Assembly (NCBI GenBank): GCA_021818465.1 | Contig: JAKAEA010000001.1 | Span: forward strand, 311,712 to 375,711 | Source: a bacterium | GTDB lineage: Bacteria; Patescibacteriota; Minisyncoccia; Phycocordibacterales; JAKAEA01 | Direction: 5' to 3' | DNA: 64,000 bases | In this document: positions 1 through 64,000 of the stretch, piece after piece | Layout of the letters: each line of letters opens with the position of its first letter | Position numbering within the stretch: position 1 is the first letter of the stretch | Notes under the pieces: generated by a model | What the model was told of the DNA's origin: nothing | The model's input: only the letters and a program-made list of their open reading frames with translations | Databases searched by the model: none | Made by a program: the position numbers and the translations under genes

Positions 1-144
1 CATCGTGTTCGGCAAAATCAACACTGAGCCGTATTAGTTTATCGGTATCAGGTATTTTTTCAGCCGACAGGATTTTACCGGCGCGAATTTCTATTTTTTT
101 GAAATCATCAAAAGATACTAATGACATTTTTTTTATGACTATAC

Positions 145-229
145 TGGTGCCCGGAGTGGGGGTCGAACCCACATTCCTTTCGGAACACGATTTTAAGTCG
201 TGCGCGTATACCAATTCCGCCATCCGGGC
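145..229 (-). tRNA. tRNA-Leu (anticodon TAA)
   Basis: Reverse complement gives a cloverleaf: acceptor GCCCGGA/TCCGGGC, anticodon stem CACGA/TCGTG with loop CTTAAAA, long variable arm, T-loop GGGTTCGA, encoded 3' CCA. Confidence 0.85.
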
Positions 230-236
230 GTCGTGA

Positions 237-309
237 GGCGTAGGCCGGAGTTGAACCGGCGCATAGCGGTTTTGCAGACCGCCGCGTTAACCAACTTCGC
301 CACTACGCC
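237..309 (-). tRNA. tRNA-Cys (anticodon GCA)
   Basis: Reverse complement GGCGTAG...CTACGCC acceptor, anticodon stem GCGGT/ACCGC with loop CTGCAAA, T-arm GCCGG-TTCAACT-CCGGC; no encoded CCA. Confidence 0.8.
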
Positions 310-649
310 GTTGTCCTATTTCCCGCTCTTGCTGTGACAACTCATCAAGTCGTTGACGATTCTTTTCGCCAAGGTCAATGACGAATTCGACGCTTGGCAG
401 GAAACGAAGTTTTGCCCGCTCAGCGACGTATGCTCCGAATTCTCTCTTTTTTCGGGATAAAAAGTCAAGAGCTGCTTGTTCACGACTGTTTGGTAGGACG
501 GTGAGTAAAATAGATATCAAGCGGCCATTATTGCTCTCGTGAGCGCTGGTCACGGTGATCAGCGACTGGCCAGCCGATTCACGGTTTATGAATTCGGCGG
601 CTAGTTCGGCAAAAAGTGCTTCGGTTCGCGCGGTTTTGAGAGAGTTCAT
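287..649 (-). CDS. rbfA: Ribosome-binding factor A (RbfA)
   Basis: 120 aa, KH-like RbfA pattern (LITVT...ISILLTV...FLSRKK...YVAERAKLRFLP..FVID), immediately downstream of infB as in the canonical infB-rbfA operon; C-terminal 23 nt overlap the tRNA-Cys call. Confidence 0.75.
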   Translation of the reverse strand: MNSLKTARTEALFAELAAEFINRESAGQSLITVTSAHESNNGRLISILLTVLPNSREQAALDFLSRKKREFGAYVAERAKLRFLPSVEFVIDLGEKNRQRLDELSQQEREIGQRRSGEVG

Positions 650-660
650 ACTATGAATAA

Positions 661-2223
661 CTATTTTTCTACAACAATAAAGGCTTCCAAGCGATCACCG
701 GCGGCGATTTCTAATTTTGACTCAACCAACGCGCCAAATTCTTGACCTTCGGGAATTTCGGTCGCTTTATTTTTTTGGCGCTGTAGTTCACGGATGCGAC
801 CACGACCGACATCAAAGTTTCGGCGCATAATTTTAACTTCAGCGCCGAGTTGTATTATACCTGTTTCTACACGCCCGCCAATGATTTGGCGATCGCGTAT
901 TTTGCTGAAAAATTTGAGCACTTTAGCAACGCCGGTTTGCTCATCTACTTTAATTTTAGGTACATGTGCGCTTGCGGTAGCGGCGAGCCACTCTGAAAGT
1001 TTATAAATGACGTCAAAAAGTTCTATAGTAACGCCACTTGTTTGAGCAAGGCCTTTGGCGCTACTAGCAATACCTACATTAAAACCAATAATAATTGTCC
1101 TTTTGTCAGCTACAGCGGTTTTAATATCATTCTCTGTAATGTCACCAATGCTCGCAATAATCGTTTTTAATATGAGGCGATCGTGATGAATTTTTGCGAC
1201 TTCATGTTTAAGAGCTTCTAAGCCACCAATGTCTGCCGCTTTAAGAATAATGGGAAGGATGGCGGTAATGGTTTCTGCTGTATCGTCAGTCTGTGTTTGC
1301 GTAGATGTTACTTTTTTTGCTGTACGTGCTGCTGTATTTTCTTGTGTGTGGCTGATAGCAGCCTCAGCTTCTTTTTTAGAAGGAAAAGTCTGAAAATGAG
1401 TACCAACTGGCGGCAATTCACTCCATCCAAATAGGCGTATCGGACTGGAAAAGGTTGCTTGGCGAATGTGTATGCCCGCAGTGTTTTCCATAAGACGTAC
1501 TGGCGCTAGGCTAGTGCCAGCAACGACGGTGGTGCCGCTGTGTAGGGTGCCATCTTTAATAACCAGTGTCGCAGCAATTCCTTTTTTGCGATCTACCCAC
1601 GATTCAATGATGGTGCCTTCTGCTGGCTTGGTGCTTGTGCCGGAAAGCTCAGCGATGTCTCCCGCAAGATCTATTAGGTCAAGTAATTCAGATACGCCAG
1701 CGCCAGTTTTTGCGGAAATGGCAACCCACGGAACATCACCCCCATATCCTTCAACATATATGTCATGTTCAGCCAAACTTGCTTTGGTGTGTTCAATATC
1801 AGCGCTTTCTTTATCAATTTTATTGATGGCCACGATGAAAGGAATGTTGGCGGCACGAATAGCGTCGCGCGCCTCAATGGTCTGGGGACGCACACCGTCT
1901 TCAGCAGAAACGACAAGAATAGCCACATCTGCTACTTGGGCGCCACGGGAGCGTATCGTGGAAAATGCTTCGTGACCAGGGGTGTCTAAAAAGGTGATGC
2001 GTCGAATCGTGCCATTGACAGTTCGCTCAACTTCGTATGCAGATACTTTTTGTGTAATACCGCCAGCTTCGCCATCGACGATGTTGGTATGACGAATATA
2101 ATCTAGTAGCGTAGATTTTCCATGATCAACATGACCAAGCACAGTCACTACGGGCGGGCGGGCGATTGTGGTTGCGACGGTTGTCGATTTTGTTTTTATG
2201 TGGTTGTTGTTTTTTTCTGACAT
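661..2223 (-). CDS. infB: Translation initiation factor IF-2 (short form, 520 aa)
   Basis: GTPase G1 motif VLGHVDHGKSTLLD, DTPGHEAF, NKID; domain order G-II-C1-C2 typical of IF-2; lacks long N-terminal region. Confidence 0.9.
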   Translation of the reverse strand: MSEKNNNHIKTKSTTVATTIARPPVVTVLGHVDHGKSTLLDYIRHTNIVDGEAGGITQKVSAYEVERTVNGTIRRITFLDTPGHEAFSTIRSRGAQVADVAILVVSAEDGVRPQTIEARDAIRAANIPFIVAINKIDKESADIEHTKASLAEHDIYVEGYGGDVPWVAISAKTGAGVSELLDLIDLAGDIAELSGTSTKPAEGTIIESWVDRKKGIAATLVIKDGTLHSGTTVVAGTSLAPVRLMENTAGIHIRQATFSSPIRLFGWSELPPVGTHFQTFPSKKEAEAAISHTQENTAARTAKKVTSTQTQTDDTAETITAILPIILKAADIGGLEALKHEVAKIHHDRLILKTIIASIGDITENDIKTAVADKRTIIIGFNVGIASSAKGLAQTSGVTIELFDVIYKLSEWLAATASAHVPKIKVDEQTGVAKVLKFFSKIRDRQIIGGRVETGIIQLGAEVKIMRRNFDVGRGRIRELQRQKNKATEIPEGQEFGALVESKLEIAAGDRLEAFIVVEK

Positions 2224-2723
2224 ATGCTAATTGCCTCGCGTTCTTCCTGAGACAGCTCTCGTTCGGAAGTAAAACGAGTAACTGGTTTACCAAAGACGCT
2301 GATACGGTCACGGGTATAGAGGCTCGTTACCACAATACCATCACCTTGTTCATTTAGAAACGCCGCACTGAAACTATTGTTGCCGCCGTCACCAGTGCCT
2401 TTAAACGGATTATAACGAACCGTGCCAATGCTTTGCACACTGTTTTTTAAACGATGTTCTACGCTCGTCAAATATTGTCGCATTTCGGTTGTGAATTTTT
2501 TTAATTCTGTAAGATCGGCAGCAGCAGTGATGAGCGCTTTTTCAATTGATACGATCGGTGTTTTGTCGCTATGGTTAAACACCGTGCCAACACTCAGAAG
2601 ACGATTGACCCGACGATAGAGCCAACCAAGACGAAGAAAAATAATGATAAATAAAAGGGCAATAACCACAGCGGCTATTGTAACCAGGTGCTGATTGAGG
2701 GTGGTAGAAATGGTGGTAAACAT
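2196..2723 (-). CDS. Hypothetical membrane protein (N-terminal TM helix, conserved C-terminal domain)
   Basis: ORF 2196..2816; likely start at internal Met (MFTTISTT..) giving one TM helix (VTIAAVVIALLFIIIFL) followed by soluble domain; 3' end overlaps infB start by ~28 nt. Confidence 0.45.
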   Translation of the reverse strand: MFTTISTTLNQHLVTIAAVVIALLFIIIFLRLGWLYRRVNRLLSVGTVFNHSDKTPIVSIEKALITAAADLTELKKFTTEMRQYLTSVEHRLKNSVQSIGTVRYNPFKGTGDGGNNSFSAAFLNEQGDGIVVTSLYTRDRISVFGKPVTRFTSERELSQEEREAISICQKKTTTT

Positions 2724-2853
2724 GGTAAAAATTAAAAACAGTGAAGGAATAAAAAAATTCCTCTGAAAATGTTCTAAAATATTTATGAAGTACCGATACC
2801 AGTAATAATAGTACACAAACGCTTCTTTAGCAAAAATGAGGTAGTATTATTGT

Positions 2854-4068
2854 ATGCGAAAAAAAAGAGTATATCTTGATTATGCTGCAGCGACACCACT
2901 TGATCGGCGTGTCGCTAAAAGTATGCGACCATTTGAGTCGGAAAAATTTGCTAACCCAGCATCAGTTCACAATGAAGGCATTGTAGCTCGTCGAGTAGTT
3001 GCACAAGCTCGAACTGAGGTGGCCCGTCTGCTCAATGTTCGTTCCGAAGAAATTATTTTTACTGGTGGCGGTACTGAAGCTGATAATTTAGCAATCACGG
3101 GAATAGTAGAGAAAGCTCGAGAAAAGGGTATTGCTGCTCCGCATATTATTACCACCAATATAGAACACCCGGCAATTCTTGAAACGTGTCGACGGGTGAC
3201 AAAATGGGGAGGCAGCGTAACATTTGTGCCAGTACAAGCGTCTGGTCTTGTGGATCCGAAACATATTGCCGCAGCACTTAAACCAGAAACAGTTTTGGTT
3301 TCGGTTCAATTAGTAAATAGCGAAATCGGTATTATACAACCGCTCCGCGCTATTGCTACCGTCATCGCAGAATATAAAGCGACACATGGCGATACCCTCA
3401 GTGCATTTAGTGAACTTGGCTACCCATATTTTCATACCGATGCTAGCCAAGCGCCTAATTATCTGGACATATCATTTCAAAAATATGGCGTTGATTTGAT
3501 GACGCTTGATGGAGTCAAAATATATGGCCCAAAGGGAATTGGAGTGTTGGCGATAAAGCGTCAGGTAGCCATAGCGCCAATTATTGTTGGTGGGGGGCAG
3601 GAGCGTGGTATGCGCGCTGGTACGGAAAATGTTCCTGCTATTGTCGGTTTTGCTGCCGCCCTTACGCGCACAGTACAGTTACGTGAAAAAGAAACCGAGC
3701 GATTGCGTGGTTTACAAAAATATTTTATTCAGAATCTGAAAGAAAACTTTCCGAGAAACGTAAGTATTATTAATGATGATTGTCAAAAATCTGTACCAAA
3801 TAATGTTACTATATGTGTTAGGAACGGCCAGGAAGCGGAGCTTTTGGTGGTACGTCTTGATGCGTTGGGGATTGCTTGTTCCGCAGGTAGTGCCTGCACC
3901 AATCTCTCAACAGCGACGTATTCCTATGTAATTGAGGCGCTAGAAACAGCGAGCTTGTCCGTGTTGAACGATTGCAAAAGTTCCTCAATTCGTTTTAGTT
4001 TTGGTCGTGGAACCACGCGACGGGATCTTGATTTGACACTAATCGCTTTGCGTTCTATAATAAAATAG
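2854..4068 (+). CDS. Cysteine desulfurase / class V aminotransferase (NifS/IscS-like)
   Basis: N-terminal VYLDYAAATPLD, PLP fold-type I pattern, HTDASQA, C-terminal GSACTN cysteine loop. Confidence 0.85.
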   Translation: MRKKRVYLDYAAATPLDRRVAKSMRPFESEKFANPASVHNEGIVARRVVAQARTEVARLLNVRSEEIIFTGGGTEADNLAITGIVEKAREKGIAAPHIITTNIEHPAILETCRRVTKWGGSVTFVPVQASGLVDPKHIAAALKPETVLVSVQLVNSEIGIIQPLRAIATVIAEYKATHGDTLSAFSELGYPYFHTDASQAPNYLDISFQKYGVDLMTLDGVKIYGPKGIGVLAIKRQVAIAPIIVGGGQERGMRAGTENVPAIVGFAAALTRTVQLREKETERLRGLQKYFIQNLKENFPRNVSIINDDCQKSVPNNVTICVRNGQEAELLVVRLDALGIACSAGSACTNLSTATYSYVIEALETASLSVLNDCKSSSIRFSFGRGTTRRDLDLTLIALRSIIK

Positions 4069-4082
4069 TAACAACAATATCT

Positions 4083-6827
4083 ATGCCACCACTTAATCAC
4101 TTTACTACTAAAGCAAAAGAAGCAATTCGTAAGGCTCATGAGCTGGCTATTGAACGTGGTCAAAATCACGTTAATCCGCTCCACCTCCTTGCCGCTCTCA
4201 TCCTGCAAGAGGAAAGCATGGTCGGTGCTATTTTGGATAAACTAGAGATTGATACCATTTTATTGACTGATTCGTTGATGGAATCCATTGAAGGGCCAGA
4301 AGGCGGTTCTACGCTCAATCCTTCTTATCAAATTTATCTCACCCCCGATCTTGCGCAGGTCATTTCTGATTCCGAGCGTGTAGCCAAGTCACTCAATGAT
4401 GAATTTATTTCTACCGAACATATGTTCGTTGCTATTCTTGACGTGGCTGGTTCGGCGCGTGATTTATTGGCGCGTTTTCGTATTACTCGTGAAGCAGTGG
4501 TGAAGGTGCTGGAAGAATTGCGCGCTAATAAAGTGACTGATGTGCATGCTCCTAAAAAACCGAAGGCACTCGCACGCTATACGCGTTCGCTTACCAAGAT
4601 GGCCGCTGAAAACAAATTGGACCCGGTTATTGGTCGTGACAATGAAATCACGCGCATTATTCAAATTCTCTCACGCCGCACCAAAAATAATCCGATTTTA
4701 ATTGGTGAGGCGGGCGTTGGCAAAACAGCTATTGTCGAGGGCTTAGCGTTGCGTATGGCGCAAGGTGATGTACCAGAATCGCTCAAAGATAAAGAGTTGG
4801 TATCGCTTGATCTTGGCGCATTGGTAGCAGGTACAAAATATCGCGGAGAATTCGAAGAGCGTCTAAAAAATATTTTGAAAGAAATTGAGCGTTCAGCGGG
4901 AAAAGTTATTCTTTTTATTGATGAAATTCACACCATCGTTGGCGCTGGCGCTGCGGAAGGTTCGCTAGACGCATCTAATATGTTAAAACCAGCGTTGGCA
5001 CGCGGTGAGCTTCGTGCTATTGGTGCTACCACGCTTCGGGAATACCAAAAACACATTGAAAAAGATCCAGCCCTGACTCGTCGTTTTCAGCCAGTGCATG
5101 TTAATGAACCGTCGGTAGAAGATACCATTGCTATTTTGCGTGGGCTAAAAGAAAAATATGAGTTGTATCACGGTGTGCGCATCACGGACGACGCTATTAT
5201 TGCCGCTGTTAATCTGTCGTCGCGCTATATCACCGATCGCTACTTGCCCGACAAGGCGGTGGATCTCATTGATGAGTCGGCTTCGTTCTTAAAAATTACT
5301 TTAGAAGATATGCCGCCAGTTCTCCAAGAAACGCATGGAAAAATTATGCGCCTGGAAATTGAACGAGAGGCACTGAAAAAAGAAACTACCAAGGTTGCCA
5401 AAGAGCGCGTTAAAATCATTGATCAAGAAATTGCTAACCTGAAAGAGCAAACGGCAGAAATAGAGCTTAAGTGGAAAAATGAAAAGGAAACGCTCGGTGA
5501 AATCAAGCAAATTAAAAAAGATCTTGAAACGTCGCGCTTGGAAGCAGAAAATGCCGAAGCGCACGCTGATCTCGGCAAGGCCGCAGAAATTCGCTATGGC
5601 AAAATTCCTCAGCTTGAAAAAAATATGGATACTAAATTGAAACGCTTGAAGAAATTGCAAAGCTCGCGACGAATTTTGAAAGAAGAAATTACCCAAGAAG
5701 ATGTTGCTGATGTGGTGTCACGATGGACGGGTATTCCCGTGGCGCGCATGCTTGAAGGTGAAGCAGAAAAACTCGGTCGCATGGAAGAAGTATTGACGCA
5801 GCGCATTGTTGGTCAAGACGATGCGGTGCGGAAGATTGCTGATACGGTGAAGCGTTCACGTGCCGGTATTAGCGACCCTAATCGTCCCATCGGCTCATTT
5901 ATTTTTTTGGGTCCGACGGGTGTTGGTAAAACCGAGCTCACTAAAGCGCTCGCCGAATTTATGTTTGATGATGAGAAGGCGCTTGTGCGTGTGGACATGT
6001 CCGAATTTATGGAAAAACATTCAGTTTCCAAATTAATTGGCGCGCCAGCCGGCTATGTTGGGTACGAAGAGGGTGGTAATTTTACCGAGCTCATTCGCCA
6101 TCGTCCGTATTCCGTCATCTTGCTTGATGAAATTGAAAAAGCACATCCGGAAGTCTTTAATGTGCTCCTGCAAGTGTTGGATAACGGTCAATTAACCGAT
6201 GCAAAAGGCCGCAAGGTTAATTTTCGCAACACTATCATTATTATGACCTCGAACCTTGGTGCCAACTACATTGATAAGATGCAGAAATTTGGCTTCGGTA
6301 CGCTCGATCGAGAAACCGCTGGTTCTAAACAAGATTCTCCGGTGGTTGATCGTGCCGACTATGAACAAATTAAAGATCGAGTACTTGAATCGTTGCGCGA
6401 ATTTTTCCGTCCAGAATTTCTTAATCGTATCGATGACATTATTATCTTTGATATTTTGAATCGCGAAGCAATTCGTAAAATCGTGGAAATTCAGGTCGGT
6501 TTGGTTAAAGAGCGTTTGGCAACGAAAGAAATTACGCTAGATATTTCTGCAGATGTGTATGACTACCTTGCCCGTCAAGGCTACAATCCACAATACGGTG
6601 CGCGCCCACTTAAGCGACTCATTCAAAATAAAATTTTAACACCAGTAGCATCCCTCATGATATCGAAAGGTATTATGCGCGGTGGCGTTGTAAAAGTCAG
6701 CCTGAAAGATGCGAACAGTGCCGAGTTTGTCTTTGATGTTAAAAAAGGTAAGAAGGGGAGTTTGCTACGAGAAGACCTCCTGGATACTACACTAACTGCT
6801 TCTGCTCCACAGAGTGTAGGGAAATAG
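4083..6827 (+). CDS. clpB: ATP-dependent chaperone ClpB (two AAA+ modules with long coiled-coil middle domain)
   Basis: Clp N-domain repeats, NBD1 Walker [16 protein letters not shown], long coiled-coil insert, NBD2 Walker [16 protein letters not shown], 914 aa. Confidence 0.9.
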
Positions 6828-7317
6828 TGCGTTCATCTGTTGTTTGAGAGGCTTCTAGTTTAGGATGCCAAAAAATAGATTCAATGTTGCGCGTTGCAGA
6901 TTGTAGGGAGTGTTTGTTTGGACAGCCGGTTTTTTGGTCGTTGCTAATAGCGTTGCCGTTTCCAATGTAAAAACCGATGTGACGGTGTAATTCGCCGCCG
7001 CTAAAAGCGGCATTCTCCCATACTACAACACTACCAATGGGCGGCTCGTGTGCGGCTGGCACTTCGTGCCAGCCGCTTTCTTGAAGATCCTTCACCGTGG
7101 AGCTAACCACCGCGTGTGATTTCTTTATTAGTCCAAGTGCAGCGAGTACCGATGACACGAAATATGCGCAGGAAAGCTCGCCATCATGACTGACATCAGT
7201 CACGACATTGTCCACTTCAGCGTACAAATTTCGGTACATTCTGGTGCCAATGCTGTTGTTGATAACTGCTAGATAGCTATCCCGTAATAAGAATTTAACC
7301 GAGGGCTTTTTGTTCAT
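6787..7317 (-). CDS. Putative NlpC/P60-family (papain-like Cys/His) hydrolase
   Basis: Ordered Cys (ELSCAYFVSS) then His block (HRHIGFYIGNGNAISN) resembling NlpC/P60 catalytic motifs; 41-nt convergent overlap with clpB 3' end. Confidence 0.45.
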   Translation of the reverse strand: MNKKPSVKFLLRDSYLAVINNSIGTRMYRNLYAEVDNVVTDVSHDGELSCAYFVSSVLAALGLIKKSHAVVSSTVKDLQESGWHEVPAAHEPPIGSVVVWENAAFSGGELHRHIGFYIGNGNAISNDQKTGCPNKHSLQSATRNIESIFWHPKLEASQTTDERTISLHSVEQKQLV

Positions 7318-7337
7318 ATGTTAATTATACTATGTGG

Positions 7338-7423
7338 GGTGCGCAGGGAGGGATTTGAACCCCCGTAGCCCGTAGGGCGCCTGATTTACAGTCAGGTGCA
7401 ATTGACCACTCTGCCACCTGCGC
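7338..7423 (-). tRNA. tRNA-Tyr (anticodon GTA)
   Basis: Reverse complement: acceptor GCGCAGG/CCTGCGC, anticodon stem CCTGA/TCAGG with loop CTGTAAA, long variable arm (class II), T-loop GGTTCAAAT. Confidence 0.85.
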
Positions 7424-7486
7424 ATATGTGCCTAAGCAAGCTTGTATTCTAGTCGTAAAAGCAGTTATAATCAAGTCTCCTTAATT

Positions 7487-8365
7487 ATGTATACAACATA
7501 TTGCTGGCTGAACGGGAAAATTTTGCCGACTAGGGAAGCGAGTGTAAATGTCCTGGACATCGGGCTCATGCGTGGCTACGCTATCTATGAAGCGCTTACT
7601 ACGTATGGCGGTACGCCATTTATGTTGGCTGACCACCTAGCACGCTTTCGTCAATCAGCTAAAGCTATGAAGCTCGATGTGCTGGCGAGTGATGAGGAAA
7701 TTACGGCGGCCATCAGCGAGCTTGTTGCCCGCAATGGTTTCAAAGAAACGAACATCAAATTTATTTTGACCGGCGGTACAACGATCTCGGGTATAGAATA
7801 TGTACCTGGCCATTCAGTTTTCTATATTCTCGCAGAAGAATTTGTGCCACTAGAGAAAAGATTCGTGGAACACGGTTGTAAACTCATCACGCACGAATTT
7901 CAGCGTCAGTATCCTGGTTACAAAACAACAAACTACATTACCGGGGTTATGTTACAGCCGGCGCGTAAAGCTGCCGGTGCTCTGGAGGTACTTTTTACGT
8001 GGCAGGGTAAGGTGTCCGAATGTGCGACGAGTAATTTTTTTATCGTTAAGAATGGCACGATTGTGACACCAATCGACGGCATTTTATTTGGTATTACTCG
8101 CAAGGTGGTGTTGAGTTTAGCGCGCACGGCCAGTATGCCAATAGAAGAGCGCGATATTACTACAGATGAGCTTACTACAGCCGACGAAGCATTCATTACA
8201 TCGAGCTTTAAGGAGGTGGTGCCGGTGGTGCATATTAACGATGACATAATTGGTGATGGTCGTGTTGGGCCAATGACGCAAAAAATCATACAGCTTTTCA
8301 AAGAATTTTCTCGAGAAGAATCAGTGGCAATCTCTAATATGCATGTGGCAAGCGCCATGTCCTAA
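7487..8365 (+). CDS. Class IV aminotransferase (branched-chain amino acid / D-amino acid aminotransferase family)
   Basis: ORF 7442..8365; probable start MYTTYCWLNGK; N-terminal WLNG..P..EA.V...D.G...G.GI(Y)E fold-type IV signature, TGGT, C-terminal EAFITSS/ EVVPV motif. Confidence 0.8.
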   Translation: MYTTYCWLNGKILPTREASVNVLDIGLMRGYAIYEALTTYGGTPFMLADHLARFRQSAKAMKLDVLASDEEITAAISELVARNGFKETNIKFILTGGTTISGIEYVPGHSVFYILAEEFVPLEKRFVEHGCKLITHEFQRQYPGYKTTNYITGVMLQPARKAAGALEVLFTWQGKVSECATSNFFIVKNGTIVTPIDGILFGITRKVVLSLARTASMPIEERDITTDELTTADEAFITSSFKEVVPVVHINDDIIGDGRVGPMTQKIIQLFKEFSREESVAISNMHVASAMS

Positions 8366-8420
8366 CACTTGCTTTTTTTAGCCAAATGTAGTATTTTTTT
8401 CTAACTAATCACATTTACGT

Positions 8421-8579
8421 ATGTCCCAAGATCGCCTCATTAAGCTCGCCTGTCAAAATTGTAAGCGCATCAACTACTGGAGCAGCAAAAATAAGCGCAA
8501 AGTAGAGCGTAAAATTGAGCTCAAAAAGTACTGCGCCTGGTGCCGCAAGAAGACCACCCACAAGGAGGTCAAAAAATAA
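8421..8579 (+). CDS. rpmG: 50S ribosomal protein L33
   Basis: 52-aa ORF not in the supplied track (below 60 aa): MSQDRLIKLACQNCKRINYWSSKNKRKVERKIELKKYCAWCRKKTTHKEVKK, with Cys4 zinc ribbon and ELKKYC.WC motif diagnostic of L33. Confidence 0.85.
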   Translation: MSQDRLIKLACQNCKRINYWSSKNKRKVERKIELKKYCAWCRKKTTHKEVKK

Positions 8580-8619
8580 TTAGTTGAATTGTCGGTGGCG
8601 GCGTTCTATTATTGCCGCT

Positions 8620-9807
8620 ATGGAGCCGCTCGCCTCAAAATTAAGACCCACAAAACTGGCTGATTTCGTTGGTCAGGAGCACTTGGTGGGGAAAGGTAAA
8701 CCACTGGCGCTGGCTATCGCCGACAAGCGTCTTTTTTCCTTCATTTTATGGGGGCCGCCGGGAACAGGTAAGACGACCTTGGCGCGCATCTACGCCAACG
8801 CTCTGAATGCTCATCTCTACGAACTTTCGGCAGTATCGGCCGGTAAGGAAGATATCCGCGCCATCGTGGAAGATCGCAGTATTCTGGACCAGCGGCCCAA
8901 GGTGCTTTTTCTAGATGAGATTCATCGATTCAATAAAGCTCAGCAAGATTTTCTATTGCCCTATGTGGAGAGCGGCGTCCTCTCGCTCGTTGGCGCCACC
9001 ACCGAGAACCCGAGTTTTGAGGTGATTCCGGCGCTCTTGTCGCGTTGCCGAGTGTTTGTACTGAACGAACTCTCGGAGGAAGAGATGGAGAAGATTATCA
9101 TTCGCGCGGCAAGAAATCTTAAAATAAAAATCAACAAAAAGGCGCGCGCATGGCTCGCTGCTATGGCCAACGGCGACGCCCGACAAGCTATCACTGTTTT
9201 AGAAAACGCCCACCAACTTTATGGCGCGACGCTGACTGTTGCCGCGCTACAAGAAACTATTCAGAGCAAATTTTTGCGTTTTGATAAGAAGGGTGAGGAG
9301 CACTACAACGTGATTAGCGCGTTTATAAAGAGCATGCGAGCCGGCGATGCCGACGCTGCGCTCTACTACATGGCGCGGATGCTCGACGCCGGCGAAGACC
9401 CGAAGTTTATCGCTCGGCGAATGGTGGTATTTGCCTCGGAGGATATTGGCCTGGCTCAACCGACGGCCTTGGTGGTGGCTAACGACGTCTTTCGGGCGGT
9501 AGAGACTATTGGCTTGCCGGAGTGCGCCATCAATCTTGCTCATGGTGTTTGCTATCTCGCGGGTGCGCCGAAAAGTCGCCACTCCTACGACGCTCTTCAA
9601 GCCGCCCAAGCTGATGTTAAACAGCACGGCAACCTGCCGGTGCCGCTGCGTCTCCGGAATGCGCCAACCAAGCTTATGAAAGACCTCGGTTATCACGAAG
9701 GCTACGAAAAATATGGTAAAGAAAGCTACCTGCCGGAGCGACTTGCTAAAATCGACAGAAAATACTTGAAGTACAATAAAGATAAAAAAGAGAAGGGTAA
9801 TAAATAA
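8620..9807 (+). CDS. rarA: Replication-associated recombination protein A (RarA/MgsA AAA+ ATPase)
   Basis: ORF 8584..9807; RP.L.DFVGQ.HL N-terminus, Walker A GPPGTGKTTLARI, Walker B FLDEIHRFNK, sensor and MgsA C-terminal helical domain. Confidence 0.85.
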   Translation: MEPLASKLRPTKLADFVGQEHLVGKGKPLALAIADKRLFSFILWGPPGTGKTTLARIYANALNAHLYELSAVSAGKEDIRAIVEDRSILDQRPKVLFLDEIHRFNKAQQDFLLPYVESGVLSLVGATTENPSFEVIPALLSRCRVFVLNELSEEEMEKIIIRAARNLKIKINKKARAWLAAMANGDARQAITVLENAHQLYGATLTVAALQETIQSKFLRFDKKGEEHYNVISAFIKSMRAGDADAALYYMARMLDAGEDPKFIARRMVVFASEDIGLAQPTALVVANDVFRAVETIGLPECAINLAHGVCYLAGAPKSRHSYDALQAAQADVKQHGNLPVPLRLRNAPTKLMKDLGYHEGYEKYGKESYLPERLAKIDRKYLKYNKDKKEKGNK

Positions 9808-9848
9808 AAAAGCCATCTGATCTAATCAGATGGCTGGTATGTAGTGTG

Positions 9849-10592
9849 TTACTCACCAGACTCCATAATGTTTCCGGTACCGACCGTAGCAAATGATTGC
9901 TGATCAGGGGATACAAAAATGATCTTACAACGACAAGGAATTGTGTGGCATTGTGGGCACACTTGGTAATACTTTGCGACTTCCTCCATTAAGTTTATGT
10001 TCTTAATGTAGGCAAAGGCGAGGATCCAGCTAAACAGATCAGCTAGTTCCAAGGCACATTCCTCAATGATTTTTTTAGGGTCATTGGGCGTATTTGGACC
10101 GCTGACACTTAAAATACTAAACTCGCTGAATTCGCTCGTGGCTCGCCCATACACTTCCCAGAATCCACGTTCTCTGTTGTGTTTGCCATAGACGGCATCG
10201 CAGTGTTTTTGCCAATCGGCGATAGTCCATTGGTATTGGGATCGGTCGATTGATCGAACATTTGGATTAGGTCGCTTATTATCTTTACATCGGCATGGTT
10301 TTTGACTGCAATAAGCACATCCGTACCAAGGATATTTTTTTACCATGCTTTCTGCGAGAACAATACGACCATGGTAACCGTTCACCAAGCTCATGAAGTA
10401 TGCAAAACATTTACTCAGCCGTACCTCAAAGGGCAAGCCTTTTCTTTCTGCATCAACCAATCTACCAAGCTGCCGCTGCATATGAGTTGTTCGTTCTGGT
10501 ATTGATATGTTAACGAACAGATTTCGCGTGCCATACAGTTTTTCAAAATGTTCCTGTACTTCAGTAAGCGAACCCCTTAATGGGTTTTTCAT
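9849..10592 (-). CDS. MazG-like nucleotide pyrophosphohydrolase-related protein with two Cys-rich (C..C...PCRC) inserts
   Basis: C-terminal EECALELADLFSWILAFA helix resembles MazG/dUTPase all-alpha NTP-PPase motif; two CxxC..PCRC clusters (CAYCSQKPCRC, CPQCHTIPCRC). Confidence 0.4.
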   Translation of the reverse strand: MKNPLRGSLTEVQEHFEKLYGTRNLFVNISIPERTTHMQRQLGRLVDAERKGLPFEVRLSKCFAYFMSLVNGYHGRIVLAESMVKKYPWYGCAYCSQKPCRCKDNKRPNPNVRSIDRSQYQWTIADWQKHCDAVYGKHNRERGFWEVYGRATSEFSEFSILSVSGPNTPNDPKKIIEECALELADLFSWILAFAYIKNINLMEEVAKYYQVCPQCHTIPCRCKIIFVSPDQQSFATVGTGNIMESGE

Positions 10593-10714
10593 ATAACACC
10601 CCTTTCAAAAAACAAAACGTATACATCAAAACTGTTCGCTATAGTACACTTGATTCCTTCTTGTGCAAGTTTTTCAAAGCCGCTCTTCTTTGGTAATATA
10701 CTATCGTTCAATCT

Positions 10715-10786
10715 GGGCCTATAGTTTCAATGGTAAAACAGCGGTCTCCAAAACCGTCGTTCCCCGTTCGAGTCGGGGTGGGCCCG
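10715..10786 (+). tRNA. tRNA-Trp (anticodon CCA)
   Basis: Acceptor GGGCCTA/TGGGCCC, anticodon stem GCGGT/ACCGT loop CTCCAAA, T-arm CCCCG-TTCGAGT-CGGGG; no encoded CCA. Confidence 0.85.
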
Positions 10787-10839
10787 CTGGGAATAATTAC
10801 GTCCATAACGCATGCTATATATTAAAAAACAGACGGAGG

Positions 10840-11433
10840 TTAATCCGTCTGTAATCTTCGTATGAGGCGTTCGGCGTCGTTTAATTGGGTTCGATAAAAA
10901 GCGAGACGGAATACGTCCCACCTTCTCTTGTTCCAGAATCGATGCTCCTTGAATCTGCCTTCTTCTTTAAAACCAGCTCGGATAAGTGGTAAAAAGGATG
11001 CGGTATTGTATTCATACACCTCAGTATAAATCTTATGGAGATTGTGAATACTCTGGAAAAGATGCTGACTCATGAGTGCGAATGACTCGAAGCCAACAAA
11101 ACCAGATCTGCCTTCTGGTGCTAGAAACGTGGTTACGAAGACATATCCATCACATTTCTTAAGTCCATAAGAATATATGGTGCCAATAAACGACTGTGAT
11201 CGTTGGTGAAAAATCATATACTGCTCATGTCTGTCAGTTGCGAAGTCTTTATCTAATTCTGCCTTAAGTTCCTCCTGGGTAACTATATTTCGTCGGTTGG
11301 TACACATTGTTATATAATCATCACTGTTGCGCCAGGAAGATAATATTTCAATGTGCGACGGTGTGAGTGGAATGAGTCGAACAATACGGCCATTAAGTAT
11401 ACTCATGCACTTCTCCTTGATTGTAAAAGTCAC
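10840..11433 (-). CDS. GNAT family N-acetyltransferase (RimJ/RimL-like)
   Basis: 197 aa; acetyltransf_3 pattern with C-terminal LHKIYTEVYEYNTASFLPLIRAGFKEEGRFKEHRFWNKRRWDV typical of RimL-type GNATs. Confidence 0.7.
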   Translation of the reverse strand: MTFTIKEKCMSILNGRIVRLIPLTPSHIEILSSWRNSDDYITMCTNRRNIVTQEELKAELDKDFATDRHEQYMIFHQRSQSFIGTIYSYGLKKCDGYVFVTTFLAPEGRSGFVGFESFALMSQHLFQSIHNLHKIYTEVYEYNTASFLPLIRAGFKEEGRFKEHRFWNKRRWDVFRLAFYRTQLNDAERLIRRLQTD

Positions 11434-11548
11434 CCCACGACAATCTAAATTTATTATAAATTATATTATAGTGTTGTCAATGTTGACACAATGTAAACTA
11501 ACTATTATATTTCCAACAGTTGCTTTTCGCGAAAGGAGCTGATGTAAC

Positions 11549-11749
11549 ATGTCGAAAGGCGAATACGGTGGCGGCTATAGTAAGTCGGATGCCGCAAAGG
11601 ATACCGATTCTTCCACAAGCAAGGTCAGTGAAGCTTGGCACACAGCCCGCGACGATGCTGCCAAAGAGGGCGGCTGGGGCGTTCCCGCAGATCGCCACGA
11701 TTCAAAAGAGAACAAATCTTCTTCAGATTCTGGAGATAGTGGGAAATAA
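11549..11749 (+). CDS. Small hydrophilic low-complexity protein (66 aa)
   Basis: Strong RBS AGGAG 9 nt upstream of ATG; followed by canonical terminator; Gly/Ser/Asp/Lys-rich disordered sequence. Confidence 0.55.
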   Translation: MSKGEYGGGYSKSDAAKDTDSSTSKVSEAWHTARDDAAKEGGWGVPADRHDSKENKSSSDSGDSGK

Positions 11750-11770
11750 CGTATCGTTACGAGGGGGCGT

Positions 11771-11800
11771 TTCTATGCCCCCTCATTTTATTTACCAGGG
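11771..11800 (+). terminator. Rho-independent terminator
   Basis: GAGGGGGC-gtttctat-GCCCCCTC hairpin followed by ATTTTA. Confidence 0.7.
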
Positions 11801-11854
11801 AACCCTGTGGGTACTATGAGGGAGGTGGTCATTTTGGTACAATAATTATGTAAT

Positions 11855-12112
11855 ATGAAAAAAAATCCAGTATGTACTATCTTGTGGTCAGATGCGGCAT
11901 ATAGCTATGATACAGAACCCGACCCGACCACACCAACGCCGTGTCTTACAACAGGGTTTATATTTGAAACAAATGAACAATATACTTTCATTGCTACAAA
12001 TGTAAAATATGATAAAGATACTGGCATTCTTACTGCCGTGGATGGTTTGATTATTCCAGAAAAAGCAATTTTGGAATTTAAACGAATAGGTGATTATCAT
12101 CCACAAGAATAA
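11855..12112 (+). CDS. Small hypothetical protein, paralog 1 (85 aa)
   Basis: ORF with upstream A/T-rich leader; homologous to the next ORF (shared I.W.DA...GF..E....Y..I....TG...IP...I pattern). Confidence 0.5.
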   Translation: MKKNPVCTILWSDAAYSYDTEPDPTTPTPCLTTGFIFETNEQYTFIATNVKYDKDTGILTAVDGLIIPEKAILEFKRIGDYHPQE

Positions 12113-12119
12113 TAATTAC

Positions 12120-12368
12120 ATGTCTGCAAAAAAAATCAGAGTTATTTGGAACGACGCGAGACTTTTTTCTCCTCAACAAAAAACCATCAGTCTGTCTTCT
12201 ATGGAAACACTCGGCTTTCTTGAAAAAGAAACTGATACATATCTTTTGATCAAAGATCCCATAACCACAGGACGGGATACTGGAGGCAAACATCCCAAAC
12301 AAAAACCAACGTTTTACTATATTCCCAAAGGAATGATTCAATCAATTGAATATATCACTATTCAATAA
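12120..12368 (+). CDS. Small hypothetical protein, paralog 2 (~82 aa)
   Basis: ORF 12090..12368, likely start MSAKKIRVIWNDA at 12120; tandem paralog of 11855..12112. Confidence 0.5.
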   Translation: MSAKKIRVIWNDARLFSPQQKTISLSSMETLGFLEKETDTYLLIKDPITTGRDTGGKHPKQKPTFYYIPKGMIQSIEYITIQ

Positions 12369-12495
12369 TTCCGTTCTAATCTCGTCCCAGACGGCCCGCC
12401 AACTCGTGAGGCGCACGAAAGGCGTCTCATGCTAATTTTTAGTTTTGCATAAACTGGTTTTATGATCACTCTTGGGCGCGTTGCGATACTATCTG
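12362..12495. repeat. Repeated intergenic element copy 1 (~135 nt; core GCCAACTCGTGAGGCGCACGAAAGGCGT at 12398-12425)
   Basis: Near-identical to 15058-15195 (shared AATAATT..GTTCTAAT..., core 28-mer, and downstream GCGATACTAT block). Confidence 0.75.
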
Positions 12496-12581
12496 TGATA
12501 TGAATCCCAAAAAACTGCGGACAGAGGAGAGTGGCCGGAACTGTATTTCTTCATTCTTTACAACTCCCAAAATAAGAGGTA

Positions 12582-13334
12582 GTGTTTGTGATAAGTTTGT
12601 TAGTTAATCTGTTTCTAAATATGTACTGTAAACATTGTGGTGAAAAAATGACTAACGGTGCCCAATTTTGCGGTAAATGTGGCGTGCTGGTAGATAATAA
12701 AGGTCCACAAAATCAGGAGATGTATAAAGAAAGTTCTTTAGACGTTGAGTTAAAAAGAGGCGTATATAAACTTGAAAATGGAGATATGGCGGGAGCAGAA
12801 AAAATCTTTGAAGATTTAGCTTTCAAATATAATGCGCCGATGGCGTGGGTATATATCGGAGGAATTAAATTAGGGCAATTAGATTCTGGAGAAAGCACGG
12901 TGCAACAGGCGCTTAACTGTTTTGTAAAAGCTAGTCAAATAAATCCTACGTCAAAAGAGATGTATCAGAGTATTTTTTGCGATATAGCTACAAAACAAAT
13001 AGAGAAATTTTATAACCAGTATTTTTTAACAAAAAAACAAGCTGGCAAAGCCAGCAGGAGAGGTTGGGGAAGTTTAGCTCTTGGAGGATTGTCGCTTCTT
13101 TTCGCGAATCAAAGCCAGACACTGGGTAATAAGATGCTCGGAGGGGCGGGCGGTATTTATGGCGCTTATCGTGCAAACAAAAATTTCTCAAATAGTAGTA
13201 ATGCAAAACAATTATTGTCATTCTATATCACGACCATAAAACAACTTGTCGCAGGCGTAGGATCTTTTTGTTCTGATAGTAAAAATATTTATCAGGATTT
13301 TTTGAATAAAACAAACCGACTTAAATTAGCATAG
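12582..13334 (+). CDS. Zinc-ribbon domain protein A (N-terminal CxxC-x10-CxxC)
   Basis: GTG start with AAGAGG RBS (or ATG at 12621); MYCKHCGEKMTNGAQFCGKCG zinc ribbon; Gly-rich hydrophobic segment near C-terminus. Confidence 0.55.
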   Translation: MFVISLLVNLFLNMYCKHCGEKMTNGAQFCGKCGVLVDNKGPQNQEMYKESSLDVELKRGVYKLENGDMAGAEKIFEDLAFKYNAPMAWVYIGGIKLGQLDSGESTVQQALNCFVKASQINPTSKEMYQSIFCDIATKQIEKFYNQYFLTKKQAGKASRRGWGSLALGGLSLLFANQSQTLGNKMLGGAGGIYGAYRANKNFSNSSNAKQLLSFYITTIKQLVAGVGSFCSDSKNIYQDFLNKTNRLKLA

Positions 13335-13355
13335 TCTATTAATTAACATATTTTT

Positions 13356-14450
13356 ATGTACTGTTCAAAATGTGGAAATAAAGCAGAACATGGCGACCGC
13401 TTTTGTATTAAATGTGGAACAAAACTTAACTTCACAGTAGAGGAAAATGTAGAAACGCTTAGTCAGGAAAAAATAGAAGAAATTATCAAAGATCTCAACG
13501 ATGGAACAGTAGCCGCATTCACAGCCGCCGAACTCACAGTTGCCGAAAAAGAGGCGGTAGTCAGAATAGCAATCAAACAACAAGACCCTCGACTGGCTAT
13601 AAGTATTCTTAATTATCTGAATAGTGTGAAAGAACACAAACTAACCTCGCAAGAAAAAATGGAATTAAAATGGACTATCCTAAAAAGCAAGGATACGGAA
13701 ATTGCGTGTTCTGCCTTGCTTAATCTTGGAAATGTTTTTACAGACCCAGAACGAAAAACCCTACGCGATATTGCATCAAAAACTACAAACGCTTATTGGG
13801 CGTATGGTATCTATCGAGAAGAATGTCTTGAGCTGGTACACGAACCAGAGAACAGAAAAGCGCTAAGAAAAACGGTTGTAGAAACGAACGATCCCAAATA
13901 CGCTTTTGAATTTCTTAGTGCTCAAGACGAAAACCTGGAATCATACGATAAGGATCTGAAGTCCTTGGAGTTTAGTAAAGAAGAATTAGAACATTTTAAA
14001 CAAATAATACTTTCTAGCCGAGATGTTGATATTGCATACAAGCTCTTGTTTTCCAAAGAACAAGTAGAAAAGGCAAAAAAAGATCCAGATATGTTTGATT
14101 ACACCTTTCCTTCAGTGATTGATTTAACACCTAACGAACAAGAAATCCTCAAGAAAATAATTCTTGAGAGTAAGAACGCTTATTCTGCCTACGACATACT
14201 TGGGGGGCTTCGTGGAAATCCGGCCGTTATTTTCACGGATATAGAACGAGCGCTTTTAAGAGAAATTTTAGTTCAAACAACGAATCCAACTGTTGCCCGT
14301 GGTGTCTTGTCTAATCCTATTCTGTCCCAGAGTCTCAGTCAGGAGGAGCGCGCTCATCTTGTTGGCGCTCAAAATGAAGACAGTAAGAAAAGAGAAGAAA
14401 TAAAGAAAAAATGGAGAGAATCAAATAAGACCCCGAGGGAAATTGAATGA
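13356..14450 (+). CDS. Zinc-ribbon domain protein B with internal helical repeats
   Basis: MYCSKCGNKAEHGDRFCIKCG zinc ribbon, paralogous N-terminus to previous gene; repeated ..NAY(W/S)AY(G/D)I.. helical motifs. Confidence 0.55.
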   Translation: MYCSKCGNKAEHGDRFCIKCGTKLNFTVEENVETLSQEKIEEIIKDLNDGTVAAFTAAELTVAEKEAVVRIAIKQQDPRLAISILNYLNSVKEHKLTSQEKMELKWTILKSKDTEIACSALLNLGNVFTDPERKTLRDIASKTTNAYWAYGIYREECLELVHEPENRKALRKTVVETNDPKYAFEFLSAQDENLESYDKDLKSLEFSKEELEHFKQIILSSRDVDIAYKLLFSKEQVEKAKKDPDMFDYTFPSVIDLTPNEQEILKKIILESKNAYSAYDILGGLRGNPAVIFTDIERALLREILVQTTNPTVARGVLSNPILSQSLSQEERAHLVGAQNEDSKKREEIKKKWRESNKTPREIE

Positions 14451-14462
14451 TAGGCGTTAAAA

Positions 14463-15020
14463 ATGTTAAAGAAAGATGATTGCCAAAAACTGAATAATGA
14501 ATTTGTATTTTTTCAGAATATTCTTATGGATATTTTGATCCGTCGCGCTATCTTCAAAAAATTTGAGGATGAGATGAAGAAGACTCACCTCACCGAACAC
14601 AACGATATGATGGCATTGGTTTGGTATGGTTATACAATTTCTCAATTAAGTGATTGTCGAAAATTCTTTGCCCGTGACGACGATGCTCATAGTTTTCAGT
14701 TTGTTGTTTGCCATATTAAAAATGAGGTTCTTAAAAAAGAACATAAAACCCTTTTTATTTTTTGGAAAGAAGAAGACCTAGAGACCGTTCTTAACAAGTA
14801 TCTACTTCATGCTAATATGCGTTTTCGTGATATCAAAACCGAAGTTCATGTTCGTGTTCTTGATTTATTTATTGACAAACTTGAAAAATATATTGAGTCA
14901 ATAAAAGATGATTTATTAAAAAATTATTCAGGAATCAGTGTAGTAGGATATGGAAATTTTTTGTTAGAACGAGAGCGTGAGGTTGATGTATTTTTTAAAG
15001 AAGTTAGAAAAAATCAATAA
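14463..15020 (+). CDS. Hypothetical protein (185 aa)
   Basis: Intact ORF with AT-rich composition, no recognisable motif. Confidence 0.4.
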   Translation: MLKKDDCQKLNNEFVFFQNILMDILIRRAIFKKFEDEMKKTHLTEHNDMMALVWYGYTISQLSDCRKFFARDDDAHSFQFVVCHIKNEVLKKEHKTLFIFWKEEDLETVLNKYLLHANMRFRDIKTEVHVRVLDLFIDKLEKYIESIKDDLLKNYSGISVVGYGNFLLEREREVDVFFKEVRKNQ

Positions 15021-15057
15021 AATTTTCCGTTATTATTCTTGGTTTTATATGTTATAA

Positions 15058-15195
15058 TTCAATAATTGAGTTCTAATACTATTCTAAACTTTCCGCCAAC
15101 TCGTGAGGCGCACGAAAGGCGTTTAATAACGCTTTTATATTTTTATAGACTGGTACGTAAATTTTTTTGAGTATGTCGCGATACTATTCTTGTCT
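15058..15195. repeat. Repeated intergenic element copy 2 (core at 15095-15122)
   Basis: See copy 1; begins right after stop of 14463..15020. Confidence 0.75.
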
Positions 15196-15505
15196 TGATT
15201 TTAAACTCAAACTATCGTTGACTTGTGAGAGTGTTTTGACTAACGTTCACGACAAATAAAAAACCCACTGCATTGTGCACATGCAGTGGGGGAGGAGAAA
15301 GTTTGATGGATCGATACATCAAAAATCTTTCTCGTGCTGATTTGATGAGACGAAACGAGTAATATCGAGACATCGATCTGCATAATCTCTCCGAAGAAGA
15401 CTAACTTCATTCGATTACACTTCTCGTCACAAACCCCTCAGCATTAATATTATAGCATATATGTAAAAAAAGTCAAATCATTGAACACTTGATGAAAATG
15501 AAACG

Positions 15506-15532
15506 GCCTGCCAACTCGTGCGGCGCACGAAT
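15506..15532. repeat. Partial third copy of repeat core (GCCTGCCAACTCGTGCGGCGCACGAA)
   Basis: 23/26 identity to core of copies 1 and 2; ~90 nt upstream of 15622 gene. Confidence 0.6.
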
Positions 15533-15621
15533 GAAAAAAGTTTATTGTTTCGTGATATATACAAATTTTTGTGTTATAAGTAACGCCAAGTATTGTCATT
15601 ACTTTTATAAGCTAAACTACT

Positions 15622-15969
15622 ATGACTAAAAAAATCGTATTTCTAGGTGTTTTTTTGGTGTTACTGATGAGTGTTGTGGCCGTACCAGCGGGTCAGGCTT
15701 TTGCTTGGGGATCATATGGTTATTATGGCGGCTACCAATATTATAATAGTTACCAGCCTTACTACAGCTATTACTATCAACCGTCGTATTATTACTATAC
15801 ACCGCCCGTATATACGCCACCGCCGACGTATACCTATTATTGCTCGTGGGGATGTGCGTCACACAACTATAACTACAATAACGACTATAATTATAATTAC
15901 AACTACAATCATAACTACAACCACAACTATAATCACAACTATAATTACAACAACTACCGTCAGTGGTAG
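15622..15969 (+). CDS. Secreted Tyr/Asn-rich low-complexity protein (signal peptide + YY/NYNYN repeats)
   Basis: N-terminal MTKKIVFLGVFLVLLMSVVAVPAGQAFA signal peptide; Tyr/Pro-rich then (NYNYNH)n; paralogous N-terminus to 22139..23149. Confidence 0.6.
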   Translation: MTKKIVFLGVFLVLLMSVVAVPAGQAFAWGSYGYYGGYQYYNSYQPYYSYYYQPSYYYYTPPVYTPPPTYTYYCSWGCASHNYNYNNDYNYNYNYNHNYNHNYNHNYNYNNYRQW

Positions 15970-15991
15970 ATGGTGGTTTTTTTCCAGCTCC

Positions 15992-16714
15992 TTATTTTTT
16001 TGAAACGTTTTTTATCGTAGCAAAACTTTTTTCAAGTGCTGTTTGCATGCTGCTTAAATCGGAAAAGGCAGGATACACGCTGCCATTCACAATAAAAAAT
16101 GGTGGTGTAGTGGTGGCAGGAATTGGCGGTAGAGCGATAAGACTTTCTACTGCTGCCCAGTCACTGTCGTAATTAAATGAATAAATATGTGCCTGAGGAT
16201 ACTTTTGTGTTACTGCTTGTAAAATATATCCTTGGGTCACACACTGCGCGCAGGTGCCTGTTGGGTAAAAATAGAGGATAAATGGACGCGATGTGGTAAC
16301 TGGAAGAGCGCAGCGGTGTATAATAGTTTGTTCAAGATTATAGTCTTTAATTTCCATGAGCGAATAGTAGCGTTCCAAACGGAAGAGATCGGGATTATCT
16401 GGTCCGAGCTGACTTTGCATAAAAGAAAGTTTATTTTGTAAATCAGTGAGACTCGTGGCAATGGCTTTCGCAGTGGTTGTAGCTGAAGCGCCAGTGCTCG
16501 TACTGGAAGCGCAGAGAGATGTGTTGATGTTAGCAGTAAGGATGTCGGTTCGCGCTTGGAGTGATAAAATTTGAGTAGCGATGGCATCTTCTTCATTTTT
16601 AATAATGGCAGTTTTTTGATTATTGATATAGACACTAACCATCCACGCACCGATAAAGATGACGGCCGTAATAACAAGAACTGAAATATATAGCGTAACG
16701 GGAATTCGTTTCAT
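15992..16714 (-). CDS. Membrane-anchored thioredoxin-like protein (CxxC)
   Basis: N-terminal TM helix, coiled-coil segment, C-terminal Trx-like region with YPTGTCAQC motif. Confidence 0.4.
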   Translation of the reverse strand: MKRIPVTLYISVLVITAVIFIGAWMVSVYINNQKTAIIKNEEDAIATQILSLQARTDILTANINTSLCASSTSTGASATTTAKAIATSLTDLQNKLSFMQSQLGPDNPDLFRLERYYSLMEIKDYNLEQTIIHRCALPVTTSRPFILYFYPTGTCAQCVTQGYILQAVTQKYPQAHIYSFNYDSDWAAVESLIALPPIPATTTPPFFIVNGSVYPAFSDLSSMQTALEKSFATIKNVSKK

Positions 16715-18069
16715 GAGCGAGCGGTGGGCGTTCGGGTACGGGCGGTGACGTGAACAGCTCGTTCACGTTGCCAGCTTGGCGTGCGTGAACGGAGCGCATT
16801 ATAGACTGACACGAGTAGCCAAAGCGGCGCGATAAGAGGAAAAATTAAAAAATACAACAGAACAGAAACGGAAAAACGCGAACGCTCACGGGCGAGAGCG
16901 TGCGCCTCGACAACCATGCCAATCATAAGAATATAAATTAAAAGCGTGAGTACAAGGTATGCTGGGGTGCTAATAAAAAACCAATTCCAGTGCCATGGTG
17001 AGAAGGAAAAACCGATAGTGTGGAAGCGTAGATACCAGTGCCAAAGTGTCACACCGAAACGATATATAAGAAACGCTATGGAAATCACGGCACCAAAAAT
17101 AAGAGCAAGGCCAAGTGGTGCGGTAAAGAGAGCCATATTGCCATAGCGTGGTCGCAATAGAATCCAATGATAGTCGCGCAGATTTAAAAGAAAGCCAGAT
17201 GTCCAGCGAACGCGTTGTGCGTAGAGTTTTTTGAAAGTAGCGGGACCAGTTGTGTACACGGTTGCCTCGTGAGCGTTTTCAATATGTAAATTTTTTGATT
17301 GAATACGAAAAGCCATTTCCATATCTTCGGTATTGTGGGCGTGTCGAAAAAAACCAACGTGGCTAAATAAATCTCGCCGAAAAAGAGAGAATGGTCCAGG
17401 AGTGACATAGATAGCACTAATAAGTGCTTGGACCTTTCTAATAAAAATACCAATAAGGTATTCAACACGTTGCAGAGCCTGGGCGAGTGTTTGTGGTCGA
17501 TAAATTTTCATCGCGGGAGTGACGGCGACAGTCATATGCTGGCGAGTGCCGATCGGTGTTTTCCAATCCTCAAAATAAGGAATCATTTTTTTCAATGCAT
17601 TTGCTTCAACAAACGAGTCGGCGTCTAAACAGCCGACAATATCGGTGGTAGCGTGGGCAATAGCGAAATTGAGCGCGGTATATTTGCCACCATTTTCTTT
17701 TCGGTGGGCGGTGACGATAGTGGGATACTGTTTTTGGTAACGTTGAATAACGTTCCAGGTATTGTCTTGCGAACCATCATCAACGGCACTGATATATAAT
17801 TTACCGACGGGATATTCAAGGGCAAGTAATGATTCAATTGTTTTTCCAACAGTTTTTTCTTCGTTATAACACGGAACAATAATGGTAACAGATGGGTATT
17901 CGTGGGTGTGTTCAAGGCTATCGTGAATTTTGGTGCGTGCGCGAATTTTTCGACGATTAATAAAATATGTACCCAAAATAAAGGTTTGAAAATAGATGCC
18001 TACAAAGAGGAAAATGTAGAGAACAACGGTTTGAATAGTGTTCATAAGAAGAGAAATGTAGTATAGCAA
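16711..18069 (-). CDS. Family 2 glycosyltransferase, processive membrane type (CesA/NodC-like)
   Basis: IIVPCYNEE, VDDGSQD, DAD, QRVRWTSG (QxxRW) motifs and multiple C-terminal TM helices. Confidence 0.8.
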   Translation of the reverse strand: MLYYISLLMNTIQTVVLYIFLFVGIYFQTFILGTYFINRRKIRARTKIHDSLEHTHEYPSVTIIVPCYNEEKTVGKTIESLLALEYPVGKLYISAVDDGSQDNTWNVIQRYQKQYPTIVTAHRKENGGKYTALNFAIAHATTDIVGCLDADSFVEANALKKMIPYFEDWKTPIGTRQHMTVAVTPAMKIYRPQTLAQALQRVEYLIGIFIRKVQALISAIYVTPGPFSLFRRDLFSHVGFFRHAHNTEDMEMAFRIQSKNLHIENAHEATVYTTGPATFKKLYAQRVRWTSGFLLNLRDYHWILLRPRYGNMALFTAPLGLALIFGAVISIAFLIYRFGVTLWHWYLRFHTIGFSFSPWHWNWFFISTPAYLVLTLLIYILMIGMVVEAHALARERSRFSVSVLLYFLIFPLIAPLWLLVSVYNALRSRTPSWQRERAVHVTARTRTPTARS

Positions 18070-18092
18070 AATAAGGATTTTTGAGCTATAAT
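18064..18092 (+). promoter_or_regulatory. Sigma70-like promoter (TAGCAA-17-TATAAT) with near-leaderless start
   Basis: TATAAT at 18087-18092, 9 nt before ATG 18102. Confidence 0.4.
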
Positions 18093-18101
18093 CGCCCTAT
18101 T

Positions 18102-19241
18102 ATGAAAAAAATCGTCATTCATGACCCACAGGAAGAGACGCGCATTAAAGCATTACAAGAAAGAACTGACGTCAAAGCTGAACGAATAAAACGCTTACTC
18201 AATCTTCCCGATTTAACTAAAAAAGAACATTCACCGGTAAAGATTTTGTTTGATCAGATCATTGCTTTGCCACGATTCAAGGATTTTGATGTGGTTGATT
18301 TTCCACGAATTGTGACCGTGGAGCAAAACTTCGATCTTCTCAATACACCGAAGGATCACCCGAGTAGGCGAGAGACTGACACCTATTATGTTGATGATAC
18401 GCATGTGTTACGGACGCAAGCGACGGTGATGTGGTCGTTCTATCTCAAAGACGAAGCGGTTTTGAAAAAATTGGAAACCGATGGCGAGGTAGGTGCACTT
18501 TCAAGAGGAATTGTGTTTCGAAAAGACGAGATTGATCGTAATCATTATCCGGCATTTCATCAGATAGATGGCTTGTATGTTTGCAAAAAATCAAAAAAAG
18601 TTATAACCCTAAAGGATTTAGAAGATGTGCAAATAGATTTGGCCAAAAGTATTTTTGGTGAGGATATACACTATCAATTTTTGACAGACACGTTTCCTTT
18701 TACTGATCCATCAGTTGAAATGGACATTCAATTTAATGGTACTTGGTTGGAAGTTAATGGTGCTGGTTTGGTGCATCCGCAAGTCCTGAAAAATTTCGGA
18801 TTGGACCCAGAGGTATACAATGGCTGGGCTTTTGGTTTCGGCGACCGCTTGGCAATGATTAAAATGGGCATTCCTGATATTAGGATTTTGTGGTCAGATG
18901 ATCCGCGTATCACCAGTCAATTTAAAGATATCAACAGCACATTTAAAGAAGTTAGTAAGTATCCTGCAATCGTTCGCGATATTTCTTTCATTATTGATGC
19001 CAATATTAGTTTAAATAATTACTACGAGATTGTGCGAGATATTGGTAAGGATGTGTTGGAGGAGGTACAACTCATTGATACATTTGAGAATGAGAAAAAA
19101 TTTGGTGCAGGTAAAATTTCCTACACGTTTAGAATTGTGTATCGTTCGCTGGAGCGGACGTTAACAAACAGTGAAGTAAACGATCTACACGAAGAAATTA
19201 GACAAAGAACAGAGAAGGAATTCAAGGCAATTTTGCGCTAA
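18102..19241 (+). CDS. pheS: Phenylalanine--tRNA ligase alpha-like catalytic subunit fused to C-terminal FDX-ACB domain (single-chain PheRS-like)
   Basis: Class II motifs incl. FPFTDPSVEMD and GAGLVHPQVL...GWAFGFGDRLAMIKMGIPDIR; extra ~90 aa C-terminal domain YPAIVRDISFII...YTFRIVYRSLERTLT matching the ferredoxin-fold anticodon-binding domain. Confidence 0.75.
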   Translation: MKKIVIHDPQEETRIKALQERTDVKAERIKRLLNLPDLTKKEHSPVKILFDQIIALPRFKDFDVVDFPRIVTVEQNFDLLNTPKDHPSRRETDTYYVDDTHVLRTQATVMWSFYLKDEAVLKKLETDGEVGALSRGIVFRKDEIDRNHYPAFHQIDGLYVCKKSKKVITLKDLEDVQIDLAKSIFGEDIHYQFLTDTFPFTDPSVEMDIQFNGTWLEVNGAGLVHPQVLKNFGLDPEVYNGWAFGFGDRLAMIKMGIPDIRILWSDDPRITSQFKDINSTFKEVSKYPAIVRDISFIIDANISLNNYYEIVRDIGKDVLEEVQLIDTFENEKKFGAGKISYTFRIVYRSLERTLTNSEVNDLHEEIRQRTEKEFKAILR

Positions 19242-19333
19242 AAGCGGCTGTCTTTTTGATGGGCTTTATGCTACTATGTAATACATAAAAGCGCTCGTTT
19301 CGGTGGGCGCTTGATAATTTGTAAAACTAAAAA

Positions 19334-21409
19334 ATGGCTGAAACAAAGGGTAAAAATACGTCTCACTATAGCGCCGCAGATATCCAGGTGTTAGAAGGTT
19401 TGGAGCCGGTGCGTAAACGTCCCGGTATGTACATTGGTACGACTGGTCCAGATGGTTTTCATCACTTGGTTACAGAAGTTTTTGACAACTCACGCGATGA
19501 AGCGATGGGTGGTTTTGCTACTGATATTGAAATTACGCTTTTGCCAGCGGTGGATGGCGATTTAGAACGAGTGCGTGTGGTTGATAATGGTCGTGGTATT
19601 CCCGTAGATGTACACAAACAAACAAAAGTGTCAGCGTTGGAAACTATTATGACCACCTTGCATGCTGGTGGAAAATTTGGCGGCGAGGGATATAAGGTTT
19701 CAGGCGGCTTACACGGCGTTGGTGCTTCGGTGGTGAATGCGCTCTCCAGTTGGTGTCAGGTGGAGGTGCATCGTGACGGTGGTAGATATGTTCAAGAATA
19801 CCAACGTGGCAAGAAAAAAGCCGCGGTTAAAAAATTGGGCGCATCACAACGTACCGGTACCATCGTCACTTTTGCTCCCGATGAAGAAATTTTTGGTAAG
19901 CAAACATTCGATTTCAATCGTTTGGTAAATCACATGCGCCAACAAGCGTATCTTGTTAAGGGGTTGCGTATTAGCGTTATTGATGCTCGCGCAGCGAAAA
20001 AATGCGATCTCGATACGGTATTTTATTTTCGTGAATGCGGTGTTGATGCGCCATCGCACTCGTTTTATTTTGAAGGCGGCCTGCGGTCGTTGGTTAAGTT
20101 TCAAAACCAAGTGCTTAAGCCGGTGCACAAGAATATTTTTTATGTAGAGAAAAAGACTAACGAATACGAATCAGCCGAAATTGCTTTACAGTATGTGGAT
20201 GATATTGCTTCACGAGTGTTACCATTCGCAAACAATATTTATAACAGCGAGGGCGGTACGCATATCACTGGTTTTAAAACGGCACTGACACGTACGCTCA
20301 ATAATTATGGACGCAAAAACAATCTCATTAAAGAATCGGAAGATAATTTTACTGGCGAAGACGTACTTGAAGGTTTGACCGCGGTGGTTTCCGTGAAGAT
20401 TCGCGAAATTCAATTTGAAGGTCAAACGAAAGCGAAATTAGGTACCGTGGAAGCGCGCGGTATTGTGGAAAGTGTTTTCGGTGAGGCCTTCGAGGCATTT
20501 TTGGAAGAAAATCCTGATGATGCGCGCGCTATTGTTGGTAAGGTGGTGCTTGCGCTTAAAGCACGTAAAGCTGCTAAAGCTGCCAAAGATTCCGTATTGC
20601 GCAAGGGTGCCTTAGAAGGATTTGCATTGCCTGGTAAGTTGGCTGATTGTCAAAGCAAAGACGCCAGTGAGTCCGAACTCTTTATCGTAGAGGGTGACTC
20701 TGCCGGTGGTACCGCCAAACAAGGCCGTGATCGCCGTACGCAGGCAGTGTTGCCGTTACGGGGCAAAATCCTCAATGTTGAGCGTGCTCGCTTGGATAGA
20801 ATGCTTGATTCGGCAGAAATCAAAGCACTTATTATTGCTCTTGGTACAGCGATTGGTGACACGTTTGATCTTGCTCGGTTGCGTTATCATAAAGTTATTA
20901 TTGCTACGGATGCTGACGTTGATGGTGCGCACATCCGTACGCTTTTGCTGACACTCTTCTTTCGTCATTTCCGCTCACTTGTTGATAATGGTCATATTTA
21001 CATTGCGCAACCACCGCTTTTCAAAATCAAAAAAGGCAAGGAAATTTTTTATGCGTATTCCGATGAAGAACGCAACAAAATTGTTGGCACCGCAGACGTT
21101 AGTGATATTGAAGAACTAGAATCCGATGAAGCTGCTGCAGCCGATACGCCTGCTGTAGAAGAAAAAGAAGAAACAGTAACAAAAAAATCTAACAAAATAT
21201 CTATTCAGCGCTATAAAGGTTTGGGTGAAATGAATGCTGAAGAACTTAAAGAGACAACAATGGATATTGCCAACCGTATTCTCAAAAAGGTAACGGTAGA
21301 CGACGCACAAGATGCCGATAAAGTTTTTGACGTCCTTATGGGCACCGATGTGCCAGCGCGTAAATCTTTCATTCAATCTAATGCCCAAAAAGCAACACTG
21401 GATATTTAA
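19334..21409 (+). CDS. gyrB: DNA gyrase subunit B
   Basis: GHKL ATPase N-terminus (LEGLEPVRKRPGMYIGTTG, DNGRGIP), TOPRIM EGDSAGG, C-terminal QRYKGLGEMN motif. Confidence 0.85.
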   Translation: MAETKGKNTSHYSAADIQVLEGLEPVRKRPGMYIGTTGPDGFHHLVTEVFDNSRDEAMGGFATDIEITLLPAVDGDLERVRVVDNGRGIPVDVHKQTKVSALETIMTTLHAGGKFGGEGYKVSGGLHGVGASVVNALSSWCQVEVHRDGGRYVQEYQRGKKKAAVKKLGASQRTGTIVTFAPDEEIFGKQTFDFNRLVNHMRQQAYLVKGLRISVIDARAAKKCDLDTVFYFRECGVDAPSHSFYFEGGLRSLVKFQNQVLKPVHKNIFYVEKKTNEYESAEIALQYVDDIASRVLPFANNIYNSEGGTHITGFKTALTRTLNNYGRKNNLIKESEDNFTGEDVLEGLTAVVSVKIREIQFEGQTKAKLGTVEARGIVESVFGEAFEAFLEENPDDARAIVGKVVLALKARKAAKAAKDSVLRKGALEGFALPGKLADCQSKDASESELFIVEGDSAGGTAKQGRDRRTQAVLPLRGKILNVERARLDRMLDSAEIKALIIALGTAIGDTFDLARLRYHKVIIATDADVDGAHIRTLLLTLFFRHFRSLVDNGHIYIAQPPLFKIKKGKEIFYAYSDEERNKIVGTADVSDIEELESDEAAAADTPAVEEKEETVTKKSNKISIQRYKGLGEMNAEELKETTMDIANRILKKVTVDDAQDADKVFDVLMGTDVPARKSFIQSNAQKATLDI

Positions 21410-22046
21410 GAGCCTTCAATTTCTTGGCATCGTTTTGGCGGTATTCGTCCTAACCTTCATCACTCTGTATCTTATTGGTGCAGTTCCTAATTCACTTCAT
21501 TTTTTTGTAGAGACACCTATTACAAATGGTTCTGATACTACCTCATCGGCATCAGGACACCTATCGCCGGGCGCAGTGGGTGTAGAGAATGGATTTTTCG
21601 TTGGACCAGATTTACCAGAAAAGATTGTTATTCCATCTATTGGCGTGGATAGTGTGATTCTTAATCCACAAACAACAGACGTGGTCTCTCTTGATACTGA
21701 TCTTCTTAAGGGGGCAATACGCTATCCAACATCCGGTGCACTTGGAGAGGGAACGGTATTTCTCTTTGGTCATAACACTGGTTTGCCAGCTCTTAACCCG
21801 GCGTACAAAACATTTAATGGTTTGCGCACTATTAAAACTGGTGCACAGATAGAAGTTGATTCAACAACGCGACGATATTTTTACACCGTTACGTCGCTTT
21901 CGTTAGTGAATGGTAACACCGCGTATGTTACGATTTCGGCGCACAACAATGAATTAATTATTTCTACATGCAATGTATTTGGTGCCAAACAACAACGTTA
22001 CGTGGTACACGCCCAATTTAGTAGCTCTAAGCCGTTGGTAGGCTAG
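21381..22046 (+). CDS. Sortase (transpeptidase) family protein
   Basis: N-terminal TM anchor, catalytic His (VFLFGHNTG), TLxTC-like Cys (ELIISTCN), conserved Arg; start overlaps gyrB 3' end by ~29 nt (alternative later start possible). Confidence 0.7.
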   Translation: MPKKQHWIFKSLQFLGIVLAVFVLTFITLYLIGAVPNSLHFFVETPITNGSDTTSSASGHLSPGAVGVENGFFVGPDLPEKIVIPSIGVDSVILNPQTTDVVSLDTDLLKGAIRYPTSGALGEGTVFLFGHNTGLPALNPAYKTFNGLRTIKTGAQIEVDSTTRRYFYTVTSLSLVNGNTAYVTISAHNNELIISTCNVFGAKQQRYVVHAQFSSSKPLVG

Positions 22047-22138
22047 AAAGAGAGGCCATTGACAATTATATTAGATATGGTAAAATGTTCACGTTCGTGA
22101 AAGGTTTCAATTTTCTTATAACTAATTAAAGAACTACC

Positions 22139-23149
22139 ATGACTAAAAAAATCATATTTATGGCTGTAGTTTTCAGTCTTGTGGGAGGCGGTAGTTTTGC
22201 TGTTGCTTCCCATCAGGCGTCTGCTGATTGGTATGGTAGTGGTTACGGTGGTGGTTACTATAATAATTGTGGTTGTGATAATGTGCCGCCACCTCCTCCT
22301 GTTATATATACACCGCCAGCAATTTACACTCCGCCGCCAACCTACACGCCTGCACCTGCGCCAACACCGGTTGTGCCTCCTCCTGTTATATATACACCGC
22401 CAGCAATTTACACTCCGCCGCCAACCTACACGCCTGCACCTGCACCCGTGCCCATTATAGTTTCTCCTGTTGTGTATACACCGCCAGCAATTTACACTCC
22501 GCCACCTATTCAACAGCCGATTATTCAGACAGCTATTCAGACAGCACCGGCATTACAGGTAACGTGTCAAGCTAATCCTGTGCATGCGACCGTTGGTTCA
22601 ACAATTACATGGACAGCGTACATTTCTGGTGGACCGGGTTATTACGGTGGATATGGTGCCTACAACAATGCCTACTATAATAATTACAACACCAACTATT
22701 ATAATGGCCTCTCAATTGCCTGGACAGGTACGGATGGTTTAGCGGCAAATTCGAGCGCAGTTGTTTCTAAGACCTACATTACTCCTGGTGAAAAGGTTGC
22801 GACAGTGACTGTGCAAGCATATGGGCAAAGTGTAACGACTAGCTGCGCCAGTTTTATTTCAGCATCTGCGCCAGTGTATGTGCCACCGCCCATATCAGGA
22901 ACCACGCATCGTGTGTATTTGAATCAAGTACCATATACCGGTGCCGGTAGTGCCACTAAAATTATTCTTTTTGGAGTATTGGTACTTGGTTGGAGCGTAC
23001 TCGTTGCTTGGATGCTTATGAAGCGTCGAGCGGCTCGGTTAGGTGGTGCTACAGCAGTTGCGGTTGCGCCCACTGAAAATCCTATGCCCGTATTTACGAC
23101 ACGTGCCTTCCTAACAAATCACGTCAATCAATTGCGCCAAGCGTTATAA
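22139..23149 (+). CDS. Secreted Tyr/Pro-repeat protein with C-terminal membrane anchor (candidate sortase substrate)
   Basis: Signal peptide MTKKIIFMAVVFSLVGGGSFAVA; 28-aa repeat (PPPVIYTPPAIYTPPPTYTPAPAP) from 84-bp tandem DNA repeat 22295-22462 (+partial); C-terminal PYTGAG + hydrophobic helix + KRR. Confidence 0.65.
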   Translation: MTKKIIFMAVVFSLVGGGSFAVASHQASADWYGSGYGGGYYNNCGCDNVPPPPPVIYTPPAIYTPPPTYTPAPAPTPVVPPPVIYTPPAIYTPPPTYTPAPAPVPIIVSPVVYTPPAIYTPPPIQQPIIQTAIQTAPALQVTCQANPVHATVGSTITWTAYISGGPGYYGGYGAYNNAYYNNYNTNYYNGLSIAWTGTDGLAANSSAVVSKTYITPGEKVATVTVQAYGQSVTTSCASFISASAPVYVPPPISGTTHRVYLNQVPYTGAGSATKIILFGVLVLGWSVLVAWMLMKRRAARLGGATAVAVAPTENPMPVFTTRAFLTNHVNQLRQAL

Positions 23150-23176
23150 AAAGTAAAAAAAGGTCACAATAAAATG

Positions 23177-23200
23177 AGCGCCCGAAAGGCGCTTATTTTA
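23177..23200. terminator. Bidirectional rho-independent terminator
   Basis: AGCGCC-cgaaa-GGCGCT hairpin flanked by A-run upstream and TTATTTTA downstream, between convergent genes. Confidence 0.6.
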
Positions 23201-24958
23201 TATTTTATTTTTAATTTCATCGGAGAGTTGTCCAACTATTTTTTCAAGCGGTACACTGCCGATCTGGCCTCTGTCGCGGCTTTCTAACGTAGCAGTTGCT
23301 GTGGCACATTCTTTGTCGCCGATAACAAGCCAGTAGGGAATTTTTTCTAGTTTTGTGGTGCGGATTTTTTTACCGAGTGACTCATCGGAAGCGTCAAGCT
23401 CGGCGCGAATACCTGCCGCAACCAGTTTCGCGGTCGCTTTTGTAGCAACGGTGTGGTGAGCTTCACTAATGGGAATAACGCGCGCTTGCACTGGCGAAAG
23501 CCAGAGAGGGAAAGCGCCGGCAGTGTGTTCAAGTACTGTTGCCATAAAACGTTCGATGGAACCCATAATGGCGCAGTGAATCATGACGACGTCATCTTTC
23601 TTGCCCTCTTCATTCACGTAGGTGAGGTTGAAATTTTTTGGCATATTGAAATCGAGCTGGATAGTTGCTACTTGGAGTGTTCGACCAAGCGAATCAGTAG
23701 CGATAAAATCAATTTTAGGACCGTACATTGCGGCTTCACCTACGCCATCGATGAAATCGCTACGGCCACGTTTTTTGATGAGTGCAGAAAGCTGTTGCTC
23801 GGCATCGTGCCAAATGTCTGGTGTGCCCAAGTATTTTTCAAAATGTTCCGGATCGTGTCGCGATAGGCGAATGCGAAGATTCTTGAAACCAAGAGTACTA
23901 TAAAATGTATCAATAATATCCCAAATAGCGAACACTTCTTGTTCGATTTGATTTTTTCGACAAAACACATGCGCATCATCTTGCGTAATAGAGAGAACGC
24001 GTGAGAGGCCGGAAAGTTCACCCGACTGCTCATCGCGATACACCATGGTGGTTTCGCAGTAGCGCTGCGGCATGTCGCGATAACTGCGTGGTGCTGCGGC
24101 GAAAATTTGCGTATGGTGCGGACAATTCATGGGTTTTAAGGCGTAGAGTTTTTTCTCGCGGGTGGTTATTTTGAAAAGCTCTTCGCTGAATTTTTTCCAG
24201 TGACCGGACGTTTCGTAGAGGTCTTTTTTGGTAATGTGGGGGATGGTTACTTTGCTATAGCCACGAGCTTTGCGAAGTTCCCACACATAGTCGTTTAATA
24301 GTTCACGGATGAGCGTTCCTTTAGGCGTCCACAGCGGTAATCCTGGGCCAACAAGCGGTGAGAATACAAAAAGTCCAAGTTCCTTACCGAGTTTTTTATG
24401 GTCACGTTTCTCAGCCTCGCTGCGTTCATGTATGTATGCATCCAACGCTTGTTTGTTTGCAAACGCTAAGCCATAGATACGGGTGAGCATGGGTTTAGTT
24501 GCATCGCCGCGCCAGTAGGCACCGGCCACGCGATCGAGTTTGAATGCATCGGCAGCAATATCCTGTGCTGGATTAGTAGCATGTCCACCCCGGCAAAGAT
24601 CAGTAAACTCTCCAAAGGTATACAGAGTGATATGCTCGCCTGCCGTGGCGATTTCATGAATGAGCTCAAGTTTAAAAGGGTTATCTGCATACAGTTTTTT
24701 TGCTTCGGCTTCACTCACTTCTTTATTCGTACTTTTTTCCCATGTTGGCAGAATTTGGCGCATCTTTTTTTCTATCGCCACCAAGTCTTTGTCTGAAATA
24801 GGTGTACTAAATTGGAAATCATAATAAAAACCAGTATCAATGGCAGGACCGATTGTCGGTTTGGCGTCAGGGTAAAGTTGGAGAACAGCTGCTGCAAGAA
24901 GGTGCGCTAATGAGTGACGCTGGTATGCAAGTTTTTTTGACGGTTCGAGGTCTTTCAT
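23198..24958 (-). CDS. thrS: Threonine--tRNA ligase (lacking N-terminal TGS domain)
   Basis: N2/editing-domain start (HSLAHLLAAAV..YPDAKP..GPAIDTGFYYDF), class II catalytic core, IHCAIMGSIERFMA, C-terminal anticodon-binding domain. Confidence 0.85.
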   Translation of the reverse strand: MKDLEPSKKLAYQRHSLAHLLAAAVLQLYPDAKPTIGPAIDTGFYYDFQFSTPISDKDLVAIEKKMRQILPTWEKSTNKEVSEAEAKKLYADNPFKLELIHEIATAGEHITLYTFGEFTDLCRGGHATNPAQDIAADAFKLDRVAGAYWRGDATKPMLTRIYGLAFANKQALDAYIHERSEAEKRDHKKLGKELGLFVFSPLVGPGLPLWTPKGTLIRELLNDYVWELRKARGYSKVTIPHITKKDLYETSGHWKKFSEELFKITTREKKLYALKPMNCPHHTQIFAAAPRSYRDMPQRYCETTMVYRDEQSGELSGLSRVLSITQDDAHVFCRKNQIEQEVFAIWDIIDTFYSTLGFKNLRIRLSRHDPEHFEKYLGTPDIWHDAEQQLSALIKKRGRSDFIDGVGEAAMYGPKIDFIATDSLGRTLQVATIQLDFNMPKNFNLTYVNEEGKKDDVVMIHCAIMGSIERFMATVLEHTAGAFPLWLSPVQARVIPISEAHHTVATKATAKLVAAGIRAELDASDESLGKKIRTTKLEKIPYWLVIGDKECATATATLESRDRGQIGSVPLEKIVGQLSDEIKNKI

Positions 24959-25031
24959 ATGCGGTGGTGAGAATTGGTCTACATCATAACAGCTTTACTC
25001 GCTATTTGAAAGTTACTAATCTATGAGTTAA

Positions 25032-28000
25032 TTATAATACTTTTGCTTTTTCAACAATAATGCTTGGCGCGTCATTGCGCTTAGAGAGACGACCTTTCAT
25101 GGCGACACACACATCGGGCGCAAAAAGCTCCGGGTATTGTTTGAAAGTTTTAGGGAATACCACGCCTTCCATTGATCCGGTGTAATCGGCAATTTTTATG
25201 AACAACATCTTCTCATTATTTTTTGTTATAAATTGTTTAACTTCTTCTAGGAGACCATAGACAACAATTGTGGCGCCCTCAGGCATTTCTTTGAGGCGTG
25301 TGATGGTAGCGGCGCTACCGTCTTTTTGTTTGGCCTCGAGTTTTTCACGATAGGCATCGAGAGGGTGGCCGGAAATATAGAGACCGAGCAGTTCTTTTTC
25401 CCAGGCCAAGCGCTCGTTGGGGCTGGCGATGGCGGCTGGTTTGAGACGTAACGTTGGCACGTTCGCTGTATCATCGAGCAGTGTAAAGAGTGAATCTTCA
25501 CCATTGCTTGCCTGGGTCGCTTCTTTGTTGTAAGCGAGTAAATCGTCTATGGCGCCAAGTAGTTGGCCGCGTTCGCATTTTTGCTTTTGATCAAGTGGCA
25601 GCTCGTCAAATGCGCCAACTCGAATGAGTGCTTCTAATGATTTGCGATTGAGATTGCGGTTGCGGACACGAGTGAGAAAGTCGGCGAGCGAATGAAATGG
25701 ACCTTTTGTTTTTCGTTCAGCAATGATGGCGTCGGCGATACCTTCACCAACATTTTTAATAGTGTAGAGGCCGAAGCGAATGGCGTCGAGAGTGGCAGAC
25801 GTCTCGGACGTGCTTGGTGTTCCTTTAATAACCGTGAAGCCGCCAAAGCTTTCATTAATATCTGGTGGCAAAATTGGAATCTTCATGCGTCGACATTCCG
25901 CAATCGTTTCGGCAATAGTTTCAATGTTGCCGCTCTCGGCAGTGAGTACGGCACACATGTAGACGGCGGGAAAGTTTGCTTTCATGTAGGCAGTTTGGTA
26001 GGCAACGCGACCGTAGCTCGCAGCGTGAGCTTTATTGAAACCGTATGCAGCAAAGGGTTCAATGAGTTTCCAAAGCATTTCAGCTTTTTGCTGACTCATG
26101 CCGTTGCTGAGTAAACCGTGTATGAGTTTATCCTTTTCAGCTTGCATAACTTCCGGAATTTTTTTACCCATCGCTTTGCGAAATTTATCGGCTTCCAGCC
26201 ACGAGTACCCGGCGAGTTTGATAGCGGAGAGAAGCACATCGTCTTGATAAATGAGTAAACCATAAGAAAAATCCAAATATTCTTTCATGCGTGGATCCAA
26301 ATAGGTGACACGTGCCGGATTATGTTTGCGTTCAATGTACTGCGGAATAACTTCCATCGGGCCTGGACGGTAGAGCGCGACCATAGCATTAATATCGTGA
26401 ATAGTGCTTGGTTGTAGTTCTTTAAGAAATCGGGTCATGCCTGAGCCGTTGAGTTGAAACAAGCCTATGGTCTCACCCCGAGCTAGCATTGTGAACGTTT
26501 TAGCATCATCTAATGGAATGTGTTCAATATCCACATCAATATGTTCTATTTTTTGTACTAACTTTACAGCGTCAGCCAAAATAGCTAAGTTACGGATACC
26601 TAAGAAATCAAATTTGAGTAAACCTGCATCTTCTACCGACCACATATCGTATTGGGTGATAATTTTGCCACCGCTGGTGTCGTTGGTACTTTTAGGATCT
26701 AGTTGCAGTGGCACAAAATCGGTGATAGTTGTGGGGGCGATAACAACACCAGCGGCGTGCACCGAAATGTGTCGGGCGCGGCCCTCAATTTTTTTTGCGG
26801 TATCAATAATTTCGCGTACTTCCGCTTCGGCATCATATATTTTTTTAAGCTCAGGTTCCATTTCCAGGGCGCGCTCAATAGTCATAGGAAAACCTTGTGA
26901 GCCCATGGGGATGAGTTTTGCTACTCGGTCACCAGTAGTGTAGGGATAGCCGAGTGCGCGAGCGACGTCGCGTACAGCGCCACGTGCCATCATAGTGCCA
27001 AAGGTACCGATCTGGGCGACTTTGTCGTAGCCGTACTTTTTCTTGGCATACTCAATCATTTCGTCACGACGATTATCAGCATAATCCATATCAATATCAG
27101 GCGCGCTTGGTCGTTCTGGATTTAAAAAACGTTCAAAAGGCAGCTGGTATTCTAATGGATCAACATTCGTGATGCCGGCCAAGTAGGTGACGAGTGAACC
27201 ACCGACCGAGCCGCGGATGGTGGTGAGAATACCGTGTTCGTGAGCGTAGTGCAGTAAATCAGCAACCACAAGAAAGTATGGCGAGTAGCCTTTCGTTTTG
27301 ATGACAGATAGCTCGTATTCCATGCGCTCGCGCACTTTTTTGAGTTGTTCGGGATTAGTATATTTTTTATCAAAACCACGTTTTAAAAAACCCTGCTCTA
27401 CTGATTGCCGAAGCGCTTCATCGGCCGTGGTGCTGCCGGAAGGTAGCTCAAAATCAGGAAAAACCCATTTTCCGAGCGTCAGTTCCACAGTACACTGGTC
27501 GGCGATTTTAACCGTGTTTTCTAGAGCGTCAGGTGTATCTGTAAAAAGTTTTTCAGCCTGATCACTAGTAATAAAAGAAAAATTTTCCTCGGTGTCTTCA
27601 AAGCCACCACGTTCTAGAGCTTCGCCGTTTTGCTGAATAGATTGCAGCGTCTCGCGCGCCAATCGATCATCTTGTGAAAGGTAGTAGACATCATGAGCGG
27701 CAACAAGCGGTACCTGGTGTCGACGAGAAAATGCGACGAGTTTTTTCATGGTTTCTTCGTGGCCAGGAATTTCTGGATGGTGCGTTAGTTCAAGAAAAAA
27801 TGCACCTTCGCCGAAAAGTTTTTTGTAGTATGCAACAAGTTCAAGCACTTTTTCTTCGTCGTCGGCTTTGAGCGCTGCGATGATCTCGCTAGAAAAGGAC
27901 GGCGATATACAGATTAATCCCTCGGCATATTTTTCCAACAGCTCGCGGTCAACGCGCGGCTTATAATAGAAACCCTCTAGGTAGGAGTCGGTTACGAGTC

Positions 28001-28313
28001 GCAATAAATTTTTGTAGCCGATATTGTTTTTAGCAAGGAGTACCAGACGCGTGCGGCGATTATCCACGCCAGTTTGTTTGTCGTGGCGTGTGCGTGCGGC
28101 GAGGTAGCAATCAACGCCGATGATCGGTTTCAACTCATTTTTTTTACATTCCTTATAAAATTCAATGGCGCCGTAAAGGTTACCGTTATCGGTCAGGGCC
28201 ACGGCGTTCATACCGGCCGCTTTTGCTGCAGCAACCAGCTCGTCGATTTTCGGCAGGGCAGAGAGCAGGGAATAGTGTGAGTGCGTGTGCAGATGAACGA
28301 ATCGTGAAGACAT
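25032..28313 (-). CDS. dnaE: DNA polymerase III alpha subunit
   Basis: PHP domain FVHLHTHSHYSLL, Pol IIIa palm/fingers, OB fold; 1093 aa. Confidence 0.9.
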   Translation of the reverse strand: MSSRFVHLHTHSHYSLLSALPKIDELVAAAKAAGMNAVALTDNGNLYGAIEFYKECKKNELKPIIGVDCYLAARTRHDKQTGVDNRRTRLVLLAKNNIGYKNLLRLVTDSYLEGFYYKPRVDRELLEKYAEGLICISPSFSSEIIAALKADDEEKVLELVAYYKKLFGEGAFFLELTHHPEIPGHEETMKKLVAFSRRHQVPLVAAHDVYYLSQDDRLARETLQSIQQNGEALERGGFEDTEENFSFITSDQAEKLFTDTPDALENTVKIADQCTVELTLGKWVFPDFELPSGSTTADEALRQSVEQGFLKRGFDKKYTNPEQLKKVRERMEYELSVIKTKGYSPYFLVVADLLHYAHEHGILTTIRGSVGGSLVTYLAGITNVDPLEYQLPFERFLNPERPSAPDIDMDYADNRRDEMIEYAKKKYGYDKVAQIGTFGTMMARGAVRDVARALGYPYTTGDRVAKLIPMGSQGFPMTIERALEMEPELKKIYDAEAEVREIIDTAKKIEGRARHISVHAAGVVIAPTTITDFVPLQLDPKSTNDTSGGKIITQYDMWSVEDAGLLKFDFLGIRNLAILADAVKLVQKIEHIDVDIEHIPLDDAKTFTMLARGETIGLFQLNGSGMTRFLKELQPSTIHDINAMVALYRPGPMEVIPQYIERKHNPARVTYLDPRMKEYLDFSYGLLIYQDDVLLSAIKLAGYSWLEADKFRKAMGKKIPEVMQAEKDKLIHGLLSNGMSQQKAEMLWKLIEPFAAYGFNKAHAASYGRVAYQTAYMKANFPAVYMCAVLTAESGNIETIAETIAECRRMKIPILPPDINESFGGFTVIKGTPSTSETSATLDAIRFGLYTIKNVGEGIADAIIAERKTKGPFHSLADFLTRVRNRNLNRKSLEALIRVGAFDELPLDQKQKCERGQLLGAIDDLLAYNKEATQASNGEDSLFTLLDDTANVPTLRLKPAAIASPNERLAWEKELLGLYISGHPLDAYREKLEAKQKDGSAATITRLKEMPEGATIVVYGLLEEVKQFITKNNEKMLFIKIADYTGSMEGVVFPKTFKQYPELFAPDVCVAMKGRLSKRNDAPSIIVEKAKVL

Positions 28314-28337
28314 AGTAGGATTATATACTATCAGATT

Positions 28338-28943
28338 ATGGCCGCCGCTTATATTATTGGAATTGACGAAGTCGGTCGTGGTCCGCTGGCTGGGCCGGTG
28401 ACGCTCTGTGCTTGCGCGATTCCTCGTGGCGACGTTGGAAATCTTTTCATAAAAATTTTACACGGTGTAAAAGATTCAAAAAAATTAACGCCCCACGCCC
28501 GTGCAGCCTTCTTCGCAAAAGCGAAGCAGCTGCGCCGAGAAAATAAAATTAACTACGCTATCGCACACGTGAGTGCCGCGGTAATTGATCGCGAGGGGAT
28601 AGCGAGTGCGATTCGTATAGCAATTACCCGCTGTTTACAAAAATTAGAACTTGATCCCGTTCGCTGCAGTATATTTTTAGATGGTAGTTTGAAAGTGCCA
28701 CAAAAATTTGTAAGACAAAAGACCATTATTGGTGGCGATCAGTCGATACCGGTCATTTCACTAGCTTCGATTATTGCTAAAGTTGCCCGCGACAAGAAAA
28801 TGGTTGGTTGGGCACGTGCATTTCCGCAGTACGGTTTTGAAATTCATAAAGGCTACGGCACGCTCGCGCATCGGGATGCTATACGTCGCCACGGCCTTTC
28901 GCCACTCCACCGCCGCACCTTTTGTCGAAACATTGACAATTAG
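28338..28943 (+). CDS. rnhB: Ribonuclease HII
   Basis: IIGIDEVGRGPLAGPV N-terminus, DSKKL, later D/HRR motif. Confidence 0.85.
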   Translation: MAAAYIIGIDEVGRGPLAGPVTLCACAIPRGDVGNLFIKILHGVKDSKKLTPHARAAFFAKAKQLRRENKINYAIAHVSAAVIDREGIASAIRIAITRCLQKLELDPVRCSIFLDGSLKVPQKFVRQKTIIGGDQSIPVISLASIIAKVARDKKMVGWARAFPQYGFEIHKGYGTLAHRDAIRRHGLSPLHRRTFCRNIDN

Positions 28944-29021
28944 CCACATTTATGCTACGATTACACCGACTCTAAAGAATGGTTCTTTAGAGAATTTTTG
29001 TTTTTTTGAAAGGAGGCCGTC

Positions 29022-30044
29022 ATGGCCACGCGTATCACCAAAATTCGGGTTCCTCGTCTGTGCAGCATCGGCGACCTGTACGGTCTCCGGCTACTACAGA
29101 AACATGGGGAAGAAAAATTTCCTGGCGTTGCAACCGCTCCTGTCGAGTTCTATGATCTCGGCACATACCCCGACAACACCTGGATGCAGTATCTTCAGCA
29201 AGGCACGTTCATCATTGGAATTGACAGCTTTCGGATCCAACGTGGTCGGCCGGCTTGCGTGTCGGTGGCGGAAGCTCTCGGGTTGATCGACCACGTGTTC
29301 TACGGATGGTTGGTGCAGCGAATGGTGGATGCAAGTAATCTTTCCACTGATCCGTTTAGCATCAACAATATCTTGCGGGATGTATGGCGCTACAATTCCA
29401 CAGAGATATTGCCTTTTGCTCGGACATTATTCCGAGCAATAGAGGAAAAGCAGCGATACTTCCTCAAGACGCGGCACCTCCAGACGCAGCAAACGGCCAA
29501 AGCCGCTCACGAAGCTGCTCGTCGTCCTCTGCCGCCACCACCTCGTCGGCCGCGGGCGTGCACCACGCAGGACCAGCCACAGCCGCCGGTGGAAGTGGCA
29601 CACCAAGGACGAGAACCCTATCAGCGTTTTGCTGTTACGGGAGGACAGAATCCGTTATTCGCCGCCATCGTCACAACTGATGATGAAATTGGAGCGCTGG
29701 ACGTTCAATCGTTTGGTGTTGCCATCTTGGTATGTAAGCGTACCGCGGGACATATGGACGTGTTCTGTTTCGATTCTTCTGTTGACTTGATCTATTTGGT
29801 TAAGGAGTTACGGAAGGAGTCTTTGCGAAATCTAGGGATGTCCCGAAAGAAGATTCAGGGTTTGAATCAGGACCATTTAATGGCTTCGGGAATTATCCCT
29901 GAAGTTCCTGATTTAGATTTCAGGATAACAACCCAACTTCAGGAAATACTGCATGTTGCATTGGCTCTTGATAAGGTTGTTCACCTGCTCAAGACTGTGG
30001 TTGCTCCTTGTAGCAATCCCAACATAGTGCAGGAAGTGATGTAA
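29022..30044 (+). CDS. Hypothetical protein, GC-rich orphan (340 aa)
   Basis: Long ORF with AGGAGG RBS 6 nt upstream, followed by strong terminator; markedly higher GC than neighbours; Pro/Arg-rich linker. Confidence 0.5.
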   Translation: MATRITKIRVPRLCSIGDLYGLRLLQKHGEEKFPGVATAPVEFYDLGTYPDNTWMQYLQQGTFIIGIDSFRIQRGRPACVSVAEALGLIDHVFYGWLVQRMVDASNLSTDPFSINNILRDVWRYNSTEILPFARTLFRAIEEKQRYFLKTRHLQTQQTAKAAHEAARRPLPPPPRRPRACTTQDQPQPPVEVAHQGREPYQRFAVTGGQNPLFAAIVTTDDEIGALDVQSFGVAILVCKRTAGHMDVFCFDSSVDLIYLVKELRKESLRNLGMSRKKIQGLNQDHLMASGIIPEVPDLDFRITTQLQEILHVALALDKVVHLLKTVVAPCSNPNIVQEVM

Positions 30045-30066
30045 TGTTTCCTTCGTTCTTTTTCAG

Positions 30067-30099
30067 GCCCCGCGATGAGATTCATCGCGGGGCTTTTTT
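30067..30099 (+). terminator. Rho-independent terminator
   Basis: GCCCCGCGATGA/TCATCGCGGGGC 12-bp stem followed by TTTTTT. Confidence 0.8.
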
Positions 30100-30150
30100 C
30101 TTGCGTAAAAACACGATGTAGGGTAGTATAGCGAGTCTATGGTTAATCAC

Positions 30151-30366
30151 ATGCGACATACTCGGGCACACACCGGCAATCGCCGTTCTCACCATGCCTT
30201 GAAAAATCAGGCCTTAGGTTTTTGCCCAAAATGCGGCTCGGCTAAGCCGGCTCATGCGATGTGCCCGCATTGTGGTTTTTATCGCGATCGCACGGTAGTG
30301 GATGTTCAAGCGGCGCTGCTTAAGAAAACTGAACGCCAGAAGAAACGCGAAACTACAACGACGTAA
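30151..30366 (+). CDS. rpmF: 50S ribosomal protein L32
   Basis: RRSHHALK...FCPKCGSAKPAHAMCPHCGFY matches L32 zinc-ribbon signature (ORF 30139..30366). Confidence 0.8.
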   Translation: MRHTRAHTGNRRSHHALKNQALGFCPKCGSAKPAHAMCPHCGFYRDRTVVDVQAALLKKTERQKKRETTTT

Positions 30367-30441
30367 TACGTGGCGTCGTAATACACAGTTTTTTTATTTT
30401 ATCTACACGATATGTGTGCTACACTGAAAGTGAATTTTGCT

Positions 30442-31353
30442 ATGGCGAATCGGCACCTTTCACGTTCGTTAGCTCTGCAATCCCTTTATGAATGGGATTT
30501 CAATCATCGTGACAATACTGATATTGCCGCTATTATTACACGTAATCAGCGCGAGTTTGCTGAAGGTCAAACTGATGAACGGTTCGCACAAGCCTTAGTG
30601 CGTGGCGTACTCGCGAAACAAAGCGAGCTAGATACCATCATCGCTAAAGCGGCGCCCGACTGGCCGTTGGAAAAAATTTCTGTAATGGATCGCAATATTT
30701 TGCGCATCGGTTTATATGAATTATTATTTGCCGATCGGGCTGAGGTGCCAGCGAAAGTGGCGATCAATGAAGCGATAGAATTGGCAAAGGCGTACGGCGG
30801 CGAAACATCTGGTCGTTTTGTTAATGGTGTTGTGGGGGCGGTATATAAAGAAATAGGTGAACCAGGTAAAGAAGAAGTCTCCAAACGACCAATGGGAGCC
30901 GGTACGTCTGATGTAAAAAAAGAAATTCCTACACAACATCTTGGTGGAGCGGTGGTGTATGCTCGTGATGGTGACGAAGTGTATCTCGCGCTCGTGCACG
31001 ATGTGTTTGGCCATTGGACTCTTTCTAAAGGCAGTATTGCTGTGGGAGAGCGTGTGGAAGATGGTACGGTGCGCGGTATACGTGAAGAACTCGGTCTTAC
31101 CGACGTCACAATAAAAGAAAAACTTGATGAAAATACCTACACTGCCTATAATCCCGAAAGTGGCAAAAAGAAAAAACACGTTACCTACTTCTTGCTAGAA
31201 TCACCGTTCACAGATTTGAAGTTGGAAGAAAAAGGTGGCCTGGATGATGCTCAGTGGTTTAAACTCAAAGATATCTTAGACCTTAATTTTTATAATGACA
31301 TTTTGCCTATTGTCACCAAAGCTATTAATTTGATTTTAGCGCAAAAAAGTTGA
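30442..31353 (+). CDS. nusB: NusB antitermination factor fused to C-terminal NUDIX hydrolase domain
   Basis: N-terminal NusB helices (ALQSLYEWDF, DRNILRIGLYELLF, AINEAIELAKAYGGE); C-terminal Nudix box GSIAVGERVEDGTVRGIREELGL. Confidence 0.7.
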   Translation: MANRHLSRSLALQSLYEWDFNHRDNTDIAAIITRNQREFAEGQTDERFAQALVRGVLAKQSELDTIIAKAAPDWPLEKISVMDRNILRIGLYELLFADRAEVPAKVAINEAIELAKAYGGETSGRFVNGVVGAVYKEIGEPGKEEVSKRPMGAGTSDVKKEIPTQHLGGAVVYARDGDEVYLALVHDVFGHWTLSKGSIAVGERVEDGTVRGIREELGLTDVTIKEKLDENTYTAYNPESGKKKKHVTYFLLESPFTDLKLEEKGGLDDAQWFKLKDILDLNFYNDILPIVTKAINLILAQKS

Positions 31354-32060
31354 ATACTCTGTATATGCCAAAAGATTTTTCCCGATTTGAAGAACATATC
31401 GGTATAGAATTTAAAGATAAAACCTTGCTTCGCCAAGCATTTACGCATCGCTCGTACCTCAATGAAAATAAAGAAGCGGGTTTTACTGATAATGAACGCT
31501 TGGAGTTTTTGGGCGATGCTGTTTTACAGTTGGCTGTTACCGATCATCTTTTTACACTATATCCAGCCACGTCAGAAGGAGATTTGACGAGTTTTCGTTC
31601 AGCATTAGTCAATACGCAAACACTCAGTACGTTAGCGGCGAGCATTGGTATGAATGATTTTTTATTACTCTCACATGGTGAGCGAAAGGACACTGGTCGG
31701 GCGCGAACGATTATTTTAGCCGATGCTTTTGAGGCACTTATTGGCGCGCTGTATCTTGATCAGGGATTTAGTGTTGCCGAACGTTTTATTGCTCAAAAAA
31801 TTTTCCCGCTTGTAGCGGGAGTGGTTGCCGGCAAAGCGTGGCTTGATGCTAAGTCGCGTTTTCAAGAAGCAGCACAAGAGCACACCAGTATTACGCCGAC
31901 GTATAAAACCCTCAAGGAAAGCGGTCCAGATCATAATCGTATATTTACGATTGGTGTGTATCTAGGTAAGGAACTCATTGCTTCTGGCGAGGGGGTATCG
32001 AAACAGGAAGCTGAGCAGGAAGCGGCACAGAAAGCACTTACTGCACGAGGGTGGGACTAA
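31350..32060 (+). CDS. rnc: Ribonuclease III
   Basis: ERLEFLGDAVLQL catalytic signature, C-terminal dsRBD. Confidence 0.9.
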   Translation: MNTLYMPKDFSRFEEHIGIEFKDKTLLRQAFTHRSYLNENKEAGFTDNERLEFLGDAVLQLAVTDHLFTLYPATSEGDLTSFRSALVNTQTLSTLAASIGMNDFLLLSHGERKDTGRARTIILADAFEALIGALYLDQGFSVAERFIAQKIFPLVAGVVAGKAWLDAKSRFQEAAQEHTSITPTYKTLKESGPDHNRIFTIGVYLGKELIASGEGVSKQEAEQEAAQKALTARGWD

Positions 32061-32072
32061 TGTACACGACTC

Positions 32073-34367
32073 ATGCGTCTTAAATCTTTGGAAATTAGCG
32101 GGTTTAAATCATTTGCTAAAAAAGCAGTATTAGAATTTTCAACACCGATTACTGCGATTGTCGGTCCCAATGGTTCCGGTAAATCAAATGTTGCTGAGGC
32201 GTTTCGATTTGCTCTGGGTGAGCAGTCCATGAAATCTTTGCGTGGTAAGCGCGGCGAAGATTTAATTTTTAATGGTGGAGCGGCAGGTGGGAGACTTAAT
32301 CGGGCGGCGGTGAAGCTTGTTTTTAACAACACCGATCGCGCTTTGGCTCTGGATTTTGATGATGTGTCGCTGGAGCGAGCGGTGCACCGTGATTCGGCAA
32401 ATGAATATTTTATCAATGGCTCGCCCGCACGACTGAAAGACAGCATTGAATTACTTGCTAGTGCTCACATTGGCGCGTCTGGTCACCACATTATTTCACA
32501 AGGTGAAGCCGATCGAATTCTTAATGCAAATTTAAAAGAGCGTCGAGAGATGATTGAAGATGCGCTCGGGTTAAAAATTTACCACTATAAACGTGAAGAA
32601 AGTGAGCGTAAGCTAGAGAAAACCGCTGAGAATATACAGCAAGTAGAGAGTTTACGTAAAGAAATTGCACCGCACCTGCGTTTTTTAGAAAAGCAAATGG
32701 AAAAATTGGCGAAGACAGAAAAGTTACGAGAAGATTTGCGAGCGCACGCCACAGAATATTTTAAACGGGAGGAGACGTATGTGCGGGTGATGGGTACACG
32801 GCTGGCTGAAGAGGATCGGCCGCTGGCTGAGCGTGCGCAGGCACTCGATCGCGAGCTCGCTGATGCAAAAGCGGTCTTAGAAGCAGCTGCTCTGGCGCGT
32901 GGAAAAGAAGATACGACCACGCACGCGCTACTTGATGTTGAAAAAAAATTAGCAGCCGTACGCTTCGAACGAGAAGAACTGTCACGTCGCGTCGGTCGTG
33001 TAGAAGGTGAAATAGCCTCAGAAGAACGGGCGATTCACCGCGAGGAGATGCTTGCTAAAAGTGATGCGGGCCGAACGATACCATTTGCTGAACTGGAGGC
33101 GCTTGTTGCTACAGTGACTGAACGTTTGACTGAAGCAGAAACAGCTGCTGACCCCACTCTGTTTAAGAGGATAGCTAATGCTCTTAAAGATGTTCTCAAG
33201 GAATTTTTACAGCGTTTTCGTACTGGTACTGGTACCGATACGACCAGTGCGTCTCGTCGTGCTGAAATTGAGCGTCTCACTGAGGAGCGCCGACATGCTA
33301 CAGAAAAAATGAATGCATTGGTGCATGCTGAGACTGAACTCAGTGTTGAAATTAATCGTATACGGGAAAGCATTGAGAAAGAAAAAGATTCCAATCGTGA
33401 TGCTGAAAAAGCAGTTTTTCGAATTATGGCCGAACAAAATGATCTCGCTTCGAAACGGGCGACAATTCGCGCACATCAAGACGTGCATGCTGCCGCTGAA
33501 CTGGCGTTCAAACACGATCTTGGCGATGTTGCTGCGCTTGTCGGTCGGGCCGTATTGAATTTTACTGAACACGTATTTGTCGGAATGTCTGATGACGATA
33601 TTGCCAGTGAACCGCGTGCACGCCAAGAGGAGCGTCGCAAACAATTAGAACGTTTGAAGATTCGTATTGAAGAAGCAGGGGCGGCTGGTGGCGAAGATAC
33701 CGCTAAAGAATATCGTGAAGCGAAAGAGCGTGATGCTTTTTTGGCTCGTGAGGTTGCCGATTTAGAAACATCAGCCGAAACGCTCCGCACGCTCATTGCT
33801 GATTTAGTAGAAAAATTAGATACCGATTTTAAATCAGGTGTGCAAAAAATAAACGAACAATTCGGACAATTTTTTACGCTTATGTTTGGTGGAGGCACGG
33901 CTGCTCTGGATGTGGTCAAAGCTGCGCCGCGCACGCGCGCGAAGCAGTCTGATACCAGTATCGATTTTACTGATGGAGAAGGAGAAACTATGGCGAACGA
34001 TGAAGACACTGAAGAGGGAATTGATATCGCGGTTACGTTACCGAAGAAGCGTATTAAAGGTCTCACGATGCTTTCCGGCGGCGAGCGAGCGCTTACATCC
34101 ATTGCGCTACTCTTTGCTATCTCGCAAGTTAATCCGCCGCCGTTTATTATTCTTGATGAAACTGACGCGGCTTTGGATGAAGCAAACTCTCGCAAGTACG
34201 GTGATATGATAGAAAATCTCTCAAAATATTCGCAGCTTATTTTAATTACGCATAATCGCGAGACTATGTCCCGAGCAGGTGTGTTGTATGGCGTGACTAT
34301 GGGCAGCGACGGCGCCTCTAAACTTCTTTCTATTAAATTTGACGAAGCAGTGGCTGTAGCAAAATAA
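32073..34367 (+). CDS. smc: Chromosome segregation SMC-family ATPase (shortened, 764 aa)
   Basis: Walker A GPNGSGKSN, long coiled-coil, C-terminal signature LSGGERALTSIALLFAI and Walker B IILDETDAALD; rnc-smc synteny. Confidence 0.75.
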   Translation: MRLKSLEISGFKSFAKKAVLEFSTPITAIVGPNGSGKSNVAEAFRFALGEQSMKSLRGKRGEDLIFNGGAAGGRLNRAAVKLVFNNTDRALALDFDDVSLERAVHRDSANEYFINGSPARLKDSIELLASAHIGASGHHIISQGEADRILNANLKERREMIEDALGLKIYHYKREESERKLEKTAENIQQVESLRKEIAPHLRFLEKQMEKLAKTEKLREDLRAHATEYFKREETYVRVMGTRLAEEDRPLAERAQALDRELADAKAVLEAAALARGKEDTTTHALLDVEKKLAAVRFEREELSRRVGRVEGEIASEERAIHREEMLAKSDAGRTIPFAELEALVATVTERLTEAETAADPTLFKRIANALKDVLKEFLQRFRTGTGTDTTSASRRAEIERLTEERRHATEKMNALVHAETELSVEINRIRESIEKEKDSNRDAEKAVFRIMAEQNDLASKRATIRAHQDVHAAAELAFKHDLGDVAALVGRAVLNFTEHVFVGMSDDDIASEPRARQEERRKQLERLKIRIEEAGAAGGEDTAKEYREAKERDAFLAREVADLETSAETLRTLIADLVEKLDTDFKSGVQKINEQFGQFFTLMFGGGTAALDVVKAAPRTRAKQSDTSIDFTDGEGETMANDEDTEEGIDIAVTLPKKRIKGLTMLSGGERALTSIALLFAISQVNPPPFIILDETDAALDEANSRKYGDMIENLSKYSQLILITHNRETMSRAGVLYGVTMGSDGASKLLSIKFDEAVAVAK

Positions 34368-34375
34368 TTTTTTAT

Positions 34376-36427
34376 CTACACAACAATTGCATAGTCGAGT
34401 GTTTTCGCATCTAAGTCGGCGCGCACCACACGAAAGCGTACCGTGTCGCCTAAGCGAAATTTTCGGCGATTTTTTTCACCTTGAATAGTATAGGTTCGAG
34501 GATTAAACACGTAGTAGTCATCATTGAGCTCGCGCAGAGGCATCATGCCCTCACAGCGAGTATTAATCTCTTCTATGTATATGCCCCAATCAGTAACACC
34601 AGAAATGGTGCCAGTGAATTCTTGACCAACACGCTCGCTCATGTATTCAACTTGTTTGTATTTGATACTAGCGCGTTCCGCTTCAGCCGCCACAATTTCT
34701 CGGTCGCTGGCATGAGCGGCCACTGCTTCTAAATTTTTACGCATAGTGTTCGATCCTTCTAGAACCGCAGCCAAGACGCGGTGTACAACTAGGTCGGTGT
34801 AGCGACGAATGGGTGAAGTGAAGTGAGTATAAAAAGAAAAACCGAGACCAAAGTGTCCAATGTTATCAGTGGAGTATGCCGCCTTGGCCATAGAGCGAAT
34901 TGTGGCTGTTTTAATGAGTGATTCTTCTGGTACACCACGCACGCTTTCTAGTAATATGTTAATATCGCGTGCAGTTATTTTGCCTTGTTTAACGGGTAAA
35001 TGGTAACCCAGAGCTTGCAAAAATAGGGCGAGCTCCTGTAGACGTTCGTGTTCGGGTACGTCGTGAATGCGGTAAATAGATTCACCCGCTTCACCACGCA
35101 CGTGATTGCCACCCGTATGTTTTTTGTAAATAAACTCAGCCACTTCGCGATTGGCAAGAAGCATAAATTCTTCGACGAGCTTGTGTGTATCTAATCGTTC
35201 TTTTTTAACAATGGCTATGGGTTTGCCGCGTTCGTCTAGTTTGAATTTTACTTCATCTTGTTCAAAATCAATGGCCCCGCGTTGGTAATTTTCTTGCTGC
35301 ATTTTTTTAGCAATATGATTCAGAGTTGTTAGTGTGGTTGCATGTGCATGCCCTGGTCCCGTGCCACCATTGAGCACATCCTGAGCGCTTTCGTAGCTGA
35401 AACGGTGATTGCTGTTGATTACGGTGCGACCAAACCATCGATCGTGTACGTGACCATGATCATCCACCACAAAGACCGCGGAAAATGCAAAACGGTCTTC
35501 GTGCGGATTCAAACTACACAAATCATTGGAAAGTACTTCAGGAAGCATGGGAATAGTACGATCAACGAGATATACACTAAAACTGCGCTTCAATGCTTCA
35601 GCATCGAGTGCACTGTTGGGACGGACGTAATACGATACGTCGGCAATGTGCACGCCGATTTCGTAGTGGTGAGCGTGGGGGCCGTCGGTGATTTTTTTGA
35701 ATGAAATGGCGTCGTCAAAATCTTTTGCATCAATCGGGTCAATGGTACAGGTCCATGTGTCGCGCATATCGCGCCGGCGAGCGATTTCTTCGGTGCGAAG
35801 CGGTTTCTCTGTGCGCTCGAGTGCTGTAGCTTCTGCTGTCACTGCATCCGGAAAGGATTGCTCAATGCCACGATCAAGTAGAATTGATTGAATTTCCACC
35901 TCGTGTTCGCCCTTCGTGCCAATATACGCAACTAAGGCAGCGTGAGGATAGCGTTCATGTGCTTGCCACGAAACAAGCGATGTTACTACTTTTTCGTTTT
36001 TACTGGGGGAAGCTTTCGTGATGAGTGGATCAGTTTCGGGAATGCTAAAATCAACATAAATACGACGGTCATCGGGGCGTACCCACCATTGATTATCGTG
36101 GCGCACCAGTGTGCCGACGAATTTTGTTCGCGCGCGGCGCACCACGCGCACGACTTGCCCCGCCATCTGCACAAAATCGCCCTGAGCCGCGTCAGTTCGC
36201 CGCGCCGCGCGCTTATGTCGCGTTTCAAAATATTTTCCAGTAATCTGTACCTCTACTTCATCGCCGTTGAGTGCGGTGTTTGCAAATTCTGGCGTAATAA
36301 CAATTTCTTCGTCACGTTTTTTTGTTCGGGGTGTACCGGCGCGTGTAACAAAACCGAATCCTTTGGCGTTGGTTCTAATGGTGCCAATAATATTTGTAGA
36401 TGTCGCTCTGGTGGTTTTTTTCTCCAT
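34376..36427 (-). CDS. rnr: Ribonuclease R (RNB-family 3'-5' exoribonuclease)
   Basis: Cold-shock/OB N-domains, RNB motifs DIDPIDAKDFDDAISF, C-terminal S1 domain. Confidence 0.85.
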   Translation of the reverse strand: MEKKTTRATSTNIIGTIRTNAKGFGFVTRAGTPRTKKRDEEIVITPEFANTALNGDEVEVQITGKYFETRHKRAARRTDAAQGDFVQMAGQVVRVVRRARTKFVGTLVRHDNQWWVRPDDRRIYVDFSIPETDPLITKASPSKNEKVVTSLVSWQAHERYPHAALVAYIGTKGEHEVEIQSILLDRGIEQSFPDAVTAEATALERTEKPLRTEEIARRRDMRDTWTCTIDPIDAKDFDDAISFKKITDGPHAHHYEIGVHIADVSYYVRPNSALDAEALKRSFSVYLVDRTIPMLPEVLSNDLCSLNPHEDRFAFSAVFVVDDHGHVHDRWFGRTVINSNHRFSYESAQDVLNGGTGPGHAHATTLTTLNHIAKKMQQENYQRGAIDFEQDEVKFKLDERGKPIAIVKKERLDTHKLVEEFMLLANREVAEFIYKKHTGGNHVRGEAGESIYRIHDVPEHERLQELALFLQALGYHLPVKQGKITARDINILLESVRGVPEESLIKTATIRSMAKAAYSTDNIGHFGLGFSFYTHFTSPIRRYTDLVVHRVLAAVLEGSNTMRKNLEAVAAHASDREIVAAEAERASIKYKQVEYMSERVGQEFTGTISGVTDWGIYIEEINTRCEGMMPLRELNDDYYVFNPRTYTIQGEKNRRKFRLGDTVRFRVVRADLDAKTLDYAIVV

Positions 36428-36487
36428 GAGATTCGCAGTATAACAGACTATTGACCTTTTGCCATCCCTCTGCTACTATATCCGCCT

Positions 36488-36868
36488 ATGCTTAAAATCA
36501 GATTGCAACGAGTTGGTCGTGTTCATGAACCGACATTTCGTATTGTCGTCACTGATGCACGCAATAGCACAAAGAGCGGTCGTGCTTTAGAAGTACTTGG
36601 CTCGCACGATCCGCGCGATAAAAGTAAAACTATTTTGAATGTTGAGCGTGTTAAACACTGGGTTTCTGTGGGTGCACAACCGACAATAACTATGCACAAC
36701 ATGCTTGTTTCCAAGAAAATTATTGAAGGTAAAAAACTAAACGCTCTTCCTAAAAAACGCCCACAAAAAAGCGAAGCCGAACAGCAAGCACAATCGAACA
36801 ACGCCGCACAGCCCTCTGCTGAGCAACCCGCTGAAACACCTGCTACGCAAGCGCCCGTCACCAGTTAA
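36488..36868 (+). CDS. rpsP: 30S ribosomal protein S16 with Ala/Gln-rich C-terminal extension
   Basis: MLKIRLQRVGRVHEPTFRIVV..D.R signature. Confidence 0.85.
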   Translation: MLKIRLQRVGRVHEPTFRIVVTDARNSTKSGRALEVLGSHDPRDKSKTILNVERVKHWVSVGAQPTITMHNMLVSKKIIEGKKLNALPKKRPQKSEAEQQAQSNNAAQPSAEQPAETPATQAPVTS

Positions 36869-36899
36869 AATTTTTTTCAAGTATTCTCCACAGACAATA

Positions 36900-36928
36900 T
36901 TGACACCCCGCGTCACGGCGGCTACAAT
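36900..36928 (+). promoter_or_regulatory. Consensus sigma70 promoter TTGACA-N17-TACAAT
   Basis: Perfect -35 hexamer at 36900-36905 and TACAAT at 36923-36928, upstream of KH-protein/trmD genes. Confidence 0.55.
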
Positions 36929-37010
36929 TTGGAGAAGCTGCAGTGCACCTGCTCTGCCGCATTACTAATTAACGATTCGTCCGGATGACGAATTACCGAA
37001 ATCATTATTT

Positions 37011-37322
37011 ATGGAAGAAAACGACGCAAAATTTCTAGACTACGTTATTAAAGCACTTGTAGAAAATCCTCAAGATGTAAAAATCAGCCGTACCGTTGAC
37101 GAAATGGGTGTACTGCTTACGCTGACCGTGAACGCTGCTGATATGGGTAAAATTATTGGCCGTTCGGGTAACACAGCCAAAGCTGTACGCACACTCTTGC
37201 GCGTGGTGGGCATGAAAAATAATGCTCGTGTTAACCTCAAAATTAACGAGCCAGAAGGTGGTTCTGTTCGTGAGTCTGCTACTAAGTCTGTTGATGAAGC
37301 GATGGAGGACATTAAGCTCTAA
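37011..37322 (+). CDS. KH-domain RNA-binding protein (YlqC/UPF0109 family)
   Basis: KH GxxG loop (IGRSGNTAKAVR); conserved position between rpsP and trmD. Confidence 0.75.
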   Translation: MEENDAKFLDYVIKALVENPQDVKISRTVDEMGVLLTLTVNAADMGKIIGRSGNTAKAVRTLLRVVGMKNNARVNLKINEPEGGSVRESATKSVDEAMEDIKL

Positions 37323-37354
37323 ATAACACGGCATCTCTTTGGATTAATCACCAT

Positions 37355-37390
37355 ACACAACGCCTCTCGGGGCGTTGTGTCGTTTCTGGA
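37355..37390 (+). terminator. Putative rho-independent terminator
   Basis: ACACAACGCC-tctcgg-GGCGTTGTGT hairpin followed by T-rich tract. Confidence 0.5.
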
Positions 37391-37421
37391 CTAAACCTTA
37401 AAAGCGTGGTATTTTCAAAAT

Positions 37422-38087
37422 ATGCGATTTCATATCATCACCCTTTTTCCTGGCGCATTTCGTTCTTATCTTGGTGAATCTATTTTAAAACGAGCAATAC
37501 AGGATAAAAAAATATCGGTGCAGTTTTACAATCCACGCGATTTTGCTGCTGGTAAGCGCGGTCGGGCGGTGCGTGTAGATAAACGTCCATACGGCGGTGG
37601 CCCGGGTATGGTGATTGAAGCACTACCGGTTATCAAGGCAATAGAAAAGGTGCGTGCAACAATACAAAAAAAATCAAAAAAATCCACGGTAAAAATTATT
37701 TGGCTGTCGCCGGGTGGTACGCAATTTGATACACACTTTGCTCAAGTGGCGGCAAAAAAATACACGGATATTATTATTGTGTCTGGGCGCTACGAAGGTA
37801 TTGATGCACGTGTTTTAAAAATTTTTACCTGTGAACAGGTTTCCGTGGGGCCATTTGTGCTGACGGGCGGTGAATTGCCCGCAATGCTTATTATTGACTG
37901 CGTGAGTCGTCAGGTGCCGGGGGTTTTAGGCGATGCTGCCTCTTTGGAGGAACGACGAGTTGCTAGTCGCGAGGTCTACACGCGGCCAGAAAAATTTACC
38001 TATAAAGGAAAAACGTATCGGGTACCAAAAGTTCTTCTCTCGGGTTCTCATGTTGACATAGAAAATTGGAAACGTTTGCATACATAG
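37422..38087 (+). CDS. trmD: tRNA (guanine37-N1)-methyltransferase
   Basis: MRFHIITLFP start, SPOUT-fold TrmD motifs (GRYEGIDARV, LTGGELPAM). Confidence 0.85.
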   Translation: MRFHIITLFPGAFRSYLGESILKRAIQDKKISVQFYNPRDFAAGKRGRAVRVDKRPYGGGPGMVIEALPVIKAIEKVRATIQKKSKKSTVKIIWLSPGGTQFDTHFAQVAAKKYTDIIIVSGRYEGIDARVLKIFTCEQVSVGPFVLTGGELPAMLIIDCVSRQVPGVLGDAASLEERRVASREVYTRPEKFTYKGKTYRVPKVLLSGSHVDIENWKRLHT

Positions 38088-38121
38088 CTTGGTGTGCGAG
38101 TAGTGGTATACTACGAATGTT

Positions 38122-39012
38122 ATGAGCGTTCGTCGTGGTATATATATCGGCAGCGGTCTCATTGTTCTCGGTCTTGTTATTACCGGTATTGTTTTTATGG
38201 TTGGCGGTCATCCTGCACAAACGCTGCTACCAGAAAATGCGCCGGGAACCACACTGCCTGGCACTGGTCCTATCACCATCGTGCTCTCGCCTGATTTTGG
38301 TGATGCGGTTTTGTCACTCGGTGGTATGTTGGCGCAACACACACGTCCGACAATTGTGGCAACATTTTTTACTGGTGAACCGTCGCCCGCTACAAGCACC
38401 GCATTTGATGCGCAAAGTGGTTTTACCAACAGCACCATAGCTCACAATGTCAGGGTTGCGGAAAATGATCGAGCACTCAGCTCGCTAGGTGCGGTGCCAG
38501 AAAATTATGAATACCTCAGTAGCCACTATGGCCAGCCGATAGCGACCGATACGCTGACGAGCACAATCTCTCAAGATATTCAGGCCTTGCTCATTGCGAA
38601 TAGTGGTCGGCAGGTATATATCTATGGTCCTGCCGATTTTGGTCCGCAAACCAGTAGTGATGATGCCGTGCTCTATACAGCATTTACCGATGTGGTGAAT
38701 GGCTTCCCCGGGTCATACGTTCATTTCTTTTATTACGAAACATATCCGGCGGTGCAAACTTGGAATGCGACCGCCACCAATTCTTTACGGCAATTTTTGC
38801 AAAATGAATCCGGTCTATTTTTAACGACGACCCCCATCTCTCTCTCGTCGGGTCAGGTTGCTGCAAAAATTTCTGCCCTACAACAGTATCATTCGCTCAT
38901 TCAAGCGGCTCAAAAACAGGGGACAGATATCGCTGCTGCTGACCAACAGTTCACTGCGACGCGCTGCGCCGGCCAGGCTTGTGAAGTAGTCTACGCCATT
39001 GGTCAAAATTAA
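38122..39012 (+). CDS. Membrane-anchored hypothetical protein, possible PIG-L/LmbE-like deacetylase
   Basis: N-terminal TM helix; VLSPDFGDAVLSLGG resembles (A)HPDDE..GG motif of LmbE-like fold; weak. Confidence 0.3.
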   Translation: MSVRRGIYIGSGLIVLGLVITGIVFMVGGHPAQTLLPENAPGTTLPGTGPITIVLSPDFGDAVLSLGGMLAQHTRPTIVATFFTGEPSPATSTAFDAQSGFTNSTIAHNVRVAENDRALSSLGAVPENYEYLSSHYGQPIATDTLTSTISQDIQALLIANSGRQVYIYGPADFGPQTSSDDAVLYTAFTDVVNGFPGSYVHFFYYETYPAVQTWNATATNSLRQFLQNESGLFLTTTPISLSSGQVAAKISALQQYHSLIQAAQKQGTDIAAADQQFTATRCAGQACEVVYAIGQN

Positions 39013-39901
39013 TTTTTTTTGTAATGGTTTGTAGAGTAGGCGGAAACCAACGAATGCGATTGTTGCGATGAAACCAGTTTATTTGTCGTTTAGCATATTG
39101 CCAGATAGCGTATTCAAGTTCACGTACCATTTCAGCTCGAGAAATTTTTCCTTGTAAAAATCGAGCCAGCCAGCGATATTCCAAACCGAGCATTTCCATT
39201 TTTCTATACGAAAGGCCAGCCGCGTGTAAGCGACGAGCTTCGGCAATCATACCGTGAGCTAGCCGCGCGCGCAGTCGCGTATTGATTTTTTTCCTGAGTA
39301 TATCGCCTGACACCGTAAGACCAATAAAAAGCGGATCGTATATGGCATGTTTTCGTGTGCGCGGTACTGTTCCTAGAGCTGTTGCAATCTCTAGTGCCCG
39401 AATGAGTCGCCGGGGGTTGTGGCGATCAATCGCTGCCGCTCGACGCGGATCCTTTTTCTGTAGCAACGCGTAGAGCTGCTGGGCGTTTTTGGGGGAAAGT
39501 TTTTTACGTAGCGCGAGATTGGGCGGTACGTCGGGAAATGAAATACCATCTACCAAAGCGTCGATATAAAAACCTGTGCCACCGCAGATAATTGGCACGT
39601 TGCCGCGAGCGCTAATGTCGGCGATGGTCTCTCGAGCGCGTATCCGAAACATTTCCGCCGTAAATTGTTGGGCCGTGCCGACTGTTCGCGGTGCCGCTAT
39701 ATCAATTCCATGGTGTGGTATGCCTCGCATCTCCCGACGGGTAATTTTGCCGGTACCAATATTTAATCCTCGATACACCTGTCGCGAGTCAGCGGAAATC
39801 ACTTCACCACCTACGAGCCGCGCGATGTCTACAGCAATAGCACTTTTACCAACGGCCGTTGGTCCAACAATGACGATAATTTTAGGTTTGTGTCTAGTCA
39901 C
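38951..39901 (-). CDS. miaA: tRNA dimethylallyltransferase
   Basis: P-loop GPTAVGKS, SADSRQVYRGLNIGTGK, conserved MiaA core; 3' end overlaps previous gene by 62 nt (convergent). Confidence 0.85.
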   Translation of the reverse strand: MTRHKPKIIVIVGPTAVGKSAIAVDIARLVGGEVISADSRQVYRGLNIGTGKITRREMRGIPHHGIDIAAPRTVGTAQQFTAEMFRIRARETIADISARGNVPIICGGTGFYIDALVDGISFPDVPPNLALRKKLSPKNAQQLYALLQKKDPRRAAAIDRHNPRRLIRALEIATALGTVPRTRKHAIYDPLFIGLTVSGDILRKKINTRLRARLAHGMIAEARRLHAAGLSYRKMEMLGLEYRWLARFLQGKISRAEMVRELEYAIWQYAKRQINWFHRNNRIRWFPPTLQTITKKINFDQWRRLLHKPGRRSASQ

Positions 39902-39944
39902 AGGCGGATGCTACCATATTCACCAAAAATGCTATAGTACTACT

Positions 39945-40286
39945 ATGTCCGGTGTAGAATTTTTTGAAGAATCATCGCAACAGATACGCACTCAGTCTAA
40001 TCAACAATTCGGCCAATCAAAGTTGCCGCTTTTTACCCGTCTTCTTCTAAAAACAGGTCTCGTTACAACACCTGAATCTGCCAATTACGTACTCATTGCT
40101 CTTGCGCTCGTTTTTTTCATCGCTGCCGCTCTCGTATTTTATATAGATGTTTTCCATGGTAGTTTGATACCAGCACCGCCACCACCATCCCACATACTTC
40201 TTGGTGGACAAAAAGGAATTCGTGGCCGCCCAACAATGCCAGTTTCTACTACTGTCTCTACTACAACCAATGCACTTCTCTATTAA
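39945..40286 (+). CDS. Small hypothetical membrane protein (~113 aa)
   Basis: In-frame ATG after miaA with one TM helix (YVLIALALVFFIAAALVFYI) and Pro-rich tail; upstream TATAGT -10-like box. Confidence 0.35.
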   Translation: MSGVEFFEESSQQIRTQSNQQFGQSKLPLFTRLLLKTGLVTTPESANYVLIALALVFFIAAALVFYIDVFHGSLIPAPPPPSHILLGGQKGIRGRPTMPVSTTVSTTTNALLY

Positions 40287-40965
40287 ACAACACATACGCA
40301 AGACCGGTTTTACTCTCATAGAATTACTCGTAGTCATTTCTATTATTGCACTGCTTGCCGCAATTGTTCTCGCCGCACTTTCAAATGCAAAACAAAAAGC
40401 GATGGATATCGCAAAAATTCAGGAAGTTCAGCAAGTGATAAACGCTCTTCAGGAATATTATAATGATCACGGATATTACGTTGCCGATTCAACTCAAGGG
40501 ATAGTCAGTAATGGTTATGCAACCCATGATTGGTGTGTTGAAGAAAATTCAGATACTCCACCAACGTGTGTTCAGGGAGGAATGAACGCATCTTGGGGAG
40601 AAGCAGATTCTATACTTGCTAGTGATTTGCAACCGTACATCAAAGTTCCACTAACTACTCGTGATGGTTTGAGCGGAAGTAATCAAGGTTTTGGAGGTAC
40701 TGGAAATTGGGGGGGTATTGGTTATATGTGTCTTTCGGGAACGGAGACAGCAAACTCAGCAGAATGTACGGTGTATGATTTAGAATGGGCGGAAAGCGGT
40801 TCCAATGCTTCTTGTGGTCCTGGGCAAAATGTTAATACGGAAGCCAATGCTACCCCGTATAATCCAGGTAATCAAGATACGTATTGCCTATATTTAAGCG
40901 ATAATTCTTATTTTTCAAGCAACTCATCCAGTGGCTATAAAATATGGCTCACGGTTTGGATGTGA
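40270..40965 (+). CDS. Type IV pilin / pseudopilin-like protein (prepilin N-terminal methylation domain)
   Basis: KTGFTLIELLVVISIIALLAAIVLAAL class III signal peptide and hydrophobic helix; Cys-containing C-terminal globular region. Confidence 0.75.
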   Translation: MHFSIKQHIRKTGFTLIELLVVISIIALLAAIVLAALSNAKQKAMDIAKIQEVQQVINALQEYYNDHGYYVADSTQGIVSNGYATHDWCVEENSDTPPTCVQGGMNASWGEADSILASDLQPYIKVPLTTRDGLSGSNQGFGGTGNWGGIGYMCLSGTETANSAECTVYDLEWAESGSNASCGPGQNVNTEANATPYNPGNQDTYCLYLSDNSYFSSNSSSGYKIWLTVWM

Positions 40966-41082
40966 GAATGGCGCGCTCTGTATTTTACAATACTTGCATT
41001 TTATTTATTTATATGCTATTATAAGCACAGTGTTTTTTTGCGTTTCTGTACCTTGACTTGAATTTTTAGAAAGGAGTCCAAG

Positions 41083-42084
41083 ATGAACATGAATCGCAGT
41101 ATCGTGCCCATGCTCGTAGTCCTCGTTGGACTATGGGGATATGGTAAGGCGTATGGGGATGTGTCAATGAATTTCAATACTTTGACCATATCACCGTACA
41201 TCAACTTCAGTAATCTCTACTCCGGTTCGCCGGCGGATGAGAGTGCTAATCTGGCCACGTATCAAACCGATACGCCGGGCGCTTGGTATGGTGGGAACTA
41301 TGTTCCCGATCAGTTCCACCTAGCAACATTAGGTGGAAAGAGCGTACTGCAATTGGGCATTAATTTTGCTCAGTATCAGTACAATTTCAGCACCAGCGAA
41401 GCAATGAGTTTTGCGCCACCTAATCAAGATCTGCAGGGTATGCGCTATGACACGAACCTGTCGGGCACCAAGCAGACACTGTCGCTTGGTGCCTACATTG
41501 ATCCCAGTTGGATTAGTGCACCCACTAACCCGCCTGATCCGCCATTGCCTATTGTTAATTTTGGGATGGAGGGCATTGGGGTAGATGCACATGGTAATGT
41601 TGTCTCGCGGCCAGTCATTGCGTATTTGTACAATGACTTGATAGCCAAAGATGCTGGTCTGGATACCATTTTTGGCTATAGTGTCCCTGGGTTCTATGCA
41701 TATGACTATGCTGGAATTAGTGTTCCTTCCAGTAACCTTACTGGTCCACAGTGGTATCTTCTTGCTCCAGCGAGTTCTTCTGGCTTTAACACTGTGGGTT
41801 TTACTCTCACGGTGGGTAAAGGTATCCAGTACTATCTGAACGGCTCGCCGGTGGGTGGTTTGTACCCCGACACGGCAGCGACGTCGTTGCAGAGCGTTAT
41901 GTTATACGCTCGTAACCCTTTTTATTCAACGTCGTATCCGGATCAGATCTACTCGTTCGACAACTTTGCGGCGACGAGCAGTTCCGCAGTGCCGGAACCT
42001 CCAACGGCGGCAATCGTGTTCGCTGGAGGACTCGGTCTCTTGGCAGTAGCAACACTTCGCCGTCGCCGGTGGGTGGCTGCGTAA
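41083..42084 (+). CDS. Secreted protein with C-terminal PEP-CTERM sorting signal
   Basis: Signal peptide MNMNRSIVPMLVVLVGLWGYGKAYG; C-terminus VPEPPTAAIVFAGGLGLLAVATLRRRRW (PEP motif + TM + Arg cluster); elevated GC. Confidence 0.65.
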   Translation: MNMNRSIVPMLVVLVGLWGYGKAYGDVSMNFNTLTISPYINFSNLYSGSPADESANLATYQTDTPGAWYGGNYVPDQFHLATLGGKSVLQLGINFAQYQYNFSTSEAMSFAPPNQDLQGMRYDTNLSGTKQTLSLGAYIDPSWISAPTNPPDPPLPIVNFGMEGIGVDAHGNVVSRPVIAYLYNDLIAKDAGLDTIFGYSVPGFYAYDYAGISVPSSNLTGPQWYLLAPASSSGFNTVGFTLTVGKGIQYYLNGSPVGGLYPDTAATSLQSVMLYARNPFYSTSYPDQIYSFDNFAATSSSAVPEPPTAAIVFAGGLGLLAVATLRRRRWVAA

Positions 42085-42205
42085 ATGCAACTCTCGCTCT
42101 GCGAGGGCAAAGATGGTTCATGAGAGCAGGGTTGTGCCCGAGAATCATATTTGATTCTCGGGCTTTTTTATTGTCTGATTTTTTAAAATTCTTGGCTTTT
42201 ACGTG

Positions 42206-42287
42206 TGCCGGGAGGGAGAATCGAACTCCCATGGATTGCTCCGCACGATTTTGAGTCGTGTGCGTCTACCAATTCCGCCATCCCGGC
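42206..42287 (-). tRNA. tRNA-Leu (anticodon CAA)
   Basis: Reverse complement: acceptor GCCGGGA/TCCCGGC, anticodon stem CACGA/TCGTG loop CTCAAAA, long variable arm, T-loop GAGTTCGATTCTC. Confidence 0.85.
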
Positions 42288-42373
42288 AAATGTTTGTGTA
42301 CGAGAACTGCATCAAGCATACCCGATTTTTGAGGAAAATCAATTTATGATAAACTATAGGTAAGATAATTTTT

Positions 42374-43363
42374 TTGCTTATGTCTCATTTCCACCAAGAT
42401 TCCATTTTTTGGATTGATGTTGATAAAATTAAACCCAATCCGTTTCAGCCACGTCGCGAGTTTGATCAAGCCGCTTTGCAGGCGTTGGCGGATTCTATTC
42501 GCCAATACGGTGTGTTGCAAGCCTTGGTGGTGACGCGTACGGAGGTGACAAAACCAGACGGGGGATTGACCACCGAATATGAATTGATTGCTGGCGAGCG
42601 ACGCTTGCGCGCATCGCGTTTGGCGGGCGTGCGCGAGGTACCGTGTCTCATTAAAGTTGGCGAGGAGAATGATTTACTGAAATTAGAGTTGGCGATTATT
42701 GAAAACGTGCAGCGTGAGGATCTCAACGCTGTTGATCGAGCGCGAGCGTTTCGCCGCTTGGCTGATGAATTTGGTTTCAAACAAATGCACATTGCCGAGA
42801 AAATCGGCAAGAGTCGCGAGTACGTGGCCAACACGTTGCGTATTCTCGATTTACCGGAAGAAATGCTTACGGCTGTGTCGTCGGGCATTATCAGCGAAGG
42901 TCATACGCGGCCACTTCTCATGCTCGCTAGTCGTCCTGCCGAGCAAGAAACCCTCTTTAAAGAAATTATTGCCAAGAAACTCACGGTGCGTGACGCCGAG
43001 CGCATTGCTCGCCACATCGCCGTGGAACGAGCTCATAAAAAGAATGCTATTTTCGATCAAGACATGTTAGACATTGAGAAGCAGTTGGCTGACACTCTTG
43101 GTACTCGTGTGCATATTGAAAAGCGCGAAAGTGGCGGCAAAATCACCATCGATTTCTTTTCTAAAGATGATTTGCAGAATTTGTTGGAGATGGTAAACCG
43201 ACAGAGTACGCAAACGAGCTCTGCTGATCATCGTGCCGTTGCTGCGGATGCCGTTGCTACGGCGCAGACTGAACCAGTAAAACCTGAAGATGATCGCACG
43301 CCTGCCGAGGTGAAGCAAGAAGAGAACGAAGAAATTTACTCCATCAAAAATTTTAGCGTGTAG
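42374..43363 (+). CDS. parB: ParB/Spo0J family partition protein
   Basis: ParB box IAGERRLRASRLAGVREVPCLI, HTH, C-terminal dimerisation region; no adjacent parA in window. Confidence 0.8.
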   Translation: MLMSHFHQDSIFWIDVDKIKPNPFQPRREFDQAALQALADSIRQYGVLQALVVTRTEVTKPDGGLTTEYELIAGERRLRASRLAGVREVPCLIKVGEENDLLKLELAIIENVQREDLNAVDRARAFRRLADEFGFKQMHIAEKIGKSREYVANTLRILDLPEEMLTAVSSGIISEGHTRPLLMLASRPAEQETLFKEIIAKKLTVRDAERIARHIAVERAHKKNAIFDQDMLDIEKQLADTLGTRVHIEKRESGGKITIDFFSKDDLQNLLEMVNRQSTQTSSADHRAVAADAVATAQTEPVKPEDDRTPAEVKQEENEEIYSIKNFSV

Positions 43364-43371
43364 TGCGAAAA

Positions 43372-45621
43372 TTATTTTTTCTTGCGAGCGAAGCCGCGCG
43401 GTTTTTTCGGTTCGCGGAGAATTTGCAAGGCGCGTTCGAGGCCGATAGTGTAGACATCGTCGGTTTTGAGCGAACGAAAGTCGCCGTCACGCACGATGTA
43501 CGGGCCGAAGCGGCCGTTGGAAGCGACCACCTCTTTGCCGGTATCAGGATCAAGGCCGAGCGAGCGTGGCAAGCTTAAATACGTGAGCGCGTCGTCTACC
43601 GTGACCGCGCTCGGATCTTTTGTTTTCGGGATACTGGCCATTTTGGGTTTTTCGGTTTTTTTGCCTTTGACTTTTGCGGGCATTTCGCCGAGTTGGACAT
43701 AGGGACCGAAGCGGCCGATTTTAACGAAAATGGGCAGACCCCTCGCCGGGTCGTTGCCGATGGGTTTGTCGGTGGCGATTTCTTTTCCTTCCAAGGTAAG
43801 CGCGCCGGTGCAATCAGGGAAACGGCTACAGCTCAAGAATTTACCGTTTTTGCCGAGCTTCACGATCATTGACGCACCGCAGACGGGGCACTTGAACTGC
43901 GGATCAGCCGGGCCGAGGTCGGTAATTTTTTTAGAACTTTTTGATTTTTCCTTTATCTCTTTTGTGAAGGGTTTATAAAATGCGGAGAGCACTGGTGCGT
44001 ATTCCTTATCGCCGTTGGCGATTTCATCCAGTTCGTTTTCCATTTCCGCGGTGAAGGCGTCGCTTACGTAGTGGCTGAAATTATTTTCCAAAAAGGTGCT
44101 GACCACGTCGCCGGTGTCGGTCGGTTTTAGGGCGCGATCAATTTTTTCCACGTAGCCGCGGTCTAGGAGCGTTTTAATAATAGACGCGTAGGTGCTCGGT
44201 CGGCCGATACCGCGTGCCTCCAGCTCTTTGACCAAGCCGGCTTCGGAGTAGCGCGCCGGCGGTTGGGTTTGCTTTTCGTCGGTGTGTAGAGCGACCAAGG
44301 AAAGAGCGTCGCCACTCGCGACCGCGGGCAAGATGACGTCATCTTGCTGGGCGCCTGGGTCGACGCGCAGCCAGCCGTCAAAGAGAATGCGCGAACCGTT
44401 TGCGGTGAAATCGGGGATTTTTGTCGTGCCGGAAATGTTGGCCGTTACTTTGGTGCGTAGCGTTTTTGCATCAGCCATCTGCGAGGCCACGGTGCGCTGC
44501 CAGATGAGCTGGTAGAGGCGCTTTTGTTCGTCGGTGTAGCCGGCGCTTTGGCGAGTGACGTTGGTCGGGCGAATAGCTTCGTGCGCCTCTTGAGCATTTT
44601 TGCTTTTCGTCTGATACTGACGCGTCTCCAAATAGTGTTCACTGAACTCGGTGCGTACCAGCGTGGCAATTTGGCCAATCGCTTGGCCGCTTAAGGTGGT
44701 GCTGTCGGTGCGCATGTAGGTGATAAGGCCGGCTTCGTAGAGCTTTTGGGCAACGAGCATGGTGCGCGAGGGTGAGAAACCTAAACGAGAGCTGGCAGTC
44801 TGCTGCAGCGTGGAGGTGGTAAACGGCGCTCGCGGTGCGCGCTTCACCTCGGTTTCTTTGACATCAGTAATGTGCCACGTGCCCTTTTCGCCGGCCGCCA
44901 CGATTCGTTCCATCTCTTTTTTGTCGCGCGGCTCGTCGCTGCAGGTGAAGGTAAGAGTTTTTTTGTCGGCGGTCGCGAGGTCGGCGCTGATGACCCAAAA
45001 TGTTTCCGGCACAAACGCCCGAATTTCGCGCTCGCGTTCCATCAAAATACGCAAGGCTGGCGATTGAACGCGGCCAGCCGAGAGGCCGTAGCGCACCTTT
45101 TTCCAAATCAAACCGGACAAGTCGTAGCCAACCAAGCGATCCAAAACGCGGCGGGCCTCCTGCGCTTCCTTGAGGCGCATATCTATTTTTCTCGGATGAG
45201 CCAGCGCCTCGGTCACGGCGTCTTTGGTAATTTCGTGAAAGACGACGCGCTCAGGACTTTTCAAATGAGCCGCTTGGGCAACGTGCCAAGCGATCGCTTC
45301 ACCTTCGCGGTCGGGGTCGGTGGCCAGCAATACTTCGTCGGCTTTTTCGGCTAAGTGCTCAATCTGGTGCACCACTTTTTCTTTCCCTTTGGAAATTTCG
45401 TAGTGCGGCGCAAAATCGTGATCAAAGTCGATAGCTTTTTTATTGCTCTTCGGCAAATCACGAATATGACCAACCGAAGCGACTACTTCATAGTCGCCGG
45501 CACCCGCCAGGTATTTCGAGATCGTTTTCGCCTTACTGGGCGACTCAACAATGACAAGCTTCATACAACGTCTACCATTAATACTACGCATCGCTTTTTT
45601 TGGCAAATCCGCCAGCGGCAA
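43372..45621 (-). CDS. topA: DNA topoisomerase I
   Basis: TOPRIM N-terminus (MKLVIVESPSKAKTI), active-site Tyr region, C-terminal C4 zinc ribbons (CPVCGASM..C..C). Confidence 0.9.
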   Translation of the reverse strand: MPLADLPKKAMRSINGRRCMKLVIVESPSKAKTISKYLAGAGDYEVVASVGHIRDLPKSNKKAIDFDHDFAPHYEISKGKEKVVHQIEHLAEKADEVLLATDPDREGEAIAWHVAQAAHLKSPERVVFHEITKDAVTEALAHPRKIDMRLKEAQEARRVLDRLVGYDLSGLIWKKVRYGLSAGRVQSPALRILMEREREIRAFVPETFWVISADLATADKKTLTFTCSDEPRDKKEMERIVAAGEKGTWHITDVKETEVKRAPRAPFTTSTLQQTASSRLGFSPSRTMLVAQKLYEAGLITYMRTDSTTLSGQAIGQIATLVRTEFSEHYLETRQYQTKSKNAQEAHEAIRPTNVTRQSAGYTDEQKRLYQLIWQRTVASQMADAKTLRTKVTANISGTTKIPDFTANGSRILFDGWLRVDPGAQQDDVILPAVASGDALSLVALHTDEKQTQPPARYSEAGLVKELEARGIGRPSTYASIIKTLLDRGYVEKIDRALKPTDTGDVVSTFLENNFSHYVSDAFTAEMENELDEIANGDKEYAPVLSAFYKPFTKEIKEKSKSSKKITDLGPADPQFKCPVCGASMIVKLGKNGKFLSCSRFPDCTGALTLEGKEIATDKPIGNDPARGLPIFVKIGRFGPYVQLGEMPAKVKGKKTEKPKMASIPKTKDPSAVTVDDALTYLSLPRSLGLDPDTGKEVVASNGRFGPYIVRDGDFRSLKTDDVYTIGLERALQILREPKKPRGFARKKK

Positions 45622-45666
45622 AATAGGGGATAGTGCTGTATTTTTTCTTAGGATGTATACGTGTGG

Positions 45667-46728
45667 TTAAAGGTGCAGGTGATCCAAAACATGATTGTTG
45701 TTATTGTGGTTGTTATCGTGACCGGTATTCTTGGCGGGATGCGCCCAGGCGTTGACGGAGTCACTGCTTTGCTGAACGGAATTGATTAAATTGCCAATCG
45801 GGTCGTTGCCGTTTCCTTGATTGTTTTTGGAATTATTCTCTTTTGTGTTTGGTTGAGTGTGATCAAATTGTTGCGGATACAACAATGGATGCGCGGGTAT
45901 CTCGGGAGAGGTCGTGGCGAATGTGTGCACCGAGGCGTGCGCTGGTGCATGAAGTGATGTCTCAGATGACGACGAGGTTATCTTGGGCGTATTGGTCGCG
46001 GTGCTCGTTGCGATGGCGGGAGTATTAGTATTGACGCGCGTTGCGATGTTGTGCAGGGCGGCTTGGAGGCCGTAGGCGTGGCCGTGACTGCGAGCAATGG
46101 CGTCGAGTTGATTTAAAATTTCGGTATGCGCCTGCATATTTGCTTGGAATTGTTCGCTGATACGTTGGGCTTCGGCCGGGTCGGTTTTGGCAATAGACGC
46201 TAAGGCGCTATTGAGCGCTTCGGTGTGTTGCAAGAGGAGACTGGAGAGCTGCTGCTCGTTTGCGCTATTGAGTTGGCCGCTTTTTGCCAGAGCTTCGCCC
46301 TCTTGCAAACGTTGATTAGCAAAATTTGCCGCCAGGGCCGCTTTGGCGGTCACTGAAAACGCGAGCGCCTCTTGAATTGGTTCCGTGACGTCAACTTTTA
46401 TCGGGTAGAGGGCATCGCCCGGCAAACTGCCTTGGGCGGCGAATGCGACGCCGGTGCCGGAGAAGATGATGATAAGCACGGCCGCCCAAACGTACGCGAA
46501 ACGCTGGCGCGGTAGCCAGGTGAGCGTCGTTCGCGTTCGTTGCCAGAGCGTTTCGTACCAGAAATATGAGCGCGTGCTCTCGGTCGCCGTTCGTTCTTCG
46601 AGGCGAGAAAAGAGCGCCTGCTTTTCTTTGTCGGTCAGGCCGATTTTTTGCAGATCGCGTGCACCGCGACGAAGCGTTTCGTCGAGTTTAGGATCGTTGG
46701 TATGCGGTTGAAAATGGTGGCGGTTCAT
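45667..46728 (-). CDS. Anti-sigma factor-like membrane protein (DUF5667-like periplasmic domain)
   Basis: Directly downstream of and 4-nt overlapping ECF sigma gene; cytoplasmic N-domain, single TM (VWAAVLIIIFSGTGVAFA), helical extracytoplasmic domain, His/Asn-rich tail. Confidence 0.6.
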   Translation of the reverse strand: MNRHHFQPHTNDPKLDETLRRGARDLQKIGLTDKEKQALFSRLEERTATESTRSYFWYETLWQRTRTTLTWLPRQRFAYVWAAVLIIIFSGTGVAFAAQGSLPGDALYPIKVDVTEPIQEALAFSVTAKAALAANFANQRLQEGEALAKSGQLNSANEQQLSSLLLQHTEALNSALASIAKTDPAEAQRISEQFQANMQAHTEILNQLDAIARSHGHAYGLQAALHNIATRVNTNTPAIATSTATNTPKITSSSSETSLHAPAHASVHTFATTSPEIPAHPLLYPQQFDHTQPNTKENNSKNNQGNGNDPIGNLINSVQQSSDSVNAWAHPAKNTGHDNNHNNNNHVLDHLHL

Positions 46729-47309
46729 GGGTTTGTTTGATTGTCGTGTTCGCTGCGTTCGTCGTAGCCGGCGCGCGAGCGTAATTTCTTGAGCGCGCGG
46801 TTGACGCGGACGGATGTGGCGTTAGCCGATATGCCTAGTATCGCTCCGATATCTGCCGGCGGCAAACCTTCAACGAAGCGCAAGTAGAGCACCTGACGAT
46901 CGCCAGACTCGAGGGTGTTTATTTTTTCCAAGAGTAAGCGTCCCTCGGCGCCGACTGCCAGTCGCTCGGGCGAGGAAGCGAAGGATGTTTCGTCGGGCGG
47001 TTCAAAAGATTCGTCATCGGCTGCGGCGGCCATAGCCTCCAAAGAGACACTCTTGCGCGTACGATACCAATCGATGATGAGGTGGTGGGCGACGGTAAAC
47101 AGAAAAGCGCGCGGATTGTGCATCTGTTTTGCTTGCTGCGGATTTTGTTCCTGCTCCATAAAGGTTCGCCAGAGGCGCATGAAAGTCTCTTCGGTGATAT
47201 CTATAGCTTGTTCCCGATCGGATACTCGTACCAAGCAGAAGCGAAAAATAGCGTCGGCGTGCGCGGTGTAAATATCGGTAAAGCGTTTTTTGAGGCTTTC
47301 TATAGTCAT
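46725..47309 (-). CDS. ECF-type RNA polymerase sigma-70 factor
   Basis: Region 2 (FMRLWRTF..), region 4 HTH (LPPADIGAILGISANATSVRVNRALKKLR). Confidence 0.85.
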   Translation of the reverse strand: MTIESLKKRFTDIYTAHADAIFRFCLVRVSDREQAIDITEETFMRLWRTFMEQEQNPQQAKQMHNPRAFLFTVAHHLIIDWYRTRKSVSLEAMAAAADDESFEPPDETSFASSPERLAVGAEGRLLLEKINTLESGDRQVLYLRFVEGLPPADIGAILGISANATSVRVNRALKKLRSRAGYDERSEHDNQTNP

Positions 47310-47463
47310 ATAACGAATAAGGAGGCGATTCTTTACCTAAAAATAGAACACATTACTGAATATGTCCAGGTAAGGGCTCTTGGCGTGGCTCGTTATCTCT
47401 GGAGTGTCGACAGCAGACTAGTTCATTGCTGTTGCGCACCTATTACCAATAATCACTATCACT

Positions 47464-48456
47464 ATGACACGCACCACATTCGTTCGTATCTTCGTCGGCA
47501 CGTTGGCTACATCACTTTTTGCAGTGATGCCGTTTGCCGCTTTTGCCGCACCAGGAAACGGACACGGACATGCGTACGGTCTCGTGGGTAGGGAAACGGT
47601 ACACGCTTCTGATGCACATACTTCAAAAAATACTCCTCACATTCCGTCCAATACAAGTCTCTTGAGTTGGCTCGATGGTTTAGGAGTTTATACGAATACG
47701 CAATTCCATACTTTTTTGAAAGATATGCATGGTTTATCGTCGTACTTTAAACCACAGCCGTCGCAGCATCCACCTATTACTACCGACGGGGATCACAATG
47801 ATGATTCCAACAATGGTTCTACCACTGTTGCCGCCGAAGCGCCGGTCATTAATGGCATCAGTGCGCCGACCGTCCTCTCCGTCAATCAGACGGGCACCTG
47901 GACCGTCAACGCGTCCGATCCGCAAAACAGCCAGCTGACCTACTCGGTTAACTGGGGCGACAATGGGCCGCTACCGTTCTTCTTTAACTTCATGAATACG
48001 CCGGTCTTCACGCAGTCCGCGAGCTTCAGCCACGCCTACGCCAACCCGGGCACCTACACCGTAACCTTCACGGTTCGCGATAGCGCTGGCTTGAGCACGA
48101 GCTCGTCGCTCACTATCCAGGTGACCGCCCTGCCGACGCCGCTAGTGCTCAGTAATGTCACTGCCACGTCAACAGGTTCCACCACGGCAACCATCTCTTG
48201 GAATTCCAATCTCCAAGGTGATACCGAGCTGTGGCTTGGCACCACCACGCCGGTTACCACTTCAAGCACCCCGCTCATTGATGTACACAACGCGGTAACA
48301 GCTCACAGCGTCACCTTAAGCGGTCTAACTGCAAGCACCACCTACTACGCTGTCGTCGGCACTCAAACCACCGCCAACGGCATTACCACGATGGCGACAT
48401 CTTCGCCGGTACAATTTATCACCGCGTCCTCAACCGCCACGTCGACATCGAGCTAA
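47464..48456 (+). CDS. Secreted PKD-domain + fibronectin type III domain protein
   Basis: Signal peptide; PKD signature (YSVNWGDNGP...HAYANPGTYTVTFTVRDSAG); FN3-like (LSNVTATSTGSTTATISW...TTYYAVV). Confidence 0.65.
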   Translation: MTRTTFVRIFVGTLATSLFAVMPFAAFAAPGNGHGHAYGLVGRETVHASDAHTSKNTPHIPSNTSLLSWLDGLGVYTNTQFHTFLKDMHGLSSYFKPQPSQHPPITTDGDHNDDSNNGSTTVAAEAPVINGISAPTVLSVNQTGTWTVNASDPQNSQLTYSVNWGDNGPLPFFFNFMNTPVFTQSASFSHAYANPGTYTVTFTVRDSAGLSTSSSLTIQVTALPTPLVLSNVTATSTGSTTATISWNSNLQGDTELWLGTTTPVTTSSTPLIDVHNAVTAHSVTLSGLTASTTYYAVVGTQTTANGITTMATSSPVQFITASSTATSTSS

Positions 48457-48508
48457 GGCTCGTCATACGCCTGACAAGGCGTTGAGGAAAAAGCATTGTG
48501 CTGTACAA

Positions 48509-48530
48509 AAGCCCTCCGACGGGGCTTTTG
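48509..48530 (+). terminator. Rho-independent terminator
   Basis: AAGCCC-tccgac-GGGGCTT hairpin + TTTGTG. Confidence 0.55.
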
Positions 48531-48706
48531 TGTTAGGTCGACTCCATTTTTTCTTGAGGAAAATTTTACGAGAATTTTATCACCGGCCTGCTATGCTCAG
48601 CCGATGAAGATTGACAGTCGTAGCTCTTTATTTGCCAACAGTAGAAAAATCTATTACAACACGCAATCTTGATTAGCACGTGGCAGATTGGAAGTAGAAT
48701 ATTTCG

Positions 48707-49336
48707 ATGGCTTACATTTTTTTGGATGAGAGTGGCGATTTGGGTTTTGGCAAAAAATCGTCAAAATGGTTTCTTTTTACGCTGGTAGTCGTCGATAATC
48801 CCCGAAAATTAGAGCGTCTTATTAAAAAGGTAAGAAAGACGATCAGAAAAAAATACAAGCATGTCCTATCGGAACTTCATGCTTATCACGCCGACGATGT
48901 CACTCGCATCCGTGTACTAAAGGCTATAGCTAAGCTTGATATTGCCGTTGTTACCACAATCCTCAATAAGCAAAAAGTCTATGTTGACCTGCAAAACCAG
49001 AAAAACTATCTTTACAACTACACCGCGAACATAATCCTTGATCGTTTAATGAATGCAACGTTGGTAGATGGCGCAAAGGAAATGTATCTTGTCGTTGATA
49101 GGAAAGATACCAAAAAGAATCTTCGCCAGAATTTTATCTCGTATATTTCAGAAGCCATGAACAAACGTAAAAGAGGCGGATTCAAAATGACTCTTGCCGC
49201 GTCTCACGACGAGAAAGGCCTGCAAGCGGTGGACTTCATTTCTTGGGCCATTTTTAGAAAATATGAGAAAGGAGACTGTGAGTTTTATGAGATTATTAAG
49301 TCCAAGATCGTGGACGAACGCTTGCTTTTCCCATAA
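48707..49336 (+). CDS. DUF3800 domain protein
   Basis: N-terminal IFLDESGD motif and overall DUF3800 pattern; sits at edge of RM/defence island. Confidence 0.6.
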   Translation: MAYIFLDESGDLGFGKKSSKWFLFTLVVVDNPRKLERLIKKVRKTIRKKYKHVLSELHAYHADDVTRIRVLKAIAKLDIAVVTTILNKQKVYVDLQNQKNYLYNYTANIILDRLMNATLVDGAKEMYLVVDRKDTKKNLRQNFISYISEAMNKRKRGGFKMTLAASHDEKGLQAVDFISWAIFRKYEKGDCEFYEIIKSKIVDERLLFP

Positions 49337-49342
49337 AAGAAA

Positions 49343-49390
49343 GCCCCCCGCTTTAACGGGACGCCATTCGGTATCCCAACGCGGGGGGAC
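49343..49390. terminator. Long GC hairpin (bidirectional terminator candidate)
   Basis: AGCCCCCCGC ... GCGGGGGGAC 9-10 bp GC stem with structured 28-nt loop between convergent genes. Confidence 0.4.
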
Positions 49391-49474
49391 TTACTTCTTA
49401 TAGATATAGACTAGCACGATAGGCTAATAATTACAAGCTTATCCACATCCAAAATTTGTTGCGAAGTAAAGGCT

Positions 49475-49972
49475 TTAACAGTCCAATTTTTCAATATCTT
49501 TCAAAATCTCGGCGGCGTGCGTCGCTGGGTCCACGTCTGGGTACACGGCAATGATTTTTCCAACGTCAGTACCACTCGCGGCAATTAGGTACGACACCCG
49601 GGCTGTCCCGCCGGCAAATGGTCCCGACTCGCGAATGGCCTCGTAGGCGCCAATAGTTTCTTTTCGCTCGTCGGAGAGCAAGGTAAAGGGCAAATGGTAC
49701 TTCTCGGCGAATTTTTTATGACTAGCCACCGAATCCTTAGACACGCCGAAGACCTTGATATCCGCCCGCTGGAAATCCTCATACCGCTCGGCAATCGTAC
49801 ACGCTTCCGTAGTGCACCCCGGCGTGTCATCCTTGGGATAGAAGTAGAGGAGGATAAATCGCGTCGGCGGAGTAGTCTGACTGGCGTTTTTTAAATGGTA
49901 CGCCAGCGTATGTTCCCGTCCATCTTGGTCGGGGAGGGAGAATTCTGGGGCTTGGGTGGTGATGTTGAGCAT
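49475..49972 (-). CDS. bcp: Peroxiredoxin (Bcp/thiol peroxidase, AhpC-TSA family)
   Basis: FYPKDDTPGCTTEA peroxidatic Cys motif; probable start MLNITTQAPEF (ORF 49475..50071). Confidence 0.8.
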   Translation of the reverse strand: MLNITTQAPEFSLPDQDGREHTLAYHLKNASQTTPPTRFILLYFYPKDDTPGCTTEACTIAERYEDFQRADIKVFGVSKDSVASHKKFAEKYHLPFTLLSDERKETIGAYEAIRESGPFAGGTARVSYLIAASGTDVGKIIAVYPDVDPATHAAEILKDIEKLDC

Positions 49973-50046
49973 ATCCTTATTATGACATATATGGAGATAA
50001 AATGTTTCTAAAATTTTTCTAAAGAAAAGTTGAAGAAAAGGTAAAA

Positions 50047-51650
<1,604 letters not shown>

Positions 51651-51654
<4 letters not shown>

Positions 51655-51992
51655 TCATGGCGGATTACTACGACACAATGCAAGTGTGCGTGCGATGGGG
51701 GCACAAGACGACGGAATACTATAACCGAAGCCCGCAGTGGGGTGCCGACTTCTGTCCGCAATGCGGAAGCGCGACTACCATCGTGTGTGGAAAATGTGGG
51801 GCTAACATACGTGGTCACCATCATTTTGATGGTTTTTTCTCTGCCGTAGACACTAAAGTGCCTCTCAACTGCCATGCCTGCGGCGTAGCGTATTCATGGA
51901 AGTTTCGACACGTCGTAAGAAACTTCTTCAAGGCGTTAGTCGCACCCGTGAAGTACCTGATAGACGCCCTGGTGAGCGTTTTCAAGAAATGA
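51651..51992 (+). CDS. Small Cys-rich zinc-ribbon protein embedded between hsdM and hsdS (113 aa)
   Basis: GTG/ATG start overlapping hsdM stop, stop overlapping hsdS ATG (ATGA); three CxxC pairs (CPQCG, CGKCG, CHACG). Confidence 0.55.
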
Positions 51993-53155
51993 GCATGGCA
52001 ACTACCGAATGGAAAGAAACAACACTTGGTGATGTCTGCCTTGTTGAGAGTGGCGGGACTCCTTCGACAGCGAATAATACATACTGGAGTGGCTCGGTCT
52101 CTTGGATAACGCCTCGAGACCTGGCGTCACATGAAGGCCGTTGGATTGAACAAGGCGAAAAGAACATTACGGAAGAAGGGTTGCGAAACTCTTCTGCGCG
52201 CTTGCTGCCGAAAAACACCGTACTTTTTTCTTCGCGTGCTCCCATCGGTTATGTAGCAATCGCTGCACGAGAACTGGCAACGAATCAGGGTTTAAAGAAT
52301 CTTGTATGTGATGAGAAAGAGACGCATTACAAGTTTATCTACTATTGGCTGAAGGCGAACGTGCATGCTATCGAGCGACGGGCGTCTGGCTCTACTTTTG
52401 CTGAAGCGTCCGCGACGGTAATGAAAACACAGGAGGTGTTGCTTCCGCCACTTGACGAGCAGCGCTCCATTGCAACAGTGCTCTCTAGCTTGGACGACAA
52501 AATCGAACTCCTACGACGGCAGAATGAGACACTAGAGCAGATTGCGCAGGCGATTTTCAACGAGTGGTTCGTGAAGCCGACGAGTAAGCGCGTACCGCTT
52601 CGCGAGTTGGTTGAGTTCAACCCAGCCACACCACTCAAAAAAGGAACCGTTGCGGCCTATTTTGACATGGGTGCGCTACCGACCGTGGGCAGTTGGCCCG
52701 AAGAACCCATACAAAGACCCTTCGGCTCGGGGGCGAAGTTCCAAAATGGAGACACTCTGCTTGCACGCATTACTCCTTGTCTCGAAAATGGCAAGACCGC
52801 ATTTGTGCAGCGTCTAAAAAATGGTGAGGTTGCGTGGGGTTCAACTGAATTCATCGTAATCCGCCCAAACTCACCGCTACCGCCTACGTTTGGGTATTTG
52901 CTCGCCAGGAATCCTTCGTTTCGAGATTTTACTATACGCGCAATGACTGGCACGTCTGGTAGGCAGCGCGTACAGGTAGATATGCTGCTCGAATATGAGG
53001 TCTCAATGCCGAGCGACGATGTGATATCGGAGTTCTCTCATGCGGTCGAGGTCATATTCTCAAAAATAAAGAACAATGCCGAGCAAGCCGACACACTGGC
53101 AGCTACGCGCGATGCGCTGTTGCCGCGGCTGATGAGTGGCGAAATACGAGTATAA
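51989..53155 (+). CDS. hsdS: Type I restriction-modification system specificity subunit
   Basis: Two target-recognition domains separated by conserved central repeat (LDEQRSIATVLSSLDDKIELL), C-terminal conserved helix (LPRLMSGEIRV). Confidence 0.85.
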   Translation: MSMATTEWKETTLGDVCLVESGGTPSTANNTYWSGSVSWITPRDLASHEGRWIEQGEKNITEEGLRNSSARLLPKNTVLFSSRAPIGYVAIAARELATNQGLKNLVCDEKETHYKFIYYWLKANVHAIERRASGSTFAEASATVMKTQEVLLPPLDEQRSIATVLSSLDDKIELLRRQNETLEQIAQAIFNEWFVKPTSKRVPLRELVEFNPATPLKKGTVAAYFDMGALPTVGSWPEEPIQRPFGSGAKFQNGDTLLARITPCLENGKTAFVQRLKNGEVAWGSTEFIVIRPNSPLPPTFGYLLARNPSFRDFTIRAMTGTSGRQRVQVDMLLEYEVSMPSDDVISEFSHAVEVIFSKIKNNAEQADTLAATRDALLPRLMSGEIRV

Positions 53156-53157
53156 AT

Positions 53158-53856
53158 ATGAGAATAATCAAACTTTACTTCAGAATATTTTGGATACCCG
53201 TCCTCCTCCTTGTGGCGGCGGTTGGGTGCTGGATTTTTGTTCCCAGTACAATAGATGTTTTTGATGCTGGAGTATTAGGTACAGCATTTGGTGTAGGCAT
53301 ATCAATTTTTGCTGCTGAAGGAATGAAGAAAGTGTCCGAACATAAACGCGTCAAGAGAACATTCGTCTTTTTGAAGCTGATCACTATTCCGTATCTAAAG
53401 AATCAGGCAGAAAATATATCTGCCACATTGAATAAATACCGCGATTTATGCTCCATAGAACAAACGGTAGATTTTCTTACATTGGGTGCACATTTTGATG
53501 CCATTGCGACAAATTTTGACAAAAGTTGGCTCCAGTTGGTGTACTCCCAGGATTTTGTTGATGCTATAGAGTCTGACGACCACTTCAATAAATTGGCGAA
53601 TGCAATTCTTGAGGTGCTTCTATTCATTAAACAGGCGACAGGGCAATCAATTAACGCGAAAACACTTCTTATGATGAACAATATCTCCAACCTCAATGAT
53701 ATTCAGAAACAAGAGATGATGACTCGTGCAAAAAAGATAAGAGACGATCTTTTAGATAATGTTCAAAAGTTGGAAAAATATATAGGTAAACTTGACGAAG
53801 AAATAATCGCATTTTTGATCAAGAATGGAGCTACGTATAGCGAATTTGAAAGATAA
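53158..53856 (+). CDS. Hypothetical 2-TM membrane protein embedded between hsdS and hsdR (AT-rich)
   Basis: Start 2 nt after hsdS stop, stop 1 nt before hsdR ATG; two N-terminal TM helices then helical soluble domain; ~35% GC within ~60% GC operon. Confidence 0.55.
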
Positions 53857-53857
53857 T

Positions 53858-56800
53858 ATGAACCGAATCTACGAAAGCGACATCGAGAAGTGGGCTATCG
53901 AGGCACTGGAACACCAGGGCTACACGTACCTCGCACCCGAGACGCAGGAGGCCGAGCGCGGTGACCTGCACGACGTCGTGCTCGCGGGGCGGTTGCGCGA
54001 GGCCGTGGCACGACTCAACCCTAGAGTGCCCGAAGACGCGCGCGAGGACGCGGTCAAAAAAGTGCTCGCGCTTTCGTCATCGCCGCACTTGATAGAGGCA
54101 AACGAGGAGTTCCAGCGGATGCTCACTGATGGCGTGAGCGTGTCTTCCTACGCTGATGGCGAACAACGTGGCGAGGTCGTCCGCGTCATCGACTTCGCAG
54201 ATCCGCGCAATAACGACCTCGTGGTGGCCAACCAGTTCTCGGTACTCCACGACAACACTAGCAAGCGCCCCGACGTGGTACTCATCGTCAACGGCCTGCC
54301 TCTCGTCGTCATCGAGCTAAAGAACCCGACGGATGAGAACGCGACCGTGCACAAGGCGTACCAGCAGCTCGACAACTACAAGCGAGCCATTCCGCAGCTG
54401 TTCGCCTACAACAGCGTCCTGGTGGCCTCTGACGGCATAGACGCGAAGGCAGGGGCGCTCACGAGCCCGTGGGAGCGCTTCGCTATCTGGCGTGCGCCCG
54501 AGGGTAAGCGCGAGAAGGAAAAGACGACGCCGCAGATGCAGGTGCTCGTCGAGGAGATGCTCCAGCCCGAGGTGCTGCTCGACGTGGTGCGCAGCTTTAC
54601 GGTCTTTGAGAAGACGCGCCGCGAGGATGCGAAAACAGGTCAGACCATCGTGGAAACCATCAAGAAAATCGCGCAGTATCACCAATACTACGTGGTCAAT
54701 AAAGCGGTCGCTTCGACGACTAAGGCCACCGCAGAACATGGCGAGCGCAAAATCGGCGTCGTATGGCATACGCAGGGTTCGGGCAAGTCGCTCTCGATGG
54801 TGTTCTACACGGGCAAGGTCGTGCTCGCGCTCGATAACCCGACGGTGGTGGTGCTCACTGACCGCAACGACCTCGACGACCAGCTCTTCGAGACGTTTGC
54901 TGGTGCTCGCGACCTCTTGCGCCAGGAGCCCGTGCAGGCCGAAAGCCGCGAACACCTGAAGAAGCTTTTGCAGACGGCTGGTGGCGGCATCATCTTCACC
55001 ACCATTCAGAAGTTCTTCCCCGAGGACGGCGGGAGCACGTATGACGAGCTGTCCGACCGCAAGAACATCGTCGTCGTTGCGGACGAGGCGCACCGCAGCC
55101 AGTACGGCTTCGCGGCGCGAACGGTCTTCAAGAACGACGAGGCCATCACGCGCTACGGCAGCGCCAAGTACCTGCGCGACGCACTCCCGAACGCCTCGTT
55201 CATCGGCTTCACGGGTACGCCTATCGAGAAGGAGGACAAGTCCACGCTCGCTGTTTTCGGCGAGTATCTCGACGTGTACGACATCCAGCGTGCGGTCGAA
55301 GACAAAGCAACCGTTCCCATCTACTACGAGAGCCGTTTGGTGAAGGTGCACCTGCCCGACGACAAGAAAGCGGAGATGGACGAAGACGTGGAGGCGGTGG
55401 CCGAGGGCATCGAGTTTTCAGCAAAGGAGAAAGCCAAAGCGAAGTGGGCGCAGCTCGAAGCCATCGTCGGTAATCGCGAGCGAATCAAAGAGGTCGCTCG
55501 CGACCTGGTGGAGCACTTTGAGACGCGGCAAGAGGTCTTCACGGGCAAAGCGATGGTCGTGGCGATGAGCCGTCGTATCGCGGTGGAGCTGTACGAGGAG
55601 ATTGTCGCGCTCCGTCCCGAGTGGCACAGCACCGATTTGGATAAGGGCAAAATCAAGGTGGTGATGTCGGCGAGTTCGAGCGACCCGAAAGAGTTCCAGC
55701 AGCACCACACGAACAAGCCCGACCGCCGCAAGCTCGCGGAGCGTTTCAAAGACCCTACCAACCCGCTCCAGCTCGTCATCGTGCGTGACATGTGGCTCAC
55801 GGGCTTCGACGTGCCGTGCCTGCACACGATGTACGTGGACAAGCTCATGGAGGGCCACAATCTCATGCAAGCCATCGCTCGCGTCAATCGCGTCTATAAA
55901 GACAAGCCAGGCGGTCTCATCGTGGACTACATCGGCTTTGCCTCCGACTTGCAGAAAGCGCTCGCCGTCTACACCGAGAGCGGCGGCAAGGGCGACCCGA
56001 CCATCACGCAGAAGAAAGCCATCGAGGTGATGCAGGAGAAGTACGAGGTGGTGAAGCAGATGTTCCATGGCTTCGACTACCAGCGCTACTTCGCCGCCGA
56101 CACGCACGCGAAGCTCGGCATTATCCTCGAGGCGCAGGAGCACATTCTCGCGCAAGACCAAGACGACGAAGGCGCGTCAGGCAAGGAAAAGAAGAAAACC
56201 AGCGCCAAAGAGCGGTTCGTGCGGGAGGTTATGGCGCTGTCGCAGTCGTTTGCGCTTGCGGTGCCGAGCGAGGCGGCGATGGAGATACGCGACGAGGTTG
56301 CGTTCTTCCAGGCAATCAAGGCACGGCTTGTGAAGTTTGAGCCCGAGGGCGCACCTGGCACCGAGAACATCGGTACCGCTATTCGCCAAATCGTCGATCA
56401 GGCACTCGTGGCCGAGGGTGTCGTGGACATCTTTGCTGCGGCAGGCGTGCAGAAGCCCGACCTCTCCGTTCTCTCGGACGAGTTCCTCGCCGAGGTGCAA
56501 GGCATGAAGCATCGCAACCTGGCGATGGAGTTGCTGCGCAAGATTTTGAACGACGAGATAAAGCTACGCCTGCGCCGCAACGCGCTCCAGGGCAAGAAGC
56601 TCTCGGAGATGCTCGATAAGACCATCAAGAAGTATCAAAACAACCTGCTCACGGCCTCCGAGGTCATCCAAGAGCTCATCGAGCTGGCAAAGCAGATACG
56701 GCAGGAAGACGCCCGCGGCACGCAACTCGGCCTCTCTGACGACGAGGTGGCCTTCTACGATGCGCTGGCCGAAAACGAGAGCGCCCGCGAGGTGCTGGGC

Positions 56801-57064
56801 GATGAACAGCTGCGCGACCTCGCCCGTGTCCTCGTCGACAAGGTGCGCAAGAACACCTCGATTGACTGGACTATCCGTGAGAACGTACAAGCCCGCCTGC
56901 GCGTCTTGGTGAAGCGCACGCTCAACCAGTACGGCTATCCGCCCGATAAGCAGGCCATCGCCACCGAGACCGTGCTGAAGCAGGCTGAACTATTCGCCGA
57001 CGAGTGGGATGATTCTAGTTTGGATACTGTACAAAAAATTACTTCAGAGACTTTAAAGAAATAA
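53858..57064 (+). CDS. hsdR: Type I restriction enzyme R subunit
   Basis: N-terminal nuclease/HsdR_N region, SF2 helicase motifs (GSGKS Walker A, DEAHRSQ), 1068 aa. Confidence 0.9.
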
Positions 57065-57148
57065 AAAACTACTTCCTAAGCCCTATATTTTCTTTAGAAA
57101 ATCTTCATAAAAAGTTTATATTAAATAATTCTTGCACCCAAGATCCTC

Positions 57149-57170
57149 CCATAATCTAATACGATTATGG
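57149..57170. promoter_or_regulatory. Perfect 8-bp inverted repeat CCATAATC-N6-GATTATGG
   Basis: Located ~85 nt after hsdR stop and ~170 nt upstream of next operon; operator- or terminator-like. Confidence 0.3.
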
Positions 57171-57337
57171 CGGTCGAAATCAGTACTCGAATTGCGGTAA
57201 AAAGCTAATGATGTTGCCGTTGAGTTATTCTTTATATGATGTGCAGTGCACGAGTTGTTCTTTCCACGCTCAAATTAAGACAAATTCAAGTTTTTACTTT
57301 GTTAAAAAGATAATCGCGGATTTTGCTATACTACCCC

Positions 57338-57496
57338 CATGGGCTGGTTCATATTCATCGCCTTCATTTGTTTTCTCATTGTGCTGGGAGTGGTGCTGGG
57401 TAAAGACCCTATAAAGTTCACGATTGGGACGCTCGTGGTTCTTATGGCGTTGGCCTTTGTGGTTATAGCGTTTTACGTGCTTAAATCTGTGTTATG
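57338..57496 (+). CDS. Small membrane protein (52 aa, two hydrophobic helices)
   Basis: Not in ORF track (below 60 aa); preceded by extended -10 TGCTATACT; stop overlaps next gene start (ATGA). Confidence 0.45.
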
Positions 57497-58033
57497 ATTA
57501 TAAATATCATGTTCATCTGGATTATTGTCGCAATTTTGCTCTTTGTGCTGGTTGTTGTAATGGCGACCAACGTGGTGGCGGGAGGCCGTAGGCGGAGGGG
57601 TGGCTATACCTACAAAAAAGCTGATTGTGTTATGACGCAATCAGAAAAAATATGTTTTGAAGCGTTACAGAAAGCGGCGGGGAATACGTATTATATTTTC
57701 CCCCAGATGCACTTATCGGCCATTTTAAATCACAAAATCAACAGGCAGAGTTGGTATGGAGCCTTTCGGCATATTAATGGGAAATCGGTTGACTTTGTTT
57801 TGTGCGATAAGGTGATGCTCAAGCCGATGTTAGTTGTTGAACTGGATGACAGAACGCACGAGCGGCGTGATAGGCATATACGAGACAGAGAAGTAGAACG
57901 GATACTTAAAGAGGCTGATGTGCCGCTACTGCGGCTTTCGACCGTGTCGCCGCAAGACCCACTGGCTGTGGCGATTAATGGGGCAATAACGAGAACGTCA
58001 ATTGACCACGTGATGGGTTCTCAGGGGGTTTGA
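57494..58033 (+). CDS. DUF2726 domain protein (restriction-endonuclease-like fold) with N-terminal TM helix
   Basis: EKICFEAL...YIFPQMHLSAIL...GKSVDFVLCDK...PMLVVELDDRTHE matches DUF2726/PD-(D/E)xK-like pattern. Confidence 0.6.
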   Translation: MIINIMFIWIIVAILLFVLVVVMATNVVAGGRRRRGGYTYKKADCVMTQSEKICFEALQKAAGNTYYIFPQMHLSAILNHKINRQSWYGAFRHINGKSVDFVLCDKVMLKPMLVVELDDRTHERRDRHIRDREVERILKEADVPLLRLSTVSPQDPLAVAINGAITRTSIDHVMGSQGV

Positions 58034-58078
58034 AAGAATTTCACAAATACTTTATCTCCGGGTGGTATACTCCGCTCA

Positions 58079-58783
58079 ATGGATGCGGAATCGTTAAAAT
58101 TGGAACAACAGGCATACGATTTTATTGCTCATAGTGGGAGTGAGCTTGTTAAGCGTTTCGCCGACCCAACAATATATAAGCCAGTAGAGCGACCAGTCTC
58201 GCTTTTTATGGCCGGCTCGTCGGGGGCAGGAAAGACGGAAGTCTCTATAGGTTTAGTTAAACGTTTTACCACGAGGCCGATCCGGATTGATGCTGACGAA
58301 ATTCGGCAACTGTGTCCGGGGTATACTGGTGGCAATGCTCATGTATTTCAGAAGGCAGCTACCAAGGGCGTAAACATGCTTTTTGACTATGCACTTCATA
58401 AAAATATCCACGCCATCCTTGACGGCACGTTCGCGTATGCTGACGCGCCAAAGAATATTGAACGTTCATTGAAACATAACAGGATTGTCGAATTGTGGTT
58501 TGTGTATCAAGACCCTTTAGTGGCATGGGAGTTTACCAAAGTAAGAGAAATAAAAGAATGTCGTCATGTAGATAAGGATATCTTCATTAGAGGTTTCTTC
58601 AACGCAAAAGCCAATGCAATAAATGTTAAAACAGCTTTTGGAAGCAACCTTACGCTTAATTTACTCGTAAAGAACATCGACAATACTGACGGTGAGTTGT
58701 TTTTGAACATTCAAGCAAACGACCTTGACCATCGAATTGGGCAGGTATACACTGAGGGTGAATTGCGAGGACTATTACTATGA
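58079..58783 (+). CDS. Zeta-toxin-like P-loop kinase
   Basis: Walker A FMAGSSGAGKT, overall zeta_toxin/AAA_33 pattern, ~234 aa. Confidence 0.6.
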   Translation: MDAESLKLEQQAYDFIAHSGSELVKRFADPTIYKPVERPVSLFMAGSSGAGKTEVSIGLVKRFTTRPIRIDADEIRQLCPGYTGGNAHVFQKAATKGVNMLFDYALHKNIHAILDGTFAYADAPKNIERSLKHNRIVELWFVYQDPLVAWEFTKVREIKECRHVDKDIFIRGFFNAKANAINVKTAFGSNLTLNLLVKNIDNTDGELFLNIQANDLDHRIGQVYTEGELRGLLL

Positions 58784-58977
58784 TGAAATTTTTTAAGAAT
58801 ATAACCGGCAGATTGACCGGAAAAAAAGCTGTCGCGACGGAAAAAGACGACTTTGCCGATTTCTTTTTAAATGCTAAATCGGCGGAAAAAACGAAGATAC
58901 TCCGACAAGTGATGAGGGAAGCAATAGCGGAACAAAAAGCGGTTATGGAAAAATATAATAATAGGGCGAAAGTTTGA
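58780..58977 (+). CDS. Small hypothetical protein coupled to zeta-like kinase (65 aa)
   Basis: ATGA overlap with upstream stop; Lys/Glu-rich helical. Confidence 0.4.
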   Translation: MMKFFKNITGRLTGKKAVATEKDDFADFFLNAKSAEKTKILRQVMREAIAEQKAVMEKYNNRAKV

Positions 58978-59046
58978 TATTATTGAATTCCGTAACATTT
59001 TAAATTAGTAGTTGTTATTCTAGGTTGTTAGTACATATATACCCCC

Positions 59047-59253
59047 ATGCAAAACGAATATGATGCGGACGAGCTGCGCGACATCGCCGACATTATGGAT
59101 GAGGTGGGGGTGGACGCGGATCGGGCGGAGGAAATCAAGGAATTGAAGGAGAGTCACAATCTCGATACCGAGCAGGCGGCCCGGGCTAAGGAGCTCATGG
59201 ACGATGATGGATTAGACGAGGACACGGCGGCGGCGCTTTGTGATTTTCTATAA
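59047..59253 (+). CDS. Small acidic protein, family member 1 (68 aa)
   Basis: Shares C-terminal motif EL.ES..L..E.A.R.K.L.D.DGLDE..A with 60282..60632 and 60677..60949. Confidence 0.5.
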   Translation: MQNEYDADELRDIADIMDEVGVDADRAEEIKELKESHNLDTEQAARAKELMDDDGLDEDTAAALCDFL

Positions 59254-59298
59254 CCTGCGATCGCTTCGGTAGGAGAGTGATATACTAAATACTTTAAA

Positions 59299-59781
59299 AT
59301 GAATAAACGATCTCTTTTTGCTCTCGTTATTTTTATTCTTAGCACCGAGGCGGTGGGGATGCTGGGTGCCTTGGCGACGACGCCGAATATTGCCACTTGG
59401 TATGCGGGATTGGTAAAGCCGATGTTGACGCCTCCAGGCTGGGTTTTCGGGCCGGTGTGGGTGACGCTCTATCTGCTCATGGGCATTGCGATGTTTTTGG
59501 TGTGGCGAAGGAGGGGTATTGGTTCTCGGCGCGATTGGTGGTTGGCACGGATTTTTTATTCGGTTCAGCTAATGCTCAATTTGCTGTGGTCCATTGTCTT
59601 TTTTGGTTTGCACAATAGTAGCGGAGGCTTGGGGGTGATTGCGACGCTGTGGATGCTGATTCTTTTGACGATCATCTTTTTCGGGCGAGTTTCCAGGGCA
59701 GCGGCTTGGCTTTTGGTGCCATATATTGTTTGGGTGAGTTTCGCAATGTATTTGAATCTGGGAATTTGGTTATGTAATTAA
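59299..59781 (+). CDS. tspO: TspO/MBR family tryptophan-rich sensory protein
   Basis: Five TM helices, Trp-rich, WYAGLVKP..PPGWVFGPVW and LNLLWS motifs. Confidence 0.8.
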   Translation: MNKRSLFALVIFILSTEAVGMLGALATTPNIATWYAGLVKPMLTPPGWVFGPVWVTLYLLMGIAMFLVWRRRGIGSRRDWWLARIFYSVQLMLNLLWSIVFFGLHNSSGGLGVIATLWMLILLTIIFFGRVSRAAAWLLVPYIVWVSFAMYLNLGIWLCN

Positions 59782-59786
59782 GGCCG

Positions 59787-60194
59787 GTGTTTATTTTTCA
59801 TCATCTTCGTTTGAGGCTTCGACGGCGCGCGATACGGCGGCCGAATGCTCGCGCTCGGGCTCATTTCTTGGCGCATAAGGAGCGGGCGCGGGAATTAGTA
59901 GCTCGGAAGATCCCCGAGCTTAATGCGCTGCCGGGCTATGGCTTTGCGGTCGGCCGCGTAGCGATACGAAATCAAAAAAGTCGCTGGGGAAGTTGCTCGG
60001 CCAGGGGGAATTTAAATTTTAATTATCGGGTGGCTTTCTTGCCGGAGCGGCTGGTGGATTACGTGGTGGTGCACGAGCTGTGCCATTTGCGGGAGCTTAA
60101 CCATTCAGCGGCGTTTTGGGCGCTGGTGGCGCAGGCGGTGCCGGATTGGCGGGTGAAGCGGCGGGAGTTGCGGATGATTGAGCGCTCTTTTTAG
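59787..60194 (+). CDS. YgjP-like (DUF45/WLM) metal-dependent hydrolase, short form
   Basis: HELCHLRELNHSAAFWALV (HExxH...NHS) C-terminal signature. Confidence 0.6.
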   Translation: MFIFHHLRLRLRRRAIRRPNARARAHFLAHKERARELVARKIPELNALPGYGFAVGRVAIRNQKSRWGSCSARGNLNFNYRVAFLPERLVDYVVVHELCHLRELNHSAAFWALVAQAVPDWRVKRRELRMIERSF

Positions 60195-60281
60195 TGCTTT
60201 TTGTTGTGTAGTAAAATCTTTTTCAAGAGTAATCCACAGCAACTCTGGCACGGCGATATATATTTGTTAGACTAGCGGCAT

Positions 60282-60632
60282 ATGAAAAATAATTTTAGAC
60301 AAAATAACGACGAGGAGTTTGCAGATGAAGAAGAAAACGAAAAGATCGGCACCGATGCTTCCGATGAGGCTGACGCGGACGATGCGGATGACGATGCGGA
60401 TGATGAAACTGATGCAGATGACGAGGATGGTGCAGATGACGAAGATTCCGCTGAAGATGATATGAGTGACGACGCTGCGGATGATGCTGAAGAAACCGAT
60501 GAAGAACTGGCCGAGCTCATGGAATCCTATGACTTGAGCGAAGAGGATGCCCAACGGGTAAAAAAACTGATTGATGAAGATGGTCTTGATGAGCGCGACG
60601 CGGTTGACATGATCGAAGAAAACTTGGATTAA
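60282..60632 (+). CDS. Highly acidic Asp/Glu-rich protein, family member 2 (116 aa)
   Basis: ~45% D/E with (DADD)n tract; C-terminal conserved helical motif shared with 59047 and 60677 genes. Confidence 0.5.
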   Translation: MKNNFRQNNDEEFADEEENEKIGTDASDEADADDADDDADDETDADDEDGADDEDSAEDDMSDDAADDAEETDEELAELMESYDLSEEDAQRVKKLIDEDGLDERDAVDMIEENLD

Positions 60633-60676
60633 AATTTTTCCTGTAAGTATTTGCACAGCGCGCCGTCATTGCCGCG

Positions 60677-60949
60677 GTGATAACCCATGATTTTAAAAAA
60701 GAAGATGCGCCGGTGTTGGCGGAACATATTCCTGATTACGACATTGATGCAGATGATGAAAGCCAGCAGCCCGCCGTGCGCGTAGAAGAAGATTTAAGCG
60801 CGGGTATTAGTGATCCCATTATTTTTGAACTGATGGATGCCTACGGCTTAGATGACGAGCAGGCCTTTGATGTGCGGACGATGATTGTCCGTTGGGGAAT
60901 TGATGAAGAAGAGGCGGTGGAACGGGTGCGCAACGCTTCACGTTTGTAA
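60677..60949 (+). CDS. Acidic protein, family member 3 (90 aa)
   Basis: ELMDAYGLDDEQAFDVRTMIVRWGIDEEEAVE motif homologous to other two. Confidence 0.45.
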   Translation: MITHDFKKEDAPVLAEHIPDYDIDADDESQQPAVRVEEDLSAGISDPIIFELMDAYGLDDEQAFDVRTMIVRWGIDEEEAVERVRNASRL

Positions 60950-60968
60950 GCGATCGTTTACTTCATTT

Positions 60969-61685
60969 TTATTTCCAGATGATTTCAGCGGGGCCGGTGG
61001 CGCCGTTTTGTAGTGCTTCCAAAATTTTTTCGGCGACGAGTTCGGCGGAATCGGGGGTGGGCATAGTGACGCGATTACGTGGCACCATGTGCTCCATGCC
61101 GCTCGCACGGCGTGAGTTTTTGCCAAAATCAGTGGCGGTCATGCCAGGGTGGACAAGTGTGACGACGATGTTATCGGGAGCTAGTTCGGCACGCGCCGTG
61201 AGGGAAAGAGCGTTTAAAGCATACTTAGTAGAGGCATAACCGCCGAGGTTAGGAATGGCATTTTTAGAAACCATAGAGCTGATATTGATAATGCTGCCAC
61301 CACCTTGCGCACGCATTATAGGAATAACGCTTTGCATAGCAACCAGTGGTCCAACGACGTTCAAGTGCCATACGGCGGCGTAATCGTTGAGATCGATACG
61401 TTCGAGAGGTCCGTAGAGACCTTGGCCGGCATTATTGATGAGCGTATCGATGCGACCAAAATGCTTTTGCACGGTGGCAATCATGTGTTGAATATCGGTG
61501 GGCTTACTCATATCAGCGACCACGGCGAGCGAGCTGGGTAGCTCCTTTTCTAAGGCTGCGAGTTTGGCCGGCGAGCGAGCCACGAGAGCAACGCGAGCGC
61601 CCTTTTGACTAAGGAGGCGCGCAGTGGCTTCGCCGATACCAGCGGATGCGCCCGTGACGATGATTGTGGTGTTTGTTATGTTCAT
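60969..61685 (-). CDS. Short-chain dehydrogenase/reductase (SDR)
   Basis: TGASAGIG Rossmann motif, NNAG, catalytic S..Y...K (SSMVS...YASTKYAL). Confidence 0.8.
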   Translation of the reverse strand: MNITNTTIIVTGASAGIGEATARLLSQKGARVALVARSPAKLAALEKELPSSLAVVADMSKPTDIQHMIATVQKHFGRIDTLINNAGQGLYGPLERIDLNDYAAVWHLNVVGPLVAMQSVIPIMRAQGGGSIINISSMVSKNAIPNLGGYASTKYALNALSLTARAELAPDNIVVTLVHPGMTATDFGKNSRRASGMEHMVPRNRVTMPTPDSAELVAEKILEALQNGATGPAEIIWK

Positions 61686-61726
61686 GCTCTGTAGTATACA
61701 GTTTTTTGCATTGTGGGTGAATGGTA

Positions 61727-62713
61727 TCAGGCCAGATACACCAGACCACCAGAAATTTTTATAGTATCAGATACTTCGAGGAGTGTTATAGCTATATTAC
61801 CGCGGCTGGTAGACAGGGCGGCGTACTCAATGAGTTCATCTGTACGTATAGGGCCTCGTTCTATGAGTACGGCAAGAATGGCACGTTCGTCGGGTGTGGC
61901 GGTAGGAAATCGGCCGGCGAGCGCAATTGAATCTTTGACGGCAAACAGTTCTAAGGTTTTTGTACTGTTCTTTTTGGTGTTGGTGTGTGGATGAGGCGGT
62001 GGTTGGGGTGGTGGCGCTAGGTCAAGCGCGTCAATAATATCAGCGGCACTGGTGACTAATCGTGCCCCTTGCGCAAGAAGGTAATGTGGTCCAGCAGTAT
62101 GTTGCGAAAAAATTGAGCCAGGTACAGTCAGTACATCACGATTGTAATCAGTGGCAAGACGAGCGGTAATCATCGTACCGCTTTTTTGCTCGGCTTCAAT
62201 AATGAGCACTGCATGACTCATGCCGGCCATTAACCGGTTGCGTTGCGGGAATGATTCGGGTCGAGCGCGCTGGTCGGGCAAAAATTCAGAAAGGAGCGCT
62301 CCGCCGGCCGCTATAATTTTCTGTGCTAATTTTTGGTTGGCGCGCGGATAGAGTACCTGATCGTCTAAACCAGAACCGGGCCAGGCTATTGTTACTAAGC
62401 CGCTATCTACAGCACTTTGATGAGCGAGGGCGTCTATACCCAGCGCGAGGCCGGAAACGATGACAATACGGCTAGAGCCATCGCTGCGGCGTCGTTGGGT
62501 CTGACGGGCTAATCCGCCAATAAGCTTTTGGCACACGTCGTGACCATAGTGACTGTAGCTACGTGAGCCAACGACACATAAAAGTTTGGCATCGGAGCGC
62601 GGGAGCGTGCCGCGCACAAAAAGTCGCGTGGGCGGATCATCTATTTCTCGCAGAAGTGCCGGAAATTGTTCTGGAGTGATTTCGTATATTTCTTGTCGCA
62701 TACTGTAATACAT
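61727..62713 (-). CDS. dprA: DNA processing protein A (DprA/Smf)
   Basis: Rossmann-like DprA core (CVVGSRSYSHYG, IVSGLALGIDALAHQ), C-terminal winged helix. Confidence 0.8.
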   Translation of the reverse strand: MYYSMRQEIYEITPEQFPALLREIDDPPTRLFVRGTLPRSDAKLLCVVGSRSYSHYGHDVCQKLIGGLARQTQRRRSDGSSRIVIVSGLALGIDALAHQSAVDSGLVTIAWPGSGLDDQVLYPRANQKLAQKIIAAGGALLSEFLPDQRARPESFPQRNRLMAGMSHAVLIIEAEQKSGTMITARLATDYNRDVLTVPGSIFSQHTAGPHYLLAQGARLVTSAADIIDALDLAPPPQPPPHPHTNTKKNSTKTLELFAVKDSIALAGRFPTATPDERAILAVLIERGPIRTDELIEYAALSTSRGNIAITLLEVSDTIKISGGLVYLA

Positions 62714-62791
62714 ATCGCACTAACGCTCAAAAAAATCTGAAGCATTGTCCCCGTTTTGTGGTATACTTTTCTTACTATATACATACCCACT

Positions 62792-64000
62792 ATGCTGGAC
62801 ATAAAATTCATTCGAGAAAATAAAGAGCTCATCGCTATGGCGGCCCAAAAGAAGCACATTGATTTTGATGTGGACAAACTTATCGCCGTCGACGATATGC
62901 GGCGAAAAATCATGGCTGAGGTGGAGAAAAAACGAGCTGAGCAAAATGCTGCGTCCGATGCTATTGCTCGAGCACAATCACCAGAGGAGCGAACACGACG
63001 CATTGCTGATATGCAAGAGCTCAAGAAACAGTTGCAGAAACAAGAGGAGGAGCTCAAACCTATTATAAAAGAGTGGCAACAGCGTATGGTGCAGGTACCT
63101 AACATCCCTGACATTTCCGTGCCAGAAGGTGAGAGCGATCGTGATAATAAAGAAGTTAAAACCTGGGGTGATAAACCACATTTTTCTTTTACGCCCAAAT
63201 CACACCTAGAGCTTATGACTGCACTCAATATTGTTGATTTTGAGCGTGGCACCAAAATTGCCGGCTTTCGAGGTTATGTTCTTAAAAATGACGGCGCATT
63301 GCTCTCGTTTGCTATTTGGCAGGCAGCGATGGATCATTTTCTGGCTAATAACGACGGTGGGGAATTTGTGCCAATGATTGTGCCATCGCTGGTGAAGCGC
63401 GAAAATTTTATTGGCACTGGCTACTTGCCGCAAAGTGAAGAAGATTTATATGTCACGCAAGACGGCGACTTTTTGGCGGGCACGGCCGAAGTAGCGACGA
63501 TGGGGTATCATGCGGACGAAATTTTAGAAGCAGCAGCACTGCCGAAAAAATTTCTCTCATTTTCGCCGTGTTTCCGCCGCGAAGCTGGCAGCCACAGTAA
63601 AGATGTTAAAGGTCTCATTCGTGTGCATGAATTTTTTAAACTGGAGCAAGTCGTATTGTGTGCAGCAAGTCATGAAGAGTCGGTACAGTGGCACGAAGCA
63701 CTGAATCGTACCACCGAGACATTTATTGAAAAGCTTGGTATCCCGTATCGCACCGTTGTCAATTGTGGCGGTGACCTTGGTCTTGGTCAGGTAAAAAAGT
63801 ATGACATTGAATTGTGGGTGCCGGGTGAAAAAACCTACCGAGAAATCAGCTCAGCGTCGTACTTTCATGACTTTCAAGCACGTCGTCTAAATATTCGCTA
63901 CCGTGACGCTGAAGGCAAACTTCGCTATGTGCACTCGCTCAATAGCACAGCGATTCCTACGCCACGCATTCTCGTGTCACTTGTGGAAAATTTTCAGCAA
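62792..64000 (+). CDS. serS: Serine--tRNA ligase (3' partial, runs off window)
   Basis: N-terminal coiled-coil arm (MLDIKFIRENKELI), class II motifs incl. FRREAGSHSKD..GLIRVHEF; no stop before window end. Confidence 0.85.
   Translation, partial: MLDIKFIRENKELIAMAAQKKHIDFDVDKLIAVDDMRRKIMAEVEKKRAEQNAASDAIARAQSPEERTRRIADMQELKKQLQKQEEELKPIIKEWQQRMVQVPNIPDISVPEGESDRDNKEVKTWGDKPHFSFTPKSHLELMTALNIVDFERGTKIAGFRGYVLKNDGALLSFAIWQAAMDHFLANNDGGEFVPMIVPSLVKRENFIGTGYLPQSEEDLYVTQDGDFLAGTAEVATMGYHADEILEAAALPKKFLSFSPCFRREAGSHSKDVKGLIRVHEFFKLEQVVLCAASHEESVQWHEALNRTTETFIEKLGIPYRTVVNCGGDLGLGQVKKYDIELWVPGEKTYREISSASYFHDFQARRLNIRYRDAEGKLRYVHSLNSTAIPTPRILVSLVENFQQ

Follow-up and report, generated by a model that had tools for sequence, protein, structure and literature searches.

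The window, by which we mean the whole 64-kb stretch of DNA that was analyzed, is part of a contig of about 540 kb from a CPR (Paceibacteria-type) MAG. It carries one gene for a single-chain PheRS-like protein (Table 1), and an identical protein is among the gene calls of a 539,823-bp contig in GCA_027341405.1. The gene is preceded by a divergent glycosyltransferase gene and followed by gyrB, which is a neighbor and not part of the enzyme. Farther along the contig are sortase, proS, dnaE, and rnhB genes. The ten largest other ORFs of the window were searched with Pfam. They include infB, clpB, smc, the RNase R gene, and topA, along with ORFs for a class-V aminotransferase, for an MgsA-type AAA+ ATPase, and for a type I R-M system, and none of them encodes PheT.

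Table 1. Features of the single-chain PheRS-like gene and its immediate neighbors. Positions are those of the window; aa, residues of the protein.
Feature	Position	Strand	Basis or remark
Family-2 glycosyltransferase, divergent, upstream	16711..18069	-	ORF list, gene call
Alternative TTG start, in-frame, 7 codons longer (386 aa)	18081..18101	+	Probably unused
CDS, single-chain PheRS-like protein	18102..19241	+	ORF list; 379 codons plus stop, complete, ATG start
N-terminal helical hairpin, short, aa 1-37	18102..18212	+	AF2 helices 9-20 and 24-33; alignment
Class II PheS-type catalytic core, aa 38-274	18213..18923	+	PF01409 tRNA-synt_2d, E 1.7e-54, 185 bits
Motif 2 region GIVFRKDEIDRNHYPAFHQIDG, aa 136-157 (R140, H148, Q154)	18507..18572	+	Alignment of 120 homologues
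Phe-ring pocket FPFTDPSVE, aa 198-206	18693..18719	+	F198-P199-F/Y200 in 120/120
Motif 3 GWAFGFG-DRLAMI, aa 241-253, including A243 and R249	18822..18860	+	One-residue deletion, clade-specific
FDX-ACB (PheT B8-type) anticodon-binding domain, aa 285-379	18954..19238	+	PF03147, E 4.5e-26, 91.6 bits
Predicted G34-reading residues D326, F328, S340	19077..19121	+	Alignment to human mtPheRS
Predicted fourth G34-reading residue, C-terminal R379	19236-19238	+	Equivalence to human R414 inferred
gyrB, downstream neighbor, not part of the enzyme	19334..21409	+	Pfam domains on called gene

The position equivalent to the ATG is the start in 120 homologues (MK.IVI.DP), and the start coordinates given in the preliminary description are therefore right. 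The longer form that begins at the TTG is used in one Logan gene call (P0538). The protein opens with a short hairpin that stands where canonical PheS has its long coiled coil and that gives no match to PF02912. The conserved motif LPDLT (aa 35-39) then opens the catalytic core; it is common to other bacterial proteins of the fused type and to SrmL, the "PheS-related mystery ligase" (NF051887). The core is 38.6% identical to E. coli PheS (tblastn, E 2e-45). The match of the C-terminal domain to PF03147 covers the full profile (positions 1-94 of 94), and the two peptides that the preliminary description had quoted for an FDX-ACB-like domain (YPAIVRDISFII... and YTFRIVYRSLERTLT) both fall inside it. 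The same domain matches residues 698-794 of E. coli PheT (tblastn, E 1e-5) and positions 693-798 of TIGR00472 (pheT_bact), i.e., the last ~105 positions of that profile, the rest of which is unmatched. The scores for PF01409 and PF03147 lie far over the curated cut-offs, so these are not chance resemblances, and the fusion of a PheS core to an FDX-ACB domain on one chain, as first proposed, is borne out.

It had also been stated that pheT is missing from the window, and this holds. Searches with tblastn using the PheS and PheT of E. coli and of one CPR bacterium revealed no second PheS or PheT in the window besides the ORF at 18102-19241, and the N-terminal part of E. coli PheT has no match in it. 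Compared with canonical (alpha-beta)2 PheRS (TIGR00468 and TIGR00472), the protein has a homologous core (PheS) and a homologous last PheT domain, and presumably the same substrates. However, the two pieces are on one chain, and the chain has no PF02912 coiled coil, no B1-B7 domains, and no B3/B4 editing site.

In NCBIfam, the protein sits between families and passes no cut-off. It scores 256.0 bits against TIGR00469 (pheS_mito), 2.3 bits short of the cut-off of 258.35, which is passed by a related bacterial protein (P0121, 264 bits). Against TIGR00468 (pheS) it scores 171.3 bits for a cut-off of 237.45, i.e., the equivalog score for canonical PheS is not reached, and against the SrmL profile NF051887, which aligns end to end, it scores 251.1 bits for a cut-off of 300. 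The best PDB matches by sequence are chains of human mitochondrial PheRS, which align over the full length and both domains (E ~2e-61). An AlphaFold2 model built with 150 homologues has a pLDDT of 97.4 and a pTM of 0.92, and its top Foldseek matches are 3CMQ and 5MGH, the closed form of human mtPheRS (TM 0.78-0.79, rmsd ~3 A, E ~3e-36); in this comparison, bacterial PheS chains cover the core alone. Among solved structures, human mitochondrial PheRS is the closest in both sequence and predicted fold. Profile, sequence, and fold evidence thus all support the suggestion, made in the preliminary description, that this is the architecture of the mitochondrial monomeric PheRS.

The likeness to mitochondrial PheRS (human FARS2, PDB 3CMQ and 3TUP; yeast MSF1; TIGR00469) extends beyond the two shared modules, the PheS core and the B8/FDX-ACB domain. 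Both proteins lack the coiled coil and the editing domain, and the residues of the Phe pocket, the catalytic residues, and the Asp, aromatic, Ser, and Arg residues that read G34 match between them, at an overall identity of about 32-40%. There are also clear differences. The window protein is encoded on a bacterial chromosome and has no presequence, whereas the mitochondrial enzyme is nuclear-encoded and imported. It lacks the insertion found in opisthokont mitochondrial enzymes, its N-terminal hairpin ahead of LPDLT is distinct, and its motif 3 shows a one-residue deletion. Some of its bacterial relatives, unlike mitochondrial PheRS, have a separate gene for PheT B1-B2 as partner (see below).

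We aligned 120 close homologues and compared their conserved positions with the E. coli and human enzymes. R140, H148, and Q154 are found in all 120 sequences and are the same in E. coli and human. More broadly, R140, Q154, E206, R249, F198-P-F200, A243, and F244 are as in human and E. coli and are kept in 115 to 120 of the 120 homologues. Among them are the arginines of motif 2 (R140) and motif 3 (R249), both invariant or nearly so, the aromatic pair F198-P-F/Y200 that sandwiches the Phe ring, and the pocket floor A243, equivalent to A294 of E. coli PheS. Motif 3 has the form GFG[DE]R, without the usual hydrophobic residue, in 119 of the 120 close homologues; P0121, P0122, and the human and E. 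coli proteins lack this deletion. Class II enzymes do not usually have such a deletion.

A motif 3 that is one residue short, together with scores marginally below the equivalog cut-offs, could indicate a catalytically dead protein or a regulatory tRNA-binding protein derived from PheRS. We consider this highly improbable, since the class II catalytic residues, both motif arginines among them, are invariant in the 120 sequences, as is the Phe pocket (at the counts given above), and the AlphaFold2 model is very confident through motif 3.

The residues expected to contact the anticodon are conserved as well. In human mtPheRS, G34 is read by D364, F366, S375, and R414, and the change D364G abolishes activity (PMC7540514). 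D326, F328, and S340 of the window protein align to the first three of these residues, while R379 is paired with R414 only by inference because the alignment stops before R414. The predicted contacts are kept in all 120 homologues for D326, F/Y328, and S340, and in 119 of them for R379. The tRNAPhe of one related genome is ordinary, with a GAA anticodon, G1-C72, and A73, the determinants that monomeric PheRS relies on (PMC4394434). There is no tRNAPhe gene in the 64-kb window.

As a second alternative, the gene could be an accessory paralogue in a genome that encodes a canonical (alpha-beta)2 PheRS elsewhere, with a side role such as that of a stress or antibiotic-insensitive PheRS or of an SrmL-like ligase. 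SrmL is a bacterial protein recognized by NCBIfam, has the same PheS core and FDX-ACB layout and a common "DLT" N-terminal motif, and shows that the scaffold can be re-purposed; the 251 bits of the window protein on its profile point in the same direction. Furthermore, the fused relatives outside CPR (in an Oligoflexia MAG and in the bacterium encoding P0123) have accessory-looking neighborhoods, and in one of them the FDX-ACB domain is decayed. Yet true SrmL proteins (P0238 and P0259, with 402 and 419 bits on NF051887) share only 34-35% identity with the window protein, and on the pheS profile they reach only 93-99 bits, against 171 for the window protein. Their Phe pocket and G34 contacts are altered: they carry the changes H86N/S, F198H, S204G, G220E, and F244L/S, as well as F to T/I and S to N in the ABD, and their pocket reads H-P-Y where the window protein has F-P-F. 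None of these changes occurs in the window protein, and its clade keeps all the PheRS-type residues. An identity as SrmL was rejected, given a score below the cut-off and a PheRS-like residue pattern at every site changed in SrmL. An accessory role of any kind seems unlikely to us, as one would not usually expect a redundant aaRS in genomes of ~0.5-0.9 Mb and the distribution and conservation of the gene, to which we now turn, speak against it.

Each of the best 120 database homologues has two domains, and their identity to the window protein is 72-100%; those with names come from Paceibacterota, Staskawiczbacteria, or the "Patescibacteria group". Such proteins are called "hypothetical protein" at NCBI and "PheRS alpha chain" at JGI. 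In a scan of GTDB with one genome per species, relatives were found to be encoded in at least 557 species-representative stretches. The best 80 of these 557 are 69-86% identical to the window protein and come from MAGs of Staskawicz-, Nealson-, Taylor-, Ryan-, and Moranbacteria and of Paceibacterota, and they include one closed chromosome of 876,331 bp (OY969557.1). The gene gyrB lies directly downstream in 45 of these 80 loci. Across the same loci, the median identity to the proteins of the window is 72% for the PheRS-like protein, 68% for GyrB, 59% for ProRS, and 58% for DnaE. The gene is thus under strong purifying selection, with a constraint of housekeeping grade and a conservation at least equal to that of GyrB. 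Conservation of this strength over dozens of species, in synteny with gyrB, is not what one expects of an accessory paralogue.

We then considered where a canonical PheRS might be encoded. The CPR-like bacterium L006 has a canonical operon, thrS-infC-rpmI-rplT-pheS-pheT. The window gene lies outside such an arrangement, and both the window and the 80 GTDB loci lack rplT and infC. The named matches to the PheT of L006 come only from Woyke-, Collier-, Gottesman-, and Magasanikbacteria and from the "Patescibacteria group", and no long contig is common to the best 120 matches to this PheT and the matches to the fused gene, which is weak evidence, as both samples are tiny. In 1.23 Mb of flanking sequence from the 80 related genomes, neither a PheT of the B3_4/B5 type nor another PheS was found. 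The power of this negative result is low: with a single randomly placed pheT per genome, ~1.5-2 chance matches are expected, and the flanks are syntenic and hence not independent.

Part of a PheT was nevertheless found beside the fused gene in some genomes. In 9 of the 80 loci, the fused gene is preceded on the same strand, at a distance of 0-184 bp, by a gene of 130-165 aa that corresponds to residues 1-153 of E. coli PheT, i.e., B1-B2 (38-46% identity, E 1e-13 to 1e-29; PF01588). This fragment is named "PheRS beta chain" at JGI. At the window locus, the divergent glycosyltransferase gene is directly upstream and therefore leaves no space for it. The 120 closest relatives of the stand-alone B1-B2 gene all have 108-207 aa and match PF01588 only. 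There is no full-length PheT among these 120, which is a further point against a canonical enzyme kept alongside an accessory paralogue. A variant of the pocket, F200Y/P203E (FPYT.ES), does not track with the presence of the upstream B1-B2 gene and is common in its absence. Because there is no PheT in the flanks, the canonical operon occurs in other lineages, and B1-B2 stands alone, the B1-B2 gene and the fused B8 domain look like the remains of a dismantled pheT. B8 would have been fused to the alpha subunit, some lineages would have kept B1-B2 as a gene of its own, and B3-B7, with the editing function and the pseudo-catalytic module, would have been lost.

We built NJ trees with proteins of Paceibacteria, the other bacterial forms P0121-P0123, the code-25 CPR proteins P0126 and P0127, SrmL, eukaryotic mitochondrial-type proteins, and only five canonical PheS. 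The PheS cores of the fused proteins form one group apart from the nearest canonical PheS (bootstrap 99), as do their FDX-ACB domains relative to the PheT B8 domains (bootstrap 78). Since both parts group together, this suggests a single fusion event behind all the fused proteins. The Paceibacteria clade has a bootstrap of 100%. A sister form occurs in CPR bacteria with code 25, where the in-frame TGA is read as Gly. The deep branches, which would show whether the mitochondrial clade is a sister group, an offshoot, or the source of the bacterial one, have bootstraps of only 9-42 in these trees.

Considering that the closest characterized relatives are eukaryotic mitochondrial enzymes, and that the deep branching between the bacterial fused proteins and the mitochondrial clade has a bootstrap below 50, one might think of a recent transfer of a nuclear gene for mitochondrial PheRS from a eukaryote, or of a contaminant introduced by binning or assembly. 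But the gene is inside a 540-kb bacterial contig, between a glycosyltransferase gene and gyrB, and belongs to a clade with full bootstrap support, conserved synteny, and members in at least 557 GTDB species representatives. The clade has its own synapomorphy, the deletion in motif 3, and a sister form in code-25 CPR, and the protein has no targeting peptide. Eukaryotic contamination was rejected on the basis of genomic context and distribution, and a recent transfer of this kind is very hard to believe.

We conclude that the window gene very probably encodes a functional PheRS of the mitochondrial type, as judged from its sequence and that of its homologues. The alpha-type class II core would activate phenylalanine and transfer it to tRNAPhe, and the fused FDX-ACB domain would recognize G34 of the anticodon, as it does in the mitochondrial monomer; by analogy, the protein may itself act as a monomer. 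It is probable that this editing-less single chain is the housekeeping PheRS of the lineage, where it would have replaced the (alpha-beta)2 enzyme in these Paceibacteria-type CPR bacteria. We also think it rather likely that it is the only PheRS of the lineage, with the canonical pheS and pheT presumably absent from the remainder of the genome. A canonical or an archaeal-type PheRS encoded outside the 64 kb of the window is the less likely case. Since the chain has no B3/B4 editing domain, it would not edit Tyr-tRNAPhe in cis. Mycoplasma has kept an (alpha-beta)2 PheRS with a mutated editing site and is editing-deficient. The window protein would likewise belong to a reduced-genome bacterium that translates without PheRS proofreading, with the difference that its editing domain is wholly absent.

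A broader scenario can be proposed, for which we see about as many grounds for doubt as for acceptance. The class Paceibacteria as a whole, rich in species, and apparently also the code-25 CPR, would have given up the supposedly universal (alpha-beta)2 enzyme for an editing-less single chain that shares its fusion event with mitochondrial PheRS. The "mitochondrial" architecture would then be either a bacterial invention, pre-dating organelles or independent of them, or one exchanged between the groups, and the step-wise dismantling of PheT would still be visible in the B1-B2 gene.

Reviews describe three forms of PheRS, with the heterotetramer conserved in all known prokaryotes and the monomer as peculiar to mitochondria, "the only known example" of a monomeric class II core (PMC3275996, PMC4394434). 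A full-text search of the literature turned up nothing on SrmL or on a single-chain PheRS in bacteria, although such a paper may exist. The mechanism is already known from mitochondria, and the novelty lies in the host, in the probable housekeeping function, in the features specific to the clade, and in B1-B2 as a split-off partner.

If the single chain is in use across a large bacterial radiation, this would explain some gaps in annotation, i.e., the proteins labeled "hypothetical" and the B1-B2 fragments labeled "PheRS beta chain". It would also matter for genome surveys. The pheS and pheT profiles serve as single-copy markers in completeness estimates and in phylogenomics. They would miss the gene in this clade, as it falls below the pheS cut-off and no pheT accompanies it in the examined sequence. 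The protein would in addition provide a compact PheRS scaffold that is probably orthogonal-friendly. In the same case, the rule that all prokaryotes have a heterotetrameric PheRS would be broken, the origin of the mitochondrial enzyme would gain a bacterial context, and Phe codons would be translated in these bacteria without PheRS proofreading.

Directly 5' of the fused PheRS gene, and on the same strand, related loci carry a separate gene of 130-165 aa that is homologous to the N-terminal B1-B2 domains of PheT (tRNA_bind, PF01588). Besides the two loci listed in the table, we found it in L024, L032, L034, L037, L039, L057, and L067, and in L063 it is itself preceded by tyrS. The family comprises at least 120 clusters, short in every case, whose proteins are named "PheRS beta chain" by JGI and "EMAP domain" or "hypothetical" by NCBI. 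The canonical pheS-pheT operon of one CPR-like bacterium (L006) encodes a PheT of only 660 aa without the B1-B2 module. This arrangement is complementary to the one seen in Moranbacteria-like genomes, where B1-B2 stands alone as a gene.

Many related genomes have tRNA genes directly 5' of the fused gene, whereas tRNAPhe was seen near it only once. The Paceibacteria-type genes of L011, L032, L040, and L045 (72-78% identical) stand under the record titles "uncultured Candidatus Saccharibacteria", "Bdellovibrionales", "Gammaproteobacteria", or "Nanoarchaeota archaeon". These discordant titles are probably automated mislabels or the result of mis-binned contigs.

Coordinates of the features in the window and in related loci
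Feature	Location	Remarks
Stand-alone B1-B2 gene	L063:9561-9989	strand of fused gene; PF01588 homology
Stand-alone B1-B2 gene	L046:9493-9990	strand of fused gene; PF01588 homology
Canonical pheS-pheT operon	L006:3921-6910	thrS-sua5-infC-rpmI-rplT-pheS-pheT
tRNA-Thr(TGT) gene or tRNA-Met/Met/Asp cluster	L022:9886-9959, L023:9870-9943, L044:9886-9957, L056:9907-9981, L035:9517-9793, others	upstream of fused gene
tRNAPhe gene	L064:6642-6715	
Type I restriction-modification system	window 50047-57064	hsdM 50047-51654, hsdS 51896-53155, hsdR 53825-57064
T/I-rich low-complexity ORF	window 15671-16003	
True SrmL gene (P0259)	L005:2097-3215	419 bits
Fused-type genes, non-CPR bacteria	L090:10001-11245, L091:10001-11197	47-53% identical
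pheS_mito-type gene	L008:8001-9047	348 aa; 340,874-bp metagenome scaffold; 308 bits, above TIGR00469 cut-off
Fused-type gene (P0127)	L009:8001-9371	456 aa; many in-frame TGA codons

In the window itself, the restriction-modification region is probably a horizontally acquired island. This stretch is strongly GC-rich (0.57-0.60 vs about 0.45 for the whole window). GC content is low (0.35-0.37) at 12000-16000, where several ORFs had no Pfam match and one matched a zinc ribbon weakly; the T/I-rich ORF is probably spurious.

Among the more distant relatives, the SrmL ("PheS-related mystery ligase") gene has neighbours of the peptidase (M9-like, M23) and IstB-like types and others without annotation, and no translation genes were seen around the locus. 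The pocket of its product, with H-P-Y, Gly in place of S204, and Glu in place of G220, points to a substrate that is not Phe. The fused-type genes of an Oligoflexia MAG and a second non-CPR bacterium lie in neighbourhoods that look accessory (beta-lactamase, two-component system, glycosidase), and one of the products, P0123, has lost a recognisable FDX-ACB domain. Instead of encoding the housekeeping enzyme, these genes may be paralogues. The L008 protein lacks a presequence, and its gene is surrounded by those for an SNF2 helicase, PhageMetallopep, PcfJ, and numerous ORFs without known function. The contig looks like that of a giant virus or very large phage, and a whole clade of "MSNIP..K.G.NLH" proteins, 340-380 aa in length, may fall into the same category.

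The in-frame TGA codons of P0127 fall where homologues carry Gly, e.g., inside GWAFGxG, a pattern that indicates genetic code 25, as in CPR of the Gracilibacteria/Absconditabacteria type. The single-chain form of PheRS is thus not limited to Paceibacteria.

Follow-up and report, generated by a model that had tools for sequence, protein, structure and literature searches.

An attached life on other microbes is assumed for the ultra-small Patescibacteria (CPR), and little is known about how their surface is constructed. Canonical sorting signals stop a few residues past the membrane helix. Sortases that adjoin their own substrate with a non-LPXTG motif are found in class B (SrtB-IsdC, NPQTN), class D (LPNTA), and class GN, the last being a 'marine sortase' (TIGR03784) paired with an adjacent single target according to the TIGRFAMs description. 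To our knowledge, none of these pairs has conserved cytoplasmic tail modules, and the use of a sortase to generate two functional products has not been described in Gram-positive bacteria. A broad sortase family of CPR bacteria, fam000526, is encoded in more than half of their genomes (Meheust et al. 2019, PMC6744442); in the passages of that paper on the family, neither a sorting motif nor a cognate substrate nor a tail is named. C-peptide sensing by the SGO_1180 two-component system of Streptococcus gordonii, as described in discussion passages of PMC11326707, shows that the membrane remnant of sortase cleavage can function.

The locus studied here lies in a 64-kb stretch of DNA (the window) and encodes a sortase next to a surface protein with a PYTG motif. 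It resembles the class A/LPXTG systems (S. aureus SrtA; B. anthracis SrtA, 2kw8; L. monocytogenes SrtA, 5hu4) in the beta-barrel, His/Cys/Arg triad, and N-terminal membrane anchor of the enzyme, and in the signal peptide, P-x-T-G core, hydrophobic helix, and basic residues of the substrate. However, the sortase is just 20–25% identical to class A enzymes and has one adjacent substrate, whereas class A enzymes have many scattered ones. The sorting motif has Val/Ile instead of Leu at P4 and Tyr/Ala at P2, its conservation reaches at least 5 residues further upstream than in LPXTG, and the helix behind it contains conserved K, F, and W-S. Across the family, 33 to 393 residues (median about 71) follow the motif, compared with about 30–35 in LPXTG signals. 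As far as those passages describe it, what is left in S. gordonii is a short LPXTG signal of the canonical type, sensed inside the membrane, whereas the remnant of the PYTG family would carry dedicated conserved cytoplasmic sequence. The window sortase presumably belongs to fam000526.

Organization of the locus

The genes and transcription signals of the locus are as follows.

19334..21409, + strand: gyrB (ORF and Pfam gene call)
21381..22046, + strand: sortase, 221 aa (ORF; PF04203 match)
22059..22086, + strand: candidate sigma-70-like promoter of the substrate gene (TTGACA, 16 nt, TG-TAAAAT; 11/12 matches)
22139..23149, + strand: sortase substrate/surface protein, 336 aa (ORF; orthologs P0002–P0004)
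23169..23201, + strand: hairpin resembling a terminator, between the substrate and thrS genes, which converge

The start of the sortase gene is overlapped by the last 29 nt of gyrB, and an identical 29-nt overlap is present at a related locus (L002). This suggests co-transcription or translational coupling, and since the sortase gene begins inside the end of gyrB, the two are probably co-expressed. A longer sortase ORF starting at 21312 was rejected, as that start falls within gyrB and homologs do not use it. The number of sigma-70-like promoter sites was three, compared with an expectation of 4.7 from shuffled sequences, and the candidate upstream of the substrate gene is a consensus match only.

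The order gyrB-sortase-substrate-thrS-dnaE is retained in relatives, the substrate varying in size from 267 to 1080 aa, and the loci inspected contain one sortase gene and one substrate gene each. In the window, no protein besides the 22139–23149 product has a P-x-[TSA]-G with a credible membrane helix behind it. An identical 336-aa protein is present in GCA_027341405.1.

The sortase

The 21381–22046 product matched Pfam Sortase (PF04203) over residues 82–212 with E=1.4e-15 (57.6 bits; cut-off 26.6). It consists of an N-terminal membrane helix (residues 5–31), a disordered linker (40–74), and a catalytic beta-barrel (~77–218) that contains the following sites.

21771..21773, + strand: codon of catalytic His131, in FLFGHNTG (aligned to the LAGHN His of 2kw8)
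21795..21815, + strand: family-specific motif N139-P-A-Y-K-T-F145, between His and Cys (homolog alignment)
21969..21971, + strand: codon of catalytic Cys197, in IISTCN, the TLxTC equivalent (alignment to B. anthracis SrtA)
21996..21998, + strand: codon of catalytic Arg206, in QQRYVV (alignment to B. anthracis SrtA)

The initial annotation had recognized the His and TxxTC-type Cys motifs by reading alone, and the alignment bore this out: His131, Cys197, and Arg206 match the catalytic residues of B. anthracis SrtA (2kw8) and are invariant among 16 homologs, as are N139, A141, Y142, K143, T144, and F145 of the family-specific motif. The AF2 model (pLDDT 75) displays the eight-stranded sortase beta-barrel fold. 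A Foldseek search with this model gave 131 PDB matches at E<=1e-3, and the best 50 of the 131 were all sortase structures; the top ones among the matches listed were class A sortases (TMt up to 0.81, E ~1e-10). Thus, the protein is a true sortase, and its predicted fold is nearest to class A.

The HMM comparison proposed in the initial annotation did not assign a class, as no NCBIfam sortase class model (A–F, GN) scored above its cut-off. The best class score was 29.9 bits for class D (cut-offs 140/165); class C scored 22 bits and class E 21.8 (both cut-offs 160), and the generic TIGR01076 gave 28.3 bits (cut-off 39.35). With 23 bits against the marine_sortase cut-off of 158, the enzyme lies outside class GN as well as class D, and its sorting motif also differs from theirs.

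The surface protein and its repeats

The substrate starts with a signal peptide. A Gly/Tyr tip and a Pro/Tyr stalk come next, then a PKD-like domain and the sequence VYLNQVPYTG-AGSATK; a membrane helix, KRR, and 39 further residues complete the protein. Its ectodomain features are listed below.

22139..22225, + strand: signal peptide, residues 1–29 (sequence reading; AF2 helix residues 3–19)
22292..22543, + strand: Pro/Tyr-rich stalk, three tandem units of 84 nt each (identity relative to unit 1: 100%, 89%, and 61%)
22553..22861, + strand: PKD-like beta-sandwich, residues ~139–241 (AF2 and Foldseek)

The signal peptide, already noted in the initial annotation, was recovered on reading the sequence, and its cleavage is predicted after A-S-A (residues 27–29) from the -3/-1 rule. 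The stalk is predicted by AF2 to be disordered and is encoded by a tandem repeat that had been described as perfect. Tandem Repeats Finder (TRF) confirmed a period of 84 (2.5 copies, 88% matches, 22291–22503), but the in-register copies (22292–22375, 22376–22459, and 22460–22543) are not identical: copies 1 and 2 agree at 89% of positions, including all of the opening 68 nt, and encode the same 24-residue peptide, PPPVIYTPPAIYTPPPTYTPAPAP, whereas copy 3 is 61% identical to copy 1. An exact 68-nt repeat with fixed spacing is not due to chance. The suspected hypervariability of repeat number is supported indirectly by comparison of orthologs: two that are 97.5% identical differ by a 25-residue PPPTYT-repeat indel, and the stalk region of orthologs is occupied by other repeat units, each ortholog having its own. 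Cargo of 267–1080 residues with repeat turnover at a fixed gyrB-sortase-substrate-thrS locus is as expected under diversifying pressure, and the stalk and Gly/Tyr tip may form a rapidly evolving adhesive surface.

The PKD-like domain is bracketed by invariant Cys143 and Cys236 and contains a Tyr/Asn/Gly-rich loop insertion (residues ~165–190, nt 22631–22708); the AF2 pLDDT was ~80 for the strands and <50 for the loop. When PF18911 and PF00801 were tested, the Pfam PKD_4 match of the substrate was sub-threshold (E=0.037, 14.5 bits; cut-off 27), and homologs of the substrate passed this cut-off. The best Foldseek matches were 1l0q and the ColG PKD domain 2y72 (TMt 0.75, E ~1e-4).

Sorting motif, membrane helix, and cytoplasmic tail

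The C-terminal part of the substrate contains three further features.

22913..22942, + strand: sorting motif V259-Y-L-N-Q-V-P-Y-T-G268 (invariant in orthologs; family logos)
22961..23020, + strand: membrane helix I275–M294, with conserved K274 just before it (AF2 helix residues 272–303)
23021..23146, + strand: cytoplasmic tail, residues 295–336 (ortholog comparison, profile alignment)

The arrangement of PYTGAG, a transmembrane helix, and KRR that the initial annotation had read as sorting-signal-like was located at residues 265–270, 275–294, and 295–297. The tripartite layout of a P-x-T-G core (P265-Y-T-G268), a hydrophobic segment (I275–M294), and basic residues (K295-R-R297) is the same family-wide, the core being located 6–10 residues ahead of the helix and K/R following it. 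The scissile bond is predicted, by analogy, to be T267-G268. The initial annotation had proposed conservation of PYTGAG in orthologs as a check, and this came out in its favor: no exception to VYL(N/S)(Q/T)VPYTGAG occurs among orthologs down to a homolog with 34% identity, which has a sortase directly upstream. The motif Leu at -4 is present in 144/144 sequences. The family signal can be written as [VL][YF]L[SN]Q[VI]P[YA]TG plus helix and is carried by at least 285 protein clusters. Neither PF00746 nor TIGR01167 reported the substrate at E<=1, and the sole anchor-related match was to EF0750_LPXTG (E=0.096, 13.2 bits; cut-off 47). The signal as a whole (VYLNQVPYTG, helix, and tail) had no match among the curated family models or in the literature searched.

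Conservation extends into the helix, at positions K+9, F+13, W+20, and S+21; in the window protein, F278 and W285-S286 are the family-conserved residues. The helix WS was found in 31/52 and 49/75 independent sequences.

The protein does not end a few residues past its basic stretch, as 39 residues separate KRR from the C-terminus. The initial annotation had given about 40 and regarded them as atypical; the count stands, and the extension turned out to be a conserved family-wide feature. In the window protein, the KRR stop-transfer sequence leads into a linker rich in Ala and Pro and then into a C-terminal helix, F324-LTNHVNQLRQAL336, which is a divergent form of the family I-x-x-F-K-x-x-N motif; the tail profile aligns with FKxxN proteins to its very end. 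Among mid-length tails, 58/75 have F[KR]..N in their last 25 residues, compared with 1.3 in shuffled sequences. In 51 of the top 150 proteins, 95–160 residues follow the motif; 31 of these 51 tails contain the signature [LIVM][LIVMS]-S-[STAE]-[DEQ]-A, and tails of this class end in E-W-x-x-[IL]-G-E-x-D. Kaiserbacteria-type tails, of 243–298 residues, contain a highly conserved ~110-aa domain. No Pfam or NCBIfam family matched the cytoplasmic tails.

Association of the sortase with the motif

A scan with the NPAYKTF-region pattern retrieved 80 loci with relatives of the sortase, all but one labelled Patescibacteria or unclassified. In 49 cases, a protein with P.TG and helix was located downstream of the sortase on the same strand. 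One such protein lay upstream on the opposite strand, and there was none either upstream on the same strand or downstream on the opposite one. When only sortase loci with at least 2.5 kb of downstream sequence were counted, such a protein was found downstream on the same strand in 47 of 53. Among the misses, the motif is present in two, one cut by the contig end (L008) and one broken by a stop or frameshift (L020); two are uninformative, as the downstream candidate protein runs past the locus end (L026 and L050); and in two the sortase has no motif-bearing neighbor (L062 and L066).

In the reverse search, metagenomes were scanned for the motif, written as a DNA pattern; of the 80 loci obtained, 76 had a helix after the motif or were truncated. 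This sortase was present upstream on the same strand in 34 of 42 informative loci, within 265 nt in 27; in one it was elsewhere in the locus, and in seven there was none within the at least 900 nt of upstream sequence present. Proteins retrieved by the signal alone had the sortase directly upstream in 3/4 informative cases. Neither the sortase loci nor the window contained an alternative candidate substrate. Since the association holds in both search directions, the link between sortase and substrate is supported far more strongly than the initial annotation, with its single locus, could have allowed. The ectodomains of the family carry PKD, SpaA_2, and Cna_B domains, which are typical surface/adhesin modules.

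These results define a lineage-wide sorting signal together with its enzyme. The motif and helix rule would list covalently displayed surface proteins, which would be prime candidates for host attachment, and protein ligation could make use of a sortase whose recognition sequence is long and orthogonal.

Proposed mechanism and alternatives

The two genes probably encode a dedicated sortase-substrate pair, used by a Patescibacteria (CPR, Paceibacteria-type) lineage to fix a variable adhesin to its cell wall. The sortase, with the fold and triad described above, would be a type-II membrane protein with its catalytic domain facing outward, and is probably expressed along with gyrB, the substrate being expressed from its own promoter-like site. 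The substrate would be exported via its N-terminal signal peptide, kept in the membrane by the C-terminal helix and KRR, and recognized at the outer face through the extended V-Y-L-N-Q-V-P-Y-T-G, perhaps also with the aid of the sequence-conserved helix (K274, F278, and W285-S286). By analogy with LPXTG sorting, Cys197 would cut the Thr267-Gly268 bond and the ectodomain would be passed to a peptidoglycan precursor; the catalytic domain (residues ~75–221) is expected to cut a VYLNQVPYTGAG peptide at T-G. In the anchored product, the PKD-like domain would be situated near the wall, with the Pro/Tyr stalk and Gly/Tyr tip outward, and the remnant G268–L336, comprising the helix and conserved cytoplasmic tail, would remain in the membrane. 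The long motif, conserved helix residues, and cytoplasmic modules exceed a textbook sorting signal, which suggests additional steps of recognition or signalling. A 'cleave and discard' model leaves tails of this length range, including folded-looking cytoplasmic domains, unexplained, and their conservation implies a further role beyond anchoring.

One account of that role overlaps with dedicated anchoring and treats the tail as the key novelty and not as a by-product. Cleavage would give a wall-bound or released ectodomain plus a functional membrane-tethered cytoplasmic peptide or domain, with the remnant reporting on, localizing, or regulating surface display; we regard this as possible, though rather unlikely. 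Its fuller form, equally tentative, places the sortase site midway in a modular bitopic family, made up of a variable adhesin ectodomain, a 10–12-residue recognition motif, a sequence-specific helix, and interchangeable cytoplasmic modules (an FKxxN helix, a ~70-aa domain, or a ~110-aa domain), the remnant coupling adhesin display to an intracellular process. Conservation of the cytoplasmic parts far past the needs of membrane retention, as seen in the F[KR]..N counts, the shared signature of the 95–160-residue class, and the Kaiserbacteria-type domain, argues for such a role, as does the conservation of particular helix residues. In passages of PMC11326707, the S. gordonii LPXTG remnant sensed by a histidine kinase provides a precedent. 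However, the window tail has only 42 residues and a degenerate motif (LRQAL for FKxxN), the tails match no Pfam or NCBIfam family, and a tail might also act before cleavage, e.g. in retention, targeting, or sortase docking. If two products were formed, the remnant could link adhesin display to localization at the host-contact site, expression feedback, or signalling.

Long conserved cytoplasmic domains are usual in bitopic receptors and unusual in sortase substrates, and PYTG-helix could accordingly be an uncleaved membrane anchor or interaction motif of a permanent bitopic protein, with the sortase acting on other proteins or otherwise. This is very improbable, as an invariant P-x-T-G 6–10 residues before the helix and K/R is the exact geometry of a sortase signal, both searches show a strict, directional association, and no other candidate substrate exists in the loci or the window. 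Similarly improbable is pilus-type polymerization, in which a class C-like sortase would join substrate copies head-to-tail into a fibre. SpaA_2 or Cna_B pilin-type domains occur in some family members, and the clustering of sortase with substrate resembles that of pilus islands; but there is a single substrate gene and a single sortase per locus, neither a DP[FWY] lid-like motif in the sortase nor a YPKN-like pilin motif in the window substrate was found on reading the sequences by eye, the nearest structures among the matches listed are class A and not class C, and the class C score is far below its cut-off. Moreover, the only conserved Lys, K274, lies C-terminal to the scissile bond, in the leaving group.

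A probably related secreted protein

The window encodes a second protein that the initial annotation had grouped with the substrate by its N-terminus.

15622..15969, + strand: probable paralog of the N-terminal 70 residues of the substrate (local alignment)

This 115-aa secreted, Tyr/Asn-rich protein has no sorting signal and no Pfam match. Composition-corrected BLASTP against the substrate did not support the grouping (E=59), whereas an uncorrected local alignment did: it was collinear over residues 1–70 of both proteins, spanning the signal peptide, a G/Y-rich stretch, and YTPP.YTPPPTYT, and scored 111 compared with 32.9 +/- 5.5 (maximum 60) in 500 shuffles. The score thus makes relatedness of the two proteins likely, though it rests on low-complexity sequence.

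Organization of the sortase locus

The finding in the window, a sortase gene followed by the gene for a surface-protein substrate, is real and was correctly read. The pair represents one member of a large, apparently uncatalogued variant of sortase and sorting signal in Paceibacteria-type CPR. The window derives from a Patescibacteria (CPR) metagenome-assembled genome, and an identical copy of the substrate protein is found on a 540-kb contig of GCA_027341405.1. The gene order is pheS, gyrB, sortase and substrate, with thrS and dnaE then on the opposite strand.

Features of the locus (window coordinates) and of the substrate (residues)
21381–22046, + strand: sortase gene; its start lies 29 nt inside the gyrB end
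22059–22086: candidate sigma-70-like site 5' of the substrate gene (TTGACA, 16 nt, TG-TAAAAT); consensus match only
22139–23149, + strand: substrate gene
23169–23201: candidate hairpin terminator 3' of the substrate gene, common to the convergent thrS; consensus match only
Residues 1–29: signal peptide
After the signal peptide: Gly/Tyr-rich tip with a C-G-C motif
22292–22543: Pro/Tyr-rich stalk, three 84-nt units
Residues ~139–241: beta-sandwich, bracketed by invariant Cys143 and Cys236
V259-YLNQVPYTG268, then AGSATK274: sorting motif
Residues 275–294: helix, then KRR
Last 39 residues: tail, ending FLTNHVNQLRQAL

The overlap between gyrB and the sortase gene is also present in a 68%-identical relative. 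A longer sortase ORF from 21312 was discarded, as it falls within gyrB and the homologs begin at MPKK. A 156-aa minus-strand ORF (22043–22513) with an Arg/Trp/Cys-rich translation was not accepted as a gene; it was regarded as a shadow that the Pro/Tyr repeat casts on the antisense strand. The block of gyrB, sortase, substrate, thrS(-) and dnaE(-), at 19334–28313 in the window, is kept across relatives (loci L002, L086, L090, and L145). The substrates inside it range from 267 to 1080 aa and their ectodomains differ, and the block behaves as a fixed site in which the cargo is exchangeable.

The model of the whole substrate was poor (mean pLDDT 51.6), so the whole-model fold search was of limited value and only the matches of the beta-sandwich, modelled at pLDDT ~80, were used. 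The best of these were PKD domains (1l0q; ColG PKD 2y72, TMt 0.75). The Pfam model PKD_4 was sub-threshold in the window substrate and passed in homologs, and a search of the substrate profile against PDB sequences gave nothing at E≤1. One loop of the PKD-like domain holds a Tyr/Asn/Gly-rich insertion, the length of which varies.

The enzyme is an unclassified sortase

The sortase had been credited with His and TxxTC-type Cys motifs. These residues, His131 and Cys197, align together with Arg206 with the catalytic residues of B. anthracis SrtA, and all three are invariant in 16 homologs, as is a family-specific N-x-A-Y-K-T-F motif. The protein matched the Pfam Sortase family (E=1.4e-15). An AlphaFold2 model (pLDDT 75) showed an N-terminal membrane helix (residues 5–31), a disordered linker, and a beta-barrel, and its best PDB matches were class A sortases (TM-score ~0.8 on the target, 20–25% identity). 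The HMM-based class assignment suggested earlier yielded no class: none of the NCBIfam sortase class models came near its cut-off, the best being class D with 29.9 bits vs 140–165, and the enzyme was for this reason kept out of classes A–F. Thus, since the Pfam match, the aligned triad and the fold agree, yet no class model was passed, the enzyme is a genuine but unclassified sortase.

The sortase and the PYTG-type motif are linked in both directions

A lack of conservation of PYTGAG in orthologs had been named beforehand as a result that would refute the initial annotation. The annotation was not refuted: VYL(N/S)(Q/T)VPYTGAG turned out to be invariant even in an ortholog with 34% identity, and a sortase was located directly upstream in each ortholog. 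The peptide VYLNQVPYTGAGSATK is a candidate recognition sequence for the sortase.

In the forward search, species-representative genomes were scanned with the sortase alignment, which gave 80 loci, all labelled Patescibacteria or unclassified except one. The exception, L052 (JAUYMQ010000359.1, a 4.6-kb contig), bears the sole Deltaproteobacteria label and is most likely a binning contaminant. When a P-x-T-G motif with a membrane helix within 12 residues was used as the criterion, 49 such proteins were found downstream on the same strand as the sortase, none upstream on the same strand, none downstream on the opposite strand, and one upstream on the opposite strand. A motif-and-helix protein was present downstream in 47 of the 53 loci with ≥2.5 kb of downstream sequence. 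Two of the six misses carry the motif (L008, truncated where the contig ends, and L020, broken by a stop or frameshift), and two (L026 and L050) give no information, as the locus ends within the candidate downstream protein. The protein is clearly absent only from L062 and L066. In L020 (4664–6426), the substrate ORF terminates immediately after ...VYLSQVPYTGIEDNLHTY, and the expected tail domain, resembling the L028 tail, is in a separate ORF (6139–6426); a frameshift or assembly error probably accounts for the split.

For the reverse search, the motif was back-translated to DNA and metagenomes were scanned, giving 80 loci, 76 of them with a helix after the motif or truncated. This sortase was found upstream on the same strand in 34 of 42 informative loci (in 27 of these within 265 nt), seven had no sortase in the available upstream sequence, and one had it elsewhere in the locus. 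Look-ups of proteins found by the signal only gave the sortase directly upstream in three of four informative cases, and two of these loci also keep the gyrB...thrS-dnaE synteny around substrates of 1066–1080 aa.

The course of anchoring that we judge most likely builds on the enzyme family, triad, fold, motif conservation, and two-way genomic linkage, all of which were observed; the topology, the cleavage site, the acceptor, and an adhesive role are what we infer. The substrate would be exported by Sec and held by the helix and KRR, whereupon the membrane-anchored sortase would recognise the extended motif, and perhaps the helix too. A thioester would form at Thr267, and the substrate would be passed to a peptidoglycan precursor, leaving the PKD-like domain next to the wall and the Pro/Tyr stalk and Gly/Tyr tip outward.

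The signal defines a large family

When 1.84 billion representatives were searched with a narrow profile made from four signal-plus-tail sequences, at least 285 clusters (50% identity) were matched at E≤1e-3. Each of the 148 newly found proteins in the top 150 contained the motif and the helix. The family logo is [VL]-[YF]-L-[SN]-[QD]-[VI]-P-[YA]-T-G, with Leu at -4 and Pro invariant. The helix sequence is also conserved, at +9 (K), +13 (F), and +20/+21 (W-S), in a set that is biased because the profile used for selection already contains these residues; in two independently collected sets, W-S occurs in 31/52 and 49/75 sequences.

Neither the signal nor the tails are covered by a Pfam or NCBIfam model, and in ten family members only the ectodomains were matched. 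The literature searched on PYTG-type motifs with sortase, and on sortase in CPR, Parcubacteria or Patescibacteria, did not describe the signal; subscription journals were largely uncovered, so that this absence is no proof. In a CPR protein-family survey of 2019 (PMC6744442), the passages on sortase go no further than reporting such a family as common in CPR.

In L145 (5962–7461) and L112, the protein ends only ~20 weakly hydrophobic residues (FWDDLLKVFIFVKTPEFIMVR) past the full VYLSQVPYTG. The L145 surface protein retains its usual place beside thrS. These endings could reflect degeneration of the signal, a frameshift, or a variant lacking the helix.

Conserved cytoplasmic tails

The most intriguing point of the finding is the conservation of the tails, which we infer to be cytoplasmic because positive residues follow the helix. 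The ~40 residues after the basic patch of the substrate had been called atypical; they are instead characteristic of the family, in which 33 to 393 residues (median 71.5) follow the motif. This length was used to bin the 150 best proteins from the profile search. Canonical short tails (<45 residues) are a minority of 8. The class of 45–95 residues, which includes the window substrate, holds 75 proteins, and an I-x-x-F-[KR]-x-x-N helix forms the C-terminus of 58 of them vs 1.3 expected from shuffles. The LRQAL ending of the window substrate is a divergent copy of this helix; its ortholog P0002 keeps LRQQN.

Tails of 95–160 residues (51 proteins) carry a conserved ~70-aa domain with the pattern E-x-[YF]-A-R-x3-[VI]-[IL]-[LI]-S-x-D-A ... 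E-W-x-x-[IL]-G-E-x-D-[LI]-E-K-[YF]-[LI], which had no Pfam or NCBIfam match. It was seen in the proteins P0027, P0032, P0034, P0038, P0042, P0047, P0056, and P0061, and also in the loci L007, L017, L025, L027, L028, L038, and L045. The remaining 16 tails exceed 160 residues. In the sortase-locus set, Kaiserbacteria-type tails (L034, L051, L054–L056, L073, L078–L080, and L084) have 243–298 residues and contain VEP(V/I)YE repeats plus a helical C-terminal domain of ~110 aa that is strongly conserved. In these loci, a secreted protein of ~310–356 aa with its own signal peptide sits between the sortase and the PYTG substrate; it did not match the P-x-T-G plus helix pattern.

The wall-anchoring model leaves the tail conservation unexplained. 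The tail would have either a role before cleavage (retention, targeting or docking) or a function of its own as a remnant, for which C-peptide sensing in S. gordonii offers a precedent (PMC11326707).

Turnover of the stalk repeats

The description of the 84-bp repeat as perfect was an overstatement, since copies 1 and 2 match exactly over the first 68 nt but only to 89% as a whole, and copy 3 is 61% identical. The repeat unit differs per ortholog: it measures 84 nt in the window, 18 nt in L005 (PPPTYT), and 15 nt in L006 (PPVYN x 7.6). One pair of orthologs, with 97.5% identity over the rest of the sequence, is set apart by two indels, one of 25 residues in the PPPTYT repeat and one of 4 residues that is Pro-rich. 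These sequence comparisons support a fast turnover of the repeats between orthologs.

Neighbouring genes

The substrate had been proposed to share its N-terminus with the protein encoded at 15622–15969 (+). The N-terminal 70 residues are collinear in an uncorrected local alignment that scored above shuffled controls, but BLASTP found no significant alignment between the two proteins. The 15622 protein, a secreted protein of 115 aa (27% Tyr, 15% Asn), has no sorting signal, and its C-terminus is a (N-Y)n / NYNH tract encoded by 6-, 12-, 18-, and 24-nt tandem arrays (15863–15954).

Adjoining this Cys-containing, Tyr-rich protein, a minus-strand gene (15992–16714) that overlaps a family-2 glycosyltransferase gene (16711–18069) by 4 nt encodes a protein of 240 aa that had no Pfam match and contains a C-A-Q-C motif (YPTGTCAQCVTQGY) and, at its N-terminus, a membrane helix. 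It may be a thiol-disulfide oxidoreductase, an enzyme that the invariant Cys pairs of the substrate would need. Further upstream, two adjacent genes (12582–13334 and 13356–14450, +) encode products that both open with a zinc-ribbon (C-x2-C ... C-x2-C), whereas the long regions after it are unrelated.

Follow-up and report, generated by a model that had tools for sequence, protein, structure and literature searches.

[quoted passage not shown] We know of almost no experimental study of defence biology in the Patescibacteria. In the stretch of patescibacterial DNA analysed here (64,000 nucleotides, referred to as the window), a gene for a small predicted zinc protein, here called ZnR, lies between hsdM and hsdS, which raises the question of whether it is a real gene, what protein it encodes, and whether it serves restriction, defence or only itself. 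ZnR proves to be a small, well-conserved protein, predicted to bind zinc, with a reproducible address in Patescibacteria: it lies directly upstream of hsdS in Type I families that have diverged from each other, and also beside other restriction enzymes.

Reading frame and start of the ZnR gene

The longest open reading frame (ORF) at this position runs on the forward strand from GTG 51651 to TGA 51992 and would encode 113 amino acids (aa), as originally predicted. The N-termini of homologues, when aligned, follow the pattern M-x-x-[YH]-[YF]-D-T-M-Q-V-C, and the start of ZnR is therefore assigned to ATG 51657, giving a predicted product of 111 aa (51657..51992, + strand; stop codon TGA at 51990-51992), from which all residue numbers below are counted. 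The hsdM stop codon (TGA 51652-51654) lies 2 nt upstream of this ATG, and an overlap with hsdM (GTGA) arises only with the unsupported GTG start of ZnR. The gene had been described as overlapping both the hsdM stop and the hsdS start; the first overlap gives way to this 2-nt gap, and the second is retained as 4 nt (ATGA) only, the 97-nt overlap seen when hsdS is read from 51896 being a longest-ORF artefact.

A short frame whose longest-ORF calls overlap both neighbours could be a chance out-of-frame ORF across the hsdM/hsdS junction, an artefact with no conservation, and the original prediction had raised this itself. The idea is ruled out by the match of ZnR to a Pfam family (E=2e-20), by 1242 homologous clusters and by a confident fold prediction, and its probability is negligible. 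Full-length homologues, 42-57% identical to ZnR, are found in loci with different flanking genes, and ZnR occupies an intergenic slot of its own once the real starts of its neighbours are applied. At these identities eight metal ligands are invariant and the C-terminal tail is kept, a clear sign of purifying selection. Neither the minus-strand ORF opposite ZnR (51501-51875) nor the other minus-strand ORFs across the region gave a family match. By these signs ZnR is a genuine gene.

Relatives of ZnR had to be gathered by exhaustive HMMER searching and by a query with a profile, since a word-indexed protein search with the single ZnR sequence as query returned one match only. No protein identical to the ZnR of the window was on record in an exact-sequence look-up. 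A metagenome scan took an alignment of 8 closer sequences as its query, and a scan of viral contigs for ZnR relatives gave no match.

A DUF2321 zinc domain with a basic C-terminal helix

ZnR matches the Pfam family DUF2321 (PF10083) with E=2.3e-20 and 73.3 bits, against a gathering cut-off of 24. The match covers model positions 1-81 of 157 only; positions 82-157 are absent, so that membership does not extend over the full length of the model, and the tail of ZnR is unrelated to that of canonical members. Among 1.84 billion representatives, exhaustive searching with HMMER recovered 1242 clusters at E<=1e-3, of which 319 reach E<=1e-10. The protein had been set down as unrecognised among RM components, which is right in so far as it is no canonical RM subunit: a core Type I role (HsdM, HsdS or HsdR) was rejected, as ZnR matches none of N6_Mtase, Methylase_S, HSDR_N and ResIII. 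It is nevertheless recognisable, as a member of a Pfam family.

The matching region (residues 4-81; 51666..51899, + strand) is a predicted zinc-binding domain defined by conserved ligand columns. It carries the motifs reported at the outset, CVRWGH, CPQCG followed by CGKCG, and CHACG, the spacer in the second being 6 residues (SATTIV) and not 7. Eight putative ligands (C11, H16, C33, C36, C44, C47, C72 and C75) are invariant or at least 90% conserved in alignments of 85 and of 150 sequences. They form four pairs, C11/H16, C33/C36, C44/C47 and C72/C75, which are predicted to build two Zn sites, in agreement with the original prediction; the order of the pairs along the sequence would put C11/H16 with C33/C36 and C44/C47 with C72/C75. 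An AlphaFold2 (AF2) model from the 85-sequence alignment (mean pLDDT 91, pTM 0.73) consists of a beta-rich domain (residues 3-80, pLDDT 85-97), whose knuckles sit at the ends of strands, and of a single long helix behind it; the paired CxxC/CxnH knuckles are placed on beta hairpins.

With regard to wider relationships, ZnR has weak Pfam matches to DZR and Zn_ribbon, and Foldseek with the ZnR model returned only generic likenesses to rubredoxin or TniQ-type knuckles (E>0.6). Arrays of C2H2 zinc fingers in the PDB were dismissed as relatives, their scores being summed repeat matches with per-domain E>=0.016 and hence spurious. ZnR matched no PADLOC family at E<=1 and no NCBIfam model, and the search for PADLOC, PHROG-type and solved-structure relatives found none that would anchor a mechanism.

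The remainder of the protein is a basic amphipathic helix (residues 82-111; 51900..51989, + strand; modelled as helix from 82 to 110) with a hydrophobic moment of 0.5-0.8 and a net charge of about +6. The very C-terminus bears a motif, P97-x-K99-Y100-x2-D103...F109-K-K, that is conserved within the clade in some 20 short-form sequences. Related short forms of 129-138 aa have instead an uncharged, hydrophobic tail of 18-20 residues that resembles a transmembrane segment, for which the helix of ZnR is too charged. The codons of the terminal F-K-K (TTCAAGAAA) lie directly upstream of the start of the next gene, and conservation of TTCAAGAAA may partly reflect constraint from translation initiation of that gene.

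The wider DUF2321 family

Among the 150 best representatives of the family the zinc domain is present in all and N-terminal in most, while 7 have at least 60 additional residues ahead of it. The C-terminal parts fall into 46 unrelated sequence clusters. Domains fused to the zinc domain in this set include a DpnII-MboI restriction endonuclease (REase; 12 proteins), a Ymh HEPN domain (7), three TIR families (about 8), caspase, AbiJ_NTD3/NTD5, protein kinase, PLD and EAD11, and in some relatives the zinc domain is followed by a transmembrane C-terminus. PADLOC matches of the fusion proteins (Aga_Helical-REase, Aga_HEPN, PD-Lambda-3_B, PDC-S35 and PDC-S05) cover the effector halves only and never the zinc domain. 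No fusion to HsdM, HsdS or HsdR was found among the 150. By analogy, a zinc domain with interchangeable C-termini has the sensor-plus-effector layout of abortive-infection proteins. Nucleic-acid sensing and regulation of the methyltransferase/endonuclease balance had been suggested as possible roles of the protein; the fusions favour a putative sensor or adaptor role for the domain in conflict systems.

Canonical members of about 150-250 aa are found in accessory regions of a Bacillus megaplasmid and a Klebsiella integrative and conjugative element (ICE). Temperate Staphylococcus phages carry them too, as morons on the reverse strand of their early regions, and an HSP70-GroES neighbourhood is a further context. 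Literature searches for DUF2321, PF10083, COG4306 or an hsdM/hsdS zinc ribbon returned nothing relevant, and no experimental work on any DUF2321 member was found.

An operon with an exchangeable centre

The Type I genes of the window are tightly packed on the + strand. The longest frame of hsdM, the methyltransferase subunit, covers 50047..51654 (Pfam N6_Mtase 1e-109, HsdM_N 5e-25), and its start is probably ATG 50080 rather than TTG 50047, because the 5′-end of the longer frame overlaps a peroxiredoxin gene on the opposite strand. It is followed after 2 nt by ZnR, which overlaps hsdS, the specificity subunit (51989..53155, + strand), by the ATGA already mentioned. The hsdS start is placed at ATG 51989 on the grounds that homologous N-termini align from 'M..WKETTLG' and that the Methylase_S match (6e-36) begins at residue 7. 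After a further 2 nt comes ORF232 (53158..53856, + strand), which has two hydrophobic segments near its N-terminus, is charged in its C-terminal half and has no Pfam, NCBIfam or PADLOC match. One nucleotide beyond its stop lies the probable start of hsdR, the restriction/translocase subunit (53858..57064, + strand, identified by tblastn matches to HsdR of related loci): ATG 53858 is preferred to the longest ORF from 53825, and DNA similarity to the hsdR of the two sister loci L035 and L037 begins at 53857. No promoter-like site was found on the + strand inside the operon. As read from this packing, ZnR would most likely be translated in step with M and S.

Upstream, the edge of the island is marked by a DUF3800 gene (48707..49336, + strand; PF12686, 5e-18), a family that also appears between hsdM and ZnR in a Saccharibacteria locus (L039; gene table, BLAST cluster c23). 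Downstream lie genes for a DUF2726 protein with an REase fold (57494-58033, + strand; Pfam 1e-27) and for a Zeta-toxin family protein (58079-58783, + strand; Pfam 2e-32). Chromosomal genes for topoisomerase I, ParB and a sigma factor surround this group, and the locus is a small chromosomal defence island.

The composition of the operon is not uniform. GC content and third-position GC (GC3) are 0.605 and 0.818 for hsdM and 0.595 and 0.800 for hsdR, against 0.515 and 0.598 for ZnR, 0.512 and 0.527 for hsdS, and 0.375 and 0.382 for ORF232; the mean GC of the window is 0.468. The earlier statement that the GC content of ZnR matches that of the island is contradicted by these values. In comparisons with L035 and L037, DNA similarity of 76-82% runs through hsdM, is lost at 51703-51704 after some 50 nt of ZnR, and returns at the hsdR start (53857); blastn puts the two conserved blocks, 50131-51704 and 53857-57010, at 79-82% identity. 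Between these blocks there is essentially nothing, bar one 48-nt match to L035 at 53112-53159. The break from 51704 to 53857 therefore marks the body of ZnR, hsdS and ORF232 as a swapped central cassette (51704..53856), a boundary that the step in GC3 also follows. Co-acquisition of ZnR with the RM genes as a whole, as first proposed, does not agree with this pattern: ZnR travels with the exchangeable hsdS cassette and not with hsdM and hsdR.

A gene that moves in this way could be a hitch-hiking passenger, that is, a mobile small gene, whether selfish, toxin-like or neutral, that sits in a recombination-prone hsdM-hsdS junction and is functionally unlinked to restriction. Its place within the cassette, with one crossover point in its own conserved 5′-end, is consistent with that reading, as are the distant family members scattered in mobile genetic elements (MGEs) that lack RM genes. 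Purifying selection on the eight ligands and the kept tail points the other way, and the related loci bear on the matter further.

Related loci and the company that ZnR keeps

Searches with the ZnR sequence as sole query gave 21 distinct short-form loci once duplicates were merged. Type I genes are present in 16 of them, as a rule arranged hsdM-ZnR-hsdS. In 13 of these 16 loci ZnR comes after hsdM and shares its strand; it starts no more than 10 nt from the hsdM stop in 9, and its stop abuts or overlaps the hsdS start in 8. As in the window, its place is between hsdM and hsdS in 10 further loci. A check for co-occurrence with hsdM or hsdS and for a constant position relative to the HsdS N-terminus had been suggested, and its outcome is positive: the short form recurs, typically as hsdM-ZnR-hsdS with its stop against the hsdS start. 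A longer form of 148 aa (L048) is likewise downstream of hsdM and abuts hsdS, and another of 130 aa (L046) is downstream of hsdM with the following gene cut off. Where extra genes are present their usual site is between hsdM and ZnR (L005, L009, L032, L039, L046 and L048), and only two loci (L015 and L039) have them between ZnR and hsdS; of all the links, that between ZnR and hsdS is thus the best preserved. In L005 the gene after hsdS is of the DUF3644 family.

Three of the 21 loci are devoid of Type I genes and have ZnR directly beside other restriction genes, in the order HTH-ZnR-EcoRI-like methyltransferase (MTase)-GmrSD_N/HNH in two (L013 and L017) and Mrr-ZnR in the third (L016). In L004 the order is GmrSD_N-ZnR, with hsdM and hsdR upstream of the pair. 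Within 8 kb of ZnR no RM gene is present in the locus L040, and one of the 21 contigs is too short for its context to be judged. The named source records of the short-form loci are Kaiserbacteria, a Patescibacteria group by its checked lineage, and Moranbacteria, Saccharibacteria and Magasanikbacteria, which we take to belong to the Patescibacteria as well.

The company of ZnR varies in sequence as well as in kind. Divergence of ZnR and of HsdM is uncorrelated (Spearman -0.02, 36 pairs): the HsdM proteins of the window and of L035/L037 are 85-88% identical in aa sequence where the ZnR proteins are 45-48% identical, and in the pair L018 and L019 ZnR is 68% identical and HsdM only 33%. The association spans two HsdM families that are only about 32% identical to each other. 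It follows from the uncoupled identities that ZnR has been exchanged between distinct Type I families with its slot retained. Other candidates for a constant partner were set aside, the non-hsd neighbours (the c4/c5 cassette, ORF252 and c31) being variable and absent from most loci, and ORF232 having no detectable relatives in other ZnR loci.

The want of co-evolution between ZnR and HsdM is what would be expected of a passenger. Against this, the position is kept across HsdM families of about 32% identity and recurs beside three other kinds of restriction genes, and neutral hitch-hiking therefore does not predict what is seen. On balance a passenger is an unlikely description of ZnR.

A second reading makes ZnR an accessory or regulatory partner of restriction enzymes. 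The helix would dock on the methyltransferase core, for example on the HsdS/HsdM helical bundle, or tether it at the membrane, and the zinc domain would bind DNA or a phage factor, so that methylation is tuned against restriction, for instance while the system becomes established in a new host or in restriction alleviation. Coupling of ZnR to the hsdM stop and the hsdS start in many loci argues for such a partnership, and so does the intact ZnR-hsdS junction in loci where inserted genes lie mostly on the hsdM side (L005, L009, L046, L048 and L032). The clade also adjoins an EcoRI-like MTase with GmrSD_N-HNH, Mrr and GmrSD_N, and the tail keeps the polar residues K99, Y100 and D103, not merely a hydrophobic face. 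Against it stand the uncorrelated divergence of ZnR and HsdM, with HsdM 88% identical where ZnR is 48% and the reverse also seen, and the absence of fusions to HsdM, HsdS or HsdR among the 150 best representatives. ZnR furthermore accompanies restriction systems that are mechanistically unrelated, and at one locus none at all, and the suicide-type effectors that the zinc domain drives in relatives would not be expected of an RM subunit. Neither co-divergence with HsdM nor fusion to Hsd proteins was found, and the idea of a dedicated Type I accessory subunit is weakened by these two results together with the variety of the restriction systems. The broader partnership is possible, if rather doubtful.

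The zinc ribbon is a fold often employed in nucleic-acid binding. A small protein with a zinc ribbon and a basic tail could on that account control transcription or translation of the operon, as a zinc-based counterpart to C proteins or to RptR, and small regulators are strongly tied to Type I RM, as is known for RptR (PMC12255303). ZnR lies away from the 5′-end of the operon, however, and small HTH genes already stand upstream in four related loci (L013, L017, L035 and L001). No match to an HTH or a known DNA-binding family was obtained for ZnR, the model of which is a beta zinc domain with a single helix, and the wider family joins the zinc domain to effectors and not to regulatory outputs. 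An operon controller is very improbable.

Proposed role

With slightly less than even confidence, ZnR is read here as a restriction-embedded accessory defence module or helper, through a mechanism that can only be sketched. It would be a minimal member of a conflict-system family in which the zinc domain serves as a recognition or adaptor module, directed at a phage protein, a nucleic acid or a partner, and the C-terminus provides the output. At the output position, where relatives carry an REase, a HEPN RNase, a TIR domain, a caspase or a transmembrane helix, ZnR has its amphipathic helix, which may associate with and perturb the membrane or may dock onto a partner. Embedded in an RM locus, ZnR would then work beside restriction, either as a second defence layer or as a helper. 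In its logic this proposed role would parallel those of other genes embedded in Type I loci, PrrC, DarTG2 and TgvAB.

Several observations go against this accessory-defence reading. The short form lacks an enzymatic effector, and autonomous defence would have to rest on a helix of 30 residues. The coupled stop and start with hsdS fit a partnership with the RM enzyme equally well, and in L040 ZnR is found with no RM gene within 8 kb.

A more specific proposal, which we consider improbable as it stands, is that ZnR is a fourth and broadly compatible component of restriction systems in Patescibacteria. Its zinc-domain sensor, held by the helix at the membrane or at the methyltransferase core, would make the activity of the restriction enzyme encoded with it, be it Type I, the EcoRI-like MTase with GmrSD-HNH, or Mrr, depend on the detection of incoming phage DNA or anti-restriction factors.

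As a recurrent N-terminal module on REase, HEPN, TIR and caspase effectors, the DUF2321 zinc domain becomes a concrete candidate, open to testing, for a domain that senses infection or serves as an adaptor. If ZnR works with RM enzymes, a regulatory or sensing layer would be added to classical restriction, and if it acts alone, it would be among the smallest defence modules known.

Comparison with known systems

Within its own family, ZnR is like DUF2321 (PF10083, 'uncharacterized protein conserved in bacteria') over the N-terminal 80 or so residues, with all Cys/His ligands kept, and differs in that a basic helix of 30 residues replaces the C-terminal half of the model. The contexts differ as well, since canonical members of about 160 aa occur in accessory regions of MGEs, as phage morons and in a neighbourhood with HSP70-GroES. 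C proteins and RptR are, like ZnR, small and genetically tied to RM (PMC12255303), but they are HTH DNA binders encoded at the operon 5′-end or upstream of R, whereas ZnR lies mid-operon and is devoid of an HTH.

Defence functions are over-represented among the genes embedded in Type I RM loci (10.1101/2024.01.29.577857; PMC11411939; PMC12255303). ZnR resembles the known cases (PrrC/RloC, DarTG2, TgvAB and the PADLOC 'PDC' candidates) in lying between hsd genes on the same strand and in apparent co-transcription, and its family resembles them in its conflict-type domain fusions. It differs in having no ATPase, nuclease or toxin-antitoxin domains and no PADLOC match. The known examples are mostly located between hsdS and hsdR, and ZnR is between hsdM and hsdS, abutting the latter. 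An anticodon nuclease of the PrrC/RloC type was rejected for ZnR, a protein of 111 aa without the ABC-ATPase and HEPN nuclease domains. The placement of ZnR is that on which 'guilt by embedding' relies (Payne et al. 2024), although it corresponds to no PADLOC model, and neither DUF2321 nor PF10083 was found in that paper or its supplements. ZnR is thus already in a catalogued Pfam family and absent from the catalogue of embedded defence genes and from the searchable literature.

The family as a whole is also like conflict effectors that contain zinc-ribbon-like modules and are embedded in defence systems. The likeness is one of domain combination, and the zinc modules are C-terminal there. The architecture also follows the logic of AbiJ-NTD1-5, the N-terminal recognition modules of single-chain defence proteins of the Abi type (PMC3710099), in which one N-terminal module is combined with interchangeable HEPN, REase, TIR, kinase and PLD effectors. 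Effectors of the HEPN, REase and TIR types are described as carrying N-terminal modules that can be exchanged, among them a 'CxxH-CxxC Zn ribbon' that precedes AbiJ-NTD5 (Anantharaman et al. 2013, PMC3710099). The AbiJ-NTDs are alpha+beta domains, whereas ZnR has a beta domain, predicted to be zinc-stabilised, with no effector domain after it. The two kinds of module nevertheless meet in the DUF2321 family, some members of which combine the zinc domain with AbiJ_NTD3 or AbiJ_NTD5.

A mosaic Type I locus

The Type I restriction-modification (RM) locus of the window is a mosaic. The segments that hold hsdM and hsdR (50131-51704 and 53857-57010) share 76-82% DNA identity with two metagenomic sister loci, L035 and L037, and the GC3 of both genes (~0.8) is far higher than the overall GC content of the window (0.47). 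The central block that lies between them, comprising the gene for the DUF2321-family zinc-domain protein (ZnR), hsdS, and ORF232, is unrelated to the sister loci by DNA comparison, and one of the mosaic breakpoints falls within the conserved 5′-end of ZnR. A terminator-like hairpin (51817-51843, forward strand; 7-bp stem with three GC pairs, followed by a T-run) is also present in the ZnR coding sequence, in an HHHFDGFF-encoding stretch that is specific to the window; the hairpin is weak and may be fortuitous.

The longest hsdM reading frame starts at a TTG codon (50047) and shares 50047-50071 with the 5′-end of a peroxiredoxin gene on the opposite strand (49475-50071). Because alignments with HsdM homologues begin at approximately residue 30 of this reading frame, the hsdM start was placed at ATG 50080, which is the probable initiation codon.

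Embedded and flanking genes

ORF232 (53158-53856, forward strand) is a second embedded gene, situated between hsdS and hsdR, with a very low GC content (0.375; GC3 0.38). The predicted protein has two N-terminal hydrophobic segments and a charged C-terminal half, and ORF232 is possibly a cargo gene for a membrane effector. No match to ORF232 was found in Pfam, NCBIfam, or PADLOC, and no relatives were found among the other ZnR loci.

Directly downstream of hsdR, a gene for a DUF2726 protein (REase fold) and a Zeta-toxin family gene (57494-58783, forward strand) lengthen the defence island beyond the RM genes. Just upstream of the RM locus is a DUF3800 gene (48707-49336, forward strand). The Saccharibacteria locus L039 has a homologue (7107-7751) that separates its hsdM and ZnR genes, and DUF3800 may be a further recurrent passenger linked to RM.

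Related Type I loci hold much further embedded cargo, including PycTM (L037, 7121-7624), a reverse transcriptase (RVT_1; L048, 8625-10145), Schlafen/HATPase genes (L046, 2490-6231), and a DUF3644 HEPN protein (L005, 9714-10769) that resembles the validated HEC-08. Recurrent ZnR neighbours occur at four loci (L001, 1725-3357; L011, ~9660-11200; L015, 10344-11702; L039, 8330-9088). Two of these carry a c4 (112-145 aa)-ZnR-c5 (284 aa) cassette, and the other two a 252-aa ORF directly 3′ of ZnR; c4, c5, and the 252-aa ORF have no Pfam match.

DUF2321 members in other settings

L047 (422-1200) appears to hold a ZnR-REase fusion disrupted by frameshifts: a ZnR gene of 122 aa comes first, and both of the short ORFs after it match DpnII-MboI REase. 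P0218, a canonical DUF2321 protein of 159 aa for which the collection indexes 237 blocks, is encoded between an HSP70 gene and GroES/GroEL (L042 and L043, 4030-8773), a chaperone setting very different from the RM and MGE settings of other members. The DUF2321 genes of the temperate Staphylococcus phages phi879 (L044, 4001-4471) and phiRS7 (L045, 3995-4462) lie on the opposite strand to the neighbouring early/replication genes, a moron-like arrangement that is typical of prophage-encoded exclusion and defence genes.

Follow-up and report, generated by a model that had tools for sequence, protein, structure and literature searches.

The window, the whole stretch of 64,000 nucleotides analyzed here, contains a run of genes that leads from a restriction subunit through a small membrane-peptide gene to genes for hyper-acidic proteins. 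The features on which the analysis bears are the following, in window coordinates.

53825..57064, + strand: type I restriction subunit HsdR (Pfam domains; 60% GC), a left-hand neighbor of the kind typical for the peptide family
57240..57262, + strand: terminator-like hairpin with a T-rich tail after hsdR, TGTGCAGTGCACG then AGTTGTTCTT (pattern scan, consensus match only)
57324..57332, + strand: extended −10 promoter box TGCTATACT, 6 nt before the peptide ATG (motif enrichment)
57339..57497, + strand: peptide gene, predicted 52-aa two-helix membrane hairpin (homolog search, alignment, hydropathy)
57490..57498, + strand: possible second extended −10 box TGTTATGAT, overlapping the 3′ end of the peptide ORF and ending 10 nt ahead of Met6 (57509) in the DUF2726 protein
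57494..58033, + strand: TM-anchored DUF2726 protein (predicted Vsr-like PD-(D/E)xK fold), 179 aa, alternative start 57509 (Pfam, alignment, AlphaFold2, fold search)
58063..58071, + strand: extended −10 box TGGTATACT, 7 nt before the ATG of the Zeta-toxin gene
58079..58783, + strand: Zeta_toxin-family P-loop kinase, 234 aa (Pfam, E = 1.8e-32)
58780..58977, + strand: orf65, 65 aa, overlapping the Zeta stop by 4 nt (homologs directly after a Zeta gene in loci L095 and L052)
59047..59253, + strand: hyper-acidic helical protein, 68 aa, net charge −18 (family HMM, alignment, tblastn, AlphaFold2)
60282..60632, + strand: acidic-family paralog, 116 aa, net charge −50 (family HMM, alignment, charge)
60677..60949, + strand: acidic-family paralog, 90 aa, net charge −17 (family HMM, alignment, charge)

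Translation of the ORF at 57339..57497 (+) gives a peptide of 52 aa, MGWFIFIAFICFLIVLGVVLGKDPIKFTIGTLVVLMALAFVVIAFYVLKSVL, with a GRAVY of 2.12. Two hydrophobic segments, at residues ~3 to 20 and ~27 to 48, are separated by GKDPIK, and the 15-residue Kyte-Doolittle means rise to 3.4 in the first segment and to 3.0 in the second. The double-TM peptide claimed in an earlier, sequence-only reading of this DNA is therefore present, although the start given there (57338) is one base too early and the real start is at 57339. The same reading had noticed that the small ORF was missing from the list of open reading frames. The NCBI contig record has no gene call between hsdR and the DUF2726 gene; in an independent Logan assembly with the same sequence, the 52-aa gene is called. 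All three assemblies in which the locus occurs have the same sequence there, and so offer no within-population variation to compare. The peptide had no match in Pfam, NCBIfam, PADLOC, or PHROGs, and megablast of positions 57100-59300 against complete E. coli genomes and plasmids returned no match. Rfam and tRNA scans revealed no RNA feature in the peptide region, and neither the peptide ORF nor the junction folds, as RNA, more stably than shuffled sequences (z = −0.07 for the junction).

The extended −10 promoter that had been proposed close upstream of the small ORF behaves as a promoter signal of the type used in this genome. The motif TGNTATACT occurs 7 times in the window against 1.13 expected (~6-fold), a count that 0 of 100 shuffles reach, and all 7 copies are located 6 to 24 nt upstream of the first ATG of an ORF, on the right strand. 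Moreover, TANNNT is found 5 to 10 nt upstream of 20 of the 49 long-ORF first ATGs in the window versus 9.7% of the other ATGs (p = 1e-8), and 9 of 14 loci of the peptide family have a −10 box 6 to 7 nt before the peptide ATG (p = 1e-8). A GGAG-type (Shine-Dalgarno) motif was not found before the peptide ATG. Transcription is predicted to start at the A of this ATG or beside it and, given the spacing of 6 to 7 nt between the −10 box and the start codon, the peptide mRNA is probably leaderless, in which case the ribosome would start at its 5′-terminal AUG. The hairpin at 57240..57262, as a consensus match only, may separate the restriction gene from the transcription unit of the peptide. A −10 box of their own, 6 to 7 nt before the ATG, is also carried in related islands by the acidic genes of L089, L091, and L094 and by the Zeta gene of L095.

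A word-seeded protein search with the 52-aa peptide alone returned only the peptide itself, and exhaustive phmmer against 1.84 billion proteins gave one homolog (60% identity, E = 3.7e-5). The family was opened up by a profile built from 2 sequences after phmmer and then by a DNA-level metagenome scan, and this profile search and scan together yielded 14 further homologs. The 17 sequences recovered are membrane hairpins of ~55 aa, almost uncharged, and were found only on Patescibacteria/CPR-type contigs. The family is rare: 8 protein clusters out of 5.8 billion belong to it, and 241 million metagenome records yielded 9 loci. Its consensus is MGWLLLIGLFCFLLVLGAxLGKxPLxFAISSxVVLxAxxFxGFVxLIxWxLLxSH, and columns C11, F12, L13, V15, G17, P24, A37, and F40 are invariant in the 17 sequences; the G17-x3-G21 spacing is readable in the peptide sequence. 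The peptide of the window is the most divergent member known. It agrees with the family profile and has the invariant C-F-L-x-V-x-G ... P ... A ... F residues, with support from the alignment, and it scores 72.6 bits (E = 2e-20) with the family HMM, a value that is circular in that the window sequence was used in building the model. Comparison of the peptide genes of the window and of locus L084 gave a saturated pS of 0.85 and a pN of 0.23 to 0.29, and family-wide divergence at the three codon positions is 0.376/0.169/0.611. At the level of substitutions, the family shows a coding signature. Since the homologs are under purifying selection and the promoter motif is enriched at gene starts, the ORF is more than a chance frame, and these sequence comparisons indicate that it is a genuine, previously unannotated gene of 52 codons.

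The gene downstream likewise agrees with the earlier description of a TM-anchored DUF2726 protein. The Pfam match to DUF2726 (PF10881) extends over residues 46 to 155 (E = 1.3e-27, 96.5 bits versus a cut-off of 24.7), and the N-terminus consists of a hydrophobic helix (residues ~3 to 25) followed by RRRR. Residues D100, E116, D118, D119, and H122 are invariant in an alignment of 28 DUF2726 sequences. The AlphaFold2 model (pLDDT 86) places strands at residues 98-105 and 111-117, and its best fold matches in the PDB, obtained with Foldseek, are the restriction-endonuclease-fold proteins BstEII (E = 8e-4), BpuSI, TnsA, and I-Bth0305I; searching PDB sequences with the DUF2726 profile gave nothing significant. 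The protein is a clear DUF2726 member with a restriction-endonuclease-like core, for which the model predicts a nuclease fold. DUF2726 was previously placed in a Vsr/DUF559-like PD-(D/E)xK family, often near mobile elements and with its function listed as unknown (PMC3424549), and was described as a DNase domain of the REase fold that is fused to N-terminal domains of the Abi type (PMC3710099). In the literature searched, it appears only as a REase-fold domain of unknown function. The clade found in the window is unlike the described DUF2726 proteins in that its N-terminus carries a TM helix and, after it, a basic stretch. This clade is very common in Patescibacteria, with at least 518 loci in species-representative genomes, and its neighbors vary. 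In locus L054, DUF2726 and YgjP are two genes, 22 nt apart.

The two genes overlap in an ATGA, as had been noticed, with the peptide TGA at 57495-57497 and the DUF2726 ATG at 57494-57496. DUF2726 would thereby take the position of a second cistron after the peptide gene, and no Shine-Dalgarno motif was found before either of its possible starts (57494 and 57509), so that its expression may follow one of two routes. Ribosomes could terminate and re-initiate at the AUGA overlap, or the weaker internal −10 box TGTTATGAT could provide a transcript that is translated from Met6.

The sequence-only reading had considered the peptide as a membrane partner of the nuclease-fold protein and had held that this idea would fail if the small ORF were not conserved upstream of DUF2726 homologs. 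It is not conserved. The family HMM was used to search 78 DUF2726 loci, namely 77 besides the genome of the window itself (L003-L082 minus L021, L057, and L066) and the closest homolog, L083, which is 63% identical. None of them has a family member abutting the DUF2726 start, and the sole member found lies 2.4 kb downstream, in L011. In the loci with enough upstream sequence, screening found no DUF2726 start directly preceded by an ORF of ≤100 aa with ≥2 TM segments, and L083 has a divergent gene upstream. A DUF2726 gene is absent from eight other peptide loci, for which 3 to 8 kb of sequence is available. Of ~10 family loci with enough flank, 2 have peptide and DUF2726 no more than 3 kb apart, namely the window and L084, in which DUF2726 comes between the genes for the acidic protein and the peptide; given these two cases, a looser functional link between peptide and DUF2726 could still exist.

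The neighbor that recurs beside the peptide is a hyper-acidic helical protein of ~45 aa, encoded directly after it in 10 of 14 other lineages with a gap of 1 to 25 nt. The downstream gene matches the acidic family in P0122, P0125, P0127, L087, L088, L089, L091, L093, and L094; the tenth lineage, P0126, is included on the size and position of its 43-aa downstream gene alone. In P0128 (L096) the acidic gene immediately precedes that of the peptide, and none was found in the L090 and L092 peptide loci. The window itself has no acidic gene within ~25 nt downstream of the peptide, the next gene being DUF2726. A distance of 1,550 nt separates the peptide stop from the start of the acidic homolog at 59047, and three genes of the island, those for DUF2726, the Zeta-type kinase, and orf65, lie in between. 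The window holds three acidic paralogs, and net charge across the acidic companions ranges from −14 to −50. The AlphaFold2 model of the 68-aa protein has 4 helices (pLDDT 88), and a fold search with it gave no significant match to solved structures. Members of the acidic family also stand directly beside DUF2726 genes in L042 and L084. This gene order suggests that the conserved partner of the peptide family is the acidic protein and not DUF2726. Since the conserved companion is the acidic protein and DUF2726 occupies the second-cistron slot here, the ATGA overlap appears to be an expression arrangement peculiar to this lineage rather than a conserved partnership of peptide and nuclease.

The remaining genes of the region place the peptide in a variable setting. 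The Zeta kinase of the window shares 48% identity with the one encoded after the peptide homolog in L095, where the order is peptide, Zeta, orf64, and the latter two are the closest relatives of the window Zeta and orf65. The orf65 homolog after the L095 Zeta gene shares 40% identity and another follows the L052 Zeta gene, which suggests that orf65 is a conserved companion of this Zeta clade. Upstream, the peptide is preceded by HsdR in the window, by a type III REase in L092, L093, L094, and L097, by PDC-S06 and a Cas4-like nuclease in L105, by a type I MTase and PDC-S59 in L096, and by hsdS remnants in L084. In most peptide loci this left neighbor is a restriction/defense gene on the same strand, often within 7 to 25 nt. 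The peptide-acidic pair usually sits at the 3′ flank of restriction or other defense genes, in variable islands.

That the peptide ORF is a chance open frame within the 5′ UTR of DUF2726 deserves practically no credence. The missing NCBI call and the lack of a Pfam, NCBIfam, PHROG, or PADLOC match would be expected of a spurious ORF, but sixteen homologs display a coding-type substitution pattern and amino-acid conservation is kept although synonymous sites are saturated, by which this explanation is already refuted. The holin-like function once suggested for the peptide, here taken as a class II-type holin from a prophage or some other mobile element, is very improbable. Size and the two TM segments agree with it, the L084 peptide adjoins terminase-like and ParB-methylase genes, and 2 of the 17 members give a weak Holin_SPP1 match (E = 0.2 to 0.33); this match, however, reaches 11.6 bits, far below the cut-off of 27, and no peptide locus contains an endolysin or spanin gene. 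Relatives of the peptide number 0 in 2.9 million viral contigs (IMG/VR) and 0 in 50,697 phage records (INPHARED) and 72,556 plasmids, where the BLAST low-complexity filter may lower sensitivity. The role of the peptide as a dedicated, co-translated membrane partner or regulator of the DUF2726 nuclease, its hairpin assembling with the N-terminal helix of the nuclease, is improbable to a lesser degree. It would account for the 4-nt overlap with a gene that has no Shine-Dalgarno motif and for two products that are both predicted to be membrane embedded. A DUF2726 gene also lies 2.4 kb from the peptide homolog in a Kaiserbacteria chromosome (L084), and peptide and DUF2726 are the only genes clearly common to this 16-kb locus and the 64-kb window, the other match being a weak methyltransferase (24% identity, E = 1.6e-4). 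Against it stand the 0 of 78 other DUF2726 loci with an abutting peptide, the eight peptide loci devoid of DUF2726, and the acidic protein as the conserved neighbor. Independent expression of DUF2726, with TGTTATGAT driving a short-leader mRNA that is translated from Met6 and the ATGA overlap arising as a by-product of the −10 box sequence, is a real, if minority, possibility. The box, 10 nt ahead of the 57509 ATG, conforms to TGNTANNNT, homologs of the protein begin 2 to 4 residues before the TM helix and so fit Met6 at least as well as Met1, and small genes of related islands often have a −10 box of their own. On the other side, a spacing of 10 nt is the rarest class at gene starts of the window (1 of 22 boxes), and the TATGAT hexamer is weaker than the TATACT and TATAAT boxes at other genes.

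Overall, the observations are explained best, and with reasonable though not high confidence, by a real hairpin gene with its own promoter and a leaderless mRNA, accompanied by an acidic protein in islands that flank defense genes, the overlap with DUF2726 being lineage-specific. We infer that the hairpin may oligomerize in the membrane (conserved GxxxG-like motif, Cys, and Pro) as a toxin- or effector-like element of the island and that the acidic protein may act as its neutralizer or regulator. The pair could instead be an ordinary, lineage-specific pair of membrane genes that flanks an integration hot spot for defense genes and has no role in defense or toxicity. This is rather unlikely. 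It is in line with flanking genes that differ in every locus, on both sides, with the 97% identity of L097 and L098 through the pair, after which they diverge, and with the absence of any match of defense-system models to the peptide or to the 68-aa acidic protein of the window; the rarity of the family, which makes a housekeeping role unlikely, and the same-strand restriction/defense gene on the left at most loci argue against it. At the other extreme, peptide and acidic mini-protein might together be a minimal module of a new kind in CPR bacteria, either toxin/antitoxin-like or acting by abortive infection. Such a module would be expressed from leaderless mRNAs at the 3′ end of restriction/defense operons and would offer a slot for further toxins (DUF2726 nuclease, Zeta kinase); the acidic protein would be a promiscuous neutralizer or else a DNA mimic that senses failed restriction and couples it to an attack on the membrane. 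This proposal is speculative, and we consider it doubtful.

Annotation systematically overlooks small membrane proteins, and the NCBI record of this very genome lacks the 52-aa gene. What is new here is a family of small membrane genes in the poorly understood CPR/Patescibacteria, with a conserved partner and a place in defense islands. If the pair were a true toxin-like or defense module, it would rank with the smallest on record and be the first reported from CPR bacteria; otherwise it is still useful as a marker of variable islands. Gene finders for CPR/Patescibacteria should allow for −10 boxes directly before start codons, that is, for predicted leaderless expression, and an ATGA overlap alone is no sign of a functional partnership.

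In Actinobacteria and Deinococcus, leaderless genes are known that have a −10 box ~7 nt before the start codon. A TANNNT or TGNTANNNT box 6 to 9 nt before the ATG, as in those genes, is found at ~40% of the genes of the window and at most members of the peptide family; no report of leaderless genes in Patescibacteria/CPR bacteria was found in the literature searched.

Class II holins and pinholins are proteins of ~65 to 70 aa with two TM helices. The peptide is similar to them in size class and hairpin topology and has a possible oligomerization motif, but it differs in lacking a lysis-cassette context, an occurrence in phages, and a significant model match. The Pmp3/YqaE (UPF0057, PF01679) proteolipids, of 52 to 57 aa and with two TM helices, are identical to the peptide in size and share its hairpin, a superficially similar N-terminus, and the LG..LGK turn. 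Membership in this family was rejected, as PF01679 was unmatched in all 17 members at E ≤ 10; Pfam at this threshold gave only noise for the whole family.

In colicin DNase/Im-type and barnase/barstar-type pairs, a toxin is combined with a small acidic helical inhibitor. The companion found here, a very acidic and predicted all-helical mini-protein, resembles these inhibitors by analogy only. It has no sequence or significant fold similarity to solved proteins, and most acidic copies adjoin a membrane peptide and not a nuclease.

Among small membrane toxins of TA systems, GhoT is a type V toxin of 57 aa with two TM helices, and Hok, TisB, and Fst are further examples. Membership of the peptide in the GhoT family was rejected, since none of the 17 members had a Pfam match at E ≤ 10. 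No toxin model in Pfam, NCBIfam, or PADLOC matches the peptide even at E ≤ 10, which sets it apart from these toxins. Like them, the peptide family is 50 to 60 aa long and extremely hydrophobic, has two predicted TM helices, and occurs in a tight two-gene module in mobile or defense regions. The peptide of the window is within the size range of small membrane toxins (≤60 aa, mainly TM helix), and by this analogy it is possibly toxin-like. Unlike TA systems that rely on an antisense RNA or a GhoS-type RNase, the companion of the peptide is a downstream hyper-acidic protein.

The 52-aa peptide ORF is a real, unannotated gene that belongs to a family. It lies among the following features of the window.

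57240: terminator-like hairpin after hsdR
57324-57332, plus strand: extended -10 box TGCTATACT, 6 nt before the peptide ATG
57339..57497, plus strand: peptide ORF, 52 aa, MGWFIFIAFICFLIVLGVVLGKDPIKFTIGTLVVLMALAFVVIAFYVLKSVL
57494..58033, plus strand: DUF2726 gene, 179 aa, Pfam DUF2726 E=1.3e-27
10 nt before Met6 (57509) of DUF2726: internal box TGTTATGAT
59047-59253: acidic paralogue
60282-60632: acidic paralogue
60677-60949: acidic paralogue

The sequence-only reading had described a double-TM ORF, which the sequence and its hydropathy bear out, with a start at 57338 that is one base early, the true start being 57339. Two strongly hydrophobic segments are separated by GKDPIK, the GRAVY is 2.12, and the product has the composition of a membrane hairpin. 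The ATGA overlap is also as described, the TGA of the peptide sharing bases with the ATG of the 179-aa ORF.

The NCBI contig record (GCA_027341405.1, DAIEME010000001.1, 540 kb) carries no gene call for the peptide; in the Logan assembly of identical sequence the gene is called. A word-seeded protein search with the peptide matched only itself. The sole homologue obtained by exhaustive phmmer over 1.84 billion representatives was P0122, a 56-aa protein (E=3.7e-5, 60% identity over residues 1-42) encoded on the chromosome of a Candidatus Kaiserbacteria member (L011/L084). A two-sequence profile of the peptide and P0122 retrieved six more proteins (P0123-P0128), and scanning metagenome contigs at the DNA level with back-translated sequence gave nine further peptide loci (L087-L095). 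C11, F12, L13, V15, G17, P24, A37 and F40 are invariant in the 17-sequence alignment of the family, and a G17-x3-G21 motif can be read in the peptide. The peptide genes of the window and L084 differ to saturation at synonymous sites (pS=0.85), with pN at 0.23-0.29, and the mean pairwise difference by codon position over 14 peptide loci is 0.376/0.169/0.611. This substitution pattern indicates a protein-coding ORF under purifying selection. No Pfam, NCBIfam, PADLOC or PHROG model matched the family.

The gene downstream of the peptide is a bona fide DUF2726 member. Its AlphaFold2 model, with 28 homologues, has a pLDDT of 86 and finds its best PDB fold matches in BstEII, BpuSI, TnsA and I-Bth0305I, all of the restriction-endonuclease fold; D100, E116, D118, D119 and H122 are invariant in the DUF2726 alignment. 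In the literature DUF2726 is a restriction-endonuclease-fold domain without assigned function, found near mobile elements (PMC3424549, PMC3710099). The protein begins with a hydrophobic helix followed by RRRR, which, by the positive-inside rule, would place the nuclease-fold domain in the cytoplasm.

The peptide had been proposed as a membrane partner of this protein, but the synteny of homologues speaks otherwise, and the peptide-DUF2726 link is not conserved. We collected 80 loci carrying DUF2726 homologues, taken from species-representative genomes, where such loci number at least 518, almost all labelled Patescibacteria. At the loci with enough upstream sequence, no ORF of up to 100 aa with two hydrophobic segments abutted the DUF2726 start, and the 5' neighbours of DUF2726 differed in every screened locus. 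Among the DUF2726 loci, the family HMM found a peptide gene in L011 alone, downstream of DUF2726 at a distance of 2.4 kb. At the locus of the closest DUF2726 homologue (P0002, in L083, 63% identity) a divergent gene stands upstream and there is no peptide gene, and DUF2726 was absent from eight further peptide loci, each covered by 3-8 kb of sequence. The small ORF is thus not conserved at DUF2726 homologues, the outcome named at first reading as refuting the idea, and the proposed partnership is not supported. A looser link between DUF2726 and the peptide module is still conceivable: the two genes lie within 3 kb of each other in 2 of about 10 loci, and acidic genes adjoin DUF2726 in L042 and L084 and stand one gene away in L067.

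The DUF2726 gene of P0002 (L083 4931-5441) seems to have lost its proper start: an out-of-frame ATGATG leads into a T8 homopolymer immediately ahead of the TM helix, which suggests a sequencing frameshift or a pseudogene. In the window, a gene for DprA (DNA-processing protein A; 61727-62719, minus strand) is found some 3.7 kb beyond the gene for the membrane-anchored DUF2726 nuclease, on its downstream side. The TM clade of DUF2726 is very widespread in CPR genomes, and a possible role in processing incoming DNA would merit consideration.

The conserved partner of the peptide is an acidic protein, one of a family of hyper-acidic, helical mini-proteins. A gene of this family (43-66 aa) follows the peptide by 1-25 nt at P0122, P0125, P0127, L087, L088, L089, L091, L093 and L094, with a core close to EE-x-A-x-LMEEHGID-x-DTAEKVQELIDEGLDEDDAVELADEL; in L096 (P0128) it lies 25 nt upstream instead. 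At P0126 a 43-aa gene occupies the same downstream position and was counted by size and position only. Net charge across the family ranges from -14 to -50. The product of 59047-59253 is modelled by AlphaFold2 as a four-helix protein (pLDDT 88) with no significant PDB match, and the family had no database match. One of the three paralogues in the window has an N-terminal poly-D/E/A tail of about 70 residues. Outside the window, copies occur at L011 3824-3970, L042 4424-4555 and L067 4931-5068, and copies were also found beside DUF2726, TspO and YgjP genes.

The peptide-acidic pair sits in defence islands. The same-strand genes directly upstream of the peptide are as follows.

Window: HsdR
L092, L093, L094, L097: type III restriction enzymes
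L105: PDC-S06 ATPase and Cas4-like nuclease, with a 4-nt overlap with the peptide start
L096: type I methylase and PDC-S59, then the acidic gene
L084: hsdS remnants
P0126: Replic_Relax protein

The genes downstream differ at every peptide locus, and the family was found in no viral contigs, phage records or plasmids. The pair is thus a rare accessory module of CPR defence islands. In L089 (119-514) and L093 (4434-4973), two small proteins (63-106 aa) with the motif EE(L/I)E(K/E)FK-x-(I/L)Y-x-KR(F/Y)G precede the peptide gene; neither matches a PADLOC model. In the window, the type I restriction-modification block (50023-57064) has hsdM and hsdR at about 60% GC, hsdS at about 50% and, between hsdS and hsdR, a 232-aa ORF of unassigned function (53158-53856) at about 40%; its flanks are at about 50% and the island after it at 37-46%. 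Such a mosaic suggests that the block was acquired horizontally and that its modules were shuffled.

Behind the peptide gene of L095 come a Zeta-toxin gene and a 64-aa ORF; no closer relatives were found for the Zeta gene (48% identity) and the 65-aa orf65 (40%) of the window. The window order is peptide, DUF2726, Zeta, orf65 and acidic gene, and DUF2726 is the element peculiar to this genome at its position. The acidic gene and the peptide of L084 are separated by a DUF2726 gene, an IS3 element and hsdS remnants. In L096 a homologue of the L084 acidic gene directly adjoins the peptide. In our reading, the small-gene module contains a slot whose content varies; we make no claim about the ancestral order.

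The L084 stretch between the DUF2726 and peptide genes (5630-7472) comprises an IS3-family element (OrfA/OrfB, minus strand) and two hsdS fragments; the island is undergoing active rearrangement. L097 and L098 share 97% identity from the end of the type III restriction gene, across the peptide and acidic genes, to about 700 nt past them, then diverge, indicating a strain-level breakpoint just downstream of the pair. A Zeta_toxin-family kinase followed by a conserved ORF of about 65 aa recurs at window 58079-58977 (with a 4-nt overlap), L095 268-1181 and L052 5637-6484; this kinase-first order is opposite to the classical epsilon/zeta (PezAT), and on that ground the small ORF may encode an antitoxin in an unusual, downstream position. 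In several Patescibacteria, DUF2726 has genes for TspO and YgjP-like metallopeptidases beside it, at the loci below; the gap between YgjP and DUF2726 is 22 nt in L054 and L024, and TspO comes directly after DUF2726 in L064 and L067. The window YgjP ORF, of 135 aa and with a GTG start, spans no more than positions 96-205 of the 207 in the profile and may be truncated or mis-started.

Window 59299-60194: TspO/YgjP
L054 3977-5092: TspO/YgjP
L024 21-1264: TspO/YgjP
L064, L067, L012, L036, L075: TspO/YgjP

A promoter sits directly before the peptide start codon. The extended -10 box recognized there at first reading holds up, and its motif is enriched in the window, always before ORF starts: TGNTATACT occurs in 7 copies against 1.13 expected (0/100 shuffles reach 7), each on the correct strand and 6-24 nt 5' of an ORF's first ATG. 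Besides the peptide ATG at 57339, the boxes of this type and the ATGs behind them are:

18060-18068, minus strand: ATG 18045 (minus)
36437-36445, minus strand: ATG 36427 (minus)
38104-38112: ATG 38122
58063-58071: ATG 58079
59278-59286: ATG 59299
62759-62767: ATG ~62792 (serS)

TANNNT stands 5-10 nt before the first ATG in 20/49 long ORFs of the window, compared with 9.7% of other ATGs (p=1e-8); a Shine-Dalgarno-like motif precedes only 6/49 (~12%). In about 40% of the window's genes a -10-type box, in many cases TGNTATACT or TATAAT, stands 5-10 nt ahead of the ATG, and leaderless or near-leaderless mRNAs appear to be used heavily by this genome. With the canonical start site taken as 7 nt after the -10 hexamer, the 6-nt spacer puts it on the A of the peptide ATG, which makes a leaderless peptide mRNA most likely. 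Across the family, TANNNT lies 6-7 nt before the peptide ATG in 9/14 loci, where the background rate is 5.8% (p=1e-8); TATAAT accounts for four of the nine boxes, and four are TG-extended. The predicted leaderless layout is thus conserved across the family. The second gene starts one nucleotide after the peptide stop, as TGAtATG or TAAtATG, or is preceded at 6 nt by a -10 box of its own (L089, L091, L094).

For DUF2726 in the window, whose start has no Shine-Dalgarno sequence, translation by re-initiation at the AUGA, and hence coupling to the peptide, is somewhat probable. Independent transcription from the internal TGTTATGAT box, with a start at Met6, is a less likely but credible alternative. 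The N-termini of DUF2726 homologues fit Met1 and Met6 alike, favouring neither, and the junction has no unusual RNA structure.

The peptide hairpin would insert into the membrane and oligomerise there, as suggested by its GxxxG-like motif and by the Cys and Pro that never vary in the family. It may act as a toxin-like or effector-like element that the acidic protein would neutralise or regulate. The chief rival reading is that the two are a neutral pair of membrane-protein genes marking an integration hot spot. The more interesting outcome is the peptide-acidic protein family together with the leaderless gene layout of these genomes. The holin-like reading is disfavoured, since the peptide matches no holin model and its family is absent from viral contigs and phage records. 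Model searches rejected membership in the GhoT/Hok-type toxin, class II holin and Pmp3/YqaE families; by design, the closest analogues are small membrane toxins (GhoT, Hok), class II holins and Pmp3/YqaE proteolipids.
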